DNA of 64,000 nucleotides. Source: an uncultured Candidatus Actinomarina sp. (GTDB taxonomy: Bacteria; Actinomycetota; Acidimicrobiia; Actinomarinales; Actinomarinaceae). Below the pieces are notes generated by a model. It ran no database searches and was not told the DNA's origin. It was given only the letters and a program-made list of their open reading frames with translations. The translations under genes were made by a program, and so were the position numbers. Of the stretch, positions 1 through 64,000 are shown one piece after another. The stretch's first letter is position 1. Each line of letters begins with the position of its first letter. Location: positions 47,086-111,085 of the forward strand of contig CACJJR010000004.1 of the NCBI GenBank assembly GCA_902593795.1. The letters are read 5' to 3'.

Positions 1-279
1 GGAACAAAACTAAGTGATACACATGGAATGAAAGCTGTCAAAAAAGAAGCTATTAAACAGTTTGTACCACAAGTTGTTTCTACACAGGATATTTTTGATA
101 CTGAATTATTAATTAGAATAGAAAAAAATGGTGGAAAAATAAAAGAAATTCCAGCAAAAATTAATGAGATTAGACCAAGCGTTTCATTGATTTATAAAAG
201 AATCCCAAGAACAATAAAAAGTTTGGTTAAATTAAAAATTATTTTTTACAAAGAATCCTTAAAAACAAAAAGCTTATAA
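1..279 (+). CDS. C-terminal fragment of a family-2 glycosyltransferase (polyprenol-phosphate sugar synthase-like); the 5' end lies outside the window
   Basis: Frame 1 is open from base 1 to the stop at 277-279. The tail (..DIFDTELLIRIEKNGGKIKEIPAKINE..) resembles the C-terminal part of DPM1/GtrB-type GT2 enzymes. It lies next to GtrA-like and GT-C-like genes. Confidence 0.5.
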   Translation, partial: GTKLSDTHGMKAVKKEAIKQFVPQVVSTQDIFDTELLIRIEKNGGKIKEIPAKINEIRPSVSLIYKRIPRTIKSLVKLKIIFYKESLKTKSL

Positions 280-710
280 ATCAAATATTTTAAAGGTAAT
301 ATTGCACCATTAATTAAAATTGTAATTATGAGAAACCATGCTTCATCTTTTTGCAAGTCATCATTTATGAAATTGATTATGAACCAAATTAAATTTGGTG
401 CAAATAAACTAATTAAGTTTGTATAGGAAAAATTCATAAACTCTTTTAATTTTCCTCCGAAAAAACTAAATTTAAAAATTATTCTTCTAGATAAATAATA
501 TGAAATCACTACTCCGATTAAAAATGCCAATACATTCGTTAAGTAAGTTCTCAGAGGGAATGAAATAAAAGTAAGAAGCCAAAATTGAAATAAATATGTC
601 AAAGTTAAACCAATCATCAGATTTATAGCACCCACAATATAAGTTCTAAAAAGCTGCATTAATGAAGTGTCGCTTTGAAAAACTTTTAGCGACTTAAGCT
701 TATTCAACAT
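246..710 (-). CDS. GtrA-family small membrane protein (putative lipid-linked sugar translocation component)
   Basis: 154 aa with about four hydrophobic helices. The N-terminal LFRTYIVGAINLMIGL resembles the GtrA-family F-x-R-[FY]-x-x-V-G segment. Its start overlaps the upstream membrane protein gene by 11 nt. Confidence 0.5.
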   Translation of the reverse strand: MLNKLKSLKVFQSDTSLMQLFRTYIVGAINLMIGLTLTYLFQFWLLTFISFPLRTYLTNVLAFLIGVVISYYLSRRIIFKFSFFGGKLKEFMNFSYTNLISLFAPNLIWFIINFINDDLQKDEAWFLIITILINGAILPLKYLIYKLFVFKDSL

Positions 711-2886
711 TATTGATCCTTTTTTTAAATGAGTAAGTTATAAGTAAAGCACCAAAAAGAGCAAAAAACGATAAGAAATTAAGAGATTTTTCAACGTTAG
801 TGGACTCGAATTTTATTTCTACAAACTCTTCGCTAGGAACAACCGCCATAAAAGATGGGGAGATTCTAAAAGGTCCTTCACCACTTGTAATTTTCCAATT
901 TGGAAAATAGGAAACTTTAATTAAATGGAGTTGATTTGGTTTATTTGTTTTAAAAGTTATTAAGTCATTCTCTATATTTAATTCGCTAATTGAAAGTTCA
1001 GTATTTTTATCACTTGACACTGAAAAACTTTTATCATAGTTTTCAATTATTTTATAGTTTGTTTCATCTTTAAAGCTTTCAAATGCAGCATCAAAAAAAT
1101 TTTGTTCACTACTGTTTCTTAAAATTGCATTTTTAAGACGCCCGTAAAAATCTGGACTTTCGAATAAATATAACTCATTTTCAATTAATTCCACTTTCTC
1201 AGTTTTGATCGAATAAACATTAAAAACTTCATTTGAAAACAAAAAATTAAAATTTTCGTTCATATCTGCTTTATCTTTAATTGATGCTGTGTATGCAATA
1301 AAATAATCTACGCCTAATTCATTCATTAATCTAAAACCTTTTTCAAATTCGCCATTGATATAAGTTAAGCCACCAACTGGGTTAGAAGGCCTTTCAGCAA
1401 GTCCAGAAACTGTTAAAAAATGAAATGGTGTTGTTATGCTTGAATCAAAATATAAACCTTCAACACTTTGGTGTTCTGTAAACATTGGGATAGTCATTAA
1501 AACCATAGGTGTACCATATTTGTTTAAATCAGAATTTGGTTCCCACATTATTCGACCTGGTTCAAGTTCCGCTAAGCCCTCATAAAGAGTAGTGATGTCT
1601 GTCCAGTTGCCTTTACTTTCATAGCCGGTAAAATTCCAATTCAACCAGTGTGGTAAATAGCTTAAAGTTGCAAAGGTGAGAGATAGAAGGGTGGTATATA
1701 TTAAAAAGTTATTAGAGTTTATTGAAATAACAGTCATAATTAAAATTATTAAAATTACACTTATGGTTGTTGTTGTATATGTATTACCCCATTTGGAATA
1801 ATATAAATATATTAAATAAGAGTTGATAAATAAAATAAACAAAAGCCAAGGAAACTTGCCCTGTATTTTTTTAAATAAATTTTTTATTTCAAAATCTAAT
1901 AAATTAAAAAATAGAAATATTATTCCTAGGTTGAAAAAAGGAACAATTCTGCCATTCCAAAGAGCGCTTTCAGGTCCATAAAAAAATAAAAATATTGAAA
2001 TAAATATTAGATAAACTTCAAATCCAGAAATAGCATTTAAAGAAGACTTTCTAGTATTAGCAATAATATAAATTAATCCACCAATAGCAAATGGAAGAAT
2101 ATCAGATTTTATTAAATCTGAGATCTGAGTGTAAGGGGTGTATGTCATGTTTGTAGTGAATTCAAGGTTTAAAAATAGTGAAATAGAAAATCTCATAGAA
2201 ATAAACAAAAACAATAAAAATGCAGAAGTTTTTTTATAAATTTTTACATCACTTTTCAAAAAATAAAATGAAAATATTGGTAAATAAATCATGAAAGGAA
2301 TTAAATGTGAAAGAACGGACAATCCTATAAACAGAGAGGCGATCTCTGTACTAAATTTATATTTTGACTTTAACAAATAAAATATTGATAAATTAGCAAA
2401 AGCAATTGAGTAAGTAAAAGAGTACTGTCCAGCAAGAGATGAAGCTAAATTACCCCCAAAAATTGTAAAAGATTCAGTGAGTAAATAAATTAACCCTACG
2501 GTAAAACCATAAAATGAAAATTGTTTTATATTTTTCCTCATAAGCATTTCAATAGAAGTCACCAATAGAACCTGGGAAAGCAACACCATGGCTTTGAAAG
2601 AAATTGAAAAGGGAAATACAAAATTAAACAAACTAGTAATAATTGGAGGAAGGGGAAAGTAAAAGTAATAAATTGGATAACCTGCAAACCAGTCTTGAGA
2701 CCATCCGCTTAATTTAAAATTATTAAACAGTTCAGTTACAAAAAACTTTGTCGGTACAATGTGCGCCCCCATGTCCCCTCCAGTTGGAAGCAAATCTGAA
2801 AAAACTAACTCGACTCGCAAAAAAATTACAAGCAAGGAGCCCAAAGCAACTTTTAAAAAAACTTCACTTTTATTTACATTAAGCAT
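700..2886 (-). CDS. Large polytopic membrane protein, GT-C-fold glycosyltransferase-like (PTPS-related/COG5617-like)
   Basis: 728 aa. Many hydrophobic helices fill the first ~430 aa, followed by a ~270-aa soluble domain and a C-terminal anchor. The N-terminal LLPTGGDMGAHI...WFAGYPIYYFYFPLPP resembles the conserved start of that family. Assignment is by motif only. Confidence 0.45.
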   Translation of the reverse strand: MLNVNKSEVFLKVALGSLLVIFLRVELVFSDLLPTGGDMGAHIVPTKFFVTELFNNFKLSGWSQDWFAGYPIYYFYFPLPPIITSLFNFVFPFSISFKAMVLLSQVLLVTSIEMLMRKNIKQFSFYGFTVGLIYLLTESFTIFGGNLASSLAGQYSFTYSIAFANLSIFYLLKSKYKFSTEIASLFIGLSVLSHLIPFMIYLPIFSFYFLKSDVKIYKKTSAFLLFLFISMRFSISLFLNLEFTTNMTYTPYTQISDLIKSDILPFAIGGLIYIIANTRKSSLNAISGFEVYLIFISIFLFFYGPESALWNGRIVPFFNLGIIFLFFNLLDFEIKNLFKKIQGKFPWLLFILFINSYLIYLYYSKWGNTYTTTTISVILIILIMTVISINSNNFLIYTTLLSLTFATLSYLPHWLNWNFTGYESKGNWTDITTLYEGLAELEPGRIMWEPNSDLNKYGTPMVLMTIPMFTEHQSVEGLYFDSSITTPFHFLTVSGLAERPSNPVGGLTYINGEFEKGFRLMNELGVDYFIAYTASIKDKADMNENFNFLFSNEVFNVYSIKTEKVELIENELYLFESPDFYGRLKNAILRNSSEQNFFDAAFESFKDETNYKIIENYDKSFSVSSDKNTELSISELNIENDLITFKTNKPNQLHLIKVSYFPNWKITSGEGPFRISPSFMAVVPSEEFVEIKFESTNVEKSLNFLSFFALFGALLITYSFKKRINNVE

Positions 2887-3127
2887 CGGTTAAATTTTTA
2901 CCTAAATATTTTGTTTTTCGTTTTCCGCTCTCAGTCCACTCTGCATACCAATAAGGTCCATGAGGACATGAATTACATGACTCTTTTCCACATTTTATTG
3001 ATTTTGTCCTATAAGAAACTTTTACATCAGATTTTATATTTAACTTATTGTCTACCAATAATTTAATTCTCTTTAAATCTGCTTCATCAAGTTCAGATAA
3101 TCCTTCTAGAATATCTTTGTCTATCAT
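2879..3127 (-). CDS. Small zinc-ribbon-like protein of unknown function
   Basis: 82 aa with KCGKESCNSCPHGPYWYAEW (C-x4-C-x2-C-x-H followed by GPYWY). Its stop overlaps the start of the GT-C-like gene by 8 nt, consistent with translational coupling. Confidence 0.5.
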   Translation of the reverse strand: MIDKDILEGLSELDEADLKRIKLLVDNKLNIKSDVKVSYRTKSIKCGKESCNSCPHGPYWYAEWTESGKRKTKYLGKNLTDA

Positions 3128-3172
3128 TACTAAAATGTTAGTTGAAAGGTAAGAGTTTTAAGGTTCTTAAAA

Positions 3173-4069
3173 ATGAAAAAAATTGTATATTTAAGCGGCG
3201 GTATTGGAGGTGCTAAGTTTGCAAAAGGATTAAGCAAAATTAAGAATATTAACTTATCAATAATCGTTAATACGGGTGATGATGAATATATACATGGGGT
3301 AGCTCTTTCACCTGACATTGACTCTGTAATTTATGGCTTAGCAAATATAGAAGGAAAATATGGTTGGGGTGTAATAAATGATAAATTCTCCGTAAATAAT
3401 GAGTTGAAAAAATTTTATAATTTAAATTTTATGATTGGTGATAAAGATCTAGCTCTTAATTTATATAGAAATCAAATGTTAAGTGAAGGTTTGAAACTTA
3501 CAGAAATTACAGAATTAATAAAAAATAAATTTAATATTAACTGCGATATCCTTCCAATGTCTGATGATAAAGTAAGTACAAAACTCACTACAAAAAAAGG
3601 TGAAAAATTAAATTTTCAAAATTACTTTGTTGAGAAAAAAGCAAAACCAAGATTGAAAAATGTCGTATATGAAGGATCTAGGAAAGCAAGGGTCTCAAAA
3701 CACCTTTTAGGTATTATCAATCAAAGCGATATTTTGATTATTGGCCCTTCAAATCCAATACTTTCTATTGGTCCTATTCTTTCCTTAAGTGTAATTAATC
3801 AAGCAATTCAAAACCATAATAATGTTGTAGCTATTAGTCCTTTTGTGGGTAAAAAGGCTCTTAAAGGCCCCTCTGTTCAAAACTTCATTGATATGGGATA
3901 CACTCCAGATATACAAGGGTTAAAGAAATACTATAAAAATCGGGTTAATAAATTTTTTGTAAACCATGGCGATTCTGATAACTCTCTGAATGTCTTCGAA
4001 GAACAAATTGTTTTTAAAAATGAAATTGACTCAAAAAATTTAGCTAATAGGATATTGCAAAATGAATGA
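3173..4069 (+). CDS. cofD: 2-phospho-L-lactate (or EPPG) transferase, F420 biosynthesis
   Basis: 298 aa with an N-terminal YLSGGIGGAKF glycine loop and CofD/FbiA-like length and layout. It overlaps cofE by 8 nt. Confidence 0.85.
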   Translation: MKKIVYLSGGIGGAKFAKGLSKIKNINLSIIVNTGDDEYIHGVALSPDIDSVIYGLANIEGKYGWGVINDKFSVNNELKKFYNLNFMIGDKDLALNLYRNQMLSEGLKLTEITELIKNKFNINCDILPMSDDKVSTKLTTKKGEKLNFQNYFVEKKAKPRLKNVVYEGSRKARVSKHLLGIINQSDILIIGPSNPILSIGPILSLSVINQAIQNHNNVVAISPFVGKKALKGPSVQNFIDMGYTPDIQGLKKYYKNRVNKFFVNHGDSDNSLNVFEEQIVFKNEIDSKNLANRILQNE

Positions 4070-4760
4070 AGTAAGAGTGATACCTGTTCAAGGAATTCCA
4101 GAAATTAAAACTGATGATAACCTAGCTGAAATCACATTTGAAGTTTTGAAAAAAAATAAAGTAACTATAGAAAAAAATGACATTTTTGTAGTTACTCAGA
4201 AAATTGTATCTAAAAGCGAGGGTATGGAGAGAGATCTTTCAAAATTTAATCTTGAAGAACTATTGCAAAGCGAATCTAAAAAAATTATAAGAAAAAGAGG
4301 AGATTTGGTTATAGCAAAGACAAACCATGGATTTATTTGTGCAAATGCTGGGATTGATAAGTCAAACGTTAGAAAAAATACAGCCTTACTACTCCCAGAA
4401 GATCCTAATAAATCAGCAAATAAATTTCAAAAAAGATTTGAATCTTTAGCGAATGTACCAATTGCCGTTATTATTTCTGATACATTTGGTAGAGCATGGA
4501 GAAAGGGTCAGGTTAATTTTGCAATTGGCTCATCAGGCATCAACCCTATTGACAGTTATATTGGTAAATTTGACAGTTTTGATAATGAACTTAACGCTAC
4601 AGAAATTGCAGTTATTGATGAGCTAGCAAGCGCTGCAGAGCTAGTAATGAAGAAAACTATTGATATACCTATAGCAATTATTAGAGGAGTTGATTATGAA
4701 AATTCAAAACTTACTGCAAACGAGTTAATAAGAGATGACAATGAAGACTTTTTTCTTTAA
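4062..4760 (+). CDS. cofE: F420-0:gamma-glutamyl ligase, single-domain CofE type
   Basis: 232 aa with a CofE-like core (VVTQKIVSKSEG, ANAGIDKSN, ISDTFGRAWRKGQ). It is co-directional with cofD and overlaps it. Confidence 0.8.
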   Translation: MNEVRVIPVQGIPEIKTDDNLAEITFEVLKKNKVTIEKNDIFVVTQKIVSKSEGMERDLSKFNLEELLQSESKKIIRKRGDLVIAKTNHGFICANAGIDKSNVRKNTALLLPEDPNKSANKFQKRFESLANVPIAVIISDTFGRAWRKGQVNFAIGSSGINPIDSYIGKFDSFDNELNATEIAVIDELASAAELVMKKTIDIPIAIIRGVDYENSKLTANELIRDDNEDFFL

Positions 4761-5680
4761 GTTCTTAACCAGTTGAACACTGCTTTCATACCATCATCTA
4801 AACTGTATTCTGGTTCCCATCCCAAATCTTTTTTTGCTTTTGCATTATTCAATACACTACGATTTAATTCACCTTTTCTTGCAGGTTTGTAAACAGGGTT
4901 AATATCAGAATTAAATTGTATTTTCATAGAATTTGCGAGATCATTCACTGATGTTTCAACACCTGTGCCTATATTTAAAAAATGATTCTGCTCAATTTTT
5001 GATGCTTTTGTTAATGCGCTGACAACATCTTTTACATATATATAATCTCTAGTTTGTTCTCCATCTCCATAGATTATTGGTTCTTCATTGTTTAAATACT
5101 TGTTAGCAAATATCGAAACTACTCCTGCCTCTCCATAGGGATCTTGCCTTGGACCATACACATTAGACAAATTTAAAATAGAATATTTTAAATTTGAATT
5201 TTTAGTCATAATCTTTATTAACTCGTTCAATCTTTTTTTAGCGACTCCATAGGGCGATTCGGGCTCGTCCGCATAATCTTCCTCAGCTGTAGGAATCACC
5301 GTAGGTTCACCAAAAATAGTTCCTCCAGATGAAGTAAATACTAATTTTTTACAGTTAGATTTTAAAAGAACTTGAATTAACTTGATAGGCTGTAAAATAT
5401 TATGCTCAAAATCAAGTGCTGGGTCTTCAACAGATATTACAACTGAAGATTGAGCAGCAAGATGGAAACATATGTCTGGATCAAATTTTTCTATTTCTTC
5501 TAAAGAGCTTTCAGAACCAAAGTCGTCATTTATAAATTTAAAATTACCGCTGATATCTAAATTTTCTTTTTTACCAGTTAAACAATTATCAAAAATTAGA
5601 ATTTCATTCTCATTACCTAAAAGTTCTTCAACAAGATGAGAGCCAATGAAGCCTGCTCCTCCTGTTATTAAAATTTTCAT
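4757..5680 (-). CDS. NAD-dependent nucleotide-sugar epimerase (GalE-like)
   Basis: 307 aa with a Rossmann GGAGFIGSH loop and a catalytic Y-x3-K (SPYGVAKK). Confidence 0.8.
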   Translation of the reverse strand: MKILITGGAGFIGSHLVEELLGNENEILIFDNCLTGKKENLDISGNFKFINDDFGSESSLEEIEKFDPDICFHLAAQSSVVISVEDPALDFEHNILQPIKLIQVLLKSNCKKLVFTSSGGTIFGEPTVIPTAEEDYADEPESPYGVAKKRLNELIKIMTKNSNLKYSILNLSNVYGPRQDPYGEAGVVSIFANKYLNNEEPIIYGDGEQTRDYIYVKDVVSALTKASKIEQNHFLNIGTGVETSVNDLANSMKIQFNSDINPVYKPARKGELNRSVLNNAKAKKDLGWEPEYSLDDGMKAVFNWLRT

Positions 5681-5683
5681 CTT

Positions 5684-6562
5684 CTAATTTGTCCTTATTA
5701 TTTCTTTGTTAATAATAGAGTTATTGGTAATAATTGAATTACTACTAATAATTGAATCAGTAATTGTTACACTATCTTCAATTATGCAGTTATCCAAAAT
5801 GACGCTATTTTTTATCGTCGCACTTTCACTGATTTGCACATTATTTTGAGATATCCAATTTTCTTCACCTTTGGAAACATGTGCGGAAATGTATGATTCT
5901 AAAGTTCCCACATCCAACATACCTCCACTGACAGTATATGTATTTAATAAACCAGCTTTAGATAATTCTGGAAAAACCTGTCTTTCAAAGGAGCATGGAA
6001 TTTCAAGACTTTTATATATTTTTAAAATATCTTTTTTATAAAGGTGATACAAACCCAGACTTATTTTATTTCCATAAGTACTGTCTTTTGGTTTTTCTAT
6101 AAATTCCTCTACTTTGTTATCAGGATTTATTTTTAATACTCCAAATCTTGTTGGGTCTTTCACTTCAAATGATCCGATCAAAGAATTAGAGCATTTTGTA
6201 GAAGCTGCAATGAAGTTATGTAAATCTACATTTAATAATAGATCTCCATTCATGCAGTAAAAAGAGTCTGGCAATGAATCTAAATTTTCAACAATATATC
6301 CTGCTGTGTCTAACTTAGTTTTTTCAAAATGCAAATTCACACTTTTGTTGTGATTGATTTTATAGTCTCTCCATAATTCTTCATGTTTGATTGAACAAAT
6401 CAAATTAAAATTAAATCTTTCTACATTTGAAAATTCTTTAATAATTTTATCAATTATTCTTTCTCCCCTAATGGTGAGCAAAGCTTTGGGTATTCCAGAG
6501 GAAAGTGGTTGAAGTCTAGTTGCTTCACCTCCTACTAATAAATATATTTCATTCATCTTCAT
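5684..6562 (-). CDS. Sugar-1-phosphate nucleotidyltransferase with a C-terminal hexapeptide-repeat tail
   Basis: 292 aa with an N-terminal LVGGEATRLQPL...PKALL signature. The C-terminus is rich in [LIV]-x-x-x-x-x repeats (VILDNCIIEDSVTITDSIISSNSII). Confidence 0.7.
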   Translation of the reverse strand: MKMNEIYLLVGGEATRLQPLSSGIPKALLTIRGERIIDKIIKEFSNVERFNFNLICSIKHEELWRDYKINHNKSVNLHFEKTKLDTAGYIVENLDSLPDSFYCMNGDLLLNVDLHNFIAASTKCSNSLIGSFEVKDPTRFGVLKINPDNKVEEFIEKPKDSTYGNKISLGLYHLYKKDILKIYKSLEIPCSFERQVFPELSKAGLLNTYTVSGGMLDVGTLESYISAHVSKGEENWISQNNVQISESATIKNSVILDNCIIEDSVTITDSIISSNSIITNNSIINKEIIRTN

Positions 6563-7934
6563 TAAGAATATTAAAAAATATATTTAAATCATCATCTTTT
6601 TCTAAGTTTATAATTTTATCCCAAATATTTGATGCTTTTTCAGCTTCAAATACGGATTTAACATTTCTAAGAAACTTATCTTTCAACAAAGGAACTGCTT
6701 CATGTCTTCTTGAAGGATGGCCTATTGGATTTTCTATAGTAATTTTTTCTGAAATAGAATTATCAATATATTCAATTTCTATTGAGTTTGATATGTGTCT
6801 CTTTGAAAATTCATAATAATCTTTCGTAAATTTTGGTTCTTCAGTAACAAATATTTTTTTTCTTAAATTGTTAATATTTTCGAATCCTTCAAAACTGTCC
6901 TCATACATTTCGTATTTTAATTCTCCATAGAGAAGTGCAGCAGCAACCATATACTCGAGGCTATGGTCTCTATCAGAAGCATTTTTTAAAACTTCTTTGT
7001 TAGATATTATCCTTACTGCAGGTTCGTGTGTATATATATTTATCTTTTCAACCTTATTTATATTTTTATTAAATTCTTTACTTAGCTTTATTGCTGCTTC
7101 GACTGCAGACTGACCATGGAACTCGGCAGGAAATAAAACTTTAAATAATATATTTTGAATAACCCAATTGTTAAGTTCTTTTCCAAATTCTAATTTTGAG
7201 TTATCCAAGAAACTAGATTCAAATCCCCAGTTATTTTCGTTTTGAACAGATTCATAAATTTCATCTTCATAGGCGCTTATAATTGCAAGTTCAATACCTC
7301 TTTTAGAGGCGTCTGCAGCTGCCCAGCTTTTTCTCTTTCCAACATTTGGAAAATGCCTGTATGCCCTCAGACTAGGTCCATCTAAAAGTATATTATTTAC
7401 TGTTCTTCTAGTAGCTTCTATATCACCATTGTTAACTAAATGCGAAAAAACAGAACCTGAAGCAAGCTTTACATAAAAAACGTGATCATATCCTAATTTG
7501 TTTAATGATGTTCCTAAACATAAAGAACCCTGTATCTCATATGCTTTTGTAAGAGAATTTACAAAATCATGAAATTTATAATTATTGTTTTTATAAAAAT
7601 AACTAAAAATTGCTCCAAAATTATCTGAAGGATGTGCCCACTCATTTGCCAAAAAAGTGTCATTATAATCAAACCATCTAGTCAACACAGTAAGATACCA
7701 AGAGATATTCTCATAACTTTCATTGGTAGTTAAATTTTTAAATGGATTTTTAAAATTTAGACTTAAGTTGTTATTTGAAGCAAATTCGATAACTTCTTCA
7801 TTACTACTAGCTTCAAATATGCATCCTATAGTATCTAAAATCGCTAATTTTGATGAGAAAAGGTGATTGTCATCTTGCATTAAATCATTAGATATATATT
7901 CAGTAATTACATAATCTAAATTGTTAGAATTCAA
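6549..7934 (-). CDS. prpD: MmgE/PrpD-family dehydratase (2-methylcitrate dehydratase-like)
   Basis: 461 aa with PrpD-family length and N-terminal layout. It lies directly downstream of a citrate/2-methylcitrate synthase gene. Confidence 0.7.
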   Translation of the reverse strand: MNSNNLDYVITEYISNDLMQDDNHLFSSKLAILDTIGCIFEASSNEEVIEFASNNNLSLNFKNPFKNLTTNESYENISWYLTVLTRWFDYNDTFLANEWAHPSDNFGAIFSYFYKNNNYKFHDFVNSLTKAYEIQGSLCLGTSLNKLGYDHVFYVKLASGSVFSHLVNNGDIEATRRTVNNILLDGPSLRAYRHFPNVGKRKSWAAADASKRGIELAIISAYEDEIYESVQNENNWGFESSFLDNSKLEFGKELNNWVIQNILFKVLFPAEFHGQSAVEAAIKLSKEFNKNINKVEKINIYTHEPAVRIISNKEVLKNASDRDHSLEYMVAAALLYGELKYEMYEDSFEGFENINNLRKKIFVTEEPKFTKDYYEFSKRHISNSIEIEYIDNSISEKITIENPIGHPSRRHEAVPLLKDKFLRNVKSVFEAEKASNIWDKIINLEKDDDLNIFFNILNEDE

Positions 7935-7937
7935 AAA

Positions 7938-9008
7938 TTATCTTTCTGAAGGCCCGATATATTTAGCCGCAGGTCTAATCAAGATATCTTGTTCTCTTTG
8001 TTCAAAATAATGTGATGCCCAACCTACTGAACGCCCAGCAACAAATATCGGAGTAAATAAATCCACTTCAAATCCAAGCTCAGATAGAAGAAGACCGCCA
8101 TAAAAATCTACATTTGGAAAAAGATTTTTTTCTTCATCCATAACTTCATCTATTTTTTGTGCTATTTCAAATCGTGTTTTAGATGCTTCGTTATTCGAGA
8201 GTTTTGCAACCCAATTTTTTACAATTGGACTCCTGGGATCCTGTACTTTATACACACCATGTCCAAATCCCATAATTTTGGTTTTTTTCTCCAAAAGTTC
8301 TTTTATTCCTTTTTCAGCATCTTCTAATGTTTCAAAAGAGTTAATGAGTTCAACTGCTCTTTCATTAGCGCCGCCATGTAGTTCTCCTTTTAGCGTTGCA
8401 ATCCCAGAGACAATTGCACCTGTTAGGTCTGCTCTAGTAGAAGCAGTAACTCGTGTAGCAAAGGTAGAAGCATTAAAGCCATGTTCTGCATATAAAATTA
8501 ACATGTCATCTAGCGCTTCTAATTTTTCTTTTGATGCTCCATTAGGAAGGAGTGAACTAGCAACTAAATACTGGCTGTCTAATTCATCTGTACCTTCATT
8601 GTGGTAAGAGGCAATGATGTAACATACAATTGCGCTAATTCTTGCAGACAACTCTGTTTTATCTTCAGTGTCTAAACTCTGTTTTCTTAATGTTGTTAAT
8701 TCACCTTTATACGAAACAATTGTCCTCACAACATCCATAGGGTGAAGCTTTTCTTTTATTTCTAGCAACAACTCATTTAATTTAATATCTTTAATAGTTT
8801 CTAAATAATATTTTGAAAAGCTTTTTTTAAAATTTTTATCATCTAAAGTGTTTGTAAGAATAAGGGCTGCAACTTCTTCGTATGTATTTTTCGATGTGAG
8901 CTCAGTTGCGTCGTAACCTCTGTATCTGAGTGAAGTACCCTCTTTACCAACAGTAGAAATTGCTGTTTCTCCTGCAACAACTCCTCTTAAGCCAGGTGAA
9001 TAATCCAT
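7938..9008 (-). CDS. Short-type citrate synthase / 2-methylcitrate synthase
   Basis: 356 aa with SPGLRGVVAGETAIS, LYAEHGFNAST, GELHGGANE and MGFGHGVYK motifs typical of citrate synthases. Confidence 0.85.
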   Translation of the reverse strand: MDYSPGLRGVVAGETAISTVGKEGTSLRYRGYDATELTSKNTYEEVAALILTNTLDDKNFKKSFSKYYLETIKDIKLNELLLEIKEKLHPMDVVRTIVSYKGELTTLRKQSLDTEDKTELSARISAIVCYIIASYHNEGTDELDSQYLVASSLLPNGASKEKLEALDDMLILYAEHGFNASTFATRVTASTRADLTGAIVSGIATLKGELHGGANERAVELINSFETLEDAEKGIKELLEKKTKIMGFGHGVYKVQDPRSPIVKNWVAKLSNNEASKTRFEIAQKIDEVMDEEKNLFPNVDFYGGLLLSELGFEVDLFTPIFVAGRSVGWASHYFEQREQDILIRPAAKYIGPSER

Positions 9009-9010
9009 CG

Positions 9011-9022
9011 GTACAATTGTAC
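9011..9022. promoter_or_regulatory. Perfect 12-bp palindrome GTACAATTGTAC abutting the citrate synthase start codon
   Basis: Read directly. The palindrome starts 3 nt upstream of the ATG at 9008 and occupies the position where a Shine-Dalgarno would be expected. Confidence 0.3.
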
Positions 9023-9098
9023 ATTATTAAAACATATAAGGCTAGAAATTTAACTCTACAAAGTAATTGTTTATGCTTAATATGATTATCATTTTGAT

Positions 9099-11981
9099 AT
9101 GGCACAAATTCATAATTTAGAATCAAAAACTAGATATGGCTCAAGGTACGTTGCTGGCTTTATAATTTTAATTTCAAGTATTTTGCTTGCTGGATGGGTA
9201 GCGTTTTTTATATTCTTGCCGGTTAAATCAAGTATGGAGATTGTAACATCTCTTGAAGAAAAATTTTTACCAAGAGCAGAAGGTATGGTACTAAATTTTG
9301 TCTCACTTTCAGAACCATCCACAATCATTACATCAGATAACAAAGTTTTAGATGAATTACATGATGGACTAAATAGAGATCCAATACCTCTCTCAGAGGT
9401 TCCAACTTTTGTGATAAACACACTTCTTGCAGCTGAAGATAGTAATTATTATCTTCACGAAGGTGTTGATTTTGTAGCAATTTTAAGTGCAGTAATAGAC
9501 AATTTAAGAGGCGTCACTCGTGGAGGTTCTACCATTACTTCCCAAGTAGCTAAACAATCATTTGTTGGAGATGAAATTTCTGTTAGGAGAAAAGTCGCTG
9601 AGGCTGTCGTTGCAGCTGAACTGGAGAGAAGGTATACAAAAGATCAAATTTTAGAATACTACATTAATTCAATTTACTGGGGTTCTGGTGCATATGGTAT
9701 CCAATCTGCCGCATATGAATATTTCAATAAAGATATAAGAGAAATAACCCTAGATGAAGCTGCAACTTTAGTAGTAATAATCAGAAGTCCCGCTTATTAC
9801 AATCCGAGAAAATATCCAGAAAGAGTTATAGATAGAAGAAATGATGTTTTAAATATCATGCTTAAAGAGGGTTTTATAGTGGACATACAAGCAAGGTCTG
9901 CAAAACTTGCACCCCTGAATATAGTTGATTCTGTTCAAATTGACTCACAAGCAGAACATGTTGTTGCAGAAGTAAAAAGGCAACTTCTCAACGATCCTCA
10001 ATTTGCTGTTCTTGGAAATACAAAAGAAGAAAGAAAAAAGAAAATTTTTGGCTGCCCTTCTGATGACACTTCTTGTGCAGGAGGTGGTGGTTTAAATGTA
10101 TATATAACTTTAAACCTTGAGTATCAGCAACATGCTAATCAAATTTTAAATAAATGGGTACCATCCGAAATTACTGATGAAGAAAGTGATGAGCAAACCC
10201 CAACAGGTGTTATAACTTTAATCAATAACTATACAGGTGGTATCGAAGTAATGGCTTCTGGAATCCCTTTTGAAGAGGAACAATATAACCTAGCTACTCA
10301 AGGAAAGAGAAACCCTGGATCAGCATTTAAACCAATAACCTTATTAGCTGCTCTAGAATCTGGCTCAAAACTTTACAGCTATAGGGATTCAAGGAGTCCA
10401 GTAGAAATAGACTGCGGATATCCATGTGCTCCAGACGGAATTAGTACGAAATGGGTTGTTAGAAATTATGGTACCTCAATCACCGCTGATCGCTATTTAA
10501 ATAAAATAGCCGCTCAAGATAGATCGATTGAACTTCAGTGTGTTGGGTATCACATAGAAGATTTAAAAAATGCTGACTTTATGAAACAATTTCCAATTAC
10601 TTCAAATTTAGATGAAATAGAAGATGAGTCTGAAAAGCTTATAGAAATTGGCAAAGCATTAAATCAATTTGATGAAGATGGAAATGCAATCATATATCAA
10701 GAAGATACTGATGGAATCGAGTTTCCAGAAGACACTGTTGTAATAAGTGATATTAAGCTAATTGAAGAACAAGCAAACACAACTCAAATAGATATTGAAA
10801 GTGAAACACAATATCTATTTAAGCCTTGCAATGATAAAAGTGAGTACAACAGATCGATTAAGCTTCTTGATACTTCTGGGATGATTTCGCTTGAAGAAGC
10901 TACTAGAAGGTCCATAAATACAGTTTATGCACAGATGGCTTCAGAACTTGGTGGTGAAAAGCTTGCTTCAACTGCCAACCGAATTGGAATTGATTCTGAG
11001 ATTGACCCCGTAATTTCACTAACCTTAGGAGCAGGTGCGGTTACACCTATTGAAATTGCTTCTGCTTATTCATCTTTTGCAACTAATGGTATTTTGGCCC
11101 CACCATATTTAATTGAAAGAATTGAAGATGCTCAAGGTGAGGTTTTGTATCAAAATATTGTATCCCAGAGAATTTCTATTCCTGATCCTGGTGCAGCAGC
11201 AGCCGTTAGGAAAACTTTGGAAGTAGCTGCCCAATATGGAACAGGTACAAGAGCTGTTCTTGATGATAGGCCTATAGCTGGAAAAACAGGAACACATCAA
11301 GGATTTAGAGAAGCATGGTTCATTGGTTTTATTCCACAATACACATCTTCTGTTTGGATTGGATTTGCTGAAGAACAACTTCCTTTAACTGACGTTGAAA
11401 TAAATGGAGAATTAATCAAAAATGTTTCTGGTGGAAGAGTTCCTGCGCCAATGTGGAAAGAATTTATGACAAAAGTTGTTGAAGAACTTCCTATAGTTGA
11501 ATGGCCCGTAGATCCGAGTGATATTGAAAAATATTATGAAATTCCAACAGTCATAATCCCTGAACTTACAGGCCTTAATGTTCTTACTGCTGAAGAGATA
11601 GCTTTTTCAAATTATCTTCTACCGAATGTAAATTTAGTTGACTCAGAAGAGGCTCCGGGACTTGTTTTAAGTCAAAGCATAGAGTTGGACGAAGAAGTCC
11701 CTGAAGGAACAGTTATAGATCTAGAAGTATCAGGTCAAAAATACTCTGCACCTATTCCAAATATTCCTCCGTGTGAATATACAGTTGAAGAAGCAGAGAG
11801 TCTCATAAAAAATTACATGCTAGATAATAATGTTATATTATTTTTGCGAAGAAATTACGAAGCAAGTGAGGTTCAGGGCTGTGAAGGAAAAGTAATTGGA
11901 ACAAATGTACCTCAAGAAGCAATTATGTCCACAGGTGATACTTTAATATTTGTTATTAAGAATACTTCTAACGAATCTTAG
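9099..11981 (+). CDS. Class A penicillin-binding protein (glycosyltransferase + transpeptidase) with C-terminal PASTA-like repeats
   Basis: 960 aa with an N-terminal TM anchor. GT51 motifs EDSNYYLHEGVD and GGSTITSQ are present. Transpeptidase motifs are S408-A-F-K, S605-I-N and KTGT. The tail has a PASTA-like segment (IPELTGLNVLTAEE...VIDLEVSG). Confidence 0.85.
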   Translation: MAQIHNLESKTRYGSRYVAGFIILISSILLAGWVAFFIFLPVKSSMEIVTSLEEKFLPRAEGMVLNFVSLSEPSTIITSDNKVLDELHDGLNRDPIPLSEVPTFVINTLLAAEDSNYYLHEGVDFVAILSAVIDNLRGVTRGGSTITSQVAKQSFVGDEISVRRKVAEAVVAAELERRYTKDQILEYYINSIYWGSGAYGIQSAAYEYFNKDIREITLDEAATLVVIIRSPAYYNPRKYPERVIDRRNDVLNIMLKEGFIVDIQARSAKLAPLNIVDSVQIDSQAEHVVAEVKRQLLNDPQFAVLGNTKEERKKKIFGCPSDDTSCAGGGGLNVYITLNLEYQQHANQILNKWVPSEITDEESDEQTPTGVITLINNYTGGIEVMASGIPFEEEQYNLATQGKRNPGSAFKPITLLAALESGSKLYSYRDSRSPVEIDCGYPCAPDGISTKWVVRNYGTSITADRYLNKIAAQDRSIELQCVGYHIEDLKNADFMKQFPITSNLDEIEDESEKLIEIGKALNQFDEDGNAIIYQEDTDGIEFPEDTVVISDIKLIEEQANTTQIDIESETQYLFKPCNDKSEYNRSIKLLDTSGMISLEEATRRSINTVYAQMASELGGEKLASTANRIGIDSEIDPVISLTLGAGAVTPIEIASAYSSFATNGILAPPYLIERIEDAQGEVLYQNIVSQRISIPDPGAAAAVRKTLEVAAQYGTGTRAVLDDRPIAGKTGTHQGFREAWFIGFIPQYTSSVWIGFAEEQLPLTDVEINGELIKNVSGGRVPAPMWKEFMTKVVEELPIVEWPVDPSDIEKYYEIPTVIIPELTGLNVLTAEEIAFSNYLLPNVNLVDSEEAPGLVLSQSIELDEEVPEGTVIDLEVSGQKYSAPIPNIPPCEYTVEEAESLIKNYMLDNNVILFLRRNYEASEVQGCEGKVIGTNVPQEAIMSTGDTLIFVIKNTSNES

Positions 11982-13360
11982 TTATTTGACTGTTCAACTA
12001 AAAAATTAAAATATCCTAAAACTCCAAAACCAGTTCCACCTTCAGGATAAACAGCTGAGCTACTTCTAGATCTGCCTGGTCCCGCTATATCTAAATGAAT
12101 CCAGTCAATATCGTTAACAAATTCCTCGAGAAGCAGTGCTGCAGTAATTGCCCCTCCAAACCTTCCGCCAGAATTTTTCATATCTGCAATATTAGATTTA
12201 ATAAGCGCCTTGTAACTTTGTTCAAGTGGTAGAGAATGATAATTTTCAAAACCATCACTATTTGAATTTAAGAAATTATCTAATGTTGAATTATTATTTG
12301 AAAATACAGCCCCAATTTCAACACCTAATGCAACATATGCTGCACCTGTTAGAGTTGCTACATCACAAATTATATCTGGAGAGCTTTCACTAGCATAAGC
12401 AAGTGCATCAGCCATAATAAGCCTGCCTTCAGCATCAGTATTCATAACCTCAATAGTCTTTCCATTTCTCATTTTTAATACATCACCAGGTCTTATCGCT
12501 GTACCACTCGGCATGTTTTCTACGATTGGTGTGTAAACCTTTAGTCCAATATCTAATTTTTGTTTTGCAACTAAAGCAATAATCCCCCAAGCTGTTGCTG
12601 CACCTGCCATATCAGACTTCATTGTTTCCATTCCAGAAGGAGACTTTAATGAAAGTCCGCCTGAGTCAAATAAAACACCCTTACCTATAAGTGCAATTTG
12701 TTTTTTTGCTTTTGGATTATATTCACCAACAAGAAACTTAGGAGATCGTTCAGAGCCCTGAGCAACACCAACTACACCACCCATATTGTTTTCTAATAAC
12801 CATTTTTCATCAAAAATAGTTAAATTAATGTCTAAACTATTAACTAACTCCTCAACCATTTGTTGAAAAAAATCTGGTGACTTTGTTAATGCTGGATAAT
12901 TAACCATATCTCTAACCCAAAATATTGAATGTATTTTATTTTGGATTTCTTCGGAATACTCACTGTCAATTATATTGAAATTTATGTCAGGAGTTTTTTC
13001 TGATTTGAACTCATCAAATGAATACGTAGAGATAGCTAGACCAAATTCAATTGAATACATATCAAAGTCATTATTTTTTTGGAGTAATTTAATATCACAA
13101 TCTTTACCAATTTTTTTACCAATCTTGGCTCCTAGATTTACAAAATCATATTCAGAGTCACAACCATTTGCTCCAACTATTAGCGTTGACCATTCTGAGT
13201 TATCAGAATCTGCTAAAAAAAACATCTGACCTTTTTTTGCCTTAAATTTATTTACTTGAAATAAGTTTTTGTTAACTTCATAATTATTTATTAATTCAGC
13301 ATTAACATCATCCATATTTTCAATTAGTAAAACTTCTATATTCATTTGCTTGATGTCCAC
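11978..13360 (-). CDS. pepA: Leucyl aminopeptidase (M17)
   Basis: 460 aa with the NTDAEGRL signature and an LFDSGGLSLK metal-site region. Confidence 0.85.
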   Translation of the reverse strand: MDIKQMNIEVLLIENMDDVNAELINNYEVNKNLFQVNKFKAKKGQMFFLADSDNSEWSTLIVGANGCDSEYDFVNLGAKIGKKIGKDCDIKLLQKNNDFDMYSIEFGLAISTYSFDEFKSEKTPDINFNIIDSEYSEEIQNKIHSIFWVRDMVNYPALTKSPDFFQQMVEELVNSLDINLTIFDEKWLLENNMGGVVGVAQGSERSPKFLVGEYNPKAKKQIALIGKGVLFDSGGLSLKSPSGMETMKSDMAGAATAWGIIALVAKQKLDIGLKVYTPIVENMPSGTAIRPGDVLKMRNGKTIEVMNTDAEGRLIMADALAYASESSPDIICDVATLTGAAYVALGVEIGAVFSNNNSTLDNFLNSNSDGFENYHSLPLEQSYKALIKSNIADMKNSGGRFGGAITAALLLEEFVNDIDWIHLDIAGPGRSRSSSAVYPEGGTGFGVLGYFNFLVEQSNN

Positions 13361-13884
13361 TCCTTTTCGTTATCTCTTGCTAGCATCCAAAGTAAATCAG
13401 ATAATCTATTCAAATATACTATTACTTTTGTGTCTTCTACCTTATTTAACTTTTTCCAAGCAACGCATTTTCTTTCAGCACGTCTAGAGACAACTCTGCA
13501 CCAATCAAATTTGGAAGAAATACTATTTTCACCTGGTACAACAAAATAATCGGGAACACCGTTCTTCTCTGTTAGGTAATCAATTTCTTTCTCAATAGTT
13601 TTTACCATGCTATCTGTAACTAATGTTTCATTTGGCTTTAACTTTGTTCTGTTATCTTTTGAAGTTGCCAATTCTGCTCCAACAACAAATAACTGCCTTT
13701 GAATTTGTAGTATATGCTCTTTAGCTTCTAGTGGTAATTTTTGTTCGTATCTAACTAATCCTAAAGCAGCAACTAATTCATCAACTGATCCATAAGCTTC
13801 TGGTGCAATACTGTCTTTAGAAACTGCATCACCATACAAAAGTCTTGTTTCTCCTTTGTCACCTTTTTTTGTATAGATTTTCAT
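13342..13884 (-). CDS. PduO-type ATP:cob(I)alamin adenosyltransferase
   Basis: 180 aa with the N-terminal MKIYTKKGDKGETRL motif characteristic of PduO-type ATR. Confidence 0.85.
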   Translation of the reverse strand: MKIYTKKGDKGETRLLYGDAVSKDSIAPEAYGSVDELVAALGLVRYEQKLPLEAKEHILQIQRQLFVVGAELATSKDNRTKLKPNETLVTDSMVKTIEKEIDYLTEKNGVPDYFVVPGENSISSKFDWCRVVSRRAERKCVAWKKLNKVEDTKVIVYLNRLSDLLWMLARDNEKEWTSSK

Positions 13885-13899
13885 GATCTAAGAATAGTG

Positions 13900-14562
13900 T
13901 TAAATTGAAAGTATTAAAGTTCCCGACGCACCCAAAGAAACTATAAGAGATAAATAACTCAATCCGGTACTAGCCATTACTCCAGTGTACGATTTTTCTT
14001 GTAATGATTTAAATGATCCGAATGATAAAATTCCAGCTGATAAATAAAGGAAAATAATTACATTATTCAACAAATTATTACCTACTAAATTAAAAAAATT
14101 AGAGTTACTTTCATATATATTTGTAAATACTAAAAATGAAAGAATTAATGAAAGATACATAGAAAATTTTGCTATATTTTTCATTCCCTCCCTATTTATG
14201 GTTGGATCAACAAGAAACCAGTGGCCAATCATCATCAATGAAAATACTGAAGAAATAAGCAAAATAGGAAATATACTACTTAAATTCTCTATGCCAATAT
14301 CACTAAATATAAGTGAAATAAATGATATAAATGACAAAGCTAGGTAATATTTACTTTCTTTTTTTTCATATGCATACAAATAGAAAACCAAGAAAAATGA
14401 GCCAAGAAACGAAAAGTTTTCAGGTTTAAGAAAGAGATTTAATGAAATTATTGCAATAAACAATATACTAAACCCCTTTTTAGGGACCGTTGACTGCACA
14501 ATATAATACAAAAAAGGTATACAAAGTGTTAAAAATATAAAGGTAAATTCGCTCAATTGCAT
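13900..14562 (-). CDS. Polytopic membrane protein, unknown function
   Basis: 220 aa with about 6-7 hydrophobic helices. I recognised no family. Confidence 0.45.
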   Translation of the reverse strand: MQLSEFTFIFLTLCIPFLYYIVQSTVPKKGFSILFIAIISLNLFLKPENFSFLGSFFLVFYLYAYEKKESKYYLALSFISFISLIFSDIGIENLSSIFPILLISSVFSLMMIGHWFLVDPTINREGMKNIAKFSMYLSLILSFLVFTNIYESNSNFFNLVGNNLLNNVIIFLYLSAGILSFGSFKSLQEKSYTGVMASTGLSYLSLIVSLGASGTLILSI

Positions 14563-14583
14563 ATGTAACTTACAATAATATAT

Positions 14584-14934
14584 ATGTTGAAAAATATAGT
14601 TAAAAATAATTACAAGGTTGGGCTGCTTTTAACCTGTGCTTTTATGCTTTTTCTAACAAACACATCCAATTCGTTAAATAGCATATTTTCTTATGATTTT
14701 ATTTTTTCATTTATTATGTATTTTGGGTTTTTTATAATTGCAATACATGGATTAAAAAAATATAGAATAATCGGCATATACCTCTTAATAACAATACTTT
14801 TTATACCACCGAATATACTTCCAGAATACAGAGGATTGCTTTTCCCAGTAACATATCTTTCTTTTATTTCATACTTGGGTTTTATTATCTCAAAGCAATT
14901 ATTTAAAAAATGGAAAAACGAATACGAATTATGA
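14584..14934 (+). CDS. Small membrane protein, unknown function
   Basis: 116 aa with about 3 hydrophobic helices. It lies 31 nt upstream of the SpoIID-domain gene on the same strand. Confidence 0.4.
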   Translation: MLKNIVKNNYKVGLLLTCAFMLFLTNTSNSLNSIFSYDFIFSFIMYFGFFIIAIHGLKKYRIIGIYLLITILFIPPNILPEYRGLLFPVTYLSFISYLGFIISKQLFKKWKNEYEL

Positions 14935-14965
14935 TAATTAATTTTAAGCTATCTACAATGAAATA

Positions 14966-17932
14966 ATGAAACAGGGGTATAAAAATTTTGTATTATTTTT
15001 AGTGCTATTTGCTACTTCGTTTTTCCTAATTAATAACAAAAATCATGCAGCTCAGGCTCAACAAATACAATATCAATCTCCAAAATTGTCATGTTCTGAT
15101 AATGCAGTCGCCCCTTTAGATTCATTAAAAGATATTCAAGCTTTTCTCAATTGTAATGGATTCAACCCTGGTCCAATAGATGGACTGAGCGGGTCAAGAA
15201 CAGATGGAGCAATCAAAAGTTTTCAAAGAACTGTCGGATTAACAGCTGATGGTGAAGTAGGGCCTGCAACAAAGCAGGCAATGAGAAGCTACAGCTCTGT
15301 TAGTTTTACTTTTAAAGGAAGCGGATGGGGCCATGGGGTTGGATTGAGTCAGTACGGTGCTAAAGGCCTTACTGAACTGGGTGCTAGCTTTTGTTCCGAC
15401 ACAAATTCTTGTAACTCTAGTGAAGTTGTAAATTACTACTTTAAGGATACCTCAGTAAAGCAATTGTCTGAGATTAGTCTTTCTTCGCCAGATATTGCAA
15501 CTACAAATAACTCTCTTTGGGTAGGGTTAGCACGTAATGCAAAGTCTATTACCTTAACTACCCTACCTTCATCAAGTCCGCCAACATTGTCTATTTGTCA
15601 AGATGGTCTCCCTCAAGTACTGGGTGTTCAGGTATTTCTTACATCTAGAGGCTATGATCCAGGAACTATAGATGGTGCTTTTGGAGATAAAACTTCTAAT
15701 GCACTTAAAAATTATCAGTCTTCTGTTGGGCTCTCACAAACAGGAACAATTAATGATGAAACATTAAATAAAATAAAATCTGATGCAAATTCTGATGGAC
15801 CATGTGAATCTGAATTTGGACCTTTAAAAATAAATGGTGGTGCAACATTAAACTTTATTCATTCAAATGGAAAATGCTATTACAATGGTCATCCTTTAGC
15901 GCCTAAAGTATCTGCTTCATGCAATATAGGTATTAGCTGGTCTGATGGAGGTAGGATCAGAGTTGGACCTCGTGAACATAAGCATGGAGTCCTTAAATTA
16001 AGAAGTAAAAATGTTTCATCTGGTTTTCATGTTTCTTTATCTGTAAACATTGAGAAATATTTATACGGTCTTGCAGAAATGCCATCTCACTGGAATGTAA
16101 AAGCATTAGAATCACAAGCCTTAGTTGGTAGAAGTTATGCAGTTTATCAATACTTGAAACAAAATATCCCCTCAGAAAAAACAGACATTGATGCTGGACT
16201 TTCAACTTCAAGAGAAGCTTATTGCTGGTGCCACATTGGCTCAACTGCATCGAGCCAGTATTACTATGGTTACTTAAAAGAAATTGCTGGTCCCAATTGG
16301 GTACAAGCTGTTAATAACACTTCCGGAAAAGTTATTACATATGATGGCGGCTATACACAGAGTTCAGTAGTTCAAGCTTTTTACTCATCTTCAACAGGAG
16401 GAAAAACAAATGACAATGCTGTGGGTTTTGGATCCGCAACTGCGTGGCCTTATTTACAAACTGTTGATGACCCTTGGTCAGTTGATAATAGAGTTGGAAA
16501 CCCTAAGGCTGCTTGGTCTTTCGATTTTAGTTCTTACCAGCTTTCAAAAAATATTCTTTGTGGAGACACTCCTTGCTTTGATGCCGTAACTGACATATAT
16601 ATTTCTTCTGTAGCTGAATCAGGTGCTGCCCTAGAAGTCACCATGAAGGGTTTTAAAAATGGTGCTGCAAAAAGTGTTACTAAATCCGGTAGAAACATAA
16701 AATCTCAACTTGGATTTACCTCTCATTATTTCAAAACAACAAGTCAATCAGATGTTTCAAATCTAAATGTTGGACCTGTAACAGCAAATACAACAAGTAC
16801 TTCAACAACTACTACTTCTTCAAGCTCTACAGGAGATATTCCACAATATGCTACTTCAACTAATGGATTGAACATTCTTTCAAAATCAGGTCTTTTAAAT
16901 AACTGTAATGAAACATCTAGTGCTTGCCAGGCTAAAACTATAACAAGAGAAGAAGCCGCCGCAATAGTAGTAATAGCAGGTCAATTACCATTAGATGCAC
17001 CCAACGCATATAGTGACGACGATCAGAGTGTCTATCAAAAAGCAATTAATGCAGTTCCTTATTATGGAATGAACAAGTGTATAGGTGGTCCTTTTCAATT
17101 CCAACCTTCAGAACCTGTCTTTAGAGATCAGTTTGCCTGTATGTTAGTAGTTGCAATAAATGCAGGTAATACCACTGACTTAACGGAAAGCAATGATAAA
17201 TATTCTGATGATGGTGCAAGCAAATTTACATCTGAGATTAATCTTTTAGCTTCAACAAATGCAATACCTGCGTGTAGTTCTATTTCTGATAAGTTTTGCC
17301 CATCTAGAAGAATCTCGATTGGTGAGGTCTCGTATGTGATTGACTCATTAATTAAAAACTCCAAAATTCCGTCAGGAGTTTTCACAACTAGCTTATTTCA
17401 GCCTGGTTGGGAAGCAGCTTACGGAGAAGTTGCGGAAGTAGAGTCTACTGCTGTTTCTAATCCTAATTCTGGAAATGATGCTTGTGTTCCAAAAGACAAC
17501 AGTTCAATTGTAATTAATTCAGTGTTGGATGTTCAGCAGTTTCTTGCAAATAATGGATTTAAACCTGGTCCTATAGATGGGCAATCTGGTCCTAAGACTA
17601 AAGAAGCAATTAGAGAATTTCAAAGTACTAAAGGTTTGTTTGCAGACGGAATTGTTGGTAACAAAACTAAGGCGGCAATGCGTGCTTATACAGGCTGTGA
17701 AAGTGCCAATACTTGTAAAGCTAGAAACAACACAGGCGCAAAGCTTGATACTGTTGCGGATGTGCAAACATATCTTGCAAATAATGGATTTAACCCAGGG
17801 ATTATTGATGGAAAGATGGGCTCTTATACAAGAGAAGCAATTAAAGCGTTCCAAAGAAAAGTTGGTTTAATTCCAGATGGTGTTGCGGGTGCTAGAACTA
17901 AATCTGAAATGAAGTCATTTACAGGCTGTTAG
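14966..17932 (+). CDS. Secreted SpoIID/LytB-domain cell-wall protein with four peptidoglycan-binding (PG_binding_1-like) repeats
   Basis: 988 aa with a signal peptide. SpoIID motifs are GSGWGHGVGLSQYGAKG, YLYGLAEMP...ALESQALVGRSYA and AFYSSSTGGKT. PGB-like repeats (L..NGF.PG.IDG..G..T..AI..FQ...GL..DG.VG) sit at about residues 52-106, 216-269, 853-908 and 927-985. There is an S/T-rich linker. Confidence 0.8.
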   Translation: MKQGYKNFVLFLVLFATSFFLINNKNHAAQAQQIQYQSPKLSCSDNAVAPLDSLKDIQAFLNCNGFNPGPIDGLSGSRTDGAIKSFQRTVGLTADGEVGPATKQAMRSYSSVSFTFKGSGWGHGVGLSQYGAKGLTELGASFCSDTNSCNSSEVVNYYFKDTSVKQLSEISLSSPDIATTNNSLWVGLARNAKSITLTTLPSSSPPTLSICQDGLPQVLGVQVFLTSRGYDPGTIDGAFGDKTSNALKNYQSSVGLSQTGTINDETLNKIKSDANSDGPCESEFGPLKINGGATLNFIHSNGKCYYNGHPLAPKVSASCNIGISWSDGGRIRVGPREHKHGVLKLRSKNVSSGFHVSLSVNIEKYLYGLAEMPSHWNVKALESQALVGRSYAVYQYLKQNIPSEKTDIDAGLSTSREAYCWCHIGSTASSQYYYGYLKEIAGPNWVQAVNNTSGKVITYDGGYTQSSVVQAFYSSSTGGKTNDNAVGFGSATAWPYLQTVDDPWSVDNRVGNPKAAWSFDFSSYQLSKNILCGDTPCFDAVTDIYISSVAESGAALEVTMKGFKNGAAKSVTKSGRNIKSQLGFTSHYFKTTSQSDVSNLNVGPVTANTTSTSTTTTSSSSTGDIPQYATSTNGLNILSKSGLLNNCNETSSACQAKTITREEAAAIVVIAGQLPLDAPNAYSDDDQSVYQKAINAVPYYGMNKCIGGPFQFQPSEPVFRDQFACMLVVAINAGNTTDLTESNDKYSDDGASKFTSEINLLASTNAIPACSSISDKFCPSRRISIGEVSYVIDSLIKNSKIPSGVFTTSLFQPGWEAAYGEVAEVESTAVSNPNSGNDACVPKDNSSIVINSVLDVQQFLANNGFKPGPIDGQSGPKTKEAIREFQSTKGLFADGIVGNKTKAAMRAYTGCESANTCKARNNTGAKLDTVADVQTYLANNGFNPGIIDGKMGSYTREAIKAFQRKVGLIPDGVAGARTKSEMKSFTGC

Positions 17933-19842
17933 TCTAAATATCTTTTAATTTTTTTAGCAATTGAATCAACATTTATCTCGAAAAATTTACCTAGATCTTC
18001 CATAGGTGCAGATTTTCCAAAAGTTTGAATACTAAATGATTCTGTTACATTACCTATATAATCAGACCAGCCAATCGACTTTCCTAGCTCTATGGTGAAA
18101 GCTAGTTTGTTATTATTCAATGTTTTAGACTTTTCAGGTGTTAATTTATTAAGTATTGGAACGCTCACAACTCTGACAGAGTATTGTTCAAATCTTTCTT
18201 TTAACTCAAGTGCAATATTCACTTCTGAACCTGAAGCAAAAATTGTAAAATCTTCTCCCTCAGAAATAATAAAACCTCCATATAAAAAGTCTTTGTAATC
18301 TACTTCATAGTCAAGATATTCTAAGTTTTGCCTTGTGAGAGAAAGAACCTTTGGACTATCTGTATTTGAAAATAAATAATTGTAAGAATGAGTAATTTCA
18401 GTACTATTCGAAGGCCTAATCACATCTAAGCCCGGTATTAATCTTAGAGACATAAGATGCTCAATTGGTTGATGAGTTGGCCCATCTTCACCTAAGTAAA
18501 TTGAATCATGGGTAAAAATATAAGATGAATTAATATTCATCAATGAAGCTAGCCTTATGCTTGGACGCATATAGTCAGAGAATACTAAAAAGGTTGAACC
18601 ATACGCAAACAATTTACTGTGTAGATTTATACCATTAACAACTGCAGCCATAGCGTGCTCTCTTATCCCAAACTCAATGTTTTGACCTTTTCTATTATTG
18701 CTTGAATAGACTTCATCAGAAATAATTTGCTTTGTTGATGCTGCAAGATCAGCTGAACCCCCTAATATGAACGTATTTTCAGAACCGATTAGATTCAGAT
18801 AATTTCCACCTGAAACACGGGTTGCTGCATTAGTAATTCCAGAATATTCTGGAATTAATATTTCAAAAGATTCAAACTGCTCCCATAATAATTTGAATTT
18901 ATTATCTTCTTCTAACTTTTTATTTAGATTTATTTTCCAATTTTCATAAGTTAAATTATCCTCTGTTCGCTTTTTATCAAAATATTCATAAATATCATCA
19001 TCATGTGAAAACGGATCTCCACTCCAACCAATCTCACTAAAAAATAGATCCATTTCTTCTTCACCTAGTGGAGCGCCATGTATTGAGCTTGTGTTTTGCT
19101 TATTTGGAGAAAATTTACCAATTGTACTTTTTGCAATTATTAAAGAAGGCTTATTTGTTTCTTTTTTTGATGCTTCAATAGCTTTAAAAATTTCTGACTG
19201 ACTATGGCCATCCACTTCTAAAACTTGCCATCCAATTGACTCAAACTTTTTCTTTTGATCAGTGATTGAAACTTTATCCACATTTCCATCAATAGATATA
19301 TTGTTATCATCAAATATGTAGACTAATTTTCCTAATTTCCATACTCCAGCAAGTTCAGCAGCTTCAAAGGAAACACCCTCCATTAAGTCTCCATCTGAGA
19401 CAATGCCATATACATAATGATCTATGACATCTTTTCCAAAAATTTCAGCTAAATATGTTTCTGCTAATGCGAGTCCTACTCCTGTGGAAAAACCTTGTCC
19501 TAAGGGCCCTGTTGTAATATCAATTCCTAGTGCTGTATCTACTTCAGGATGACCTGCTGTGTTTGAATCAAGTTGTCTAAATGCTTTGATGTCATCCATT
19601 GAAATATCATACCCATTAAAGTGCAACAAACTATACAACAACATAGAGCCATGCCCAGCGCTTAAAACAAATCTATCTCTATTTATCCAATCAGGATTCT
19701 TATTGGAAATATTTAGTATATTTCCAAATAACACCGTTCCAACTTCTGCCATTCCCATAGGCATGCCCGGGTGACCGGAGTTTGCCTTTTCAACTGAAGC
19801 TGCGGAAAGAACTCGAATAGATTTTGTTACTTTATCAAACAT
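17929..19842 (-). CDS. tkt: Transketolase
   Basis: 637 aa with SGHPGMPMGMAEV and SDGDLMEG thiamine-diphosphate motifs. Confidence 0.9.
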   Translation of the reverse strand: MFDKVTKSIRVLSAASVEKANSGHPGMPMGMAEVGTVLFGNILNISNKNPDWINRDRFVLSAGHGSMLLYSLLHFNGYDISMDDIKAFRQLDSNTAGHPEVDTALGIDITTGPLGQGFSTGVGLALAETYLAEIFGKDVIDHYVYGIVSDGDLMEGVSFEAAELAGVWKLGKLVYIFDDNNISIDGNVDKVSITDQKKKFESIGWQVLEVDGHSQSEIFKAIEASKKETNKPSLIIAKSTIGKFSPNKQNTSSIHGAPLGEEEMDLFFSEIGWSGDPFSHDDDIYEYFDKKRTEDNLTYENWKINLNKKLEEDNKFKLLWEQFESFEILIPEYSGITNAATRVSGGNYLNLIGSENTFILGGSADLAASTKQIISDEVYSSNNRKGQNIEFGIREHAMAAVVNGINLHSKLFAYGSTFLVFSDYMRPSIRLASLMNINSSYIFTHDSIYLGEDGPTHQPIEHLMSLRLIPGLDVIRPSNSTEITHSYNYLFSNTDSPKVLSLTRQNLEYLDYEVDYKDFLYGGFIISEGEDFTIFASGSEVNIALELKERFEQYSVRVVSVPILNKLTPEKSKTLNNNKLAFTIELGKSIGWSDYIGNVTESFSIQTFGKSAPMEDLGKFFEINVDSIAKKIKRYLD

Positions 19843-19862
19843 TGTTTTAAGTATATAAGAAA

Positions 19863-21491
19863 CTAAACAGAGGCAAAGGAATCTTTTGCATGATATGAAG
19901 ACCTTACTAATGGACCAGACTCAACATGTGGAATTCCAAAAGACTCACCAATAAATTTGTAATATTCAAATTCTTCCTCGGGTGCGTATCTATCAATAGG
20001 TCTATGTTTTGCAGTAGGACGTAAGTATTGTCCAATAGTCACAATATCTACATTTAATTTTGAAATATCTTTAAGAACAGACACGACTTCTTCTTTTTTT
20101 TCACCCATTCCAACTATAAGACCAGTTTTTGTTTTTCCTTCAAATCCTTGAGATTTAACATAATGCAACAATGAAAGAGATCTTCCATAAGAAGCAGAGG
20201 TTCTTATTTCTCTTTGCAAACTTGGAACAGTTTCAAGATTATGATTGATTACCTCAGGAGAGGCTTTAATTATATTGTCAATGGCAGCCCTGTCGCCTTT
20301 AAAATCAGGTATTAAAACTTCTACATCACATTTAGCATTTAATTTCTTAACTTCGTTAATAGTATCAGCAAAAAACTGTGACCCACCATCCTCCAAGTCA
20401 TCTCTATTAACAGAAGTAATCACAGCATGGGTTAATTCCATAGCTTTAACACTCTCTGCTACTCTTGCTGGCTCACCTAAATCTAAAGTTCCAGGTTTTC
20501 CAGTTTTAACATCACAGAATCCACATGCTCTAGTACAAACATCTCCCATAATCATAAAAGTTGCTGTTCCCATAGACCAACATTCATAAATGTTTGGACA
20601 AGAAGCTTCTTCACAAACTGTATTAAGTTTTTTTTCACTTAATAAATTTTTTAATGACCGATAATCATTTCCTAAATTAGCTTTAACCTTCATCCATTCT
20701 GGCCTTTTTGGTTCAGTAGGTAAGACCCCTTTTATAGTTATTGGAATTCCTTTACTAGATGGTTTAAAAACTCCCGCAGCAACCATCTTGTCTATATTGA
20801 ATTCTTTTTTTGACTTAAGTTGCTTTGGAGTAAACTGCGAGAACTGTTCATCAACTTCTGAATACTCAAATAATTTAGAGAAATTATCTGAAACTATTCT
20901 TGAAACTTCATCAAAAGAAACTTTATCATTAAAACTTTGAATAGATGTAATACTCTCAGCATCATTTCCACAAGGGTTTATTAAATCGAAACCTTCTAAT
21001 TTATCGAAAATATTAAGCGAGAAGCCATGATAAGTTGTCCATTTGCTAACTTTTATACCAATTGAAGCAATTTTTCCTTTTGAAGTCCAAACTCCCGTGT
21101 CATCTTCTTTAGTAAAAGAATCAATAGATAGGTCATTTAAAGACTGAATAAGAATATTTTCAATAGACCTTACAAAAGGTACTACCTTTTTTGGATCTTG
21201 AAGCCTGATTATTGGATATCCTATTAGTTGTCCTTCTCCATGAAAAGTGACATCACCTCCCCTATCAGTATCAAAAAAATCTATATTCATTTGGTTTAAA
21301 GTTTCTTTAGAAACAAGTAAATTATTCTCTTTTGAAGACCTACCAGATGTTATTACATTGTCATGTTCAAGTAACAAAAGATAATCATCATCTTCATAAT
21401 TACTTGATACGGCATTATGTAAACCTAATTGAAGATCATATGCTTCAGAATATGGAAGCTTTCCAATCCAACGAATGTTTAATTTTCTCAA
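19863..21491 (-). CDS. lipB-lipA: Fused octanoyltransferase (LipB) and lipoyl synthase (LipA)
   Basis: 542 aa in a single frame. The LipB part (about 1-212) has DRGGDVTFHGEGQL, KIASIGIKV and NPCG. The LipA part (about 259-542) has RPEWMKVK, CEEASCPNIYEC and the radical-SAM CTRACGFC. Confidence 0.85.
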   Translation of the reverse strand: MRKLNIRWIGKLPYSEAYDLQLGLHNAVSSNYEDDDYLLLLEHDNVITSGRSSKENNLLVSKETLNQMNIDFFDTDRGGDVTFHGEGQLIGYPIIRLQDPKKVVPFVRSIENILIQSLNDLSIDSFTKEDDTGVWTSKGKIASIGIKVSKWTTYHGFSLNIFDKLEGFDLINPCGNDAESITSIQSFNDKVSFDEVSRIVSDNFSKLFEYSEVDEQFSQFTPKQLKSKKEFNIDKMVAAGVFKPSSKGIPITIKGVLPTEPKRPEWMKVKANLGNDYRSLKNLLSEKKLNTVCEEASCPNIYECWSMGTATFMIMGDVCTRACGFCDVKTGKPGTLDLGEPARVAESVKAMELTHAVITSVNRDDLEDGGSQFFADTINEVKKLNAKCDVEVLIPDFKGDRAAIDNIIKASPEVINHNLETVPSLQREIRTSASYGRSLSLLHYVKSQGFEGKTKTGLIVGMGEKKEEVVSVLKDISKLNVDIVTIGQYLRPTAKHRPIDRYAPEEEFEYYKFIGESFGIPHVESGPLVRSSYHAKDSFASV

Positions 21492-22765
21492 GCTAATTCC
21501 TGAGACCAGTCACTATTCTCTAATTTTTCTTTTATAGAGTTTAAAAATAATAATGCAATTGACCCATCGAAAACTCGATGGTCCCAAGTCAAGCTAAGTA
21601 ATCCTGTATGCCTAATTGCTATAGAATCAGTTCCATCCTGAGCCTCTATAACAACTGGCCTTTTTTTAACAGACTCGGTGGATAAAATTGCAACGTTAGG
21701 TTGGTTAATAATTGGAGAAGTTAAAAATGAATTGAAAGATCCATTATTAGAGATTGTAAAAGTACTCCCTGATACATCATCTAGTTCATAACTACCTTCA
21801 CGCAATTTTATAGAAGTATCAGAAATTTTTCTTGCTAAACCTTTCAGACTAAACGAATCCGCTTCACGCATAGTTCCTACTAATAACCCCTCTTGGTTAA
21901 GGTCTACAGCAATACCTAGATTGATATGGCTATGAATGCTGTGAATTTCTTTATCTAGATCGAATGAGCTATTTACGACCGGGTGTTCTCTTAAAGCGTA
22001 AATTGTTGCTAAAGAAATGAATGGAAGGTAGGTCAGAGAAAAGCCATTATCTTCTTTGAATGATTTCTTATGTTTACTTCTTAACATTTCAACATTTTCG
22101 TAATCTACCTCAACAGAGGTCATAACATGGGCAGATGTTTGTTTAGACATAACCATATTCTCAGCAATTCTTCTTCTTAAACGTGAAATTTCACCAGTTG
22201 TAGCTTTTGGTTGTTCTTTCTGTTTTACTTCTTTTTGAACTGCAGTATCGATTGATTGTTTTTTTGCTACATTTCCAGAAGCCATATAAGCTTCAACGTC
22301 TTTTCTCGTAATCCTTCCATCAGATCCTGTACCTGTAATTTGTGCTAAATCTAAATTATTCTCAGAAACAATTTTCCTGACAACAGGAGATAATTTTATG
22401 TTGCTACTTTTAATAACAGGTGAAGAAGCAGATTCTTCAACTTTTATCTCTTCTACAATCTCTTGAGTTGGTTCATCGAAAGAATCAATATCATTTGGTA
22501 TTTTTTCATCAACTACCGAACTGGAAGCGTCTCCATTAAGTTCCAAAAGCGAAGCTCCAACTTCAACTGTTTCTCCCTCTTCAACTAAAAGGGAAGTTAC
22601 TTTACCAGAAAAAGGTGATGGCACTTCTGTATCAACCTTATCGGTAGAAATCTCTAATATGGGGTCGTCTTCTTTTACTTCATCCCCTACTGCAACAAGC
22701 CAACGAAGGATTGTTCCTTCTGTGACAGTTTCGCCCAGTTGGGGCATAGTTACAATTTCACTCAT
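21488..22765 (-). CDS. Dihydrolipoamide acyltransferase (E2) of a 2-oxoacid dehydrogenase complex
   Basis: 425 aa with one lipoyl domain (EISTDKVDTEV), a subunit-binding domain (LSPVVRKIVSENNLDL) and the catalytic DHRVFDG. Confidence 0.9.
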   Translation of the reverse strand: MSEIVTMPQLGETVTEGTILRWLVAVGDEVKEDDPILEISTDKVDTEVPSPFSGKVTSLLVEEGETVEVGASLLELNGDASSSVVDEKIPNDIDSFDEPTQEIVEEIKVEESASSPVIKSSNIKLSPVVRKIVSENNLDLAQITGTGSDGRITRKDVEAYMASGNVAKKQSIDTAVQKEVKQKEQPKATTGEISRLRRRIAENMVMSKQTSAHVMTSVEVDYENVEMLRSKHKKSFKEDNGFSLTYLPFISLATIYALREHPVVNSSFDLDKEIHSIHSHINLGIAVDLNQEGLLVGTMREADSFSLKGLARKISDTSIKLREGSYELDDVSGSTFTISNNGSFNSFLTSPIINQPNVAILSTESVKKRPVVIEAQDGTDSIAIRHTGLLSLTWDHRVFDGSIALLFLNSIKEKLENSDWSQELA

Positions 22766-22769
22766 AGTT

Positions 22770-24776
22770 TTATTGTAATTCTTTTACGGCTTTTATGACT
22801 TTTTCAACACTTGGTATAAAAGCATCTTCAAGAACAGGTGCGAAAGGAATATGTGTATTTGGAGGAGTAACCTTAATTATTGGATTATCTAAACTCCAAA
22901 AACCTTTCTCAGCTACTAAAGAAGAAATCTCTGAAGCAATGGATGAGAACGGTACATCTTCTTGCAAAATACACAAGTTAGATGTTTTCTCAACTGAATT
23001 AAGAATTATTTCTTCATCTAAAGGAACGATTGTTCTAATATCAATAATTTCAACAGATAAGCCATCTTTACTTAGCTCTTGAGCAGCCTGTTCAGCAACA
23101 GATACCATGCCAGACCATGTAACAATCGTTAAGTCTGAGCCTTCTTTTACAATTTTACCTTTGCCAATTTCAACCTCATAAAGCCCTAAAGGTACTTCCA
23201 TTTTTAAATCTGGTTTCCTATAAAGTTTTTTGTGTTCTAAATACATAACCGGATTTGGATCATTAACAGCAGCAATCAAGAGACCTTTGGCATCATAAGG
23301 GTTTGATGGGGCCACTACTTTAATTCCAGGATGATGTGCTAATAACGACTCAGGGCTAATGGAGTGAAATGGTCCCGATCTAGTACCGGCTCCAGTTGGG
23401 CCTCTAACTACCATTGGAACAGGCTTTCCTGCTTTCCAATTATATTTTGCTGCTTCGGTTGTTATTTGGTCCAACGCAGGATAAACAAAATCATAAAACT
23501 GAAGTTCTACTATTGGCTTTTTACCCGCAAGAGCAGCTCCAACAGCCGCACCTGTGAAGCCTCCCTCAGATATTGATGTATCAATTACACGAAATGGTCC
23601 ATACTTATTGAAGAGGCCTTTTGTAGCTTTAAATGCACCTTCAAAAACTCCAATATCTTCACCCATCATGAAGACATTTTCATCATTATCCATTAACTCA
23701 TCTAATCCATTAGTGATAGCTTCTATAAAATTCATAGTTTCTTTATTGTTCTCACTGTTTTCTATTAAAGGCGTAGTTCTATCGGCAAACATATCTGACT
23801 CTTCGTTTTTTGGATCTGGATCATCTTGATTTTTTGCCCAATCTATTGTTTCTTTAATTTCAGCTTCTAACTCTTCTGACAGACTGACAAACTGTTCCGT
23901 AGTGAACAAACCTTCTTGTAACAATGCGTCTTCAAACCTTGCTATAGGGTCACGTTTCATCCAAAATTCCCTCACTTCATCATTAACGTATTCAGCAGGG
24001 TCATGACCAGCGTGGCCATAGTGGCGAAAAGTAACTAACTCAATAAGTGACGGACCATTACCATTTCGAGCATTTTCACAAGATTCGTGAATAGCATCGA
24101 TCACTTCATAAATATCATTTCCATCAATTATTCTTGCTGGAATTCCATAACCTGCAGCTCTATCAGCAACATTTGGTGTTCCAAACTCTGTGTCATTAGG
24201 TGAAGAGTATGCAAATTGATTGTTTTGGACTGTAAAGACAACTGGCAAATTAAGAACTGCTGCCATGTTAACGCTTTCATGCCAAGTACCAGTTGCAGTA
24301 GCTCCTTCACCACAGTTAGCAACAGCAACTACACCTGTTCCGCTTTGTTGCGATGCTAAAGCCCAACCGACAGCTACAGGGGCCGAATCTGGTAGCGGAG
24401 ATACAACCATAAGCGTACCTTTGTCAACAACACCAAAGTGACTATTTCCATCTCTACCTTTAGAAGGTCCATCATTTTTACCAAAAAAATTCAAAGCGAT
24501 TTCTTTAAGTGTTACTCCTTTTTTTATTTGAACACCTAGATCTCTGTGCGTTCCACCAAAAATATCTTTCGAATCCATACCCGCTGCAATACCGGCCATA
24601 CATGCTTCTTGACCAATTCCTGGATATACTGCACCACTTAATTGTCCACCTTTGTACATTTTCAGTAATCTATCTTCCAATAATCGTTGGGTTTTCATAG
24701 ATTTATAGATATCCCAGAGAACTTCTTTAGAAAGTGTTGCTGCATATCCTTGTCTTGTTATTTTTTCAATCTGCAT
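22770..24776 (-). CDS. Fused E1 alpha + E1 beta subunits of a heteromeric-type 2-oxoacid (pyruvate or branched-chain) dehydrogenase
   Basis: 668 aa. The alpha-like part runs to about residue 320 (CGEGATATG...NNQFAYS, RHYGHAGHD). An acidic linker follows. The beta-like part starts near residue 347 (MNFIEAITNGLDELM..MGEDIG). Confidence 0.85.
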   Translation of the reverse strand: MQIEKITRQGYAATLSKEVLWDIYKSMKTQRLLEDRLLKMYKGGQLSGAVYPGIGQEACMAGIAAGMDSKDIFGGTHRDLGVQIKKGVTLKEIALNFFGKNDGPSKGRDGNSHFGVVDKGTLMVVSPLPDSAPVAVGWALASQQSGTGVVAVANCGEGATATGTWHESVNMAAVLNLPVVFTVQNNQFAYSSPNDTEFGTPNVADRAAGYGIPARIIDGNDIYEVIDAIHESCENARNGNGPSLIELVTFRHYGHAGHDPAEYVNDEVREFWMKRDPIARFEDALLQEGLFTTEQFVSLSEELEAEIKETIDWAKNQDDPDPKNEESDMFADRTTPLIENSENNKETMNFIEAITNGLDELMDNDENVFMMGEDIGVFEGAFKATKGLFNKYGPFRVIDTSISEGGFTGAAVGAALAGKKPIVELQFYDFVYPALDQITTEAAKYNWKAGKPVPMVVRGPTGAGTRSGPFHSISPESLLAHHPGIKVVAPSNPYDAKGLLIAAVNDPNPVMYLEHKKLYRKPDLKMEVPLGLYEVEIGKGKIVKEGSDLTIVTWSGMVSVAEQAAQELSKDGLSVEIIDIRTIVPLDEEIILNSVEKTSNLCILQEDVPFSSIASEISSLVAEKGFWSLDNPIIKVTPPNTHIPFAPVLEDAFIPSVEKVIKAVKELQ

Positions 24777-24777
24777 A

Positions 24778-26142
24778 TTAATGTAACCCCCTACCGCTTA
24801 AACTCATTAATGATTCGCCAATTGCTTCACTCAAAGTTGGATGTGCATGAATAAATTCTGATGCCTCTTCTGGAAGAGCTTCCCAACCTATCATGTACAT
24901 CAATTCATGTATCATTTCACCCGCAGCTGGACCACATACGCTTGCTCCTACTATTGGGCCGTTTTCTTCTGAGTAAACTTTAACTAAGCCTTCATTTTGA
25001 TTTTGAATCATCGCTCTTCCAATTCCTGCAAAACTATGCTGCGATTGATTGATTTTAATTCCCAAATCTTTTGCTTTATCAGAATTTACTCCAACCTCAG
25101 CCAATTCAGGTCTTGTGTAAACAACATAAGGAATTGCATCATAATTTATTGGGCTATTGTCTCCAGTAGCAATATGGGTAACAGAGCTAATAGCTTCTGC
25201 AAAAGCAACATGAGCTAACTGTGGAGTTCCATCAACAATATCTCCTAAAGCATAAATATTTTCTACTGCTGTTTGTAAAGTCTGTAAATTTGCTTCTACA
25301 AACCCATTATTTATTTTTATTCCTACTTCTTCTAATCCAATATTTTCTGTTAATGGTGCCCTGCCAACTGCAACTAAAACACATTCAAAATTTTCATTGT
25401 CTCCATCAGAGAAATAAACACTCTTATCATTAACTGAATCTACAGATGTACCAAGTTTAAAATTTACACCTCTTTTTGAAAGTTGCTTTCTCAGTTCTCC
25501 TGATGTTCTCTTATCTAAGCCAGGTAATATTTCTTTAGCAAGTTCTACAACAGTAACTTCTGATCCTAAGTCATTTAGTAAACTGGCAAACTCGCATCCA
25601 ATTGCTCCTGCTCCTATTACGCATACTTTATTTGGTGGCTGTTCCCAATTTAAAGCTGAGTCTGATGTTATAACATACTCATTATCAATTTCAATATTAG
25701 GTATTGACCTTGGTTTTGAACCGGTAGCTAAAAGTATAAAGTCAGATTCCAATACTATTTCTTCACCATCTGCTTTTTTAATTAATACATTATTCTTATC
25801 TTTGATTGTCCCCCAGCCCTCCAGAACATTTACTTTTTTAGAATTTAGCAACATTCCAATACCGCTTACGAGGTTATTTATAATTTCAAATCTTTTTTCA
25901 GCTGTCTTTGCCCAATCGATAGTCTTTTCATTTATGTTTATGCCAAAGTCTGATGAGGTTTCGATTTCATGATTTAATTCTGCAACGTGAAGCCAATATT
26001 TTGCAGGTATACAACCCCTGTTGAGACATGTTCCACCAAGAGTATCAGATTCAATTAGAGTGACTTCTAAGTCGAAATTGCTTGCGTAAAGTGCAGCAGC
26101 ATAACCTGCTGGCCCTCCGCCAATAATGGTTAATTTTTTCAA
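24778..26142 (-). CDS. lpd: Dihydrolipoamide dehydrogenase (E3)
   Basis: GGGPAGY FAD loop, redox-active CLNRGCIPAK and C-terminal HAHPTLSE. The track ORF starts at ATG 26211, but GGAAAGAGG followed 4 nt later by TTG at 26142 puts the start just before the FAD loop, so I prefer 26142. Confidence 0.8.
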   Translation of the reverse strand: MKKLTIIGGGPAGYAAALYASNFDLEVTLIESDTLGGTCLNRGCIPAKYWLHVAELNHEIETSSDFGININEKTIDWAKTAEKRFEIINNLVSGIGMLLNSKKVNVLEGWGTIKDKNNVLIKKADGEEIVLESDFILLATGSKPRSIPNIEIDNEYVITSDSALNWEQPPNKVCVIGAGAIGCEFASLLNDLGSEVTVVELAKEILPGLDKRTSGELRKQLSKRGVNFKLGTSVDSVNDKSVYFSDGDNENFECVLVAVGRAPLTENIGLEEVGIKINNGFVEANLQTLQTAVENIYALGDIVDGTPQLAHVAFAEAISSVTHIATGDNSPINYDAIPYVVYTRPELAEVGVNSDKAKDLGIKINQSQHSFAGIGRAMIQNQNEGLVKVYSEENGPIVGASVCGPAAGEMIHELMYMIGWEALPEEASEFIHAHPTLSEAIGESLMSLSGRGLH

Positions 26143-26394
26143 ATTACCTCTTTCCAGACAGGATCTCTGTCTAATCGAGATAATAACTACATTCCTACGT
26201 GGGGTTCCCAAGAAAAATGATAATAGTTATTGTCACTTATAAATTTACTAAAGTTTGGTAAAAGTTCAAAATTAGGAATGTTTTATATTGAACTAGAATG
26301 TAACCATGCAAACAAGACATTTGATAATTGCTTCTCTTTTGACAGGTTTACTAATACTTGCCGCTTTTGGCGTTTGGTTATTAACATATTAAAA

Positions 26395-27363
26395 TTGAAA
26401 AATTTTAACTTAGAACATGGCATAACTCATATACCCTTAGAACTTCCTTGGAATTCACCTGGATTCGTCAATGTTTACTTTATTGAAGATTCAAATGGCT
26501 TGGTAATGATTGATTGTGGTGTAGATGGAAATGAATATCTTAAATTATTAGAAAGCAAAATGGCTTCGATTGGGATTTCATTTGGTGATGTAAATTTATT
26601 AATAGGTACACATATGCACTCTGATCATATTGGACTTTCTTCAACAATAAGAGATAAAGGTATTCCATTTGCTTTATACAAAAATTCTGTCGATTTTATT
26701 AAGGGCTATAACGATTGGTCTATTAGATTCAAGCAATTAAAAATATATGCAAAAAAAGAAGGTGCTCCAAAAAGTTTTTTAAATGATCTTGATCAAATAG
26801 AAACGCCTGAATTTGCTGGAAAAATCTCTAAGCCAGAAGTGCTACTTGATGAAGGAAAATTAAAAGATTCAGATAGAAATATTGAAATAATATTTACACC
26901 CGGACACGATAGAACAGAGATTTCAATATTGGACAATCCATCAAAAATATTATTTTCTGGTGATCATATTCTTCCTAAAATAACTCCATTCATTCCATTA
27001 GAAGATGAGAAAGATGACATGCTTGAAAAATATACATCCTCACTTGATAAGGTTTATAATTTAGAACAAAAATTAATTGCACCTGGCCATGGAAGCTTGA
27101 TAGAAAACCCTTATTCACGCATAGAACAAATGAAGCTTCACCACAAGAAGAGATCAGATAAGATTATAAAATTAATTGGAAACTCTCAATTATCAGGCTG
27201 GGAAGTTGTGAATTTACTTTTTCCAAGAAAACTTGATTCACTTAATTTAAGACTCGCATTTCAAGAAACTATGGCTCATTTGAAATATTTAGAAAATAAT
27301 AAAAAAGTTAATCATATTGTTGGTGAAAAAGTTAACCTATGGGAATCAACTAAGCGGGCTTGA
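26395..27363 (+). CDS. MBL-fold metallo-hydrolase
   Basis: HMHSDHIG (H-x-H-x-D-H) motif preceded by VNVYFIEDSNGLVMIDCG. The track ORF begins at 26230, but its first ~55 codons are C/R/W-rich and unlike this proteome. TTG 26395 gives a typical N-terminus. The start is uncertain. Confidence 0.65.
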   Translation: MKNFNLEHGITHIPLELPWNSPGFVNVYFIEDSNGLVMIDCGVDGNEYLKLLESKMASIGISFGDVNLLIGTHMHSDHIGLSSTIRDKGIPFALYKNSVDFIKGYNDWSIRFKQLKIYAKKEGAPKSFLNDLDQIETPEFAGKISKPEVLLDEGKLKDSDRNIEIIFTPGHDRTEISILDNPSKILFSGDHILPKITPFIPLEDEKDDMLEKYTSSLDKVYNLEQKLIAPGHGSLIENPYSRIEQMKLHHKKRSDKIIKLIGNSQLSGWEVVNLLFPRKLDSLNLRLAFQETMAHLKYLENNKKVNHIVGEKVNLWESTKRA

Positions 27364-27553
27364 ATCCTCTATTTTTAGCTTCATCTACGTTATCAGGTGA
27401 AAATGCCTGTAATAAATTTAATTTTATGTAATCAAGATTTTCAGTCATTTTAATTAATTTTGAGAATTGCTCTTCACTGTCGCAATCGTAGACTTTCATA
27501 TTTTTTTTAAATCCAACAAACCTAGAATTCTCGAACCGGTCTAATCTGTTCAA
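27350..27553 (-). CDS. Hypothetical small protein (start uncertain)
   Basis: 67-codon ORF with a TTG start one nt after the acyl-CoA dehydrogenase stop. No recognisable motif. It overlaps the convergent MBL gene by 14 nt. Confidence 0.3.
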   Translation of the reverse strand: MNRLDRFENSRFVGFKKNMKVYDCDSEEQFSKLIKMTENLDYIKLNLLQAFSPDNVDEAKNRGFKPA

Positions 27554-27554
27554 T

Positions 27555-28676
27555 TTAAAAGCTTAATAATTCTGCTATTTTGTCTCTTGCAAGCTTAGGT
27601 GTACCAAATAAAAGTGAGTCAGATTTTGCTTTTTTAAAATATAAATGTGCAGGATGTTCCCATGTGAAACCAATCCCTCCATGAACTTGAATATTATCTC
27701 CCGCAATTTTGTTAAAAACCTCAGAGCAGTATGACTTTGCAAGCATAGAACTCATTTCAGTTTCAACAATGTCAGAATAATCAACTCTGACAGCACTATA
27801 AGCAACCGATTTTGCACTCTCCAACTGCATGAGCATATTTGCACATATATGTTGGATTGCTTGAAAAGACCCAATAGGTCTTCCAAATTGTATTCTTTCT
27901 TTTGCATATTCTGTAGACATGTCTAAACAGGCTTGAGAAGCTCCTACTTGCTCCATAGCTAGATAACCAAGTGCAATGTTTTTGATTTTATTCCATTCAG
28001 ATAGTTCTTTATCTAAATTTATTAAAATTGAATCTTGTCCCAACTCTACCTCTTGCATAGTCACTTCACACATTGGACGCGTTTGATCAAGTGATGATGT
28101 TTGCTTAATCTCAACACCTTTTGCATCTGTAGGGACCAATATAAACTTAAAGTTATCTTCAGATTTTGCTAATACAGCAATGTAATCAGAAACATCACCA
28201 AACATAACGTATTTTTTGTTTCCATTTAAATTAAATCCAGAATCTGTAGGAGTTAATTCAGTACTGATTGTGTTTTCATTAATGTCATACTTATCATTTT
28301 CATAAACTGCATATGTTCCTATTTTTTGACCACTAATAATTTCTGAAAGTAATTTATCTTTTTTTTCATTTTTAGAATTTAATAAGATTTGCTTAAAAAC
28401 TACTCCCGAACTAAAGATTGGAATAATTGGCATGTAGTATCCAAGTACCTCTGAAAGTATTGCAGTATCAGTATTTGTAAAACCAAGCCCCCCATCTTCC
28501 TCAGGAACATCTAAAGCTAACCAACCTTGATCAATAACCAGCTGCCAAACTTTTTCATCTAATCTACAATTGTCATCTACTTTTTGAATTGTCTCTAAAA
28601 GGTCTATATTCTCTTTTAAAAGCTTACTAGAGTTTTCCTTAATCTCAGTTTGAAGATCAGTTAATGTAAATTGCAT
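27555..28676 (-). CDS. Acyl-CoA dehydrogenase (actinobacterial FadE-like)
   Basis: 373 aa with the C-terminal QVHGGIGFTWEHPAHLYFKKAK region typical of FadE-type ACADs. Confidence 0.85.
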   Translation of the reverse strand: MQFTLTDLQTEIKENSSKLLKENIDLLETIQKVDDNCRLDEKVWQLVIDQGWLALDVPEEDGGLGFTNTDTAILSEVLGYYMPIIPIFSSGVVFKQILLNSKNEKKDKLLSEIISGQKIGTYAVYENDKYDINENTISTELTPTDSGFNLNGNKKYVMFGDVSDYIAVLAKSEDNFKFILVPTDAKGVEIKQTSSLDQTRPMCEVTMQEVELGQDSILINLDKELSEWNKIKNIALGYLAMEQVGASQACLDMSTEYAKERIQFGRPIGSFQAIQHICANMLMQLESAKSVAYSAVRVDYSDIVETEMSSMLAKSYCSEVFNKIAGDNIQVHGGIGFTWEHPAHLYFKKAKSDSLLFGTPKLARDKIAELLSF

Positions 28677-28752
28677 TATCTAATTGTAATTTTTAAATTT
28701 AATTTCGCTAATCAAATTTAACTTGTTTCAAATCGTAATTAACATAGATAAT

Positions 28753-29478
28753 ATGTTAGAAATTAAAAATTTACACGCAGAAGTTGACGGCACTGAAATA
28801 TTAAAGGGTGTCGATCTAAAAATTAACCCCGGAGAAGTTCACGCAATCATGGGGCCAAATGGGTCTGGAAAATCTACCTTAGCAAATGTTGTTATGGGAA
28901 ATCCTGTATATGAGGTTACCAAGGGATCAGTAGTTTTTGAAGGCGAAGATATCACTGAGGAACCAGTAGACAATAGAGCAAAATTAGGAATGTTTCTAGC
29001 ATTTCAATACCCAGAATCTATACCCGGAGTAACAATAGTAAATATGCTTAAAACTGCGCTAACCAATATTGAGGAAACAGAATACACTACCCTCGAACTT
29101 AGACTAAAGGTTGCGGAAGCAATGGAACAGTTAGGCTTGTCTGCAGACTTTGCAGATAGATATCTAAATGAAGGCTTCTCAGGTGGTGAAAGAAAAAGAA
29201 ATGAGATTCTACAACTAGCCGTTCTTGATCCAAAACTTGCTGTTTTAGATGAAACTGATTCTGGATTAGATGTAGATGGTTTGAAAGTGGTTGGTGAAGG
29301 TGTTAGTAAATTAAAAAGTGATGATAAAGGCTATCTAGTTGTAACTCACTATCAGAGACTTTTGGAATATATAAAGCCAGATTTTGTTCACGTTTTTGTC
29401 GATGGAGCAATTGTAGAATCTGGTGGAGTAGAATTGTCTGAAAAGCTTGAAAAAGAAGGATACGAATCATATTTATGA
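28753..29478 (+). CDS. sufC: Fe-S cluster assembly ATPase SufC (copy 1)
   Basis: Walker A GPNGSGKST, signature FSGGERKR and Walker B LAVLDETDSGLD. The ATG at 28753 (MLEIKNL) is preferred over the TTG at 28723 given in the track. Confidence 0.85.
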   Translation: MLEIKNLHAEVDGTEILKGVDLKINPGEVHAIMGPNGSGKSTLANVVMGNPVYEVTKGSVVFEGEDITEEPVDNRAKLGMFLAFQYPESIPGVTIVNMLKTALTNIEETEYTTLELRLKVAEAMEQLGLSADFADRYLNEGFSGGERKRNEILQLAVLDPKLAVLDETDSGLDVDGLKVVGEGVSKLKSDDKGYLVVTHYQRLLEYIKPDFVHVFVDGAIVESGGVELSEKLEKEGYESYL

Positions 29479-30695
29479 TAAAAGTAAGTGATTTAAAAAA
29501 AGATTTTCCAATTTTCGAAAGAGAAATAAATGGAAAGAGGCTTACATATTTAGACTCTGGTGCAACATCACAAAAACCAAGTGTTGTAATAAATGAAATG
29601 TCTAATGTCTATGCAAATATGAACGCAAATGTCCATAGAGGTACTTATGTCCTATCATCAGAAACAACGACTAAATATGAGGATGTTAGAAACAAATTAA
29701 AAGATTTTATAAACGCATACTCTGCAGATGAAATAATCTTTACAAAAGGATGTACAGAGGGGTTTAATTTTTTAGCGAATTCAATATGCAAAGAATTAAG
29801 TCCCGGTGATGAAATTATCCTTTCAGAAATTGAGCATCATGCAAATATTATTCCATGGCAAATGGCTGCTGAAAAATATAGCTTAAAAATCAATTATATA
29901 AATATCACAGAATCTTTTGATTTAGACCTTGATCATTTTGAAAACCTACTAAGTGCAAAAACAAAAGTCGTTTCAATAGTTGGTGAGTCAAATATGTCCG
30001 GGATGCTTCCTGATATACAAAAACTAAATTCACTTATTAAGGAAAAAACCGATGCCATTTATATTGTTGATGGTGCTCAACTAGTCCCACATAGAAAAAT
30101 TGATGTACAAGAACTTGGAATAGACTTTATTTGTGTTTCTGGTCATAAAATGCTTGGTCCGACCGGTATAGGTGTAGTTTGGGGTAGAAAAGAATTATTA
30201 GAAAAATTAGATCCAGTTTATGGTGGCGGAGATATGATAGAAGAAGTTTTTTACGATAGTGCAACTTGGGCACCAGTTCCGCATAAATTTGAAGCTGGTA
30301 CGCCTCCGTATGTTGAAGCAATTGGCTTAGGAGCTGCAGTTGATTATTTATCTAACTTGAATATGAAAAATGTAGAAAAACACTCTGATGATCTTCGAGA
30401 ATATGCAAAGAAAAAATTAGAAAATATAAAAGGCTTGAATGTTGTTCATACAAACTCTAAATTAGCTGGTTGTACTTTTGCAATGAGTGTTAATGGTGTT
30501 CACGCAACAGATATTTCATTAATGTTGGACACATTTGGAGTAGCAGTTCGTGCAGGCCATCACTGTGTTCAGCCATTTCATAGAAAACTGAACCTTGATG
30601 CTACATTCAGAGCTACAGGTTATATTTATAATGACGAAGAAGATTTTGACATTCTAAGCGATGCGATTGAAGAAAGTATAAAAATATTAACTTAA
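29475..30695 (+). CDS. sufS: Cysteine desulfurase SufS
   Basis: 406 aa with the PLP-lysine region SGHKMLGPTG and catalytic loop RAGHHCVQP. It overlaps sufC by 4 nt. Confidence 0.9.
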   Translation: MIKVSDLKKDFPIFEREINGKRLTYLDSGATSQKPSVVINEMSNVYANMNANVHRGTYVLSSETTTKYEDVRNKLKDFINAYSADEIIFTKGCTEGFNFLANSICKELSPGDEIILSEIEHHANIIPWQMAAEKYSLKINYINITESFDLDLDHFENLLSAKTKVVSIVGESNMSGMLPDIQKLNSLIKEKTDAIYIVDGAQLVPHRKIDVQELGIDFICVSGHKMLGPTGIGVVWGRKELLEKLDPVYGGGDMIEEVFYDSATWAPVPHKFEAGTPPYVEAIGLGAAVDYLSNLNMKNVEKHSDDLREYAKKKLENIKGLNVVHTNSKLAGCTFAMSVNGVHATDISLMLDTFGVAVRAGHHCVQPFHRKLNLDATFRATGYIYNDEEDFDILSDAIEESIKILT

Positions 30696-30696
30696 A

Positions 30697-31110
30697 ATGA
30701 GTATTGAAGAAAAAGTTGAAGACTACAAAAAAACTCTTGCAATGTTTCCAAATCCGCAAGAAAAATATCAATATTTAATCGAACAAGCAAAGAAAAACGA
30801 AGACTTTCCGCAAGAATTGAGGATTGATGAGTTTAAAGTTAATGGCTGTCAAAGTCAGGTTTGGTTGGTTCCAGAAGAAAAGAAAAATAAATTATATTTT
30901 AAAAGTGATTCAGATGCTTTAATTGCAAAAGGGTTGGTAACTTTAATTGCATCAATCTATTCAAATGAAGCTCCTGAAGATATTGCAAATTCCAAAATTG
31001 ACCTTATGGAAGAATTTGAACTTGGAGTGATCTTAAGTCCTGCTAGAAGAAATGGAGCTTTTAGTATGTTAAAAACTATTAAAGAATTTTCCCAAAAATT
31101 AGCTAATTGA
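30697..31110 (+). CDS. sufE: SufE-family sulfur acceptor
   Basis: 137 aa with the conserved VNGCQSQVWL active-site cysteine region. It starts 1 nt after the sufS stop. Confidence 0.8.
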   Translation: MSIEEKVEDYKKTLAMFPNPQEKYQYLIEQAKKNEDFPQELRIDEFKVNGCQSQVWLVPEEKKNKLYFKSDSDALIAKGLVTLIASIYSNEAPEDIANSKIDLMEEFELGVILSPARRNGAFSMLKTIKEFSQKLAN

Positions 31111-31560
31111 GCCTTCCCACCAATTTTCATGGGGGAAAAATACCCAAACAGGCTCACTATCTTTAGCTAAGTCTCGTGTATAGTAGTGTGGCTCAAAGTC
31201 ACATTCATTATTCCACCACAATGCCGAAAAACGAACTTCGCAATCATGATTAATATTTTCTTTTATATAATTTGATAATCTTTCAAAAGTCTCTCCACTA
31301 TCACATATATCATCAACAATTAAAACTTTAGAATCGTTTGATTTTGGAAGATAGTTTTCCCAGTGAGGAAAATCTCTTGTAGAGGCATGAACTGGTTTAA
31401 AAGGAATATTTAGTTTATGTGATATCATCACACCAGGAATTAATCCCCCTCTACTAATGCCAACAATTACATCTGGCTCAAAGTCATCTGCATTAATTTT
31501 TTCACAAATTAAATTTGTATCTGCAATTTGCTGTTCCCATGTGTAAATTAATTTATCCAT
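31099..31560 (-). CDS. Purine phosphoribosyltransferase (Gpt-like)
   Basis: PRPP-binding VLIVDDICDSGET and SRGGLIPG motifs. The ATG at 31560 (MDKLIYTW) is preferred over the TTG at 31584 given in the track. Confidence 0.75.
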   Translation of the reverse strand: MDKLIYTWEQQIADTNLICEKINADDFEPDVIVGISRGGLIPGVMISHKLNIPFKPVHASTRDFPHWENYLPKSNDSKVLIVDDICDSGETFERLSNYIKENINHDCEVRFSALWWNNECDFEPHYYTRDLAKDSEPVWVFFPHENWWEGSIS

Positions 31561-31687
31561 TTTCGTAAGTGTTAATTTTATCAAAGATTTAAAAGTGAAT
31601 TGTGAAATTATTTAATAAATTTTTAACGCAAAAGGAAAGGCGTAGATTGAGCTTGTTCTATAATAATCGTATGAAAAGGAGGTAAGG

Positions 31688-32695
31688 ATGCGAAGAAGTT
31701 GGGCGGTAGGCCTACTTATTATCAGTATTCTTGCTATGGCCTGCGGGGGAGCCGCAGACGTAGACGATTACAAAGCTGCATTTGTGTATGTAGGTCCAGC
31801 AGACGATGGTGGCTGGTCACAAGCACACGATGTAGGAAGACAGTTCTTAGCAGATGAAACTGGAATTGAAACAGCTTATACAGAGCTTATACCAGAAGAT
31901 GCTACAGAATTCAGAACAGTTGCAGAAGCTTATATTGAACAAGGTTACAATATAATTTTTGGAACAACATTTGGTTACATTGATGCGATGGCAGAAATGG
32001 CAGAAGAATATCCAGATGTAATATTTTTGCATTGTTCAGGATATTTAAGCAACGACAGTAACTTTGGAAACTACTTCGGCAAAATGTATCAACCAAGATA
32101 TGCTTCAGGTATGGCTGCTGGTTCATTAACAGAATCTAACAAAATTGGCTATGTAGCAGCTTTCCCAATTCCCGAAGTTATAAGAGGAATTAATGCATTT
32201 GCTACTGGAGTAAAGGAAGTAAATCCTGACGCAACAGTAGAAGTTGTTTGGACATTTACCTGGTTTGGACCAGAAGAAGAGACACAAGCAGCAAATGCTT
32301 TAATTGAAACTGGTGCAGACGTATTAGCGCAACATCAAGACTCACCATCAACTGGTGTAGTTGCTGAAGCTAATGGCGCTAAATGGATTTCATACAACAC
32401 TGTTTATGGGCAAGAAGCAGCTCCGGAAGCATTTGTTGGAGCACCTGTTTGGGACTGGGGTCCATATTACGTTGATGTTGTAAATTCAATTATCAATGAT
32501 GAATTTGCAGGTGGTTCCTACTGGGGCGGAATGGAAACAGGACTTGTATCTTGGTATGAAGAGCAAGGAACTATTGATGGAGCCGTTTCGGGTGACATAA
32601 GAAGCAAAGTTCTTGCAATGATTGCCGGAGAATTTGATCCTCCAATAATTGAGGAAGAATTCATCGATAACATCATAGGCACAGTTAGTCCGTAA
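31688..32695 (+). CDS. BMP/Med-family ABC substrate-binding lipoprotein (nucleoside-type)
   Basis: 335 aa with a lipobox ILAMACGG and a strong AAAGGAGG Shine-Dalgarno at about 31673-31680. The BMP-family layout is present. GC is clearly elevated (line 31741-31800 is 33/60 GC). Confidence 0.85.
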   Translation: MRRSWAVGLLIISILAMACGGAADVDDYKAAFVYVGPADDGGWSQAHDVGRQFLADETGIETAYTELIPEDATEFRTVAEAYIEQGYNIIFGTTFGYIDAMAEMAEEYPDVIFLHCSGYLSNDSNFGNYFGKMYQPRYASGMAAGSLTESNKIGYVAAFPIPEVIRGINAFATGVKEVNPDATVEVVWTFTWFGPEEETQAANALIETGADVLAQHQDSPSTGVVAEANGAKWISYNTVYGQEAAPEAFVGAPVWDWGPYYVDVVNSIINDEFAGGSYWGGMETGLVSWYEEQGTIDGAVSGDIRSKVLAMIAGEFDPPIIEEEFIDNIIGTVSP

Positions 32696-32705
32696 CATTT
32701 ATATT

Positions 32706-32738
32706 TAAAACACTCCAGCTTCAATGCTGGAGTGTTTT
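32706..32738 (+). terminator. Rho-independent terminator/attenuator hairpin after the BMP gene
   Basis: Perfect 10-bp stem ACACTCCAGC (32709-32718) / GCTGGAGTGT (32725-32734) with loop TTCAAT, followed by TTTT and preceded by AAAA. Confidence 0.7.
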
Positions 32739-32753
32739 TACTATTATTAATAA

Positions 32754-34250
32754 ATGAAACAATATATTCTAGAAGCCAAAAATATATCAAAATCATTTGG
32801 TAATGTCAGAGCACTAGAAGATGTTAACTTTTATCTTGAAAAAGGGATAATTCATGGTTTGCTTGGAGAAAATGGTGCAGGCAAATCATCCTTAATGAAT
32901 GTACTATCAGGAATATACCAACCTGAAAAAGGAAGTATATTTGTAAATAACATAAAACAAACAAATCTTAATCCTGAATATGCATCTGAGTTAGGCATAG
33001 GTATGGTTCACCAAGAATTTAGATTAATTGAAAGTTTTAGTATCCAAGATAATTTAACACTTTCCAAATCAAATATCTATCGAGATGATTTCAAAAATGC
33101 ATTTGAAAAATATTCAGAAATTTTTTCTTTATCAGTTAATCCAGAAAAAACTATTTCAGAACTATCAGTTGGTGAAAAACAAAAAATTGAAATAATGAAA
33201 TTAATTTTTAACAACAGTAGCATCATGCTCTTAGATGAACCTACTGCTGTTTTAACTCCACAAGAAACTGATCAACTTAAAAACTCTCTAAAAAGATTAT
33301 CTGAAGAAGACGAAAAAACGATTGTATTAATTTCTCATAAACTTAAAGAAATAAGGGAATTTACAGAAACAGTATTTGTTATGAAGAATGGGGAAATGGT
33401 TGCAGAAAACCTTTTAACTGAAAACGTTACAGACAATAATCTAATTGAATTAATGATGGGGCATATCAAAAAATCAGTAATTGACAAATCAAACAAAGTC
33501 GGGGATGCAAAACTTAATATAAAATCAGTTGAGTATGTTGATAAAGTAAATAATTACAAGCTTTTGGATAATATCAACTTTGAGATAAAAGCTGGTGAAA
33601 TTCTTGGTATTGCTGGAGTATCTGGAAACGGCCAAGTTGAGCTTGCAAATATTATTAGTGGGATTCAAGTTGATTATTCAGGAGAAATATTTATTAATGG
33701 ACAGGATGTATCTGGAAAAGGAGTTAAATCAAGGAAAAAACTCAACCTATCTTATATACCTGAAAACAGACTTGGTGTTGGTCTAGCTCCAGGAGTGTCA
33801 ATTTTAGATAATTCAATAGTTAAAGATTATTTTAAAACTAGACGTGGTCCACATCTTTCTAAGACCAAAACCAAAACATATCTAGAAAATTTGATTAATA
33901 CATTTTCAATAAAAGCGCCTGACTCAAAAGCTGAAATATCGACTTTATCAGGGGGGAATATGCAAAAACTATTGATGGGTAGGGAATTAATTAGTAAACC
34001 AGAGGTAATTATTGCATCTCAACCTACCAGAGGATTAGACGTAAATGCAGTAGAAGCAATTCATAACTTACTCGTAGATCAAAGAGATGGAGGATCTGCA
34101 ATTTTATTAATATCCGAAGATCTAGATGAATTATTTAAACTTAGTAATCGTCTTCTAGTTATGTACGAGGGAAAAATTGTAAAATCCTTTGATATTAACA
34201 ATGCAGACATTAACAATGTTGGCCTTGCCATGGCAGGTGTAATTGAATAA
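32754..34250 (+). CDS. ABC transporter ATP-binding protein with duplicated ATPase domains
   Basis: 498 aa with two nucleotide-binding loops (GENGAGKSS, GVSGNGQVE) and two signature regions (LSVGEKQK, LSGGNMQK). Confidence 0.9.
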   Translation: MKQYILEAKNISKSFGNVRALEDVNFYLEKGIIHGLLGENGAGKSSLMNVLSGIYQPEKGSIFVNNIKQTNLNPEYASELGIGMVHQEFRLIESFSIQDNLTLSKSNIYRDDFKNAFEKYSEIFSLSVNPEKTISELSVGEKQKIEIMKLIFNNSSIMLLDEPTAVLTPQETDQLKNSLKRLSEEDEKTIVLISHKLKEIREFTETVFVMKNGEMVAENLLTENVTDNNLIELMMGHIKKSVIDKSNKVGDAKLNIKSVEYVDKVNNYKLLDNINFEIKAGEILGIAGVSGNGQVELANIISGIQVDYSGEIFINGQDVSGKGVKSRKKLNLSYIPENRLGVGLAPGVSILDNSIVKDYFKTRRGPHLSKTKTKTYLENLINTFSIKAPDSKAEISTLSGGNMQKLLMGRELISKPEVIIASQPTRGLDVNAVEAIHNLLVDQRDGGSAILLISEDLDELFKLSNRLLVMYEGKIVKSFDINNADINNVGLAMAGVIE

Positions 34251-35301
34251 TTTAAAATTATTTAAACGTCAATCAATTAATGAGTTATCAACTTTCTATT
34301 CTTTTCTAATTGGTTTTGTAATTGCAATTTTTATTGGTTCGATAATATTACTGGTACAGGATAAAAATCCTATTGATACTTTTTCACTAATGTTACGTTT
34401 ATCGGTTGGAAGTATTAACAGTCTTAGTTCATCATTAAATAAAGCAATTCCACTTATTCTTGCTGGACTTGGAATATCAATAATGAACTCGGTCAAACTT
34501 TGGAACATTGGTGCAGAGGGCCAAATATTCCTGGGAGCAATTGCAGTAAATTATTTATATATAAATACACAATTCAATAGTCCAACTCTTCATATTTTTG
34601 TTCTTCTTATTGCTGGATTTGCTGGTGGTTCATTGTGTATATTGATACCCGCAATCACAAAAGTTGTATTTGGTGTAAATGAGATCATTACAACTTTATT
34701 AACAAACTATATAGTTTTTGGTATAACAATTTTTCTTATAAACGGCCCCTGGAAAGATCCTAAATCTTTAAATTTTCCGGCAGCCGCGTATGTTGGAGAA
34801 GAAGTATTTTTACCAACAATTTTTGGTAAATTAAGCCTTGGATTTTTAATATGTATACTTTTTACAGCTTTAGCTCATTATCTAAAAAACAAATCCGTAT
34901 TTGGTTTTGAAATGAGAATTGCGGGGGGCTCTGCACTTACAGCTGTTTATGCTGGAATTAATGCAAGGCAAAAAGCTTTTATTGCAATGTTAATTGGTGG
35001 AGGATTTGCTGGACTTGCAGGAGCTATTGAATTATTAAGTCAAACACATAGAGTCTCTACGGGGATCTCTCAAGGATTTGGATATACAGCTATAATTGTT
35101 GCCGCTATTACTGGAATGAGGCCCTTAGGAATCTTTTTGGTCGGATGCTTATTTGGAGCACTTTCGATTGGTGGTTCTGTAATTCAGACTATTGGAGTAA
35201 GTGCATATATTTCCGATATAATTCAGGCTTCAACGCTTTTCGGAGCACTCATAATACAATTTTTCTTTACTTATCAAATAAAGAAAGTCGAAAATGATTG
35301 A
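34243..35301 (+). CDS. ABC transporter permease (BMP-type system)
   Basis: 352 aa polytopic protein. It overlaps both flanking transporter genes by 8 nt. Confidence 0.85.
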   Translation: MNNLKLFKRQSINELSTFYSFLIGFVIAIFIGSIILLVQDKNPIDTFSLMLRLSVGSINSLSSSLNKAIPLILAGLGISIMNSVKLWNIGAEGQIFLGAIAVNYLYINTQFNSPTLHIFVLLIAGFAGGSLCILIPAITKVVFGVNEIITTLLTNYIVFGITIFLINGPWKDPKSLNFPAAAYVGEEVFLPTIFGKLSLGFLICILFTALAHYLKNKSVFGFEMRIAGGSALTAVYAGINARQKAFIAMLIGGGFAGLAGAIELLSQTHRVSTGISQGFGYTAIIVAAITGMRPLGIFLVGCLFGALSIGGSVIQTIGVSAYISDIIQASTLFGALIIQFFFTYQIKKVEND

Positions 35302-36217
35302 TATTCAACTTATTGGGCTTTTTAATGCAACTTTACAGGCTGCAACACTTTTATTTATTGCGGCTTTAGGAGAATTAATAACCGAAAAATCGGGAATACT
35401 TAATCTTGGTGTTGAAGGTATGATTTCTGTTGGTGCTGTTACTGGTTTTATGACCGCAGTAAACACTGAAAATATATTTCTTGCTGTTCTAGTTGGTGTT
35501 CTATCTTCATCAGCATTTGCATCAATACATGCACTAGTCACTGTAGTCTTAAAACAAGATCAAACTGTTTCAGGTTTGATTCTCACAATTCTTGGATTAG
35601 CTCTCTCTTCTTTATTAGGTAAAAATTATGTTGGGAAAAAACTAGTAACCAAGTTGGAGGGCGTCACTTCAGTAACTGACCCCTCATCAATATTAGAAGT
35701 TTTAATTAGCCAAAACATAATTTTTTATTTAGCTGTTTTATTAATGTTTATTACTTCTTTTGTATTAAAGCATACGATGTTTGGTAGAAGGCTTGAAGCT
35801 GTTGGAGAAGACTCCAGATCATCAGACTCAATGGGCTTAAAAGTTGCCAAGACACAATTTATTGCGACATGTGTAGGTGGAGCTTTTGCAGGACTTTCTG
35901 GTGTTTACTTAACATTAAGCTACGTTCCATATTGGACAGACAATATGACTTCAGGACGAGGTTGGATTGCTTTAGCACTTGTCATCTTTGGAGGATGGAA
36001 ACCATATCGAACTGCACTAGGCGCATTATTATTTGGATTTCTTGAAGCATTAGTTCCAAGATTGCAAACATATGGTTTTGAATTAAGCCCTTACATCGTA
36101 AAAATTACTCCATATGTAATCACAATTTTGGTTTTAGTTATATTAACAATTTACAAAGGTGGAAAAACAGGAGCACCAAAAAATATTGGCGTTCCATTTT
36201 TTAGAGAAAATAGATAA
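35294..36217 (+). CDS. ABC transporter permease (BMP-type system)
   Basis: 307 aa polytopic protein in an operon with the preceding genes. Confidence 0.85.
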   Translation: MIDIQLIGLFNATLQAATLLFIAALGELITEKSGILNLGVEGMISVGAVTGFMTAVNTENIFLAVLVGVLSSSAFASIHALVTVVLKQDQTVSGLILTILGLALSSLLGKNYVGKKLVTKLEGVTSVTDPSSILEVLISQNIIFYLAVLLMFITSFVLKHTMFGRRLEAVGEDSRSSDSMGLKVAKTQFIATCVGGAFAGLSGVYLTLSYVPYWTDNMTSGRGWIALALVIFGGWKPYRTALGALLFGFLEALVPRLQTYGFELSPYIVKITPYVITILVLVILTIYKGGKTGAPKNIGVPFFRENR

Positions 36218-36281
36218 ATAATAATAATTAGGTATAATATAAATAGCTTTAAACAATGTCTGCGAGCATTGAAAGGAAAAA

Positions 36282-36776
36282 ATGACAATAGACAAAATTC
36301 TATTCCGCCTCAGTAAAGAAATTATTGAATCACATACTCCAAATCCCTATTTAATTGGCATTCCAAAAAGGGGTGATCTTTTAGCTCAAAGAATATCAAA
36401 AAACTTATTAAACGAATACTTTAAACATGATGTTGGAAGCATAAATTACTTACCATTTAGAGACGACTTAGATGAAAGTATAGAGAAAAGTATTCTTGAG
36501 ATATCTCCTGAAGATCGAGATGTAATTTTGATAGATGATGTAATTTATACAGGTAGAACACTCAGAGCATCTATAGAAGCAGTAATATATTCCGGAAGAC
36601 CAAAAACGATCGCACTTTTATGTCTTGTTGATCGTGGCCATAGAGAATTACCAATTACTCCCACTTTTATTGGGAAAAACATACCTACAAATCAAAATGA
36701 ATATGTATCAGTATTTTTAAATGAAATTGATGAAGAAGACAAAGTTGAGGTAAAACTAAGGGGTAGCAGTAGCTAA
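36282..36776 (+). CDS. pyrR: PyrR, pyrimidine regulatory protein / uracil phosphoribosyltransferase
   Basis: 164 aa with VILIDDVIYTGRTLRA (PRPP loop) and LLCLVDRGHRELPI, both typical of PyrR. Confidence 0.85.
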   Translation: MTIDKILFRLSKEIIESHTPNPYLIGIPKRGDLLAQRISKNLLNEYFKHDVGSINYLPFRDDLDESIEKSILEISPEDRDVILIDDVIYTGRTLRASIEAVIYSGRPKTIALLCLVDRGHRELPITPTFIGKNIPTNQNEYVSVFLNEIDEEDKVEVKLRGSSS

Positions 36777-36832
36777 TTATTTAAATTAATGACTGAATAA
36801 GATGTTAAAAGTCTACTCCTTAGTTTTACCTC
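36747..36832 (+). repeat. 20-bp inverted repeat (19 Watson-Crick pairs plus one G-U on the + strand) spanning the pyrR stop; possible long-loop terminator
   Basis: GAGGTAAAACTAAGGGGTAG (36747-36766) pairs with CTACTCCTTAGTTTTACCTC (36813-36832) across a 46-nt loop. On the - strand the odd pair becomes an A-C mismatch. Confidence 0.5.
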
Positions 36833-37004
36833 ATACAAAATTTATATAAAATAATAATTAAAAATGGTTCATTGTTAATTACATATAATATTTACAAAAT
36901 TAAAAAATCTATGTGAAAAGTCTTTGAAGAGAGGTATTTAGGATATGTTATTTTGCTAAAAATGACATAGCCTATTATTCAAAATAAATTAAGGACATAT
37001 CAAT

Positions 37005-37439
37005 TTAATGTTCTAACTTACTAATCCTTCTTATATACCTTTCTTTTTGAATAAATTTGGCTTCTAAAAAAATTTCAATAATGTCCAAGACATTTTTTTC
37101 ATTTACATTTTTAGAACCTAAGCACAGAACATTTATATCATTATGCTCAACACTTTGTTTAGTTGTCTCGACATCAACAACATTGGCTGCTCTTATTCCT
37201 CTATATTTATTTGCAGCAATAGACATTCCTACACCACTCCCACAAATCAATAAACCTCTAGTAGATTCATTATTAAGAACAGACTCACAGACTTCTTTTG
37301 TAAAATCAGGAAAGTCGCACCTCTCGTCACTGTCTGTGCCAAAGTCTTTAAAATTTATTTCTTTTTTAAGGTTGTTAACGATATAATTTTTTAAATTGTA
37401 TCCAGCATGATCAGAAGCAATTGCTAAATTTAGGATCAT
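37005..37439 (-). CDS. rpiB: Ribose-5-phosphate isomerase B
   Basis: 144 aa with ASDHAGYNLK and CGSGVGMSIAANK motifs. Confidence 0.9.
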   Translation of the reverse strand: MILNLAIASDHAGYNLKNYIVNNLKKEINFKDFGTDSDERCDFPDFTKEVCESVLNNESTRGLLICGSGVGMSIAANKYRGIRAANVVDVETTKQSVEHNDINVLCLGSKNVNEKNVLDIIEIFLEAKFIQKERYIRRISKLEH

Positions 37440-38806
37440 TAAATTAATTTTTCTATATCGAGAATTTCATCTATTTGTTTTTCTGAAAGTAGTTGTTTCT
37501 CTAAAAGGACATCTTTTATCGTTTTACTCTTTGAAATTGCTTCTTTTGCTATTTCAGCAGCTTTATCATATCCTATTTCAGGAACAAGTGCTGTTACCAA
37601 AATTGAATTTCGCTGAATGTTTTCTTCTAACTTTTCTGTGTTTGGTTCTAAATCTTTAATTAACTTTTTCTCAAAAACATCTGTACCTGTAGATAATAAG
37701 TTAATACTTTCAAGCAAGTTATGAGCCATTACAGGTAACATTGTATTTAACTCAAAATTACCATGAGATGAAGAAAAAGTAATAGTATTGTCATTGCCAA
37801 TCACTTGAGCAGAAACTTGCATCATCATTTCTGGTATTACAGGATTAACCTTACCTGGCATAATTGAGGAGCCAGGTTGTAATGCAGGTATTTTAAGTTC
37901 ATTTAGCCCTGAAATAGGTCCACTACCCATCCACCTAATATCGTTAGCAATTTTGAAAATTGAAACTGCATAAGCTTTTAAGCAGCCTGAAAGATGTACA
38001 ATCTCTTCTCTCGAACCTTGGCGAGTGAAATGATTTTCAACTTCTGTAAATTTAATACCTAAAGAATTTGAAATCTCTTCTGCTACATCGCTTCCATAAT
38101 TATCAGGTGCATTGATACCAGTTCCAACTGCTGTGCCACCAATTGCTAATTTACTGGCGTTATTCAGTGACGCTCTTATATCCTCTAATCTTTCAGATAA
38201 AAGCGCAGCATATCCATTAAATTCTTGTCCAAGAGAAACAGGAGTTGCATCCATAAGATGTGTTCTACCGTTTTTATAAATTTTTTCCCATTTTTTAGCT
38301 TTAGATTCAAGAGATGAAATTAAATTTTCTATGGATGGAATTAATTTTTCTGTAATATCCGTGACTGCTGCAATATTTGTAGCTGTAGGAATAACATCAT
38401 TTGATGACTGACTCATATTAACGTGATCATTTGGATGAATTTCATCATTTGAAATATCTGTAGCAATTTTTGCAATTATTTCGTTAGCATTCATATTCGT
38501 GGAAGTGCCTGATCCAGTTTGAAATATGTCAACTACAAAATCAGTATCATGATCACCATTAACTACTTGCTGCGATGCATTAATAATTGAATCGGCAACT
38601 TTCTTTTCTAATAACTTATTCTTTAAATTAACTTCAGCACAAGCTTTTTTAATCTCCCCTAAAGCTTTAATGAATGATCTAGAAAACCTTAGGTTTGAAA
38701 TCGGAAAATTGTCTACTGCTCTAGCTGTAGAAGCTCCGTATTGTGCTTCAGTTGGAACTTGAAACTCTCCCATGGAGTCTTTTTCAGTTCTAAATTCTTG
38801 TGTCAT
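37439..38806 (-). CDS. fumC: Class II fumarate hydratase
   Basis: 455 aa with the GSSIMPGKVNP signature. QTGSGTSTNMN, HPNDHVNMSQSSND, GRTHLMDATP and GGTAVGTG favour fumarase over aspartase. NFPIS and PVIPE match my recollection of mycobacterial fumarase. Confidence 0.8.
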   Translation of the reverse strand: MTQEFRTEKDSMGEFQVPTEAQYGASTARAVDNFPISNLRFSRSFIKALGEIKKACAEVNLKNKLLEKKVADSIINASQQVVNGDHDTDFVVDIFQTGSGTSTNMNANEIIAKIATDISNDEIHPNDHVNMSQSSNDVIPTATNIAAVTDITEKLIPSIENLISSLESKAKKWEKIYKNGRTHLMDATPVSLGQEFNGYAALLSERLEDIRASLNNASKLAIGGTAVGTGINAPDNYGSDVAEEISNSLGIKFTEVENHFTRQGSREEIVHLSGCLKAYAVSIFKIANDIRWMGSGPISGLNELKIPALQPGSSIMPGKVNPVIPEMMMQVSAQVIGNDNTITFSSSHGNFELNTMLPVMAHNLLESINLLSTGTDVFEKKLIKDLEPNTEKLEENIQRNSILVTALVPEIGYDKAAEIAKEAISKSKTIKDVLLEKQLLSEKQIDEILDIEKLI

Positions 38807-38815
38807 TTACTGTTC

Positions 38816-39505
38816 CTAATATTGAGTGTATCCACCAGAATCGACTTCTTCAATAAGTTCTTTAGTTCCTGTCTTTGCAATTTCACCATTTACTACAATA
38901 TGCACCTTGTCTACATCTAAGTAGTTTAAAATCCTGCTGTAGTGAGTAACAATAAGGTATGCAGTTGTGTCATTTCTATTTTCATTAATCAGCTCTGCAA
39001 CAGTTTTTATAGCGTCAATATCTAGTCCTGAATCTATTTCATCTAGTAACGCTACCTTTGGACTTTTAAGTGCTAATTGAAAAAGCTCACACCTCTTTTT
39101 TTCCCCACCTGAAAAATCTACATTTACTTCACGATCAAGAAATTCTTTTACTTTAAAACTCTCAGCAAGGCTAGTAATTTCATCATCAGATAAGTCTGGA
39201 TTTATAATTTTAGAAAATTCGAGAAGCGTTACTCCAGGCAGTCCAACGGGATATTGAAAAGACTGAAAAACTCCCATTTCTGATCTTTCGTTTTGTTGTT
39301 TTTTACTTATTTCTTCTTCATCTATAAAAATTGAACCTTTGCTTTTATAAACTTCATTTCCCATTACAACATGACATAGTGTTGATTTACCTGAACCATT
39401 GGGCCCCATTACCGCATGGAGTTCACCAGGCTTAATTTCTAAATCAACTCCCTTAAGGATTTCTACTTCACCTATTGACGCTTTTAAGTTTTCAATCTTA
39501 AGCAT
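38816..39505 (-). CDS. sufC: Fe-S cluster assembly ATPase SufC (copy 2)
   Basis: 229 aa with GPNGSGKST, FSGGEKKR and VALLDEIDSGLD. It is the last gene of the sufB-sufD-Rieske-sufC operon. Confidence 0.85.
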   Translation of the reverse strand: MLKIENLKASIGEVEILKGVDLEIKPGELHAVMGPNGSGKSTLCHVVMGNEVYKSKGSIFIDEEEISKKQQNERSEMGVFQSFQYPVGLPGVTLLEFSKIINPDLSDDEITSLAESFKVKEFLDREVNVDFSGGEKKRCELFQLALKSPKVALLDEIDSGLDIDAIKTVAELINENRNDTTAYLIVTHYSRILNYLDVDKVHIVVNGEIAKTGTKELIEEVDSGGYTQY

Positions 39506-39815
39506 CAGTACCCATTTCTACATATATATAACCATCAATTATTTCAGTCTTATAGGTATTAACGCTCTTTGTAGCGGGTAAAGTAACAGCTTCACCAGTT
39601 TTTAAATCGAACTCGGCACCGTGAAGAGGGCATTCAACTTTGCAATCATATACTTCCCCTTCAGATAAGCTAGCTTCAGCATGAGAACACATATCATCAA
39701 TGGCATAAAATTGCCCTTCACAATTAAATAAAGCAATCTGCTGAGTATTGGTTTCAAATAAAGCCGATGAGTTTTCAGCAATATCTGTACTTTTAATTGT
39801 TTTTACTTTTTCCAA
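39498..39815 (-). CDS. Rieske [2Fe-2S] ferredoxin-like protein
   Basis: 105 aa with CSHAEASL (C-x-H) and CPLHGAEF (C-x2-H) ligand boxes. Confidence 0.85.
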   Translation of the reverse strand: MEKVKTIKSTDIAENSSALFETNTQQIALFNCEGQFYAIDDMCSHAEASLSEGEVYDCKVECPLHGAEFDLKTGEAVTLPATKSVNTYKTEIIDGYIYVEMGTDA

Positions 39816-39816
39816 T

Positions 39817-40974
39817 TTAGTTACTTTCGATTATGTTCATATATTTTTTTTCAATAATATTAGAAACTTTGTCATGAATAATTTCCCACTTAGAATCATT
39901 TATTACTTCATTAAAAAAGCCTTTGATGAGTAATTTATCTGCCTCAACTTTTTCAATACCTCTAGCCATAACATAGTGATAAACACTTTCTTCAATTGGA
40001 CCTACTGAAGAACCATGACTGCAGATTACATCATCACACAATATTTCTAGATTAGGCACAGATTGAGCGGTAGCTTCTTCGCTGAGTAGTATATTTCTAT
40101 TTTCTTGGTGAGATTCTGTTTTTTCTGCTCCCTCAGCTATGTGTATTGTTCCAGTAAATATGGAACTACTTTCGTCACCTAATACACCTTTAGTAATCAT
40201 ATTTGATGATGTATTTTTGCCTAGATGATTTACAAATACTCTGTTGTCGTGAATTTGCTTTTCTTCACCAAAATAAATTCCATCTAAACTAAATTCTGAA
40301 CCATTGCCTAAAAGATCTATATCCATTCTTGAACGAGATAATCCTGCTCCTGTGCTTATATTATGAATAGTTAAATTAGAGTTTCTTTCAAGCTGGGCAT
40401 ATATTGAATTTACGATATTGATTTCTTTTGTAGAAGTTACAGAAAGTATTATTTCTAAATTTGAATTATCATTTAGGAAAATTTCAATAATTGGATAAAT
40501 GTTTCCAATGACTAATTCATCAAAATTTAAATATAATTTTCCAGATTTGTTCTTTTCTACACTAACTCCGATGTAAGGAATAGCGTTGTCATCTGATTGG
40601 AAATTCACTGAAAAATATTGTTCGTTATCTTCTTTTACATTTAATTGAAAACCACCCGTTACTTTTTCAAATTGTTCAATATTAAATTTATCAAACGGTC
40701 TTTTAATTGACTCTTTGATTAGCGGTTTTTTGATTTCATTGATGTCTATGATTTCAATATGATTAGGCTCTGAATTTATTTCATAAGTAAAACAATTTGA
40801 ATCAATATCAAATGTTTTAGAAGAATTTATGTCAGTGGCTTTGCCAATTTCGATGTCATTAAGTTCGAATAATTTTTTTCCAAGATACTTCCAGTCTTCA
40901 TCTTTAGCGGTAATGTTTGCAAACTCTTTTGATGAAAGTGGCTTTAACTTTTTTTCAAATAATTTATTGTTCAA
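39817..40974 (-). CDS. sufD: Fe-S cluster assembly protein SufD
   Basis: 385 aa with a SufBD-type C-terminal beta-helix region. It lies between sufB and the Rieske/sufC genes. Confidence 0.8.
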   Translation of the reverse strand: MNNKLFEKKLKPLSSKEFANITAKDEDWKYLGKKLFELNDIEIGKATDINSSKTFDIDSNCFTYEINSEPNHIEIIDINEIKKPLIKESIKRPFDKFNIEQFEKVTGGFQLNVKEDNEQYFSVNFQSDDNAIPYIGVSVEKNKSGKLYLNFDELVIGNIYPIIEIFLNDNSNLEIILSVTSTKEINIVNSIYAQLERNSNLTIHNISTGAGLSRSRMDIDLLGNGSEFSLDGIYFGEEKQIHDNRVFVNHLGKNTSSNMITKGVLGDESSSIFTGTIHIAEGAEKTESHQENRNILLSEEATAQSVPNLEILCDDVICSHGSSVGPIEESVYHYVMARGIEKVEADKLLIKGFFNEVINDSKWEIIHDKVSNIIEKKYMNIIESN

Positions 40975-40988
40975 TTTTTACCTAATCA

Positions 40989-42398
40989 TTAACCAACGGC
41001 GCCAGCTTCTATCATGTTTAATTCAATCAGTTGATTGAATTCCATGGCATATTCCATTGGTAACGTTTTAGTAAATTCTTCTACAAACCCTGCGACAATC
41101 ATAGAAGTTGCTTCAGATTCAGAAAGTCCTCTGCTCATGAGATAGAAAAGTTGATCTTCTCCAACTTTTGAAACTGTTGCCTCATGACCAATAACTGCTG
41201 ATGATTCTTCGATCTCCATATAAGGATAAGTGTCTGATCTTGATTCATCATCAAGAATCAACGCATCACATCTTACAAAACTTTTTGCTGTTTCTGCACC
41301 GTCTTCAACTCTGACTAATCCTCTGTATGCACCTCTTCCACCACCTTTTGAAACTGACTTTGATGTAATCAAAGAAGTTGTATCGGGAGCGAGATGAACC
41401 ATTTTTGCTCCTGTATCTTGATGCTGGCCTGAGTTTGCAAAAGCTACAGATAAAACTTCACCATGAGCACCTGGTTCCATTAAGTAAACGGAAGGGTATT
41501 TAACCGTTAAACCTGAACCAAGATTTGCATCAATCCATTCCATTGTTGCATTTCCATAAGCTTGTGCTCTTTTTGTGACTAGGTTATAAACATCATTTGA
41601 CCAGTTTTGGATTGTAGTGTACCTACACGTCCCAGATGGTTTGACAACTATCTCTACAACTGCGGAGTGTAAAGCATCCGTTGTATAAACAGGTGCTGAA
41701 CAACCTTCAATGTAGTGTACAGAAGCTCCTTCATCAACAAGAATTAATGTTCTCTCAAATTGACCCATATTTTCAGCATTAATTCTAAAATATGCTTGCA
41801 AAGGATCTTCGACATGTACACCTTTTGGAACATAAATGAATGATCCGCCTGACCAAACAGCTGAATTTAGTGCAGCAAACTTATTATCACCTGGAGGAAT
41901 AACCGTCCCAAAATATTCTTGAACTAATTCCGGATACTCTCTAACTGCAGTATCCATATCACAAAACAATACACCTAATTTTTCTAAATCTTCTCTATTT
42001 TTGTGGTAAACAACTTCGCTTTCGTATTGTGCCGTAACACCAGCTAGATAGGTTCTTTCAGCCTCAGGTATACCAAGCTTTTCATAAGTTTGTTTTATTT
42101 CTTCTGGTACTTCATCCCATGAGTCTGCTTGATTTTCAGTAGGTTTTATGTAGTAATAGATATCATCAAAATCTAATTGACTTAATTTTTCTTTTGCAAC
42201 CCACTCTGGCATAGGCTTATCAAGAAATCTTTTATACGCTTTAAGTCTGAAATCAAGCATCCACTTCGGCTCTTCCTTAATTTCAGACATTTTTCTGATA
42301 ATGTCTTCATTCAAACCTTTTTCAGGTTTAAAAACATTCTTCTCAGGATCAGACCAGCCTAAAGAATACTTACCTAAATCAATATCAACATTTGCCAT
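40989..42398 (-). CDS. sufB: Fe-S cluster assembly scaffold SufB
   Basis: 469 aa with highly SufB-like segments ([46 protein letters not shown]). Confidence 0.9.
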
Positions 42399-42461
42399 AG
42401 GACTATATTAATAACCTGCTGGACCAATCATAAAAGTATTGATTTAATTTATTTTTAAAAT

Positions 42462-42914
42462 TTGGTTAATATTTTTGTTATGCCGGCAATTTTTATAAAT
42501 CCAAACTCTGAAAATCATCTAGATTTACTTCATCTACTTAAAAATCAAAATGAAGATTTAAGAGTTTTTGTATCAGAAAAAATTTCAAAAGAATTTATTG
42601 AGCGAATACCTGGAAAGAAAGCTATTGGTGATATATACGATGACTCTCATATCTACACAGCATCCGAAGGAGCTTTTTGTGGAATATTTTATGAGGGTTC
42701 AGATGATTCATTGCGTGAAGTATTCATAAAGTCAATCAATCAATCTTCTTTAAAAAGAGTAATTTGGATATCTAATATAAAAGAATCTGATGAAGTGATA
42801 AACCTAAAATATCTGACATACATTTTGATAAGTTCTGCTTCAGATTACACGAATACTGTACTTCATTTAGAAGAAGTAGAAGAAGTAGAAGAGAAATTTA
42901 TAGACTTAACATAA
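42462..42914 (+). CDS. Hypothetical protein, possibly a degenerate NAD(P)-binding-like fold
   Basis: 150 aa, or 144 if it starts at ATG 42480. It loosely resembles NmrA-like layouts (..GDIYDDSHIYTASEGAFCGIF..) but lacks a glycine loop. It ends in a short GAAGAAGTA tandem repeat (42870-42893). Confidence 0.35.
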   Translation: MVNIFVMPAIFINPNSENHLDLLHLLKNQNEDLRVFVSEKISKEFIERIPGKKAIGDIYDDSHIYTASEGAFCGIFYEGSDDSLREVFIKSINQSSLKRVIWISNIKESDEVINLKYLTYILISSASDYTNTVLHLEEVEEVEEKFIDLT

Positions 42915-42960
42915 ATTTTTGAATTAAGATTACTAAATTTAAAGACTGTAAAATTCTTAT

Positions 42961-43800
42961 ATGAAAAAAAATTCTTACTTTAAATCTGGGTCAGGAACTC
43001 GCAAAGCATTTGTTTCAACATTCCAAGACAAAGATGAGTTAAAAGAAGTTTCAACAATCAATAACAATTCAAAAATTAAAGATAAGATATTTCACAAAAG
43101 TTCGGAAACTATGGAGGAACTTGAAGATAACTGTGTAAGCCTGACGATTACATCTCCACCATACAACATTGGTAAAGACAGTGACTTAGAGTTGTCTGAT
43201 GATGAGTATTGGAGAATTATGGAAAAAATATTTAAAGAAACTTTTAGAGTTACTGAGTCTGGAGGAAGGATTGTAGTTAATGTAGCGAACTTGGGTCGAA
43301 AACCTTACATTCCATTTTCAAAATATTTTACTGAATTATTAATAAATATTGGTTTTATTATGCGTGGGGAAATAATTTGGCAAAAATCAAAAGGGGCTAA
43401 TGCTAATTTTGCTTGGGGTAGTTGGTTATCAGCATCTAATCCGGTCATAAGAGATATTCATGAATATTGTTTAGTCTTTTCTAAAGAATCATTGAAAAAA
43501 TCCTCTAAAGGAGAGTCCTCTATAGACAAAGAAGAGTTTATGGAATCTACACTTTCAATTTGGAATATTAATCCTGCAAGAGCTAAAAAAATAGGTCATC
43601 CTGCACCCTTCCCTCTAGAACTTCCACAAAAATTTATAAACCTGTATTCCTATAAAGGTGATTTAATTCTTGATCCATTTCTTGGAAGCGGGACAACTTC
43701 AGTTGCTGCAAAACAACTAAATCGAAATTACGTAGGTTATGAAATTAATAAAGAATACGTAGATATCGCTAATAAAAGATTGGAAACTGAAGTTAGTTAA
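42961..43800 (+). CDS. Beta-class exocyclic-amino DNA methyltransferase (N4-cytosine or N6-adenine), SPPY type
   Basis: 279 aa with the catalytic motif IV TSPPYNIG near the N-terminus and the SAM motif I DPFLGSGTT near the C-terminus. That order defines the beta class. Confidence 0.85.
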   Translation: MKKNSYFKSGSGTRKAFVSTFQDKDELKEVSTINNNSKIKDKIFHKSSETMEELEDNCVSLTITSPPYNIGKDSDLELSDDEYWRIMEKIFKETFRVTESGGRIVVNVANLGRKPYIPFSKYFTELLINIGFIMRGEIIWQKSKGANANFAWGSWLSASNPVIRDIHEYCLVFSKESLKKSSKGESSIDKEEFMESTLSIWNINPARAKKIGHPAPFPLELPQKFINLYSYKGDLILDPFLGSGTTSVAAKQLNRNYVGYEINKEYVDIANKRLETEVS

Positions 43801-45514
43801 CTAAATTCCAAGCAGAGAATAATTGTTGATAAATCTTATTATTTGAAAGTAAATTTTGGTGATTATCAAATCCAACTAATTTGCCCTCACTCATAACAAG
43901 TATTTTTTCTGCATTTAAAATTGTTTCCAGTCTGTGGGCAATCACAATTGATGTTTGATATGCAAGCAATCTATCAGTGGCATCTAAGATTGAACTTTCA
44001 GATTCAATATCTAAATTAGCAGTTGCCTCATCAAACACAATAATTTGTCTTTTTGCAAGAACCGCTCTAAGCAATGCAATAAACTGCCTTTCTCCGGCTG
44101 AGACATTTGCTCCTCTCTCGCCTACATCTTGATCAAGTCCATTTTCATAACGTTCAAACCAGTCAATAAGTCCTATATTTTCAAGCTCAGTCTGAAGATC
44201 TATTTTATCTGGATTAGAGTAAATCAAATTTTCCCTAATTGATCCTCTAAATAAAAAACTTTCTTGCGGAACATAAGCAATATTTTTTCTTGCCCATTTC
44301 TGTGATATATCTTTTGAAGATTCTTCATAAAATTGTACATCACCTTTTGTAGGAAGATAAAATCTTAAAATTAATTTTGCAATTGTACTTTTTCCTGCAC
44401 CTGTTTCTCCAACTATGGCAATTTTTTCTCCTCTATTAATTGAGAAAGATACATCATGCAAAACAGTTTCCCTGCCATAGGAAAAATCTACATTTTTAAA
44501 TTCAATAACCTTGCCTGAGTCAGTTTCAGGAGATAAATTTCCAGTCTTACTTAACATAGGCTCTTCATCTAATATTGAGAAAACTTTCTTCATTGATGAG
44601 CCAGCCGACCTCAAAACATCGTAATTAAAAGAAAGCTGAATAAGCGGATCAAAAAAATAGTTTAAATAAAATAACAATGCAACTAATTCACCAACTGTTA
44701 GGGTACCGTTTTTAATCCTTGCTGCACCAAACCAAATCACAACAGCAATAGAAGTTACGCGAGTAATTTCTAAAAAAGGAAAATATATTGCAATGTTTTT
44801 TGCAGACTGCATGTTTGCCTTCAAATGTTCATCATTGACTTCTTTAAACCTTTTTAATTGTTTTGTTTCGTCTGAATATGCTTGAATTATTCTTACACCT
44901 GAAATTCCCTCTTGAAGTGATGATAATACTTGACCAATCCATTCTCTGACAGACCAATATGTCTTATCAGCATGGTTCCTAAAAATCCTTGTAGCAATTC
45001 CTAAAAGAGGAAGGATAAGAAAGGATAGTAAAGAAAGTTGTACATCAACTAAAAATACTGCAATTGTTGCACCAAATATTGTGAGTAGAGATGTCAAAAT
45101 GCTACTTGCACCTTCTCTAGCAAACTCGTTTAAACTTTGCATGTCAGAAGTCATTCTTGCAACTAAAACTCCTGTTTTGTTCTTTTCAAAATAATTAATA
45201 TCTAAAGATGACATATGTCTAAAAAGCTTTTCTCTAATTCTTTTTACATAAGATTCGCCTACTAAGCCTATTGAGAGAAGGGCTTTACTGGTTACAAAAT
45301 AAAGCACAACAAGTGTAAGAAAATAAAAAAGACACTGCTGAAGTAAATACTGATAATCATATTTCATTACTCCGTTATCTATACCTCTAGAAATTAACTG
45401 AGGACCAATCATTCTTATTCCTGTGCCAAGTAATGCAATCAAAGATGCAAAGAAAAAAGGTCTGTAAACTTCTGGAACTAACTTAAATGATCTTACAAAA
45501 GTATTGTCTCTCAT
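43793..45514 (-). CDS. ABC exporter, fused permease/ATPase (half-transporter)
   Basis: Six-helix TMD followed by an NBD with GETGAGKST, VSAGERQ and IIVFDEAT. The ATG at 45514 lies 1 nt after the upstream gene's stop and is preferred over 45565. Confidence 0.85.
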   Translation of the reverse strand: MRDNTFVRSFKLVPEVYRPFFFASLIALLGTGIRMIGPQLISRGIDNGVMKYDYQYLLQQCLFYFLTLVVLYFVTSKALLSIGLVGESYVKRIREKLFRHMSSLDINYFEKNKTGVLVARMTSDMQSLNEFAREGASSILTSLLTIFGATIAVFLVDVQLSLLSFLILPLLGIATRIFRNHADKTYWSVREWIGQVLSSLQEGISGVRIIQAYSDETKQLKRFKEVNDEHLKANMQSAKNIAIYFPFLEITRVTSIAVVIWFGAARIKNGTLTVGELVALLFYLNYFFDPLIQLSFNYDVLRSAGSSMKKVFSILDEEPMLSKTGNLSPETDSGKVIEFKNVDFSYGRETVLHDVSFSINRGEKIAIVGETGAGKSTIAKLILRFYLPTKGDVQFYEESSKDISQKWARKNIAYVPQESFLFRGSIRENLIYSNPDKIDLQTELENIGLIDWFERYENGLDQDVGERGANVSAGERQFIALLRAVLAKRQIIVFDEATANLDIESESSILDATDRLLAYQTSIVIAHRLETILNAEKILVMSEGKLVGFDNHQNLLSNNKIYQQLFSAWNLVN

Positions 45515-45515
45515 T

Positions 45516-47270
45516 CTATATTTCCGATGTTTGGTTTTCCAAAAATAATGACTTATAAGTATCAACAGATTTCATCAAGTCATGATGCTTGCCTTGCGCC
45601 TTTACTTTTCCATTTTCAAGAAATACGACTTCATCACATAATTCGATAGTCGGCACTCTATTAGTAATTATTAAAGTTGTCATATTAGACATTACCTGGT
45701 TCAACTCATTTCGAATTTCTTCTTCAGTGCTGGCATCTACTGCAGAAAGTGCGTCATCAAGAATTAGAACACGTGGTTTTCTTAAAATAGCTCTTGCTAA
45801 AGCTACCCTCTGCCTTTGACCGCCTGATAGTCCATAACCTCTTTCTCCAACTTTCGTTTCGTATGATTCTGGAAGTTGTGAAATGAATTCGTGTGCTCGT
45901 GCTATTAGCGCTGCATTTTCTATTTCTTCTTGAGATGCATCCTCTAATCCAAGCGAAATATTCTCTCTAGCTGTATTAGAGAATAAAAAGCTTTCTTCAA
46001 ATGCAAGACTTACATTGCTTCTTAAGTCGCTCAGTCTAAGATTTGTAATATTTACACCATCAATTTCAATTGAACCAGACTCTATTTCGTATAAACGTGG
46101 GAGAAGATAGGCAAGAGTTGATTTTCCTGACCCAGTAGAGCCCACAATTGCCACTGTTTTTTTTCCTTTAATTTCAAGATTAAGATCATCAAATATTGTT
46201 TCATTACCATATTTAAAATTCACATTTGAAAATTTTAATGAACCATTTCCATCTACTGGTAGCTCGTTTGGAGTTTCATCATCTGTAATAGTTGGAATTT
46301 CGTTTAGAAGCTCCAGTATTCTGTTTCCAGCAGCAACGCTTGAAGGTATTTCGGATAAAAACCACGCTGTAATTCTCAATGGCCAAATTAATAAAAATAC
46401 GTATTGTGTAAATGCAATGAATTCACCTAGAGATAGGTATTCATTTATTGTTAAATACCCTCCAAGGAGTAATACTGCAAGCGTTATAACCATAGGTATA
46501 AGTTCAAATAGTGGAACAAACCTAGTTCTTAATTTAAGATAATCGAGCGAAGAGTCATAAATATTTTGTACTGCGTCTTCAACTTTAGTGGAAGCCTGTT
46601 CTTCATTTCCAAAAGCTTTTACAACTCTGATACCACCTAGTTGCTCTTCAACTTCTGTAGTCATCTTTGCTTCTGCTTCCTTAACCTTTAAAGACACACC
46701 CATAGCTTTAGATGAAAAGTTAGAAGCTAACCATAAAACCATAGGAATAGAAAGGAGCACTATGCCACCAAGTGGAAGACTGAGGCTTAATAAAGTTCCA
46801 CTCAATATAAGTAGCAGAAAAATATTTGCAGATGCAAGTGGTGCTATGGCAAAAGCAAGCCTTACTTGTGATGCATCACTAGAGGCTCTTGCCATTAAAT
46901 CACCAGTGGGTACTTTGTCGTGATAATTAAATGCTAGTTTTTGCATGTGTGTAAAAATTCTATTTCTAATCCCAGCTTCAACATTGTAAGAAACGTCCAT
47001 ACTGAAGTATCTTCTAATACCAATTGACATAGCCCTTGTATAGCCTGCAAGAACCATAAAAGAAATAAAAACAATAACTGATCTCTCGTTATCAGCAACT
47101 ATACCATCATCAATTATTCTCTTAATTAAATAGGGCTGAAGTATAACTAAAAAACACCATAGAAGTGCTGAAGCGTTTGAAATAAAAAAACTTTTTTTAT
47201 TTTCTTTTATCCCTTCTATAAAAAAAGAAATTGCTTTTTTAAATTCTGGTGTTTTAAATACTTTGAACAT
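45516..47270 (-). CDS. ABC exporter, fused permease/ATPase (half-transporter partner)
   Basis: 584 aa; TMD plus NBD with [17 protein letters not shown] and VLILDDALS. Confidence 0.85.
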   Translation of the reverse strand: MFKVFKTPEFKKAISFFIEGIKENKKSFFISNASALLWCFLVILQPYLIKRIIDDGIVADNERSVIVFISFMVLAGYTRAMSIGIRRYFSMDVSYNVEAGIRNRIFTHMQKLAFNYHDKVPTGDLMARASSDASQVRLAFAIAPLASANIFLLLILSGTLLSLSLPLGGIVLLSIPMVLWLASNFSSKAMGVSLKVKEAEAKMTTEVEEQLGGIRVVKAFGNEEQASTKVEDAVQNIYDSSLDYLKLRTRFVPLFELIPMVITLAVLLLGGYLTINEYLSLGEFIAFTQYVFLLIWPLRITAWFLSEIPSSVAAGNRILELLNEIPTITDDETPNELPVDGNGSLKFSNVNFKYGNETIFDDLNLEIKGKKTVAIVGSTGSGKSTLAYLLPRLYEIESGSIEIDGVNITNLRLSDLRSNVSLAFEESFLFSNTARENISLGLEDASQEEIENAALIARAHEFISQLPESYETKVGERGYGLSGGQRQRVALARAILRKPRVLILDDALSAVDASTEEEIRNELNQVMSNMTTLIITNRVPTIELCDEVVFLENGKVKAQGKHHDLMKSVDTYKSLFLENQTSEI

Positions 47271-47357
47271 GTTTAACTATATTAATTGATTAAAAAATTT
47301 AAAATATTGCGCTAAATACTTTGTGCATTATTTCACAAGCATATTAACGTTGGGCTT

Positions 47358-48875
47358 ATGAACGATGTGTTAGATAAAAAAATCGAAAATGTTTTAGACC
47401 AAGCTGATCGAATGTTTATTGCGACTAGCGTTGGCGGCAACTCATCAGGGGCTTCTGTATTTTTCAGTAGAGATGGTGAAGATTTAGTATTTTTTACCTT
47501 CCACCCTACTCGTAAAGCAGAACAAATTAGATTAAATCCACGAGTCCATGTAGTAATTTGGCCTAAAGGACAAGAAGGTATTGAAGGATTACAAATTGAT
47601 GGTGAATGCTACAAAATTAAAGATGAAGACGAAAAGAAAAAAGCCTATGAACTTGTATTAAACACAACTGAAGCATTTAAAGAGTTTATGGAAGATGAGT
47701 TTTTAATTAAAAATGACGTTGTTGGTTATTACAGAGTTAAGCCAACAACTATAAAATATGTTAACTTTTTCCAAGAAGAAAAGTTTGAATGGAAAACATA
47801 TCCAGCAAACAAAACTTCGGCAGTCAAAATGGCATTTAAGCTTGGGTTAAAAAGAATTGGACTATGGTTAAGGACTATTCGTGCTCCGTTTTTAACTGCT
47901 ACTTTTGCTCCAATTTTAATTGGCGCAGCAGTTGCCTGGAATGACTTAAAAGAAGCTGGTCTAGATTCAAGTTGGTCATGGAGAATGTTTTGGCTAGTTC
48001 TTGGTGGAGCGTCATTAGCTCAGGTTGCAACAAACTCATCTAATGATTATTTTGATCACACTTCAAATGCAGATGAAATAAACAAAGTAGCAAGTCCATT
48101 TAATGGTGGTAGTCGAGTTATACAAGTTGGCCTAATGACACCTGGACAAGTGCTGTTAACAGCGCTAGTTAGTATTACTGGAACTGTTGCAATAGGTCTG
48201 TATCTAAATCAACAAGTAAGTGGTTCATTTTTTGGCAACACTCCAATTTTATGGACAGGAATAATTGGAACATTCTTGGCCCTTGGTTATACGGGTGACC
48301 CGGTAAGGCTTGGTTATAAAGGTTTTGGAGAAATTGCAATTGCACTTGGTTTTGGTCCAGTTATGGTAATGGGAGCTCATTATGTATTAACTGATCCAAT
48401 ACACCAAAATTTAGTTTCAGAATGGAATTGGATTGAGGCATTAATTGCATCTGTTCCCATTGCTATTCTTGTAATGCTTATTGTATGGATTAATCAGTTC
48501 CAAGATGCTCCTTCAGATGCTGCAATAGGTAAAAATACATGGGTTGTCAGAACTGCAGAACAAGGCGAATGGATGAAGTTAGAAAAACCTATGAGGCTAT
48601 ATAAACAATTTATGATTGAAGCATTTGTTGCTGTAGCTTTTGTTGGTGCTTTGAGTTTCTTTACAGATTACGGCACTGTCTATGCTTTCATGGCGTTGCT
48701 CCCCTTGGTATTAGTATGGAAAGCTTTCAAAATGGCAGATGAGTGGATGGTGAAATGGAATAATCCAGAGGCTGATCGCCAAAAAGTTCCTTATGAACTG
48801 CTTCTAGTAAACGTATCTACAATAGGGATTCATTTCCTTACTGGTATTTTGCTAGCAGTAGCATATATTCTGTAA
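47358..48875 (+). CDS. menA: Fusion of a PNPOx-like split-barrel flavin/deazaflavin-binding domain with a MenA-type (UbiA-superfamily) prenyltransferase
   Basis: 505 aa in a single frame. Residues 1 to about 137 resemble split beta-barrel PNPOx-like proteins. Residues from about 166 are polytopic, with the Asp-rich motifs N-D-Y-F-D (229-233) and FQDAPSDAAIGKNT typical of MenA. Confidence 0.8.
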   Translation: MNDVLDKKIENVLDQADRMFIATSVGGNSSGASVFFSRDGEDLVFFTFHPTRKAEQIRLNPRVHVVIWPKGQEGIEGLQIDGECYKIKDEDEKKKAYELVLNTTEAFKEFMEDEFLIKNDVVGYYRVKPTTIKYVNFFQEEKFEWKTYPANKTSAVKMAFKLGLKRIGLWLRTIRAPFLTATFAPILIGAAVAWNDLKEAGLDSSWSWRMFWLVLGGASLAQVATNSSNDYFDHTSNADEINKVASPFNGGSRVIQVGLMTPGQVLLTALVSITGTVAIGLYLNQQVSGSFFGNTPILWTGIIGTFLALGYTGDPVRLGYKGFGEIAIALGFGPVMVMGAHYVLTDPIHQNLVSEWNWIEALIASVPIAILVMLIVWINQFQDAPSDAAIGKNTWVVRTAEQGEWMKLEKPMRLYKQFMIEAFVAVAFVGALSFFTDYGTVYAFMALLPLVLVWKAFKMADEWMVKWNNPEADRQKVPYELLLVNVSTIGIHFLTGILLAVAYIL

Positions 48876-49499
48876 TTGGCTGAAAAAGCTAACTTTTCAA
48901 ACATATACAAGTTCTATGATTTAATCAATTCTGTTATAACTCTTGGATTTGATAAGTCATGGAGAAGTAAAGCTAGTAGTCATGTAACTGGAACAAGAGT
49001 ATTAGATCTTGGAAGTGGAACTGGTGCTGCTTTTCAACAATTACAAAATTTTGATGTAACAGCTGTTGATCCTGATGAGAAAATGCTAGAGCTTAATGAA
49101 TTTTCAAATAAAGTTATTGGTGGTGCTGAAAATCTCCCCTTTCCAGACAACTCATTCGATAGTATTTATTGTGCTTTTGTTTGGAGAAATATAAATGAAC
49201 CAAAAAAAGGTATGGATGAGGTTTATAGAGTTTTACGACCAGGTGGAAAATTTATTCTTCTTGATATGAACAGACCTAAAAATAAATTTCTAAAAGCTAT
49301 TCATAAGATAGGTACATTTAAAGTGACCTTATTAATTGGGTTGTTAACTTTCAATCTCAAAGAGTATAGATTTCTTCATAATTCATTAGATAAATATCCT
49401 CAACCTGAGGAATATTTTCAAACCCATCCTTTCGAAAATTGCATTATAGAAAGAATGGGTTTGTTTGACTTTGTCTATGAAGCTGTGTTTGAAAAATAA
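48876..49499 (+). CDS. Class I SAM-dependent methyltransferase, UbiE/MenG-like
   Basis: 207 aa with SAM motif I VLDLGSGTGAA and motif LRPGGKFILLD. The TTG start directly follows the menA-fusion stop. Confidence 0.7.
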   Translation: MAEKANFSNIYKFYDLINSVITLGFDKSWRSKASSHVTGTRVLDLGSGTGAAFQQLQNFDVTAVDPDEKMLELNEFSNKVIGGAENLPFPDNSFDSIYCAFVWRNINEPKKGMDEVYRVLRPGGKFILLDMNRPKNKFLKAIHKIGTFKVTLLIGLLTFNLKEYRFLHNSLDKYPQPEEYFQTHPFENCIIERMGLFDFVYEAVFEK

Positions 49500-49505
49500 A
49501 TCGGT

Positions 49506-49527
49506 GCTCCATTAAACAGGAGTTTTT
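49506..49527 (+). terminator. Weak candidate terminator after the methyltransferase gene
   Basis: 5-bp stem GCTCC/GGAGT (one G-U pair) with an 8-nt loop, followed by TTTTT. Confidence 0.3.
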
Positions 49528-49534
49528 CAAAAAT

Positions 49535-50143
49535 TTATCGGCTTTGTAAAGCTAAAGCTGTAAGTAGCTGGCCTACTTGATCTTGTGGAAGGTTTCCAGT
49601 TCTTCTTGCCACAACATTTAAATCTTTGTCTAAAAACACCCAGTAAGGAAATGCATTTAATCCATAAGCAGTTGCAATTTCTTTATCAAGATCGTAAAGC
49701 TGCGTCTCTGACCATCCCTCATTTGCTAACCAATCATGTGGAGGATAGTTATCTCTAGCTCTATCAATTGATGTTGCAATTGCTATTAATTCAATACCGT
49801 CCGGCACTCCAATTAAATCAACATACTCTTGTACTACTGGAACTTCTTGCTGACAATAGCCACACCAGTGGGCAAGAAAAATTAAAGCTTTTGCATTTCC
49901 ATTTTTTTCAATCGTAACTATTTCAGAGTTTTCGTTTGGTGCAGAAAAAGTTGGAGCTGCGAGTCCTCTAGCAATATTATCATCGTTTTCAGAAGCAAAC
50001 ACTGGAAGTAAATCTCCATTTATTGTGGTTTCTCCCTCTGGCAAATTACCATCTAATGGTTCATCAACAAGAGTAACGCCTATAGCAACAGCAAGTCCGA
50101 TAGCAAGAACCACACCACCAGCAATAATAAAATTTTTATTCAA
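49535..50143 (-). CDS. Membrane-anchored thioredoxin-fold thiol:disulfide oxidoreductase (TlpA/ResA/BdbD-like)
   Basis: 202 aa with an N-terminal anchor and the active site WCGYC. Confidence 0.75.
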   Translation of the reverse strand: MNKNFIIAGGVVLAIGLAVAIGVTLVDEPLDGNLPEGETTINGDLLPVFASENDDNIARGLAAPTFSAPNENSEIVTIEKNGNAKALIFLAHWCGYCQQEVPVVQEYVDLIGVPDGIELIAIATSIDRARDNYPPHDWLANEGWSETQLYDLDKEIATAYGLNAFPYWVFLDKDLNVVARRTGNLPQDQVGQLLTALALQSR

Positions 50144-50654
50144 CTATTTCCTTCCCCGATAAATCATAATACAGCAGGGCTAAAAATATAGTCAAAAAAC
50201 CTGTACTAGCCATAACTGGAATTGAAATAAATCCCAAGATATCGACATATTTAAGATTACATGGAACATCTAATGCGCATGAACCACCACCTCCTCCACC
50301 ATTTTGGAGAAATATATGATAAATCCCAACACCAACACCAGCAAGACTTATGTATCCAGCACGTATAAATCTCTTGTTAAACAAACCAATAATAAGAATT
50401 AATGCAATTGGATACATTAAATACCTTTGATACCAACAAAATTTACATGGTATAAAACCAACAACTTCTGAATATACTAAGCTCCCAATTGAACAAAATA
50501 CTGCAACACTTGTGGCAAAATTATAAAACTGATCATTAATTATTTTAGAAAATCTTTTTTTAGTAAAGATTAAAAACAATATAGACAAGCTGATAGCCCA
50601 AGCAACAAAAGTAAAGAAGCCAAATAAAGTATTAAAAAAAACTATTAAGTCCAT
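50136..50654 (-). CDS. DsbB-family disulfide bond formation protein, BdbC type
   Basis: 172 aa. FIPCKFCWYQRYLMYP and CALDVPCNLKY match my recollection of the two Cys pairs of Bacillus BdbC. It overlaps the downstream thioredoxin-like gene by 8 nt. Confidence 0.8.
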   Translation of the reverse strand: MDLIVFFNTLFGFFTFVAWAISLSILFLIFTKKRFSKIINDQFYNFATSVAVFCSIGSLVYSEVVGFIPCKFCWYQRYLMYPIALILIIGLFNKRFIRAGYISLAGVGVGIYHIFLQNGGGGGGSCALDVPCNLKYVDILGFISIPVMASTGFLTIFLALLYYDLSGKEIVE

Positions 50655-50685
50655 ATCGAATTGTAACCCAAAAAAAATTTACCCC

Positions 50686-50720
50686 AAAAAAAATGATAGG
50701 CGGACAATGCCGCCTATCAT
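50686..50720 (-). terminator. Rho-independent terminator of the rhodopsin gene
   Basis: 11-bp perfect stem ATGATAGGCGG (50693-50703) / CCGCCTATCAT (50710-50720) with a 6-nt loop. On the - strand it is followed by eight T. Confidence 0.75.
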
Positions 50721-50741
50721 CAAATTTTATTCAAAAAAGTC

Positions 50742-51401
50742 TTAGACTTTTTCTCCTGACTTGATTCTTGCCATTCCAAGTACCAATACACCAAGACCGA
50801 CTTTGTTAATTATGTCAGCAATTGTATAAAGGACTTCTCTAACAGCGTCAAAGTCTCCTGCTACTGGAGCTAGATAGCCCAAAGGATAGATTATCCAACC
50901 AACAAGAATGAGATTTTTAATTTTCTCAAACTGATCAGCTTCCGCAGCTTTGAGTCCTGCACCTTCTGCTTGAAGATTTCTCATCAAGTATATGTATGCA
51001 GCCATAGCTACTACAAATCCAACCCAGTAAGCATCACTGCCTGCAGCAGATGTCTCACCATAGTAACCGCCACCAATCATCACGACAGCAGCTAATCCCC
51101 AGTTTCTAACTTTTTCGTTATACTCTGCACCTGAAGATGTTACGGCAAGTACCTCAACAAACATTAATGGTACTGTTAGGATCCAGTCGACATATCTTAA
51201 GCCTGTATCATAATCTCCACCAGCCCATGAGCCAGTCATTTTGTTATAGTGATACCAAGCTATTCCTGTCACAAGAGCGGAGATATACACTCCTCTTCTG
51301 TGCTTAGGATCTACTTCTCTTGATGATGCTAGTAAAAATACTGTTCCAGCGAGCATGCCCACTGTTGCTACCATAAAGAGTCTGTAAGTAAGTTCAGCCA
51401 T
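50742..51401 (-). CDS. Microbial rhodopsin, proteorhodopsin/xanthorhodopsin-like outward proton pump (DTE motif)
   Basis: 219 aa with seven hydrophobic helices. RYVDWILTVPLMFVE gives D72/T76/E83, equivalent to PR D97/T101/E108. M80 is at the spectral tuning position. ADIINK gives D196 and the Schiff-base lysine K200. His51 lies in AWYHY. AAGGAG Shine-Dalgarno. Confidence 0.9.
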   Translation of the reverse strand: MAELTYRLFMVATVGMLAGTVFLLASSREVDPKHRRGVYISALVTGIAWYHYNKMTGSWAGGDYDTGLRYVDWILTVPLMFVEVLAVTSSGAEYNEKVRNWGLAAVVMIGGGYYGETSAAGSDAYWVGFVVAMAAYIYLMRNLQAEGAGLKAAEADQFEKIKNLILVGWIIYPLGYLAPVAGDFDAVREVLYTIADIINKVGLGVLVLGMARIKSGEKV

Positions 51402-51447
51402 TTTAGCCTACTCCTTTTGTTTAATAATACATTGTGAATTTAATCAC

Positions 51448-51477
51448 TATGTAATTTTATTCATTTTATGTAATTTT
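51448..51477. promoter_or_regulatory. Direct repeat TATGTAATTTT x2 (19-bp spacing) upstream of the rhodopsin gene
   Basis: Identical 11-mers at 51448-51458 and 51467-51477, lying 47-76 nt upstream of the start codon at 51401. Confidence 0.35.
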
Positions 51478-51523
51478 GATATATTTTTAGAAAAATTTTT
51501 TTTAAATCGTTGTAACTTTATTT

Positions 51524-53041
51524 CTACAAACTAGTATGAATGCCCAATGATTCATTGCTCCATTTTTCTAGATAGGGTTTTAAATTAAACTTTTTAGAAG
51601 TTGAGTCTGAAGTCATATATCTAATTTTGCCATAAATGCTTCTCTCAGGCCCCCATGCTCTATCGTATCTACCAAGAATCCAAAATACACCAGAATAGGA
51701 ATTTGGATCTCTTCCATCTAAAGCATATCTATCATTAAGAGTAATCATATATGAGAGTGCTATTTGTGGATTTGGTGTCCATTCGAGTATTTTCTTGCCC
51801 CAAAGCATTCTTAAATAGTTCTGAATTATTCCTTGTGTCCGCAGTTGATTTTGAGCTGCATTCCAAATCTCATCATGAGTTTGCGAATAAGTAAGTTCAT
51901 CAAGAGAATATATATGTTCTCGTTCATCAGAAGAATGATCAGTTAAAGTTTTAATTGCCCATTCAGGCAGACTTGAGTATTGGTCATAGTTAGCTCTTCT
52001 TACACAAGTATGATACCCAAGCTCTCTCCAAGTAATTAATTCATCCATAAAACTTTCAAAATTTTCTGTACTTCCCCACCATCCTTCTCTTCTGCCTACC
52101 ATTTTTGGATCAATTGACTCTAAAGTCCATGATTCCAAATTAGATATTTTTTCAAAAACTTCATGTGTTGATATTTGGCCAGAGTGAAAATACGGTGATA
52201 ATTGACTGCTAGCCTCTTTTGAAGGATTACTACTGAACTTTGCGTAATCTTCATAACCATTATCAATAAATTTATTGAGTTGCTTTAAAGCATTTGAGTA
52301 TCCACCATTTATTGAGCTAATCTCTACCGTTTTGTCGATGTTTAGATTTTGAAGAAAGTCGTCTATATTTTGATCTTTAAAATTATATGGTTTCCATTTT
52401 TCTTGAACCGTTTTTATTTGAGATTGATCGAATTTCTTATTTAATAATTCTAAAGGATTTTTATGAGGTGTCTCAATAATAAAATCCTCTAAGTTTTTAT
52501 GTAAATACCTTCTAAAGTCATGAGCTCTAACATATTCTTTTTCTGAAAGTCGGATAGGTACAAGTCCATTAGAATCAACAAGTTCATATCTTGAGTCAAT
52601 ATCACCAGAGGCTTTCGCAGTCATTTGGGGAACAAAATATGTTGGATAATCATCAGTAATGACAACTGATGCATTTTTTGCAATTTCATTAAGCAGTCCT
52701 TCTGATTCTCCTGCAGACTGCTCGACAAAAGGGTAATAATGCGCATTTGTGCAAGAAATCATTTCATCAATTTCTTGCATGCCCTCAAGAGTAAATTTGT
52801 GAAAACGAATGCTAGACATTGGATAGTCAAGAATTAATGGTTCTAGAATCAATAATGGTTGAGATAATTGGTTTGCCCATTCAACAGCACGTTGTAATGC
52901 AAAATTATACCCTACTCTTTTAAAAGCAATCATCCAATAAATCACATACTGTGTTTCAGTTAGTGACTCCGGATTAATGTCCTTAAGAGTGGTTACTCGG
53001 GTTAAGGGAACTTTTACCATACGTAAATATTTTAAATTCAA
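51524..53041 (-). CDS. phr: Class II CPD photolyase (deoxyribodipyrimidine photo-lyase)
   Basis: The C-terminal NYLRMLWGKKILEWT...LNDRYALDGRDPNSYSGVFW...YGKIRYM matches the class II photolyase FAD-binding region. The start may be ATG 53020 rather than TTG 53041. Confidence 0.85.
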   Translation of the reverse strand: MNLKYLRMVKVPLTRVTTLKDINPESLTETQYVIYWMIAFKRVGYNFALQRAVEWANQLSQPLLILEPLILDYPMSSIRFHKFTLEGMQEIDEMISCTNAHYYPFVEQSAGESEGLLNEIAKNASVVITDDYPTYFVPQMTAKASGDIDSRYELVDSNGLVPIRLSEKEYVRAHDFRRYLHKNLEDFIIETPHKNPLELLNKKFDQSQIKTVQEKWKPYNFKDQNIDDFLQNLNIDKTVEISSINGGYSNALKQLNKFIDNGYEDYAKFSSNPSKEASSQLSPYFHSGQISTHEVFEKISNLESWTLESIDPKMVGRREGWWGSTENFESFMDELITWRELGYHTCVRRANYDQYSSLPEWAIKTLTDHSSDEREHIYSLDELTYSQTHDEIWNAAQNQLRTQGIIQNYLRMLWGKKILEWTPNPQIALSYMITLNDRYALDGRDPNSYSGVFWILGRYDRAWGPERSIYGKIRYMTSDSTSKKFNLKPYLEKWSNESLGIHTSL

Positions 53042-53067
53042 AATTGAATTAGTACATAATATTAAGG

Positions 53068-53094
53068 TGTAAATTAATTTTAAAATTGTAAATT
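53068..53094. promoter_or_regulatory. Direct repeat TGTAAATT x2 (19-bp spacing) in the photolyase/ABC-ATPase divergent intergenic region
   Basis: Identical 8-mers at 53068-53075 and 53087-53094. Spacing, orientation and TGTAA core match the rhodopsin upstream repeat. Confidence 0.3.
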
Positions 53095-53121
53095 TCTAGC
53101 TACACTTAAAAGGTTTAAATT

Positions 53122-54297
53122 ATGGGTGCAATAAATATTTCGAGCGTTGGAAAAATCTACCCTAATGGCACGCGCGCCTTAGAAGATGTAAATATAGAAA
53201 TCAATGATGGTGAGTTTTTAGTACTGGTTGGTCCTTCTGGTTGTGGTAAAACAACTTTACTAAGAATGGTTGCTGGATTAGAAGATATTACTGAAGGTGA
53301 GATTTCAATAGCTGACAACATTGTAAATGAAGTTGCGCCAAAAGATAGAGACATAGCAATGGTCTTTCAAAATTATGCGTTATATCCTCATATGTCAGTG
53401 TACGATAATATGGCTTTCTCACTCAAACTACGCAAGCTTCCTAAAGATGAAATTGATATAAAAGTTAAAGAAGCTGCAAAAACACTTGAAATTGATGAAT
53501 TGCTTGAAAGAAAACCAAAAGCTCTTTCTGGTGGGCAAAGACAAAGAGTTGCAATGGGTAGAGCAATTGTTAGAAGCCCACAGGCATTTTTAATGGATGA
53601 ACCACTTTCTAACCTTGATGCTAAATTAAGAGTTCAAATGAGAGCAGAACTAGGACAGCTCCATTCTCAGTTAGAGACAACAACTTTATATGTAACACAC
53701 GATCAAGTAGAAGCTATGACTATGGGTGATAGAGTTGCAGTAATTAGAAAGGGCGTTCTTCAACAAATTGACACACCAAGAGAAATTTACTTATATCCAA
53801 AAAATATTTTTGTTGCCGGGTTCATTGGCAGCCCATCAATGAATTTCGTTTATGCTTCTGTTGGAAAATCTGGGAAAAATACAAAAATTAAATTTGGAGA
53901 CGACGAAATTAATGTAACAGATGCCCCTAAGGCATTGGCTGATTTCGAAGGAAAAGAAATCGTTGTAGGAATTAGACCAGAGGCATTTGAAGACTCTGTG
54001 TACGCAAATGAAAAAGAATTTAGTGAACAAGTAAGTATAGAAGTTTCTCTTCTTGAGCAACTAGGTTCAGATACATATGTTCATTTTTATAAAGATATCA
54101 AACCAGTACAGACTAAAGCGATTGAAGAAATACTTGCTGATGAGGGCGAGGATATTTCTGTGCTAGGTGATGAAACAAAATTTATCGCTAGGATTAATCC
54201 AAACTCAACTGTAGAGGAAGGACAGAAAATTAATTTGGCATTAGACCCTGCAAAACTTCATTACTTTGATCCAGAAACAGGATTGGCAATAAAGTAA
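53122..54297 (+). CDS. Sugar ABC transporter ATP-binding protein (MalK/UgpC/MsiK type)
   Basis: 391 aa with [30 protein letters not shown] and a C-terminal TOBE-like regulatory domain. Confidence 0.9.
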
Positions 54298-54301
54298 CGG
54301 C

Positions 54302-55612
54302 CTAACTTTCTGAAAGTTCTCGCTTTATTCTTACATCAATTTCTTCAGTTACTTGTTCTAAATAATTATTAGATTGAGTTATGAAATCCCTCAATGTTGT
54401 CCATAGTATTTTCTTACCCGTTCCATTTTTCATAAGCATTGAACCATCATATCTGAACAAATTCATGCTCAATGAATCTTTTATTTGTATATATTCTTTT
54501 TTTGCAAATTCATTTTTATATTTACTTATATCAAAATCTGTTCTTGGAGAAACATATTGAGAGTCAATTTTTGAAGCCCATGTTTCACCAAAAGTTGCTG
54601 AAACTATTTCAGCATAAACCTCCATTGACGAAGGATTATCATTTAGTAATGAAACTGTATCTCCAATGCCTACAACCATGTTTGAATAATTTATTGATGG
54701 AAATTTAAAAAAATTGTAATCTTCTCCAAAGGTTTTATTTTGAGGCATATAGTTAATAGCATGGTGGCCCATCAATGAAAATACACATGTAGAATTTTCA
54801 TCTAATAAATTTGATGCACTTTTGCTTATTTGTGATCTAATCAAGTATTCTTTACCTTTATAAACAGTTCCTTCATTGTGAACGATTTTTCCAATATCAA
54901 GTAAAGACAAGGCAATCTCATCATCAGAAAACTTTATCTCATTTTTAACCCAGTTGTCATAAATGGTTGTTCCGTAGTTCGCCAAAACAATATTCTCTAG
55001 CCAGTTTGAGACAATCCAGCCAGTTGATTCCCCATATTCGTAATCAAGAAGTGGTTGATTTTCCGCACTATCTATAGTCAAGCACCACAATTCATTATTT
55101 TTTGTAGAATTCAATTTAGTAAATTCTATAATTTCGTCAAATGATTCAAAATTTGGAGATCCAAGTTCTTTATATCGATCTACATTGTACCAAATCATTG
55201 AGTTGCTAAAAAGCCTTAACCAATGGCCATACTGAACAGAGTTGTCTTCTGAACTTATTAAATTAATTAAATATTTCGAATATAAATCTTTTGAATCTTC
55301 ATCATAAAAGTCATTTGTAGGAAGTAAGACGTTTGAATTACCTAATTCCTGTAATGACTGCGGACTTGTTAGTAATACTAAATCTGCTTTATCTGGATTT
55401 TTTTGTATATATAGAGGAACATCATTTAAGGAAACATACGAAATTTTATATCCCGTTTTATTAGAAATCGTATTTAATTCTTCAATGAAATAATCTTCTT
55501 GAGAAAAAGTTGGTCCAACTATTACTACATCACTCGATTGGTAACTAAAAAAAGAAAAAGTAAATGTAGTAATTAAAAAGATTAAAAAAAATTTTTGACT
55601 TGACCCTACCAT
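54302..55612 (-). CDS. Divergent CUT1-family solute-binding protein paralogue (membrane-anchored)
   Basis: 436 aa with an N-terminal hydrophobic anchor. It aligns by eye with the SBP at 59311-60609 (STGWIVSNWLENIVL vs ASGWLATDWMEDIML; FRYDGSMLM vs FRFDASDLM). Confidence 0.6.
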   Translation of the reverse strand: MVGSSQKFFLIFLITTFTFSFFSYQSSDVVIVGPTFSQEDYFIEELNTISNKTGYKISYVSLNDVPLYIQKNPDKADLVLLTSPQSLQELGNSNVLLPTNDFYDEDSKDLYSKYLINLISSEDNSVQYGHWLRLFSNSMIWYNVDRYKELGSPNFESFDEIIEFTKLNSTKNNELWCLTIDSAENQPLLDYEYGESTGWIVSNWLENIVLANYGTTIYDNWVKNEIKFSDDEIALSLLDIGKIVHNEGTVYKGKEYLIRSQISKSASNLLDENSTCVFSLMGHHAINYMPQNKTFGEDYNFFKFPSINYSNMVVGIGDTVSLLNDNPSSMEVYAEIVSATFGETWASKIDSQYVSPRTDFDISKYKNEFAKKEYIQIKDSLSMNLFRYDGSMLMKNGTGKKILWTTLRDFITQSNNYLEQVTEEIDVRIKRELSES

Positions 55613-56496
55613 AAGTGCGCTGCACCTCTAACTCCACTACTAGATCCATGTTTAGCTTTTATAATTGGGGTTAAAAATATATCTGATGCTAAATAAGGAA
55701 TAATTTTTTCAGGTAAGATATCATATATTTCATTAATTTCTGACATTCCTCCACCACATACAATAACATCTGGATCTAAAATATTGACAAATGAACTAAA
55801 AGCCCTTGCAGTTCGCTCAAAATATGTATCCATAATTTCCAAAGCTATATTATTTTCATTTCTATATAATTCAACAATATCTCTTGAAGACTTTTTATTA
55901 TTAGTCTTAAATTCGTACCAATTTTCTAATCCCGGCCCCGATAAAAAAACTTCAATTGCACCAACTCTTCCACAATGTCTTTTTACCGATTTTTCATATT
56001 CGTCCATTGGGCCTGGTATTGGATTTTGACCCCACTCACCTGTTAATTTATTTGGACCAGATATAAGTTTTTTTTCAACAACATACCCAGCACCAACACC
56101 TGTACCTAAAATTACCGCAAAAACTGAGTTGTAATCTTTTCCTGCTCCGTCTACTGCTTCTGAAAGTGCTAAACAATCTGCATCATTTGCAATCTTTACT
56201 TCAAACCCTAGTTTTGCTTCTATGTCATTTTTGACATCTTGCCCTTCTAGTGCTTTTGTATTGGAAACTTGAACAAGTCCTGTTTTTGGATGTAGAGAGC
56301 CTGGCATGCCTATACCCACAGTAATATTTTTTTCTTTTCCTGCAGTTTCTAATATGAGGTTGTGAACAGTATCAATTATTTTTTGATAATTATCTTTTGG
56401 TGAGTCAACTCTATTCCTTACTATTTCTTCATTAGTTAAAGGATCTAAGGCTATAGCCTCTAGTTTTGTTCCTCCCCAATCAAGACCTATTTTCAT
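55606..56496 (-). CDS. ROK-family sugar kinase (NagK/glucokinase-like; no HTH domain)
   Basis: 296 aa with the N-terminal MKIGLDWGGTK ATP-binding motif and GTGVGAGYV. Confidence 0.8.
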   Translation of the reverse strand: MKIGLDWGGTKLEAIALDPLTNEEIVRNRVDSPKDNYQKIIDTVHNLILETAGKEKNITVGIGMPGSLHPKTGLVQVSNTKALEGQDVKNDIEAKLGFEVKIANDADCLALSEAVDGAGKDYNSVFAVILGTGVGAGYVVEKKLISGPNKLTGEWGQNPIPGPMDEYEKSVKRHCGRVGAIEVFLSGPGLENWYEFKTNNKKSSRDIVELYRNENNIALEIMDTYFERTARAFSSFVNILDPDVIVCGGGMSEINEIYDILPEKIIPYLASDIFLTPIIKAKHGSSSGVRGAAHLW

Positions 56497-56497
56497 A

Positions 56498-57079
56498 TTA
56501 TTTACTCAATTCAAAATTAATACTATACCTCTCAATATTACTTGTGAAGATTAATTCTATTTCATTGTTTGTATCTAGTTTCCAAACTTCTGGAGCGTCG
56601 GGATATAATCCTCCATAATCTGTGGCTACTCCAACAAGATAGCTTATTCCATTTTTCAAATTTATATCTAAAAATCTTGCATAAAAGTAGTAATTGTTGC
56701 ACCTATCATCAGACTCTTGAGATAATTTTCCATTAATAGAAGCTTTGAAACTACTATTTTCATCTAAGACTACTGTAAACTCTCCCGGTCCATAACCGTC
56801 CCAGATTGGTCCTATGCAAACACCATTGAAATCGCTTTCATAATCATCTCTAAATTTCATATCAAAAACTATTTTATAGGAATCAATTAGATTCAATTCT
56901 TTTGGAAAGGCCTGAATTTCAATTTTGTGATTATTCGAATTATCTTCATGAATATTAAAATTAAGTCTTAAGTCAATATTCTCTGATAAGTTATTAGATT
57001 CAACAGAGTATTGATACGTCGATGTACTGGTGCACGTTATTAAAAGAAAAGATATTAATAAATATCTTAAAAGGCTCAA
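56498..57079 (-). CDS. Putative lipoprotein of unknown function
   Basis: 193 aa with a lipobox-like LLITCTS. The TTG start overlaps the permease stop (TTGA). Confidence 0.45.
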   Translation of the reverse strand: MSLLRYLLISFLLITCTSTSTYQYSVESNNLSENIDLRLNFNIHEDNSNNHKIEIQAFPKELNLIDSYKIVFDMKFRDDYESDFNGVCIGPIWDGYGPGEFTVVLDENSSFKASINGKLSQESDDRCNNYYFYARFLDINLKNGISYLVGVATDYGGLYPDAPEVWKLDTNNEIELIFTSNIERYSINFELSK

Positions 57080-57978
57080 CCCTTAACAGCTCCTCCAATT
57101 AGCCCTCGGATAAAATATCGTTGAAGGCTAAAAAATACAGTTAAAGGAACAATCATTGAAATTATCGCTCCAGATGTTCTTAAATGCCATGCTTCACCGT
57201 AGGCGCCGACAGCTAATTGTGATACATGGGATGTAATTACTAAATTCTCTGGCTTGTAAACCCCCAGAAATACATTTGCAACAAGAAAGTCATTATATAC
57301 CCACAGAAACTGGAAAGTTGCAAAAGCCGCAATACCAGCAACTGACAGAGGCAAGACTAATTTAAAAAAAGTTGTCATATGACTTGCACCGTCAATCTTT
57401 GCAGATTCAATCACACTTTTAGGAAGGCCCATCATAAAGTCTCTTAAAAGAAAGGTAGCCAAAGGTAGACCAAACCCTGAATGAGCAAACCACGTTGCAA
57501 CAAATGTACCATTAATATCTAAAGCTGGAATGATAGGTATACCAAATACTTCAATTCCACTTTTAAATAATTGCACTAAAGGAATTAGAGACATCTGCAA
57601 AGGAATTATCATTGAAGCAACAACAAATAAAAATAGTACTTCTTTTCCTCTGAATTCCATAAATGCGAAAGCATAAGCAGCAAAGGCAGCAATAGTAATT
57701 GGAATAATTGTAGAAGGTATAGTTACTGCAAAAGAATTGTAAAAAGATCTATCTAAATTGTCTGCAAAAAATATCTCTGAATAGTTAGATAAGGTAAGTT
57801 CAGTCCATAATTTTCCAGTATAAATAGAATCCCACCACGATTCTCTTTTTATTGCTTCTCCCGGTCTAAAAGAACTCAAGACAAAACCAAAAACAGGAAA
57901 CACCCAAGTGACAGCTATAGTAATTAATATTAATTTTGTAATAGGCTTGTCGTACCATTTCTGATTATTTCTATTCAT
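57076..57978 (-). CDS. Carbohydrate ABC transporter permease (MalG-like)
   Basis: 300 aa with an EAA-type loop IESAKIDGASHMTTFFKLVLP. Confidence 0.85.
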   Translation of the reverse strand: MNRNNQKWYDKPITKLILITIAVTWVFPVFGFVLSSFRPGEAIKRESWWDSIYTGKLWTELTLSNYSEIFFADNLDRSFYNSFAVTIPSTIIPITIAAFAAYAFAFMEFRGKEVLFLFVVASMIIPLQMSLIPLVQLFKSGIEVFGIPIIPALDINGTFVATWFAHSGFGLPLATFLLRDFMMGLPKSVIESAKIDGASHMTTFFKLVLPLSVAGIAAFATFQFLWVYNDFLVANVFLGVYKPENLVITSHVSQLAVGAYGEAWHLRTSGAIISMIVPLTVFFSLQRYFIRGLIGGAVKG

Positions 57979-59234
57979 GATTGAGTATTTTCTCTTTCCC
58001 TAATAGCTGTACCAACAATAATTGGAAGTACACAAACAAATATAAGAACTGCCACTGTTGCTGATCTTCCAAAATTTCTATATTTTGAAAACTCATCAAG
58101 CATTTTTACAGCTAACAAATTTGTCTCTAGATCTCCTCTAGTAGAAACATAAATTATATCAAAAGCTTTCAAAACAGTAACAACCATATAAGTACCAACG
58201 ACAATTATTGTGCTCTTAATATATGGAATAACTATTGATCTAAAAACCCTTAGTTCAGATGCACCATCTATTTGTCCAGCTTCCATAATTTCTGCCGGTA
58301 TAGCTTTTATTCCAGCAGAAAAAACTACTGCTGCAAATCCCGTGAACATCCAAATCATAATGACCATTAGCAACATTGTATTGATAGGAAGATTAAGTAA
58401 AATACCACTAAGAAAACCCTCTGGATTTAAATTTTCTGTAAAAGGTAAGTTGGTCAAATCTCGCTGTTGAAGCCAGCCAATTGGGTTTAGACAGTCTTCA
58501 TTTTTAAAATCTTTTAATTCTCCATTAATAACTCTATTGTTCATACATTTTTCACCAGGTTCTACTCCAGGTAAAGCTTGTCCTCTATCAACAGATACTC
58601 GGATGCCATTTATTATTCCAATTTGTGTTAAGGGTGGCGGTCTATATTCATAAATAAATTTAAAAATTGCGCTAGCACCAACAGCTGATATTGCCATAGG
58701 CATAAAAACTATTGATTTAAAAAAAGCTTCACCTTTATTTAGTCTGTCTGAAAGCCACGCAACTACTAGTCCAATAACCAGAACAAAAAAGACAACAAAT
58801 ATTAACCAGATAATCTGATTTCTTATAGTAACCAACATTTCAGGATCTGAAAATGCCCATTTGTAATTTTCGAAACCAATGAAATCATTACTGTACCTGT
58901 CTTTAAAGCTAATATATAAAGTTCTAATGGCAGGGTAAAAAAGAAAAAGAGAAATCATAAAAAGTGAGGGACCAGCAAACATACGAGCTTCCAATGATTC
59001 TCTGTTATCTATCGGAGACAATTGAATTATCTTATCCATACCGTAAAAAAGTAAGAAAACGAAACTTGAACCAACAATCAGAGCAACAACAACAAGTAAG
59101 TTTCTTGAAATAATTTCAGTTAATTCTCTAAATAAAATAGCTTGAGATAGAAACCAAACTAAAGGAAAAAATCCTAAAGCTAACATTGAAATACCTATCG
59201 ACTTTAACTTTTCTTGTTGCGTTTGTTGCTTCAT
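57975..59234 (-). CDS. Carbohydrate ABC transporter permease (MalF-like) with an enlarged extracytoplasmic loop
   Basis: 419 aa with an EAA-type loop MEAGQIDGASELRVFRSIVIP and a ~90-aa hydrophilic loop containing two Cys. Confidence 0.85.
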   Translation of the reverse strand: MKQQTQQEKLKSIGISMLALGFFPLVWFLSQAILFRELTEIISRNLLVVVALIVGSSFVFLLFYGMDKIIQLSPIDNRESLEARMFAGPSLFMISLFLFYPAIRTLYISFKDRYSNDFIGFENYKWAFSDPEMLVTIRNQIIWLIFVVFFVLVIGLVVAWLSDRLNKGEAFFKSIVFMPMAISAVGASAIFKFIYEYRPPPLTQIGIINGIRVSVDRGQALPGVEPGEKCMNNRVINGELKDFKNEDCLNPIGWLQQRDLTNLPFTENLNPEGFLSGILLNLPINTMLLMVIMIWMFTGFAAVVFSAGIKAIPAEIMEAGQIDGASELRVFRSIVIPYIKSTIIVVGTYMVVTVLKAFDIIYVSTRGDLETNLLAVKMLDEFSKYRNFGRSATVAVLIFVCVLPIIVGTAIRERENTQS

Positions 59235-59258
59235 ATCAATTGTTTAATTTTAGTCTAT

Positions 59259-59288
59259 AAAAGATAGCCACCCAAATGGGTGGCTATC
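59259..59288 (-). terminator. Intra-operon terminator/attenuator hairpin after the sugar-binding protein gene
   Basis: 11-bp perfect stem GATAGCCACCC (59263-59273) / GGGTGGCTATC (59278-59288) with loop AAAT. On the - strand it is followed by TTTT. Confidence 0.7.
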
Positions 59289-59310
59289 AATTTAATTTAA
59301 TTTATCCGGT

Positions 59311-60609
59311 TTACGGCCAAGAACTTTCGACAGTGTCTAATGCAGTGTCAATGTATCCAGGACCTTCAACAGCTAAGTTCATCATTTCTTTCCAGAATGA
59401 ACCAGCTCCAACTTCTGGTGGCATTAAGTCAGACGCATCAAATCTAAATGAGTTTGCGCTTAATGCTGCAGCAATTGTGTCTCCGAGAATTTTGTTTATT
59501 GGAGATGCATACAATGATGTATCAAAACCAGTATGGGCACTTAATCTTGCGTTTCCATCTCTGATTGCTACATTATTGTAGAACTCAGCACTCAACATAA
59601 ATTCAGCAACAGCTTTTGTTGCTTCTCTATCGTTAAATGCTCCCCACATGTCACCGCCACCTAAAGCAGCAGCTGGTAATGATGGGTCAATTGAAGGGAA
59701 TGGGAACACAGTTGTTATTGAACCTGCTCCAGCTTGTTCTCCTTCAGGCCAGAATCCTGTAATAAAAGATGCTTGTCTATGCATAAAACAACCTGGGTTG
59801 CCGTCAGCATCTTTTGAGAACATAGGATCTTGTGCATTACCAAAGTATGTTGAAACGATAGCATCAGTGCCACCTACAACATAGTTTTCTGTATGCATGA
59901 TCTGGCTCAAAAGTGTTGCCGCATTTTTTACCATTGGATCGTTGAATGGAATATCGTGGCTTACCCACTGATCGTATGAATCAACACCGTTTCCGGTTCT
60001 GAGCATAATATCTTCCATCCAGTCAGTTGCAAGCCAACCTGATGCACCATTTGAGTACATACCAAAACAGAATGGATTCATTCCGTCTGCAACAATTTGA
60101 TCTGCAAGTCCGATCATTTCATCCCATGTAGATGGGACAGAATATCCTCTTGCTTCAAATTCTGCTGGTTGGTACCAAACGATACTCTTCAAGTTTGCTG
60201 CATTAGCACCACCATAGATGACACCATCAACAACACCGAGTCCTACAAGGTAGGATGAGAAGTCATTTTGGTATTGATCAAGATCTATACCAAGATCCTC
60301 AAGAGGTGTTAAGTATCCTCTAGTAGCAGCATCGACTACAGCTCCTGGCTGTGGCCATAATGCGAAGTCTGGTGTATCACCAGATTCCATTTGAATTTGT
60401 ATTTCTTGCTCAAAGTTATCAGACCCCTGATAGGAAACGATAATTCCAGTTTCCTCAGAAAAGTCCTCAAAAGCAGCTCTAAATCCATCTTGGTCTGAAC
60501 CAATTAGAGCACCTGTGATTGTGACTTCTTCGCCTTCAAGGCTTCCACCACCACATGCTCCTAGAATAAGAGTTAAGAGTAAGAAACTAACCAATAATGG
60601 TTTTTTCAT
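59311..60609 (-). CDS. CUT1-family sugar ABC substrate-binding lipoprotein
   Basis: 432 aa with a lipobox ILGACGGG and an AAGGAAAG Shine-Dalgarno. GC is elevated (line 60181-60240 is 27/60 GC). Confidence 0.85.
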   Translation of the reverse strand: MKKPLLVSFLLLTLILGACGGGSLEGEEVTITGALIGSDQDGFRAAFEDFSEETGIIVSYQGSDNFEQEIQIQMESGDTPDFALWPQPGAVVDAATRGYLTPLEDLGIDLDQYQNDFSSYLVGLGVVDGVIYGGANAANLKSIVWYQPAEFEARGYSVPSTWDEMIGLADQIVADGMNPFCFGMYSNGASGWLATDWMEDIMLRTGNGVDSYDQWVSHDIPFNDPMVKNAATLLSQIMHTENYVVGGTDAIVSTYFGNAQDPMFSKDADGNPGCFMHRQASFITGFWPEGEQAGAGSITTVFPFPSIDPSLPAAALGGGDMWGAFNDREATKAVAEFMLSAEFYNNVAIRDGNARLSAHTGFDTSLYASPINKILGDTIAAALSANSFRFDASDLMPPEVGAGSFWKEMMNLAVEGPGYIDTALDTVESSWP

Positions 60610-60626
60610 ATTTCTTTCCTTTATGT

Positions 60627-60659
60627 ATACGTACGTATGCTAAGAATAAGGATTCTTAG
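60627..60659. promoter_or_regulatory. Two adjacent palindromes in the 5' leader/operator region of the sugar ABC operon
   Basis: ATACGTACGTAT (60627-60638) is a perfect 12-bp palindrome. CTAAGAAT-aagg-ATTCTTAG (60640-60659) is an 8-bp inverted repeat. Both lie 18-50 nt upstream of the start at 60609. Confidence 0.4.
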
Positions 60660-60783
60660 CTAATTTCATTTTATGATATTGTCCAAAAAGTTGATTAGAG
60701 TTTTTATATTTTTTTTCAAAATTAGTTGAAAATAATTTCAATTTTGTTAGCAATATTTAATTAATTATAAATTTTTTTATGCG

Positions 60784-60867
60784 TGCCCGGGGGGGGACTC
60801 GAACCCCCACATCCTTTCGAATAACGGATTTTAAGTCCGTCGCGTCTACCAATTCCGCCACCCGGGC
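60784..60867 (-). tRNA. tRNA-Leu (anticodon UAA), type II with a long variable arm; CCA not encoded
   Basis: The reverse complement folds as a cloverleaf. Acceptor stem is GCCCGGG/CCCGGGC, anticodon stem ACGGA/TCCGT with loop CTTAAAA. The variable arm is 15 nt, and the T arm is GGGGG-TTCGAGT-CCCCC with discriminator A. Length 84 nt. Confidence 0.9.
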
Positions 60868-60878
60868 TAATCTTTAAT

Positions 60879-61778
60879 CTAATATTTTTTTAATATTAGA
60901 CCTTCTAAAATATCACTATTTGAAACTTTAATTGAATTTACATTATATTTAAACATAATTTGATTTGCTAATAGTATTCCTGCCTGAATTGTTTTTGCTC
61001 GCTTAGGATCAATACCTTTAAAATTAGTAATTATTTGAGGTTCACTCATTTTAATAATTGAATGATTTATTTGACTAACATCATCCTTTTTCATCTCTGT
61101 TTGGTGTATTTCATCTTCATTAAATCGGCTCTGTTTTAAATATATTGAAGCAAGTGATGTAAATGTTCCAGCAACTCCTATAAGTAATCTTTCGTTAAAT
61201 TCTTTTGATTCCAATAATGTTTTATTAATGAAATCTACAGCTGAATCGATATTTTTCTTAGTAGGTATTTGTTCCTTAAAAAACAATTCACTCAAGCTGA
61301 CAACACCAATGTCCAAAGACTTTGATATAATTTTATTATTTTTATCAAATATAAACTCGGTACTTCTACCACCAATGTCTACTATTAGGAAGTTTTGTAT
61401 ATTTTCGATTGAATTTAAAACTCCTAAACTTGTTAATACTCCCTCTTCTTCTCCAGATACAATATCAACCGTTACATCATATTTTTTTTGAATTTGTTCG
61501 ATTACATTCTCTGAATTACTCGCATCTCTTAAGGCCGCTGTTCCCACAATTTGAATATTTTCAACTTTGTGAATGTTAATTGTTTTAAAGAATCGACCTA
61601 GAACTTTCAAAACCCTTTTAATAGACTCCTTTGAGATATTGTTAGATTCTGTGAGATTGTCTCCCATCCTTGTTACATGATGTTCTTTATAAATTTTAGA
61701 TATCGTTCCATCTTTGATGTCTGCTATGAGTAGTCTTGTAGAATTTGATCCAAGATCAATTGATGCTACTTTTACCAA
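60879..61778 (-). CDS. ppx: Ppx/GppA-family phosphatase (exopolyphosphatase-like)
   Basis: 299 aa with N-terminal ASIDLGSNSTRLLIADI and DIGGRSTE motifs. Confidence 0.85.
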   Translation of the reverse strand: MVKVASIDLGSNSTRLLIADIKDGTISKIYKEHHVTRMGDNLTESNNISKESIKRVLKVLGRFFKTINIHKVENIQIVGTAALRDASNSENVIEQIQKKYDVTVDIVSGEEEGVLTSLGVLNSIENIQNFLIVDIGGRSTEFIFDKNNKIISKSLDIGVVSLSELFFKEQIPTKKNIDSAVDFINKTLLESKEFNERLLIGVAGTFTSLASIYLKQSRFNEDEIHQTEMKKDDVSQINHSIIKMSEPQIITNFKGIDPKRAKTIQAGILLANQIMFKYNVNSIKVSNSDILEGLILKKY

Positions 61779-62290
61779 ACTATTTTCCAGTCTTTGTTTT
61801 TCTCAAGCGTTTTTAAATCTATGCACGCCTCTTCACAATTAAAACCCCCAATTGATTCAATAACAATTTTTCCAATTATGTTCTTTCCAGTCGATAATTC
61901 GTCAGCAGTGTGGGAATGAAGGCACTTAATTGACTCTTTTGCTCCTCCAACGCCTCCAGTAGCTTTGGGGCCCAAGTCTTCTGTTTCTAAATTTTCTCTA
62001 TCCTGTCTGTATGACTTTTGTCTAGATTCCCATTGTTTTTTTAATTCTGGATTATTAAGTATTTCTTTATCAAGTTCCTTGATTAATCCATGTGACTCTA
62101 ATGAGCCAATTTTTTTATTGTACATTGGACAAGTCAACCAGTAAGTTGTTGGAAATGGTGTTCCATCATCTAATTTTGGTGGAACTTTAATCACAGCTGG
62201 AATATTAAAGTGACATCTACAGCTTATTTCTGAATCACTCCTGAGCTTTCTACCTATTTGTTGCTCAACAATCTTTAATTCGTTATTCAC
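61772..62290 (-). CDS. DUF501-like conserved protein
   Basis: 172 aa. Its position between ftsB/divIC-like and ppx genes matches the conserved actinobacterial eno-ftsB-DUF501-ppx block. Cys-rich (RCHF.., TCPMY, KCLHSH). Confidence 0.65.
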   Translation of the reverse strand: MNNELKIVEQQIGRKLRSDSEISCRCHFNIPAVIKVPPKLDDGTPFPTTYWLTCPMYNKKIGSLESHGLIKELDKEILNNPELKKQWESRQKSYRQDRENLETEDLGPKATGGVGGAKESIKCLHSHTADELSTGKNIIGKIVIESIGGFNCEEACIDLKTLEKNKDWKIVW

Positions 62291-62675
62291 CTTCTCTACC
62301 GACTACGTAGTCAATAACAAATTCTAATAAACTTTTGTTTCTCTGAGATTTTAATGTTTCTTCTATTGGAGTTACTGGTTCTGGTACTTCAAATCTGTAC
62401 AGGACTTCACCAGGTTCTCCATACCCTCTTTTCCTGAGGATTAGTTCAGCTTTTTCAGGATCATCTAGGTCTGCAATTTGATTATTCCATTCATCAATTT
62501 GGTTTTGGATTAATACAACCTCTTCTTGTTTGTCTTGGAGTGAGCTCTGTAAAACTTTATAACTGCCATAACTTTCTTGATAAGTATCGAACAGAAAAAA
62601 GAGGAAAGATGAAATTAATAGAAAAGTTAATAATCTAGAAAATACACTGCTACCAAGAGTTTTTAAGTTTGCCAT
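62283..62675 (-). CDS. Septum formation initiator (FtsB/DivIC family)
   Basis: 130 aa with an N-terminal TM helix followed by a coiled-coil segment ([25 protein letters not shown]). Synteny with eno supports the call. Confidence 0.7.
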
Positions 62676-63931
62676 TTTTTATTTTCAAAGTTTTCAAATC
62701 CAATTGTTTCAGCGATTCTTAATAGCTCATTATATTTTGCTGTTCTTTCGGATCGAGCTGGTGCACCAGTCTTAATTTGTCCACTAGAAGTTCCTACAAC
62801 TAAATGGCTAATAAATGAATCTTCTGTTTCACCAGATCTATGAGAAACCATACTTGAATAAGAATTATCATTTGCTAATTTCATAGTATCTAGTGTTTCT
62901 GTGATAGTTCCTACTTGATTGACTTTTATAAGAATCGCATTACCACATTTTTCATCAATACCCTTTTGAAGTATTTTTTCTTGTGTAACAAACAAATCAT
63001 CTCCAACAAGTTGTATTGAATTATTAATTTCAGAAGTTAGGTATTTCCAGCCATCCCAATCATCTTCTGCAAGGCCATCTTCAATAGAAACAATAGGATA
63101 GGAACTAGTTAAATCTACAAGATAATCAGACATTTCAGTATTAGTTAGCTTATTTCCTTCTATTGTATAAATACCATCATTGTAAAACTCTGACGCTGCA
63201 GCATCTAATGCTAAAGATATTTGATCTTCTGGTTTATAACCTGCTTCAGCAATCGAAAGCATAATTTCATCCAATACATCTTTTGAAGATGAGAAGTTTG
63301 GAGCAAAACCACCTTCATCACCAACATTTGTTGCTAATCCTTTATCTTTTAATCTTTTCTTTAGTGTGTGATAAACCTCTACACCAGCTTTAAGACCTTC
63401 ATCAAATCTTGAAAATCCGTGAGGAACAATCATAAATTCTTGTATATCTACAGAGTTGTCAGCATGAGCACCTCCATTCAGGATATTCATGAATGGAACT
63501 GGTAAGGACGGCTGGCCGTATATATTTGGAATCAATTCATAGGGTTGCTTGTTAGAGGATTTAGCAAATGCAACCATATTTGCCATTGAAACTGCGAGTA
63601 TTGCATTGGCACCTAACTTACTTTTATTATGTGTTCCATCAAGATCAAGAAGTAATTTATCTACTTTAGCTTGGTCACCCGCATCAACGCCTTTTAATGC
63701 ATCGAGTATTAAAAAATTAACATTACTAACGGCTTGAGTCACACCTTTACCATCGAATTCCTTGGATTCATCTCGTAATTCATGTGCTTCCAAGGTTCCT
63801 GTAGATGCTCCAGAAGGAACTGCCGATCTACCCAAAGAACCGTCTTCAAGAGTGACTTCAACCTCAACTGTTGGATTGGCTCGAGAATCTAGAATATACC
63901 TAGCATATATATGTGTAATTTTTTTATTCAT
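62663..63931 (-). CDS. eno: Enolase
   Basis: 422 aa with [33 protein letters not shown] and [11 protein letters not shown] motifs. Confidence 0.95.
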
Positions 63932-64000
63932 AACCCTGTTACTTAAAATCTAGCACAAAATGTTTAATTTGTTACTTTTCTTCAGTTTTCTTAGCCTCTT

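Follow-up and report, generated by a model that had tools for sequence, protein, structure and literature searches.

Why would a prenyltransferase that is embedded in the membrane carry, at its N-terminus, a split-barrel domain of the kind that often holds a flavin? This question is raised by an ATG-started open reading frame of 505 aa in a stretch of Candidatus Actinomarina DNA (the window, 64 kb, the whole of the sequence analysed), which an earlier note, made from the letters alone, had described as a split barrel joined in one ORF to a MenA-type UbiA-fold enzyme. Pfam, an AlphaFold2 (AF2) model and Foldseek agree with that description (Table 1). The linker between the two domains is shorter than the ~30 aa first given, at about 16 aa, because homology to E. 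coli MenA already starts at aa 163/164; the region around it (aa 151-175) is 34% identical to distant members, the lowest value in the protein. Our preferred answer, to which we assign a probability of roughly 0.5, is that the fusion would be a bifunctional, membrane-anchored naphthoquinol prenyltransferase of menaquinone synthesis with a flavin domain that reduces the head group.

Table 1. Coordinates in the window of the fusion gene, its domains and motifs, and the other genes discussed.
Feature	Position	Strand	Basis
Fusion ORF, 505 aa, ATG start	47358..48875	+	
PNPOx-type split beta-barrel domain, N-terminal, aa 1-147, predicted cytoplasmic	47358..47798	+	Pfam PF01243, AF2, Foldseek
Linker, aa 148-163	47799..47846	+	Least conserved segment; E. 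coli MenA homology begins at aa 163/164
MenA-clade UbiA-fold prenyltransferase domain, aa 164-505, nine TM helices, plus stop codon	47847..48875	+	Pfam UbiA, NCBIfam, hhalign
T-R52-K53-A-E-Q56-I57 motif, aa 51-57, candidate flavin-phosphate site	47508..47528	+	Alignment with PdxH SRKAHQI
First Asp-rich motif, N229-D-Y-F-D233-H234, cytoplasmic end of TM2	48042..48059	+	Invariant; aligned to E. coli MenA NDYGD
Second Asp-rich motif, N379-Q-F-Q-D383-A-P-S-D387, cytoplasmic end of TM6	48492..48518	+	Aligned to E. coli MenA NNLRDINSD
UbiE/MenG-like SAM methyltransferase, 207 aa, TTG start	48876..49499	+	Pfam PF01209
ResA-like thioredoxin-fold gene, convergent with the operon	49535-50143	-	NCBIfam NF002854, E 1.7e-9
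DsbB/BdbC-like disulfide oxidoreductase, convergent with the operon	50136-50654	-	NF002849, 82.3 bits, below cutoff of 124
cofD	3173-4069	+	TIGR01819, 259.1 bits against cutoff of 257.45
cofE	4062-4760	+	TIGR01916, 217 against cutoff of 180.65

We found the fusion as a single uninterrupted ORF, beginning at or before aa 10 and reaching aa 495 or beyond, in 82 of 85 independent loci, among them over 40 Actinomarina SAGs and MAGs as well as the complete chromosomes CP070638 from Fidelibacterota, CP070646 from Gammaproteobacteria and CM137749 from Calditrichota. The junction between the domains thus holds in independent assemblies. At 90% identity, more than 100 clusters contain both domains, and the genomes of at least 569 species encode relatives, so the architecture is not rare, contrary to the novelty first claimed for it. 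These relatives occur in Actinomarina, Marinimicrobia, Calditrichota, KSB1, Bacteroidota, Gammaproteobacteria and Anaerolineales, with a variant in an Asgard MAG. Copies from Draconibacterium are 70% identical to those of Actinomarina, and transfer of the gene between phyla is clear. The databases give these proteins generic names ('UbiA family prenyltransferase' or 'DHNA octaprenyltransferase / NimA-like FMN flavoprotein'), the first of which conceals a second domain, whichever role is true. Full-text literature searches found no paper on a PNPOx-UbiA/MenA fusion or on the role of the extra domain, in agreement with the earlier note, whose author knew of no characterised MenA of this design. 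The fusion MenA is a widespread but uncharacterised form of a known enzyme.

The C-terminal domain matches the Pfam UbiA family (PF01040) over aa 184-459 with 84.1 bits (gathering score 34.2). Both motifs that had been picked out by eye, N229-D-Y-F-D233 and FQDAPSD, are present with their Asp positions unchanged throughout a 36-sequence multi-phylum alignment, in which N229-D230-x-x-D233-H234, N379 and F381-Q-D383-x-x-x-D387 are all invariant. When profiles were compared with hhalign, the domain aligned end to end with E. coli MenA (probability 99%, E 9e-18, 302 columns), whereas the controls gave a probability of 0.5% for UbiA and of 50% over a partial 96 columns for CyoE. MenA-type models were the only prenyltransferase models of NCBIfam to match the fusion. 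The best sequence match in the PDB was UBIAD1 (8djk, E 5e-6), and the UbiA-fold structures that Foldseek returned for the C-terminal part were DGGGP synthase (6m31), UBIAD1 (8djk) and AfUbiA (4tq4). Within the UbiA superfamily, the sequence of the domain places it in the MenA/UBIAD1 clade. The other identities considered (haem O synthase, 4-HB prenyltransferase and MqnP) were rejected because of the hhalign controls and because no NCBIfam model of these kinds matched. The label 'MenA-type' therefore stands at the level of the clade. It does not extend to the curated equivalogs, since every cutoff among the NCBIfam models compared (TIGR00751 and NF004749-54) was missed: TIGR00751 gave 77.9 against 102.15, NF004751 gave 109.8 against 264, and the others scored lower. 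Together with an identity of 24% to E. coli MenA, these missed cutoffs mean that the acceptor could differ from DHNA. With E. coli MenA (b3930; TIGR00751 / PRK06080 models) the fusion shares both Asp-rich motifs, a conserved Arg-containing loop after the first of them, nine TM helices, homology over fusion aa 163-505 and an associated gene for a UbiE/MenG-type methyltransferase. It differs in its extra 147-aa N-terminal split barrel and in a conserved C-terminal motif, W463...D473-R-x-x-x-P478-Y479, that is absent from the E. coli enzyme.

An HMM scan of the N-terminal domain, of the sort envisaged when the locus was first described, places it above the Pfam threshold for PNPOx_N (PF01243; aa 5-96, 38.8 bits where the gathering score is 28.1, and 42 bits for the domain alone). 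Its fold is that of PdxH, general stress protein 26 / COG3871 and NimA-like proteins (PF01243): Foldseek gave TM scores of 0.85, 0.83 and 0.77 for the PNPOx/general-stress-protein-26-type structures 3db0, 3ec6 and 2i02, and a probability of 1.00 for these three and for 1dnl. Haem-binding split barrels (5bnc, 6m0a, 9bl1 and 6vna) were also among the matches. In the core family 22 N-domain columns are invariant, and R52, K53, A54, Q56 and I57 do not vary in the 36-sequence alignment. The segment TRKAEQI lines up with SRKAHQI in E. coli PdxH, an enzyme with FMN in its structure (1dnl/1g76), and the S/T-R-K-A-x-Q-I motif common to both has in PdxH what we take to be a phosphate-binding role. A flavin-type site in the N-terminal domain is thus a plausible candidate. 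The domain is not PdxH proper, as the corresponding model (TIGR00558) scored 17.5-20.2 bits against 180 with its N-terminal half alone aligning, and nothing in the fusion corresponds to the substrate-binding C-terminal part of PdxH.

PNPOx-like flavoproteins are normally soluble, stand-alone dimers, whereas the N-terminal domain of the fusion forms a narrow subfamily that is found essentially only fused to the MenA clade. When 1.84 billion representatives were searched exhaustively with phmmer, there were 64 matches and no close stand-alone homologue; the strong matches were all fusions or fragments of fusions. A stand-alone N-domain beside a MenA, as a reverse 'Rosetta stone', was rejected on the same search. 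Moreover, the N-domain is 62% identical to distant members as against 51% for the UbiA domain, and sequence conservation indicates that it is under strong constraint specific to the fusion. The fused variants that lie furthest away (P0197, P0199, P0211 and P0222) have a decayed R-K motif beside intact prenyltransferase motifs, so in them the domain may be unable to bind a phosphorylated flavin.

The AF2 model of the fusion (mean pLDDT 90.2, pTM 0.84) consists of a beta-barrel at aa 18-147 (pLDDT 83-95) followed by nine long helices, with the junction confidently modelled. Lys and Arg residues number 16 inside and 0 outside, and both Asp-rich motif loops lie on the Lys- and Arg-rich side. The prediction puts the N-terminal domain in the cytoplasm, on the same side of the membrane as both catalytic loops, which is the topology that had been anticipated. 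The modelled geometry fits a coupled redox step.

The gene neighbourhood points toward the same pathway. As first noticed, a UbiE/MenG-like gene follows without a gap: the TAA stop of the fusion occupies 48873-48875 and the TTG start of the next ORF lies at 48876. The product of this ORF matches Ubie_methyltran (PF01209) with 99.6 bits against 20.1 in Pfam, reaches 131.9 bits with TIGR01934, below the curated cutoff of 158.35, and contains the SAM motif VLDLGSGTG; the gene is probably co-transcribed with the fusion. When the ORFs within +/-6 kb were clustered across the 85 loci, a UbiE-like methyltransferase was the sole neighbour that recurred across phyla. In 39 of 41 Actinomarina-type loci it lies directly downstream of the fusion. 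Among the distant loci it is adjacent downstream in 5 of 39 (L047, L049, L059, L065 and L071) and lies 563 nt upstream in a sixth, all of them Marinimicrobia/Fidelibacterota-like, and it is non-adjacent in the other 33, which lie outside Actinomarina and Marinimicrobia. Adjacency of the fusion and MenG in two phyla provides a pathway context that fits the proposed menaquinone role. Neither the 64-kb window nor the surroundings of the fusion in the phyla examined held another men or mqn gene; a radical-SAM gene near a Fidelibacterota copy is neither MqnC nor MqnE. Upstream of the operon, a search for riboswitches and other regulatory RNAs, such as an FMN riboswitch, gave no Rfam match except one tRNA, and a scan for promoters and terminators did no better than on shuffled sequence.

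In the reading that we prefer, the nine-helix C-terminal domain would prenylate a 1,4-naphthoquinol, with DHNA the most probable head group, by transferring a polyprenyl chain to it at the two Asp-rich loops that face the cytoplasm. The cytoplasmic split barrel beside the active site would bind a flavin-type cofactor, with FMN as a first guess and F420 possible in this host. The N-terminal domain would then act as a dedicated head-group oxidoreductase that keeps the naphthoquinone ring as the quinol or returns it to that state, the form that prenylation and the next C-methylation, by the probably co-transcribed UbiE/MenG-like enzyme, require; the reduction could serve one of these reactions or both. 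What we infer here is which aromatic compound is the substrate, that a cofactor binds, which way the redox reaction runs, what donates the electrons and that the N-terminal domain itself reduces quinone. The chemistry of UBIAD1 (8djk), the human and animal enzyme that makes MK-4 and shares the MenA-clade fold with the C-terminal domain, needs the naphthoquinone as a quinol. Unlike the fusion, UBIAD1 is a eukaryotic protein of the ER/Golgi that has no fused flavoprotein domain and depends on cellular reductants.

The redox role of the N-terminal domain is best read as a parallel, by analogy, to that of NdbB/NDC1, which acts in trans. According to PMC5299476, which cites Fatihi et al. 2015, demethylphylloquinone must be reduced by NdbB/NDC1 before methylation by MenG. 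This flavoenzyme, NdbB in Synechocystis and NDC1 in Arabidopsis, acts on the prenylated demethyl-naphthoquinone ring and is a functional analogue of the proposed step. In contrast to the fused domain, NdbB/NDC1 is a separate protein with a type II NAD(P)H dehydrogenase fold, and we found no homology between it and the N-terminal domain. Enzymes of the PNPOx family are usually oxidases or F420H2-dependent reductases rather than NAD(P)H-quinone reductases, which counts against the proposed reading as regards the electron donor.

The competing explanation that fares best, which we nevertheless consider unlikely, is that the fusion is a paralogous, UBIAD1-like salvage or repair enzyme rather than the housekeeping MenA, one that reduces a naphthoquinone and then prenylates the quinol. 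Oxidised DHNA, 1,4-naphthoquinone and menadione are its candidate substrates. The best solved relative of the fusion is UBIAD1, which prenylates menadiol, and an unfused MenA adjoins MenB in fusion-bearing phyla (Neomarinimicrobiota NAT74 / L109, Calditrichia MAGs and Anaerolineae). With an ordinary MenA in the same phyla, the fusion may be a paralogue with a distinct role and not 'the' MenA. Salvage would also suit a gene that moved between phyla with no conserved men-gene neighbourhood, a window that held no upstream men or mqn genes, and the heavy streamlining and several auxotrophies of Actinomarinales (PMC7771536). However, no genome with both a canonical MenA and the fusion appeared among the matches listed, a paralogue is less expected in a genome as streamlined as that of Actinomarina (PMC7771536), and ordinary de novo synthesis would account just as well for a tight operon with a MenG-type methyltransferase. 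A search for the MenB motif GQTGP[KR]VGSFDGG, as a degenerate DNA pattern for low-GC sequence, had no Actinomarina among the matches listed, at least 120 in number; actinobacterial MenB may carry another motif. A more specific form, in which the split barrel reduces oxidised or scavenged head groups (again oxidised DHNA, 1,4-naphthoquinone or menadione) at the active site and so makes the prenyltransferase self-sufficient in oxic water, we regard as improbable.

The N-terminal domain might instead be an F420H2-dependent quinone reductase of the FDOR/PPOX class, Ddn-like and placed at the site of naphthoquinone synthesis, as the earlier note had suggested. Some mycobacterial FDORs are membrane-associated and reduce menaquinone, and the group (Ddn/FDOR-A; PPOX-class FDOR-B such as Rv1155 and Rv2061) shares the split-barrel superfamily with the N-terminal domain, although we know of none fused to a prenyltransferase. 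The premise of this proposal is sound: cofD and cofE are in the window and score above their curated cutoffs, and F420 is available in the Actinomarina host. Beyond the F420 pathway, which PMC7771536 reports in all Ca. Actinomarinales, the group has several F420-dependent oxidoreductases and a nuo cluster putatively of the F420H2-dehydrogenase type. Across 21 N-domains, moreover, the top NCBIfam models were TIGR03618 (E 7.6e-10) and TIGR03666 (9.8e-9), slightly ahead of pdxH (3.8e-7).

The specific link to F420 or to FDORs finds no support in the comparison with the curated models, as the scores fall far below the cutoffs and are little better than those for PdxH. With the window protein, the F420 PPOX-class models TIGR03618, TIGR03666 and TIGR03667 gave 20.8 against 79.05, 16.3 against 84.9 and 17.7 against 125.3, a weak likeness at 3- to 7-fold below the thresholds. 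Profile matches of the N-domain in the PDB mix proteins of FMN (1dnl), FAD (2hq9), F420 (3f7e, 1rfe) and haem (3tgv) at similarly weak E-values, so that neither HMMs nor PDB profiles discriminate between the cofactors. The fusion also spreads far beyond the phyla in which F420 is known as common, unlike the FDORs, and F420 synthesis is not known to be general in Marinimicrobia, Calditrichota, KSB1, Bacteroidota or Gammaproteobacteria. Since the N-domain remains about 62% identical across phyla, one cofactor must serve all the hosts, and a single conserved site suggests one that is universally available, such as FMN. A dedicated F420H2-dependent reductase is therefore rather doubtful.

A further explanation gives the N-terminal domain no redox role and makes it a ligand-binding, chaperone or dimerisation module that holds a planar aromatic substrate or haem or brings prenyltransferases together as dimers. 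Split barrels are obligate dimers, some of those matched by Foldseek bind haem, and the neighbourhood of the fusion has no evident partner reductase or electron donor. The distant fused variants, which keep the domain and the prenyltransferase motifs but lose R52-K53, would also be at home here. Against this stand the PdxH-like phosphate motif and the 22 N-domain columns, invariant across phyla in the core family, and a conservation higher than that of the catalytic domain, as one would sooner expect of a cofactor or active site than of a scaffold. The best match in Pfam is the FMN-dependent PNPOx_N. For haem in particular, no conserved candidate for an axial His stands out, as H49 of the window protein is Asn in most members. 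We judge a purely structural or ligand-holding domain to have little chance of being correct.

That the fusion is an artefact of assembly or gene calling (a chimeric contig, or a stop or frameshift missed between two genes) is effectively refuted by the intact ORF in 82 of 85 loci and the confident AF2 junction, given that the many short 'stand-alone' N-domain proteins of metagenome gene catalogues sit on short or low-coverage contigs and that the apparent 'split' copies look like artefacts of frameshift or truncation (frameshifted or fragmented genes surround L085 and L086, with coverages of 0.33 and 2.3 respectively, and the contig of L087 measures 1.5 kb).

Most Gram-positive bacteria, and many anaerobic or marine ones, use menaquinone as their respiratory quinone, and MenA is a target for antibacterial drugs. 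The reduction by NdbB/NDC1 that must come between prenylation and methylation in plants and cyanobacteria was long overlooked, and for most bacteria no equivalent is known. If the fused domain supplies this redox step, the architecture would point, as a 'Rosetta stone', to a component still missing from bacterial vitamin K2 synthesis and would reveal an unrecognised, widespread step of the 'reduce-then-prenylate/methylate' type. It would also offer a one-polypeptide system for the coupling of soluble redox chemistry to an intramembrane prenyltransferase. In Actinomarina, F420H2 could then drive the step, which would tie the F420 pool to quinone biogenesis. The hosts include very abundant ocean plankton (Actinomarina, Marinimicrobia and marine Anaerolineales). 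Were the domain to reduce head groups, streamlined plankton and other lineages could build menaquinone by salvage, and a salvage paralogue would be relevant to the cross-feeding of quinones in the ocean.

The remaining neighbours of the fusion differ between lineages. The ResA-like and DsbB/BdbC-like genes are kept next to it in 41 loci; DsbB-type enzymes use membrane quinone, and a functional link to the fusion is only suggestive. Elsewhere the neighbours, none of them informative as to function, are pntAB downstream of the fusion in Calditrichota, an aminotransferase and HisRS in Anaerolineales, and in Gammaproteobacteria a dihaem cytochrome c upstream, with a NosZ-like gene downstream in two loci.

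The ORF at 47358 (table) joins a split barrel to a complete MenA-type domain, on which Pfam, motifs, AlphaFold2 and Foldseek all agreed. PNPOx_N (PF01243) matched aa 5-96 with 38.8 bits, and the isolated N-domain with 42 bits (gathering score 28.1), while UbiA (PF01040) matched aa 184-459 with 84.1 bits (gathering score 34.2). The residues N229-D-x-x-D233-H234 and F381-x-D383-x-x-x-D387 were invariant in the fusion family (36-sequence alignment, several phyla). AlphaFold2, with that alignment as input, gave a model with mean pLDDT 90.2 and pTM 0.84, in which a beta-barrel (aa 18-147) is followed by a juxtamembrane helix (155-173) and nine long helices. With Foldseek, the front part resembled split barrels of the PNPOx/general-stress-protein-26 type (3db0, 3ec6, 2i02, 1dnl) and the rear part UbiA-fold structures (6m31, 7bpu, 8djk, 4tq4). 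The linker, put at ~30 residues in the earlier note, is shortened to ~16, because MenA homology begins at aa 163/164 already. The protein shares 96% identity with its counterparts from several single-cell genomes of Candidatus Actinomarina (Actinomarinales, OCS155), and G+C at the gene (~0.3-0.39) is like that of its neighbours.

Features of the fusion locus and of other genes in the window
Feature	Position	Strand	Remarks
SpoIID/LytB-domain protein, 988 aa	14966-17932	+	domain aa 359-592
LipB-LipA fusion ORF, 542 aa	19863-21491	-	NCBIfam
E2 gene	21488-22765		after E1 alpha-beta fusion
Pyruvate/2-oxoacid dehydrogenase E1 alpha-E1 beta fusion, 668 aa	22770-24776	-	alpha aa 6-341, beta aa 348-667
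E3 gene	24778-26211		before E1 alpha-beta fusion
Suf Fe-S assembly cluster sufC-sufS-sufE	28723-31110	+	
Suf Fe-S assembly cluster sufB-sufD-(Rieske-type ferredoxin)-sufC	38816-42398	-	ferredoxin 39498-39815
PNPOx-UbiA fusion	47358-48875	+	ORF, 505 aa
UbiE/COQ5-family methyltransferase	from 48876	+	TTG start; PF01209 99.6 bits
Thioredoxin-fold ResA-like gene overlapping DsbB/BdbC-like disulfide oxidoreductase gene	49535-50654	-	directly after fusion/MenG operon
Rhodopsin-like membrane protein, 219 aa	50742-51401	-	
Class II (phr2-type) photolyase	51524-53041	-	357 bits, under 550 cutoff; adjoins rhodopsin-like gene

Profile-profile comparison of the C-domain with E. coli paralogues gave a probability of 99% for MenA (E 9e-18, 302 columns, all of MenA covered), 50% across 96 columns for CyoE and 0.5% for UbiA. 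NCBIfam prenyltransferase matches were to MenA-type models exclusively, every one under its curated cutoff, and UBIAD1 was the closest solved relative by sequence. On these grounds, we placed the C-domain in the MenA/UBIAD1 clade, and we do not call it a MenA equivalog. Unlike E. coli MenA, the fusion family has a conserved C-terminal motif, W463...D473-R-x-x-x-P478-Y479...N485...H492. To our knowledge, characterised members of this clade all prenylate 1,4-naphthoquinol head groups.

The N-domain was the best-conserved segment: its identity to distant members was 62%, and that of the UbiA domain and the linker 51% and 34%. When 1.84 billion representative proteins were searched exhaustively with phmmer, there were only 64 matches at E<=1e-3, the strong ones being without exception full-length fusions or pieces thereof; the nearest true stand-alone split barrels were ~30% identical. 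Being the most conserved part and lacking close stand-alone relatives, the N-domain, judged by sequence, forms a subfamily of its own, specific to the fusion and held by strong purifying selection, and is not a decaying appendage. Its invariant T-R52-K53-A-E-Q56-I57 aligns with S-R-K-A-H-Q-I of PdxH, which we take to be a flavin-phosphate site, and offers a lead as a candidate site of the same kind. According to the AlphaFold2 helices, loops on the N-domain side hold 16 Lys+Arg and the opposite loops 0, and both Asp-rich loops lie on that same side; no signal peptide was found on the N-domain. This predicted topology makes the flavoprotein-like domain cytoplasmic and adjoining the catalytic face, as had been anticipated, and the high pTM and confidently predicted junction suggest a fixed arrangement of the two domains.

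The UbiE/MenG-like gene does follow without a gap, the fusion's stop codon (TAA) occupying 48873-48875; its TIGR01934 score was 131.9 (cutoff 158.35). It lies immediately downstream of the fusion in 39 of 41 Actinomarina-type loci and, among Marinimicrobia/Fidelibacterota-like loci, directly downstream in five and upstream in a sixth. This cross-phylum association links the fusion with the final two steps in making menaquinone. The neighbourhoods of the loci examined in other lineages held no informative conserved neighbour. Convergent with the operon is the DsbB/BdbC-like and thioredoxin-like pair, which 41 Actinomarina-type loci share in the same place. DsbB/BdbC-type systems use quinone, which is mildly consistent with a quinone role of the operon. 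Actinobacteria usually have VKOR, not DsbB.

The likeliest mechanism, to which we give a probability of about 0.5, is that the C-domain adds a prenyl chain to a naphthoquinol (probably DHNA) and that the fused cytoplasmic flavin-type domain would keep the head group in the quinol state or return it to that state. The quinol would serve prenylation and/or later MenG methylation, and the product would be handed to the methyltransferase, which is probably co-transcribed. UBIAD1, which needs menadiol, is a precedent for quinol-dependent prenylation. Another, for quinone reduction ahead of MenG, is NdbB/NDC1, which according to PMC5299476 (citing Fatihi 2015) has to reduce demethylphylloquinone before MenG acts; the fused domain is proposed to do likewise. 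As a Rosetta stone, the fusion usefully hints that MenA is coupled to a redox step, and its significance would be greater if the N-domain were a general, missing quinone-reducing step.

A doubtful alternative is that the fusion is a paralogue that works in salvage or repair, in the manner of UBIAD1; its significance would also be greater if abundant marine plankton used it as a salvage device. No men/mqn genes were found in the 64-kb window, and a DNA scan for the MenB motif gave no Actinomarina entry among the matches listed. Canonical MenA relatives occurred in several Marinimicrobia, Calditrichia and Anaerolineae MAGs, and therefore the phyla hosting the fusion also host ordinary MenA. For example, a locus of Neomarinimicrobiota NAT74 (L109, 2178-3883) has a MenB-motif ORF (2178-3002) and, directly behind it, a canonical MenA without the fused domain, which shares 36% identity with the E. 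coli enzyme and only 26% with the fusion. No genome with both forms was present among the matches listed for each, which is compatible with replacement.

The quinol-keeping scheme with F420H2 as donor is unlikely. In Actinomarina, F420 is possible as the N-domain cofactor because cofD/cofE are encoded in the window and the whole pathway is reported as present (PMC7771536). The specific F420 link drawn earlier gained no particular evidence: the HMMs of F420 PPOX-class families and of PdxH all gave weak and comparable matches, and PDB profile matches were a mixture of FMN, FAD, F420 and haem proteins. We favour FMN, since one highly conserved site has to serve many phyla.

It is rather improbable that the N-domain is a non-redox binding or dimerisation domain. 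The fused proteins P0197, P0199, P0211 and P0222 (466-521 aa, N-domains 28-36% identical) are deeply divergent and retain NDYxD and NxFQDxxxD. R52/K53 are lost in these variants with the prenyltransferase motifs intact, which argues for a non-flavin or structural role of the N-domain in some lineages. The P0199 cluster includes HKZ42626.1, annotated as a 'Candidatus Hodarchaeales archaeon' (Asgard) MAG protein.

An artefact has next to no chance, as the junction was free of stops and frameshifts in independent assemblies: a single ORF ran from residues <=10 to >=495 in 82 of 85 loci, and the other three were cut by contig ends. Both domains occur together in >100 protein clusters (90% identity), and the fusion is real. 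Short N-domain-only proteins of gene catalogues came from short or low-coverage contigs: genes were fragmented or frameshifted in L085 (coverage 0.33) and L086 (coverage 2.3), and the protein on the 1.5-kb contig L087 looks like a fragment.

The architecture is no near-unique oddity; the earlier note allowed that it might prove common with a non-redox role already assigned. It is common, with relatives encoded in at least 569 genomes (scan of one genome per species), and it has been given no role: databases name it 'UbiA family prenyltransferase' or, in JGI, 'DHNA octaprenyltransferase / NimA-like FMN-containing flavoprotein', and our literature search found no publication on a PNPOx-UbiA/MenA fusion. 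The fusion is a widespread, uncharacterised variant of a known enzyme. Hosts, per source records, include Actinomarina and other Actinomycetota, Draconibacterium (Bacteroidota), Fidelibacterota/Marinimicrobia, Calditrichota, KSB1 (Zhuqueibacter), Gammaproteobacteria (Arenicellales, Olavius Gamma 3 symbiont) and marine Anaerolineales. Draconibacterium MAG copies (L043, L044; 10001-11515) share 70% identity with the protein of Actinomarina, compared with 48-62% for most other phyla and 74% for another Actinomycetota copy (L048). This identity implies horizontal transfer and points to a recent inter-phylum event; the Draconibacterium neighbours are unrelated (ornithine/DAP decarboxylase, glycosyltransferase, Sua5 homologue).

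In seven Calditrichota-type loci (L001, L050, L052, L056, L057, L076, L079), and in this lineage only, the proton-translocating NAD(P) transhydrogenase genes pntAA-pntAB-pntB follow the fusion on the same strand, which may hint at a link to NADPH. Three gammaproteobacterial loci (L066, L070, L081, including the Olavius Gamma 3 symbiont) have a dihaem cytochrome c gene just upstream, and L066 and L070 a large NosZ-like (nitrous-oxide-reductase-like) ORF downstream, both identified by eye and on sequence motifs alone.

Fused genes seem to be common in the streamlined Actinomarina genome. The LipB-LipA ORF, a bifunctional lipoylation enzyme adjoining the 2-oxoacid dehydrogenase genes, comprises a LipB octanoyltransferase (aa 3-211; NF010925, 163.6 bits, cutoff 155) and a LipA lipoyl synthase (aa 263-540; TIGR00510, 353 versus 310). 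The rhodopsin-like protein had no NCBIfam match, and its L085 homologue matched Bac_rhodopsin in Pfam. The window's two Suf clusters are separate, each with a SufC of its own. In the SpoIID/LytB protein, unusual in a planktonic actinobacterium without sporulation, repeated short segments flank the domain and match peptidoglycan-hydrolase/peptidoglycan-binding models and a His-Xaa-Ser repeat model.
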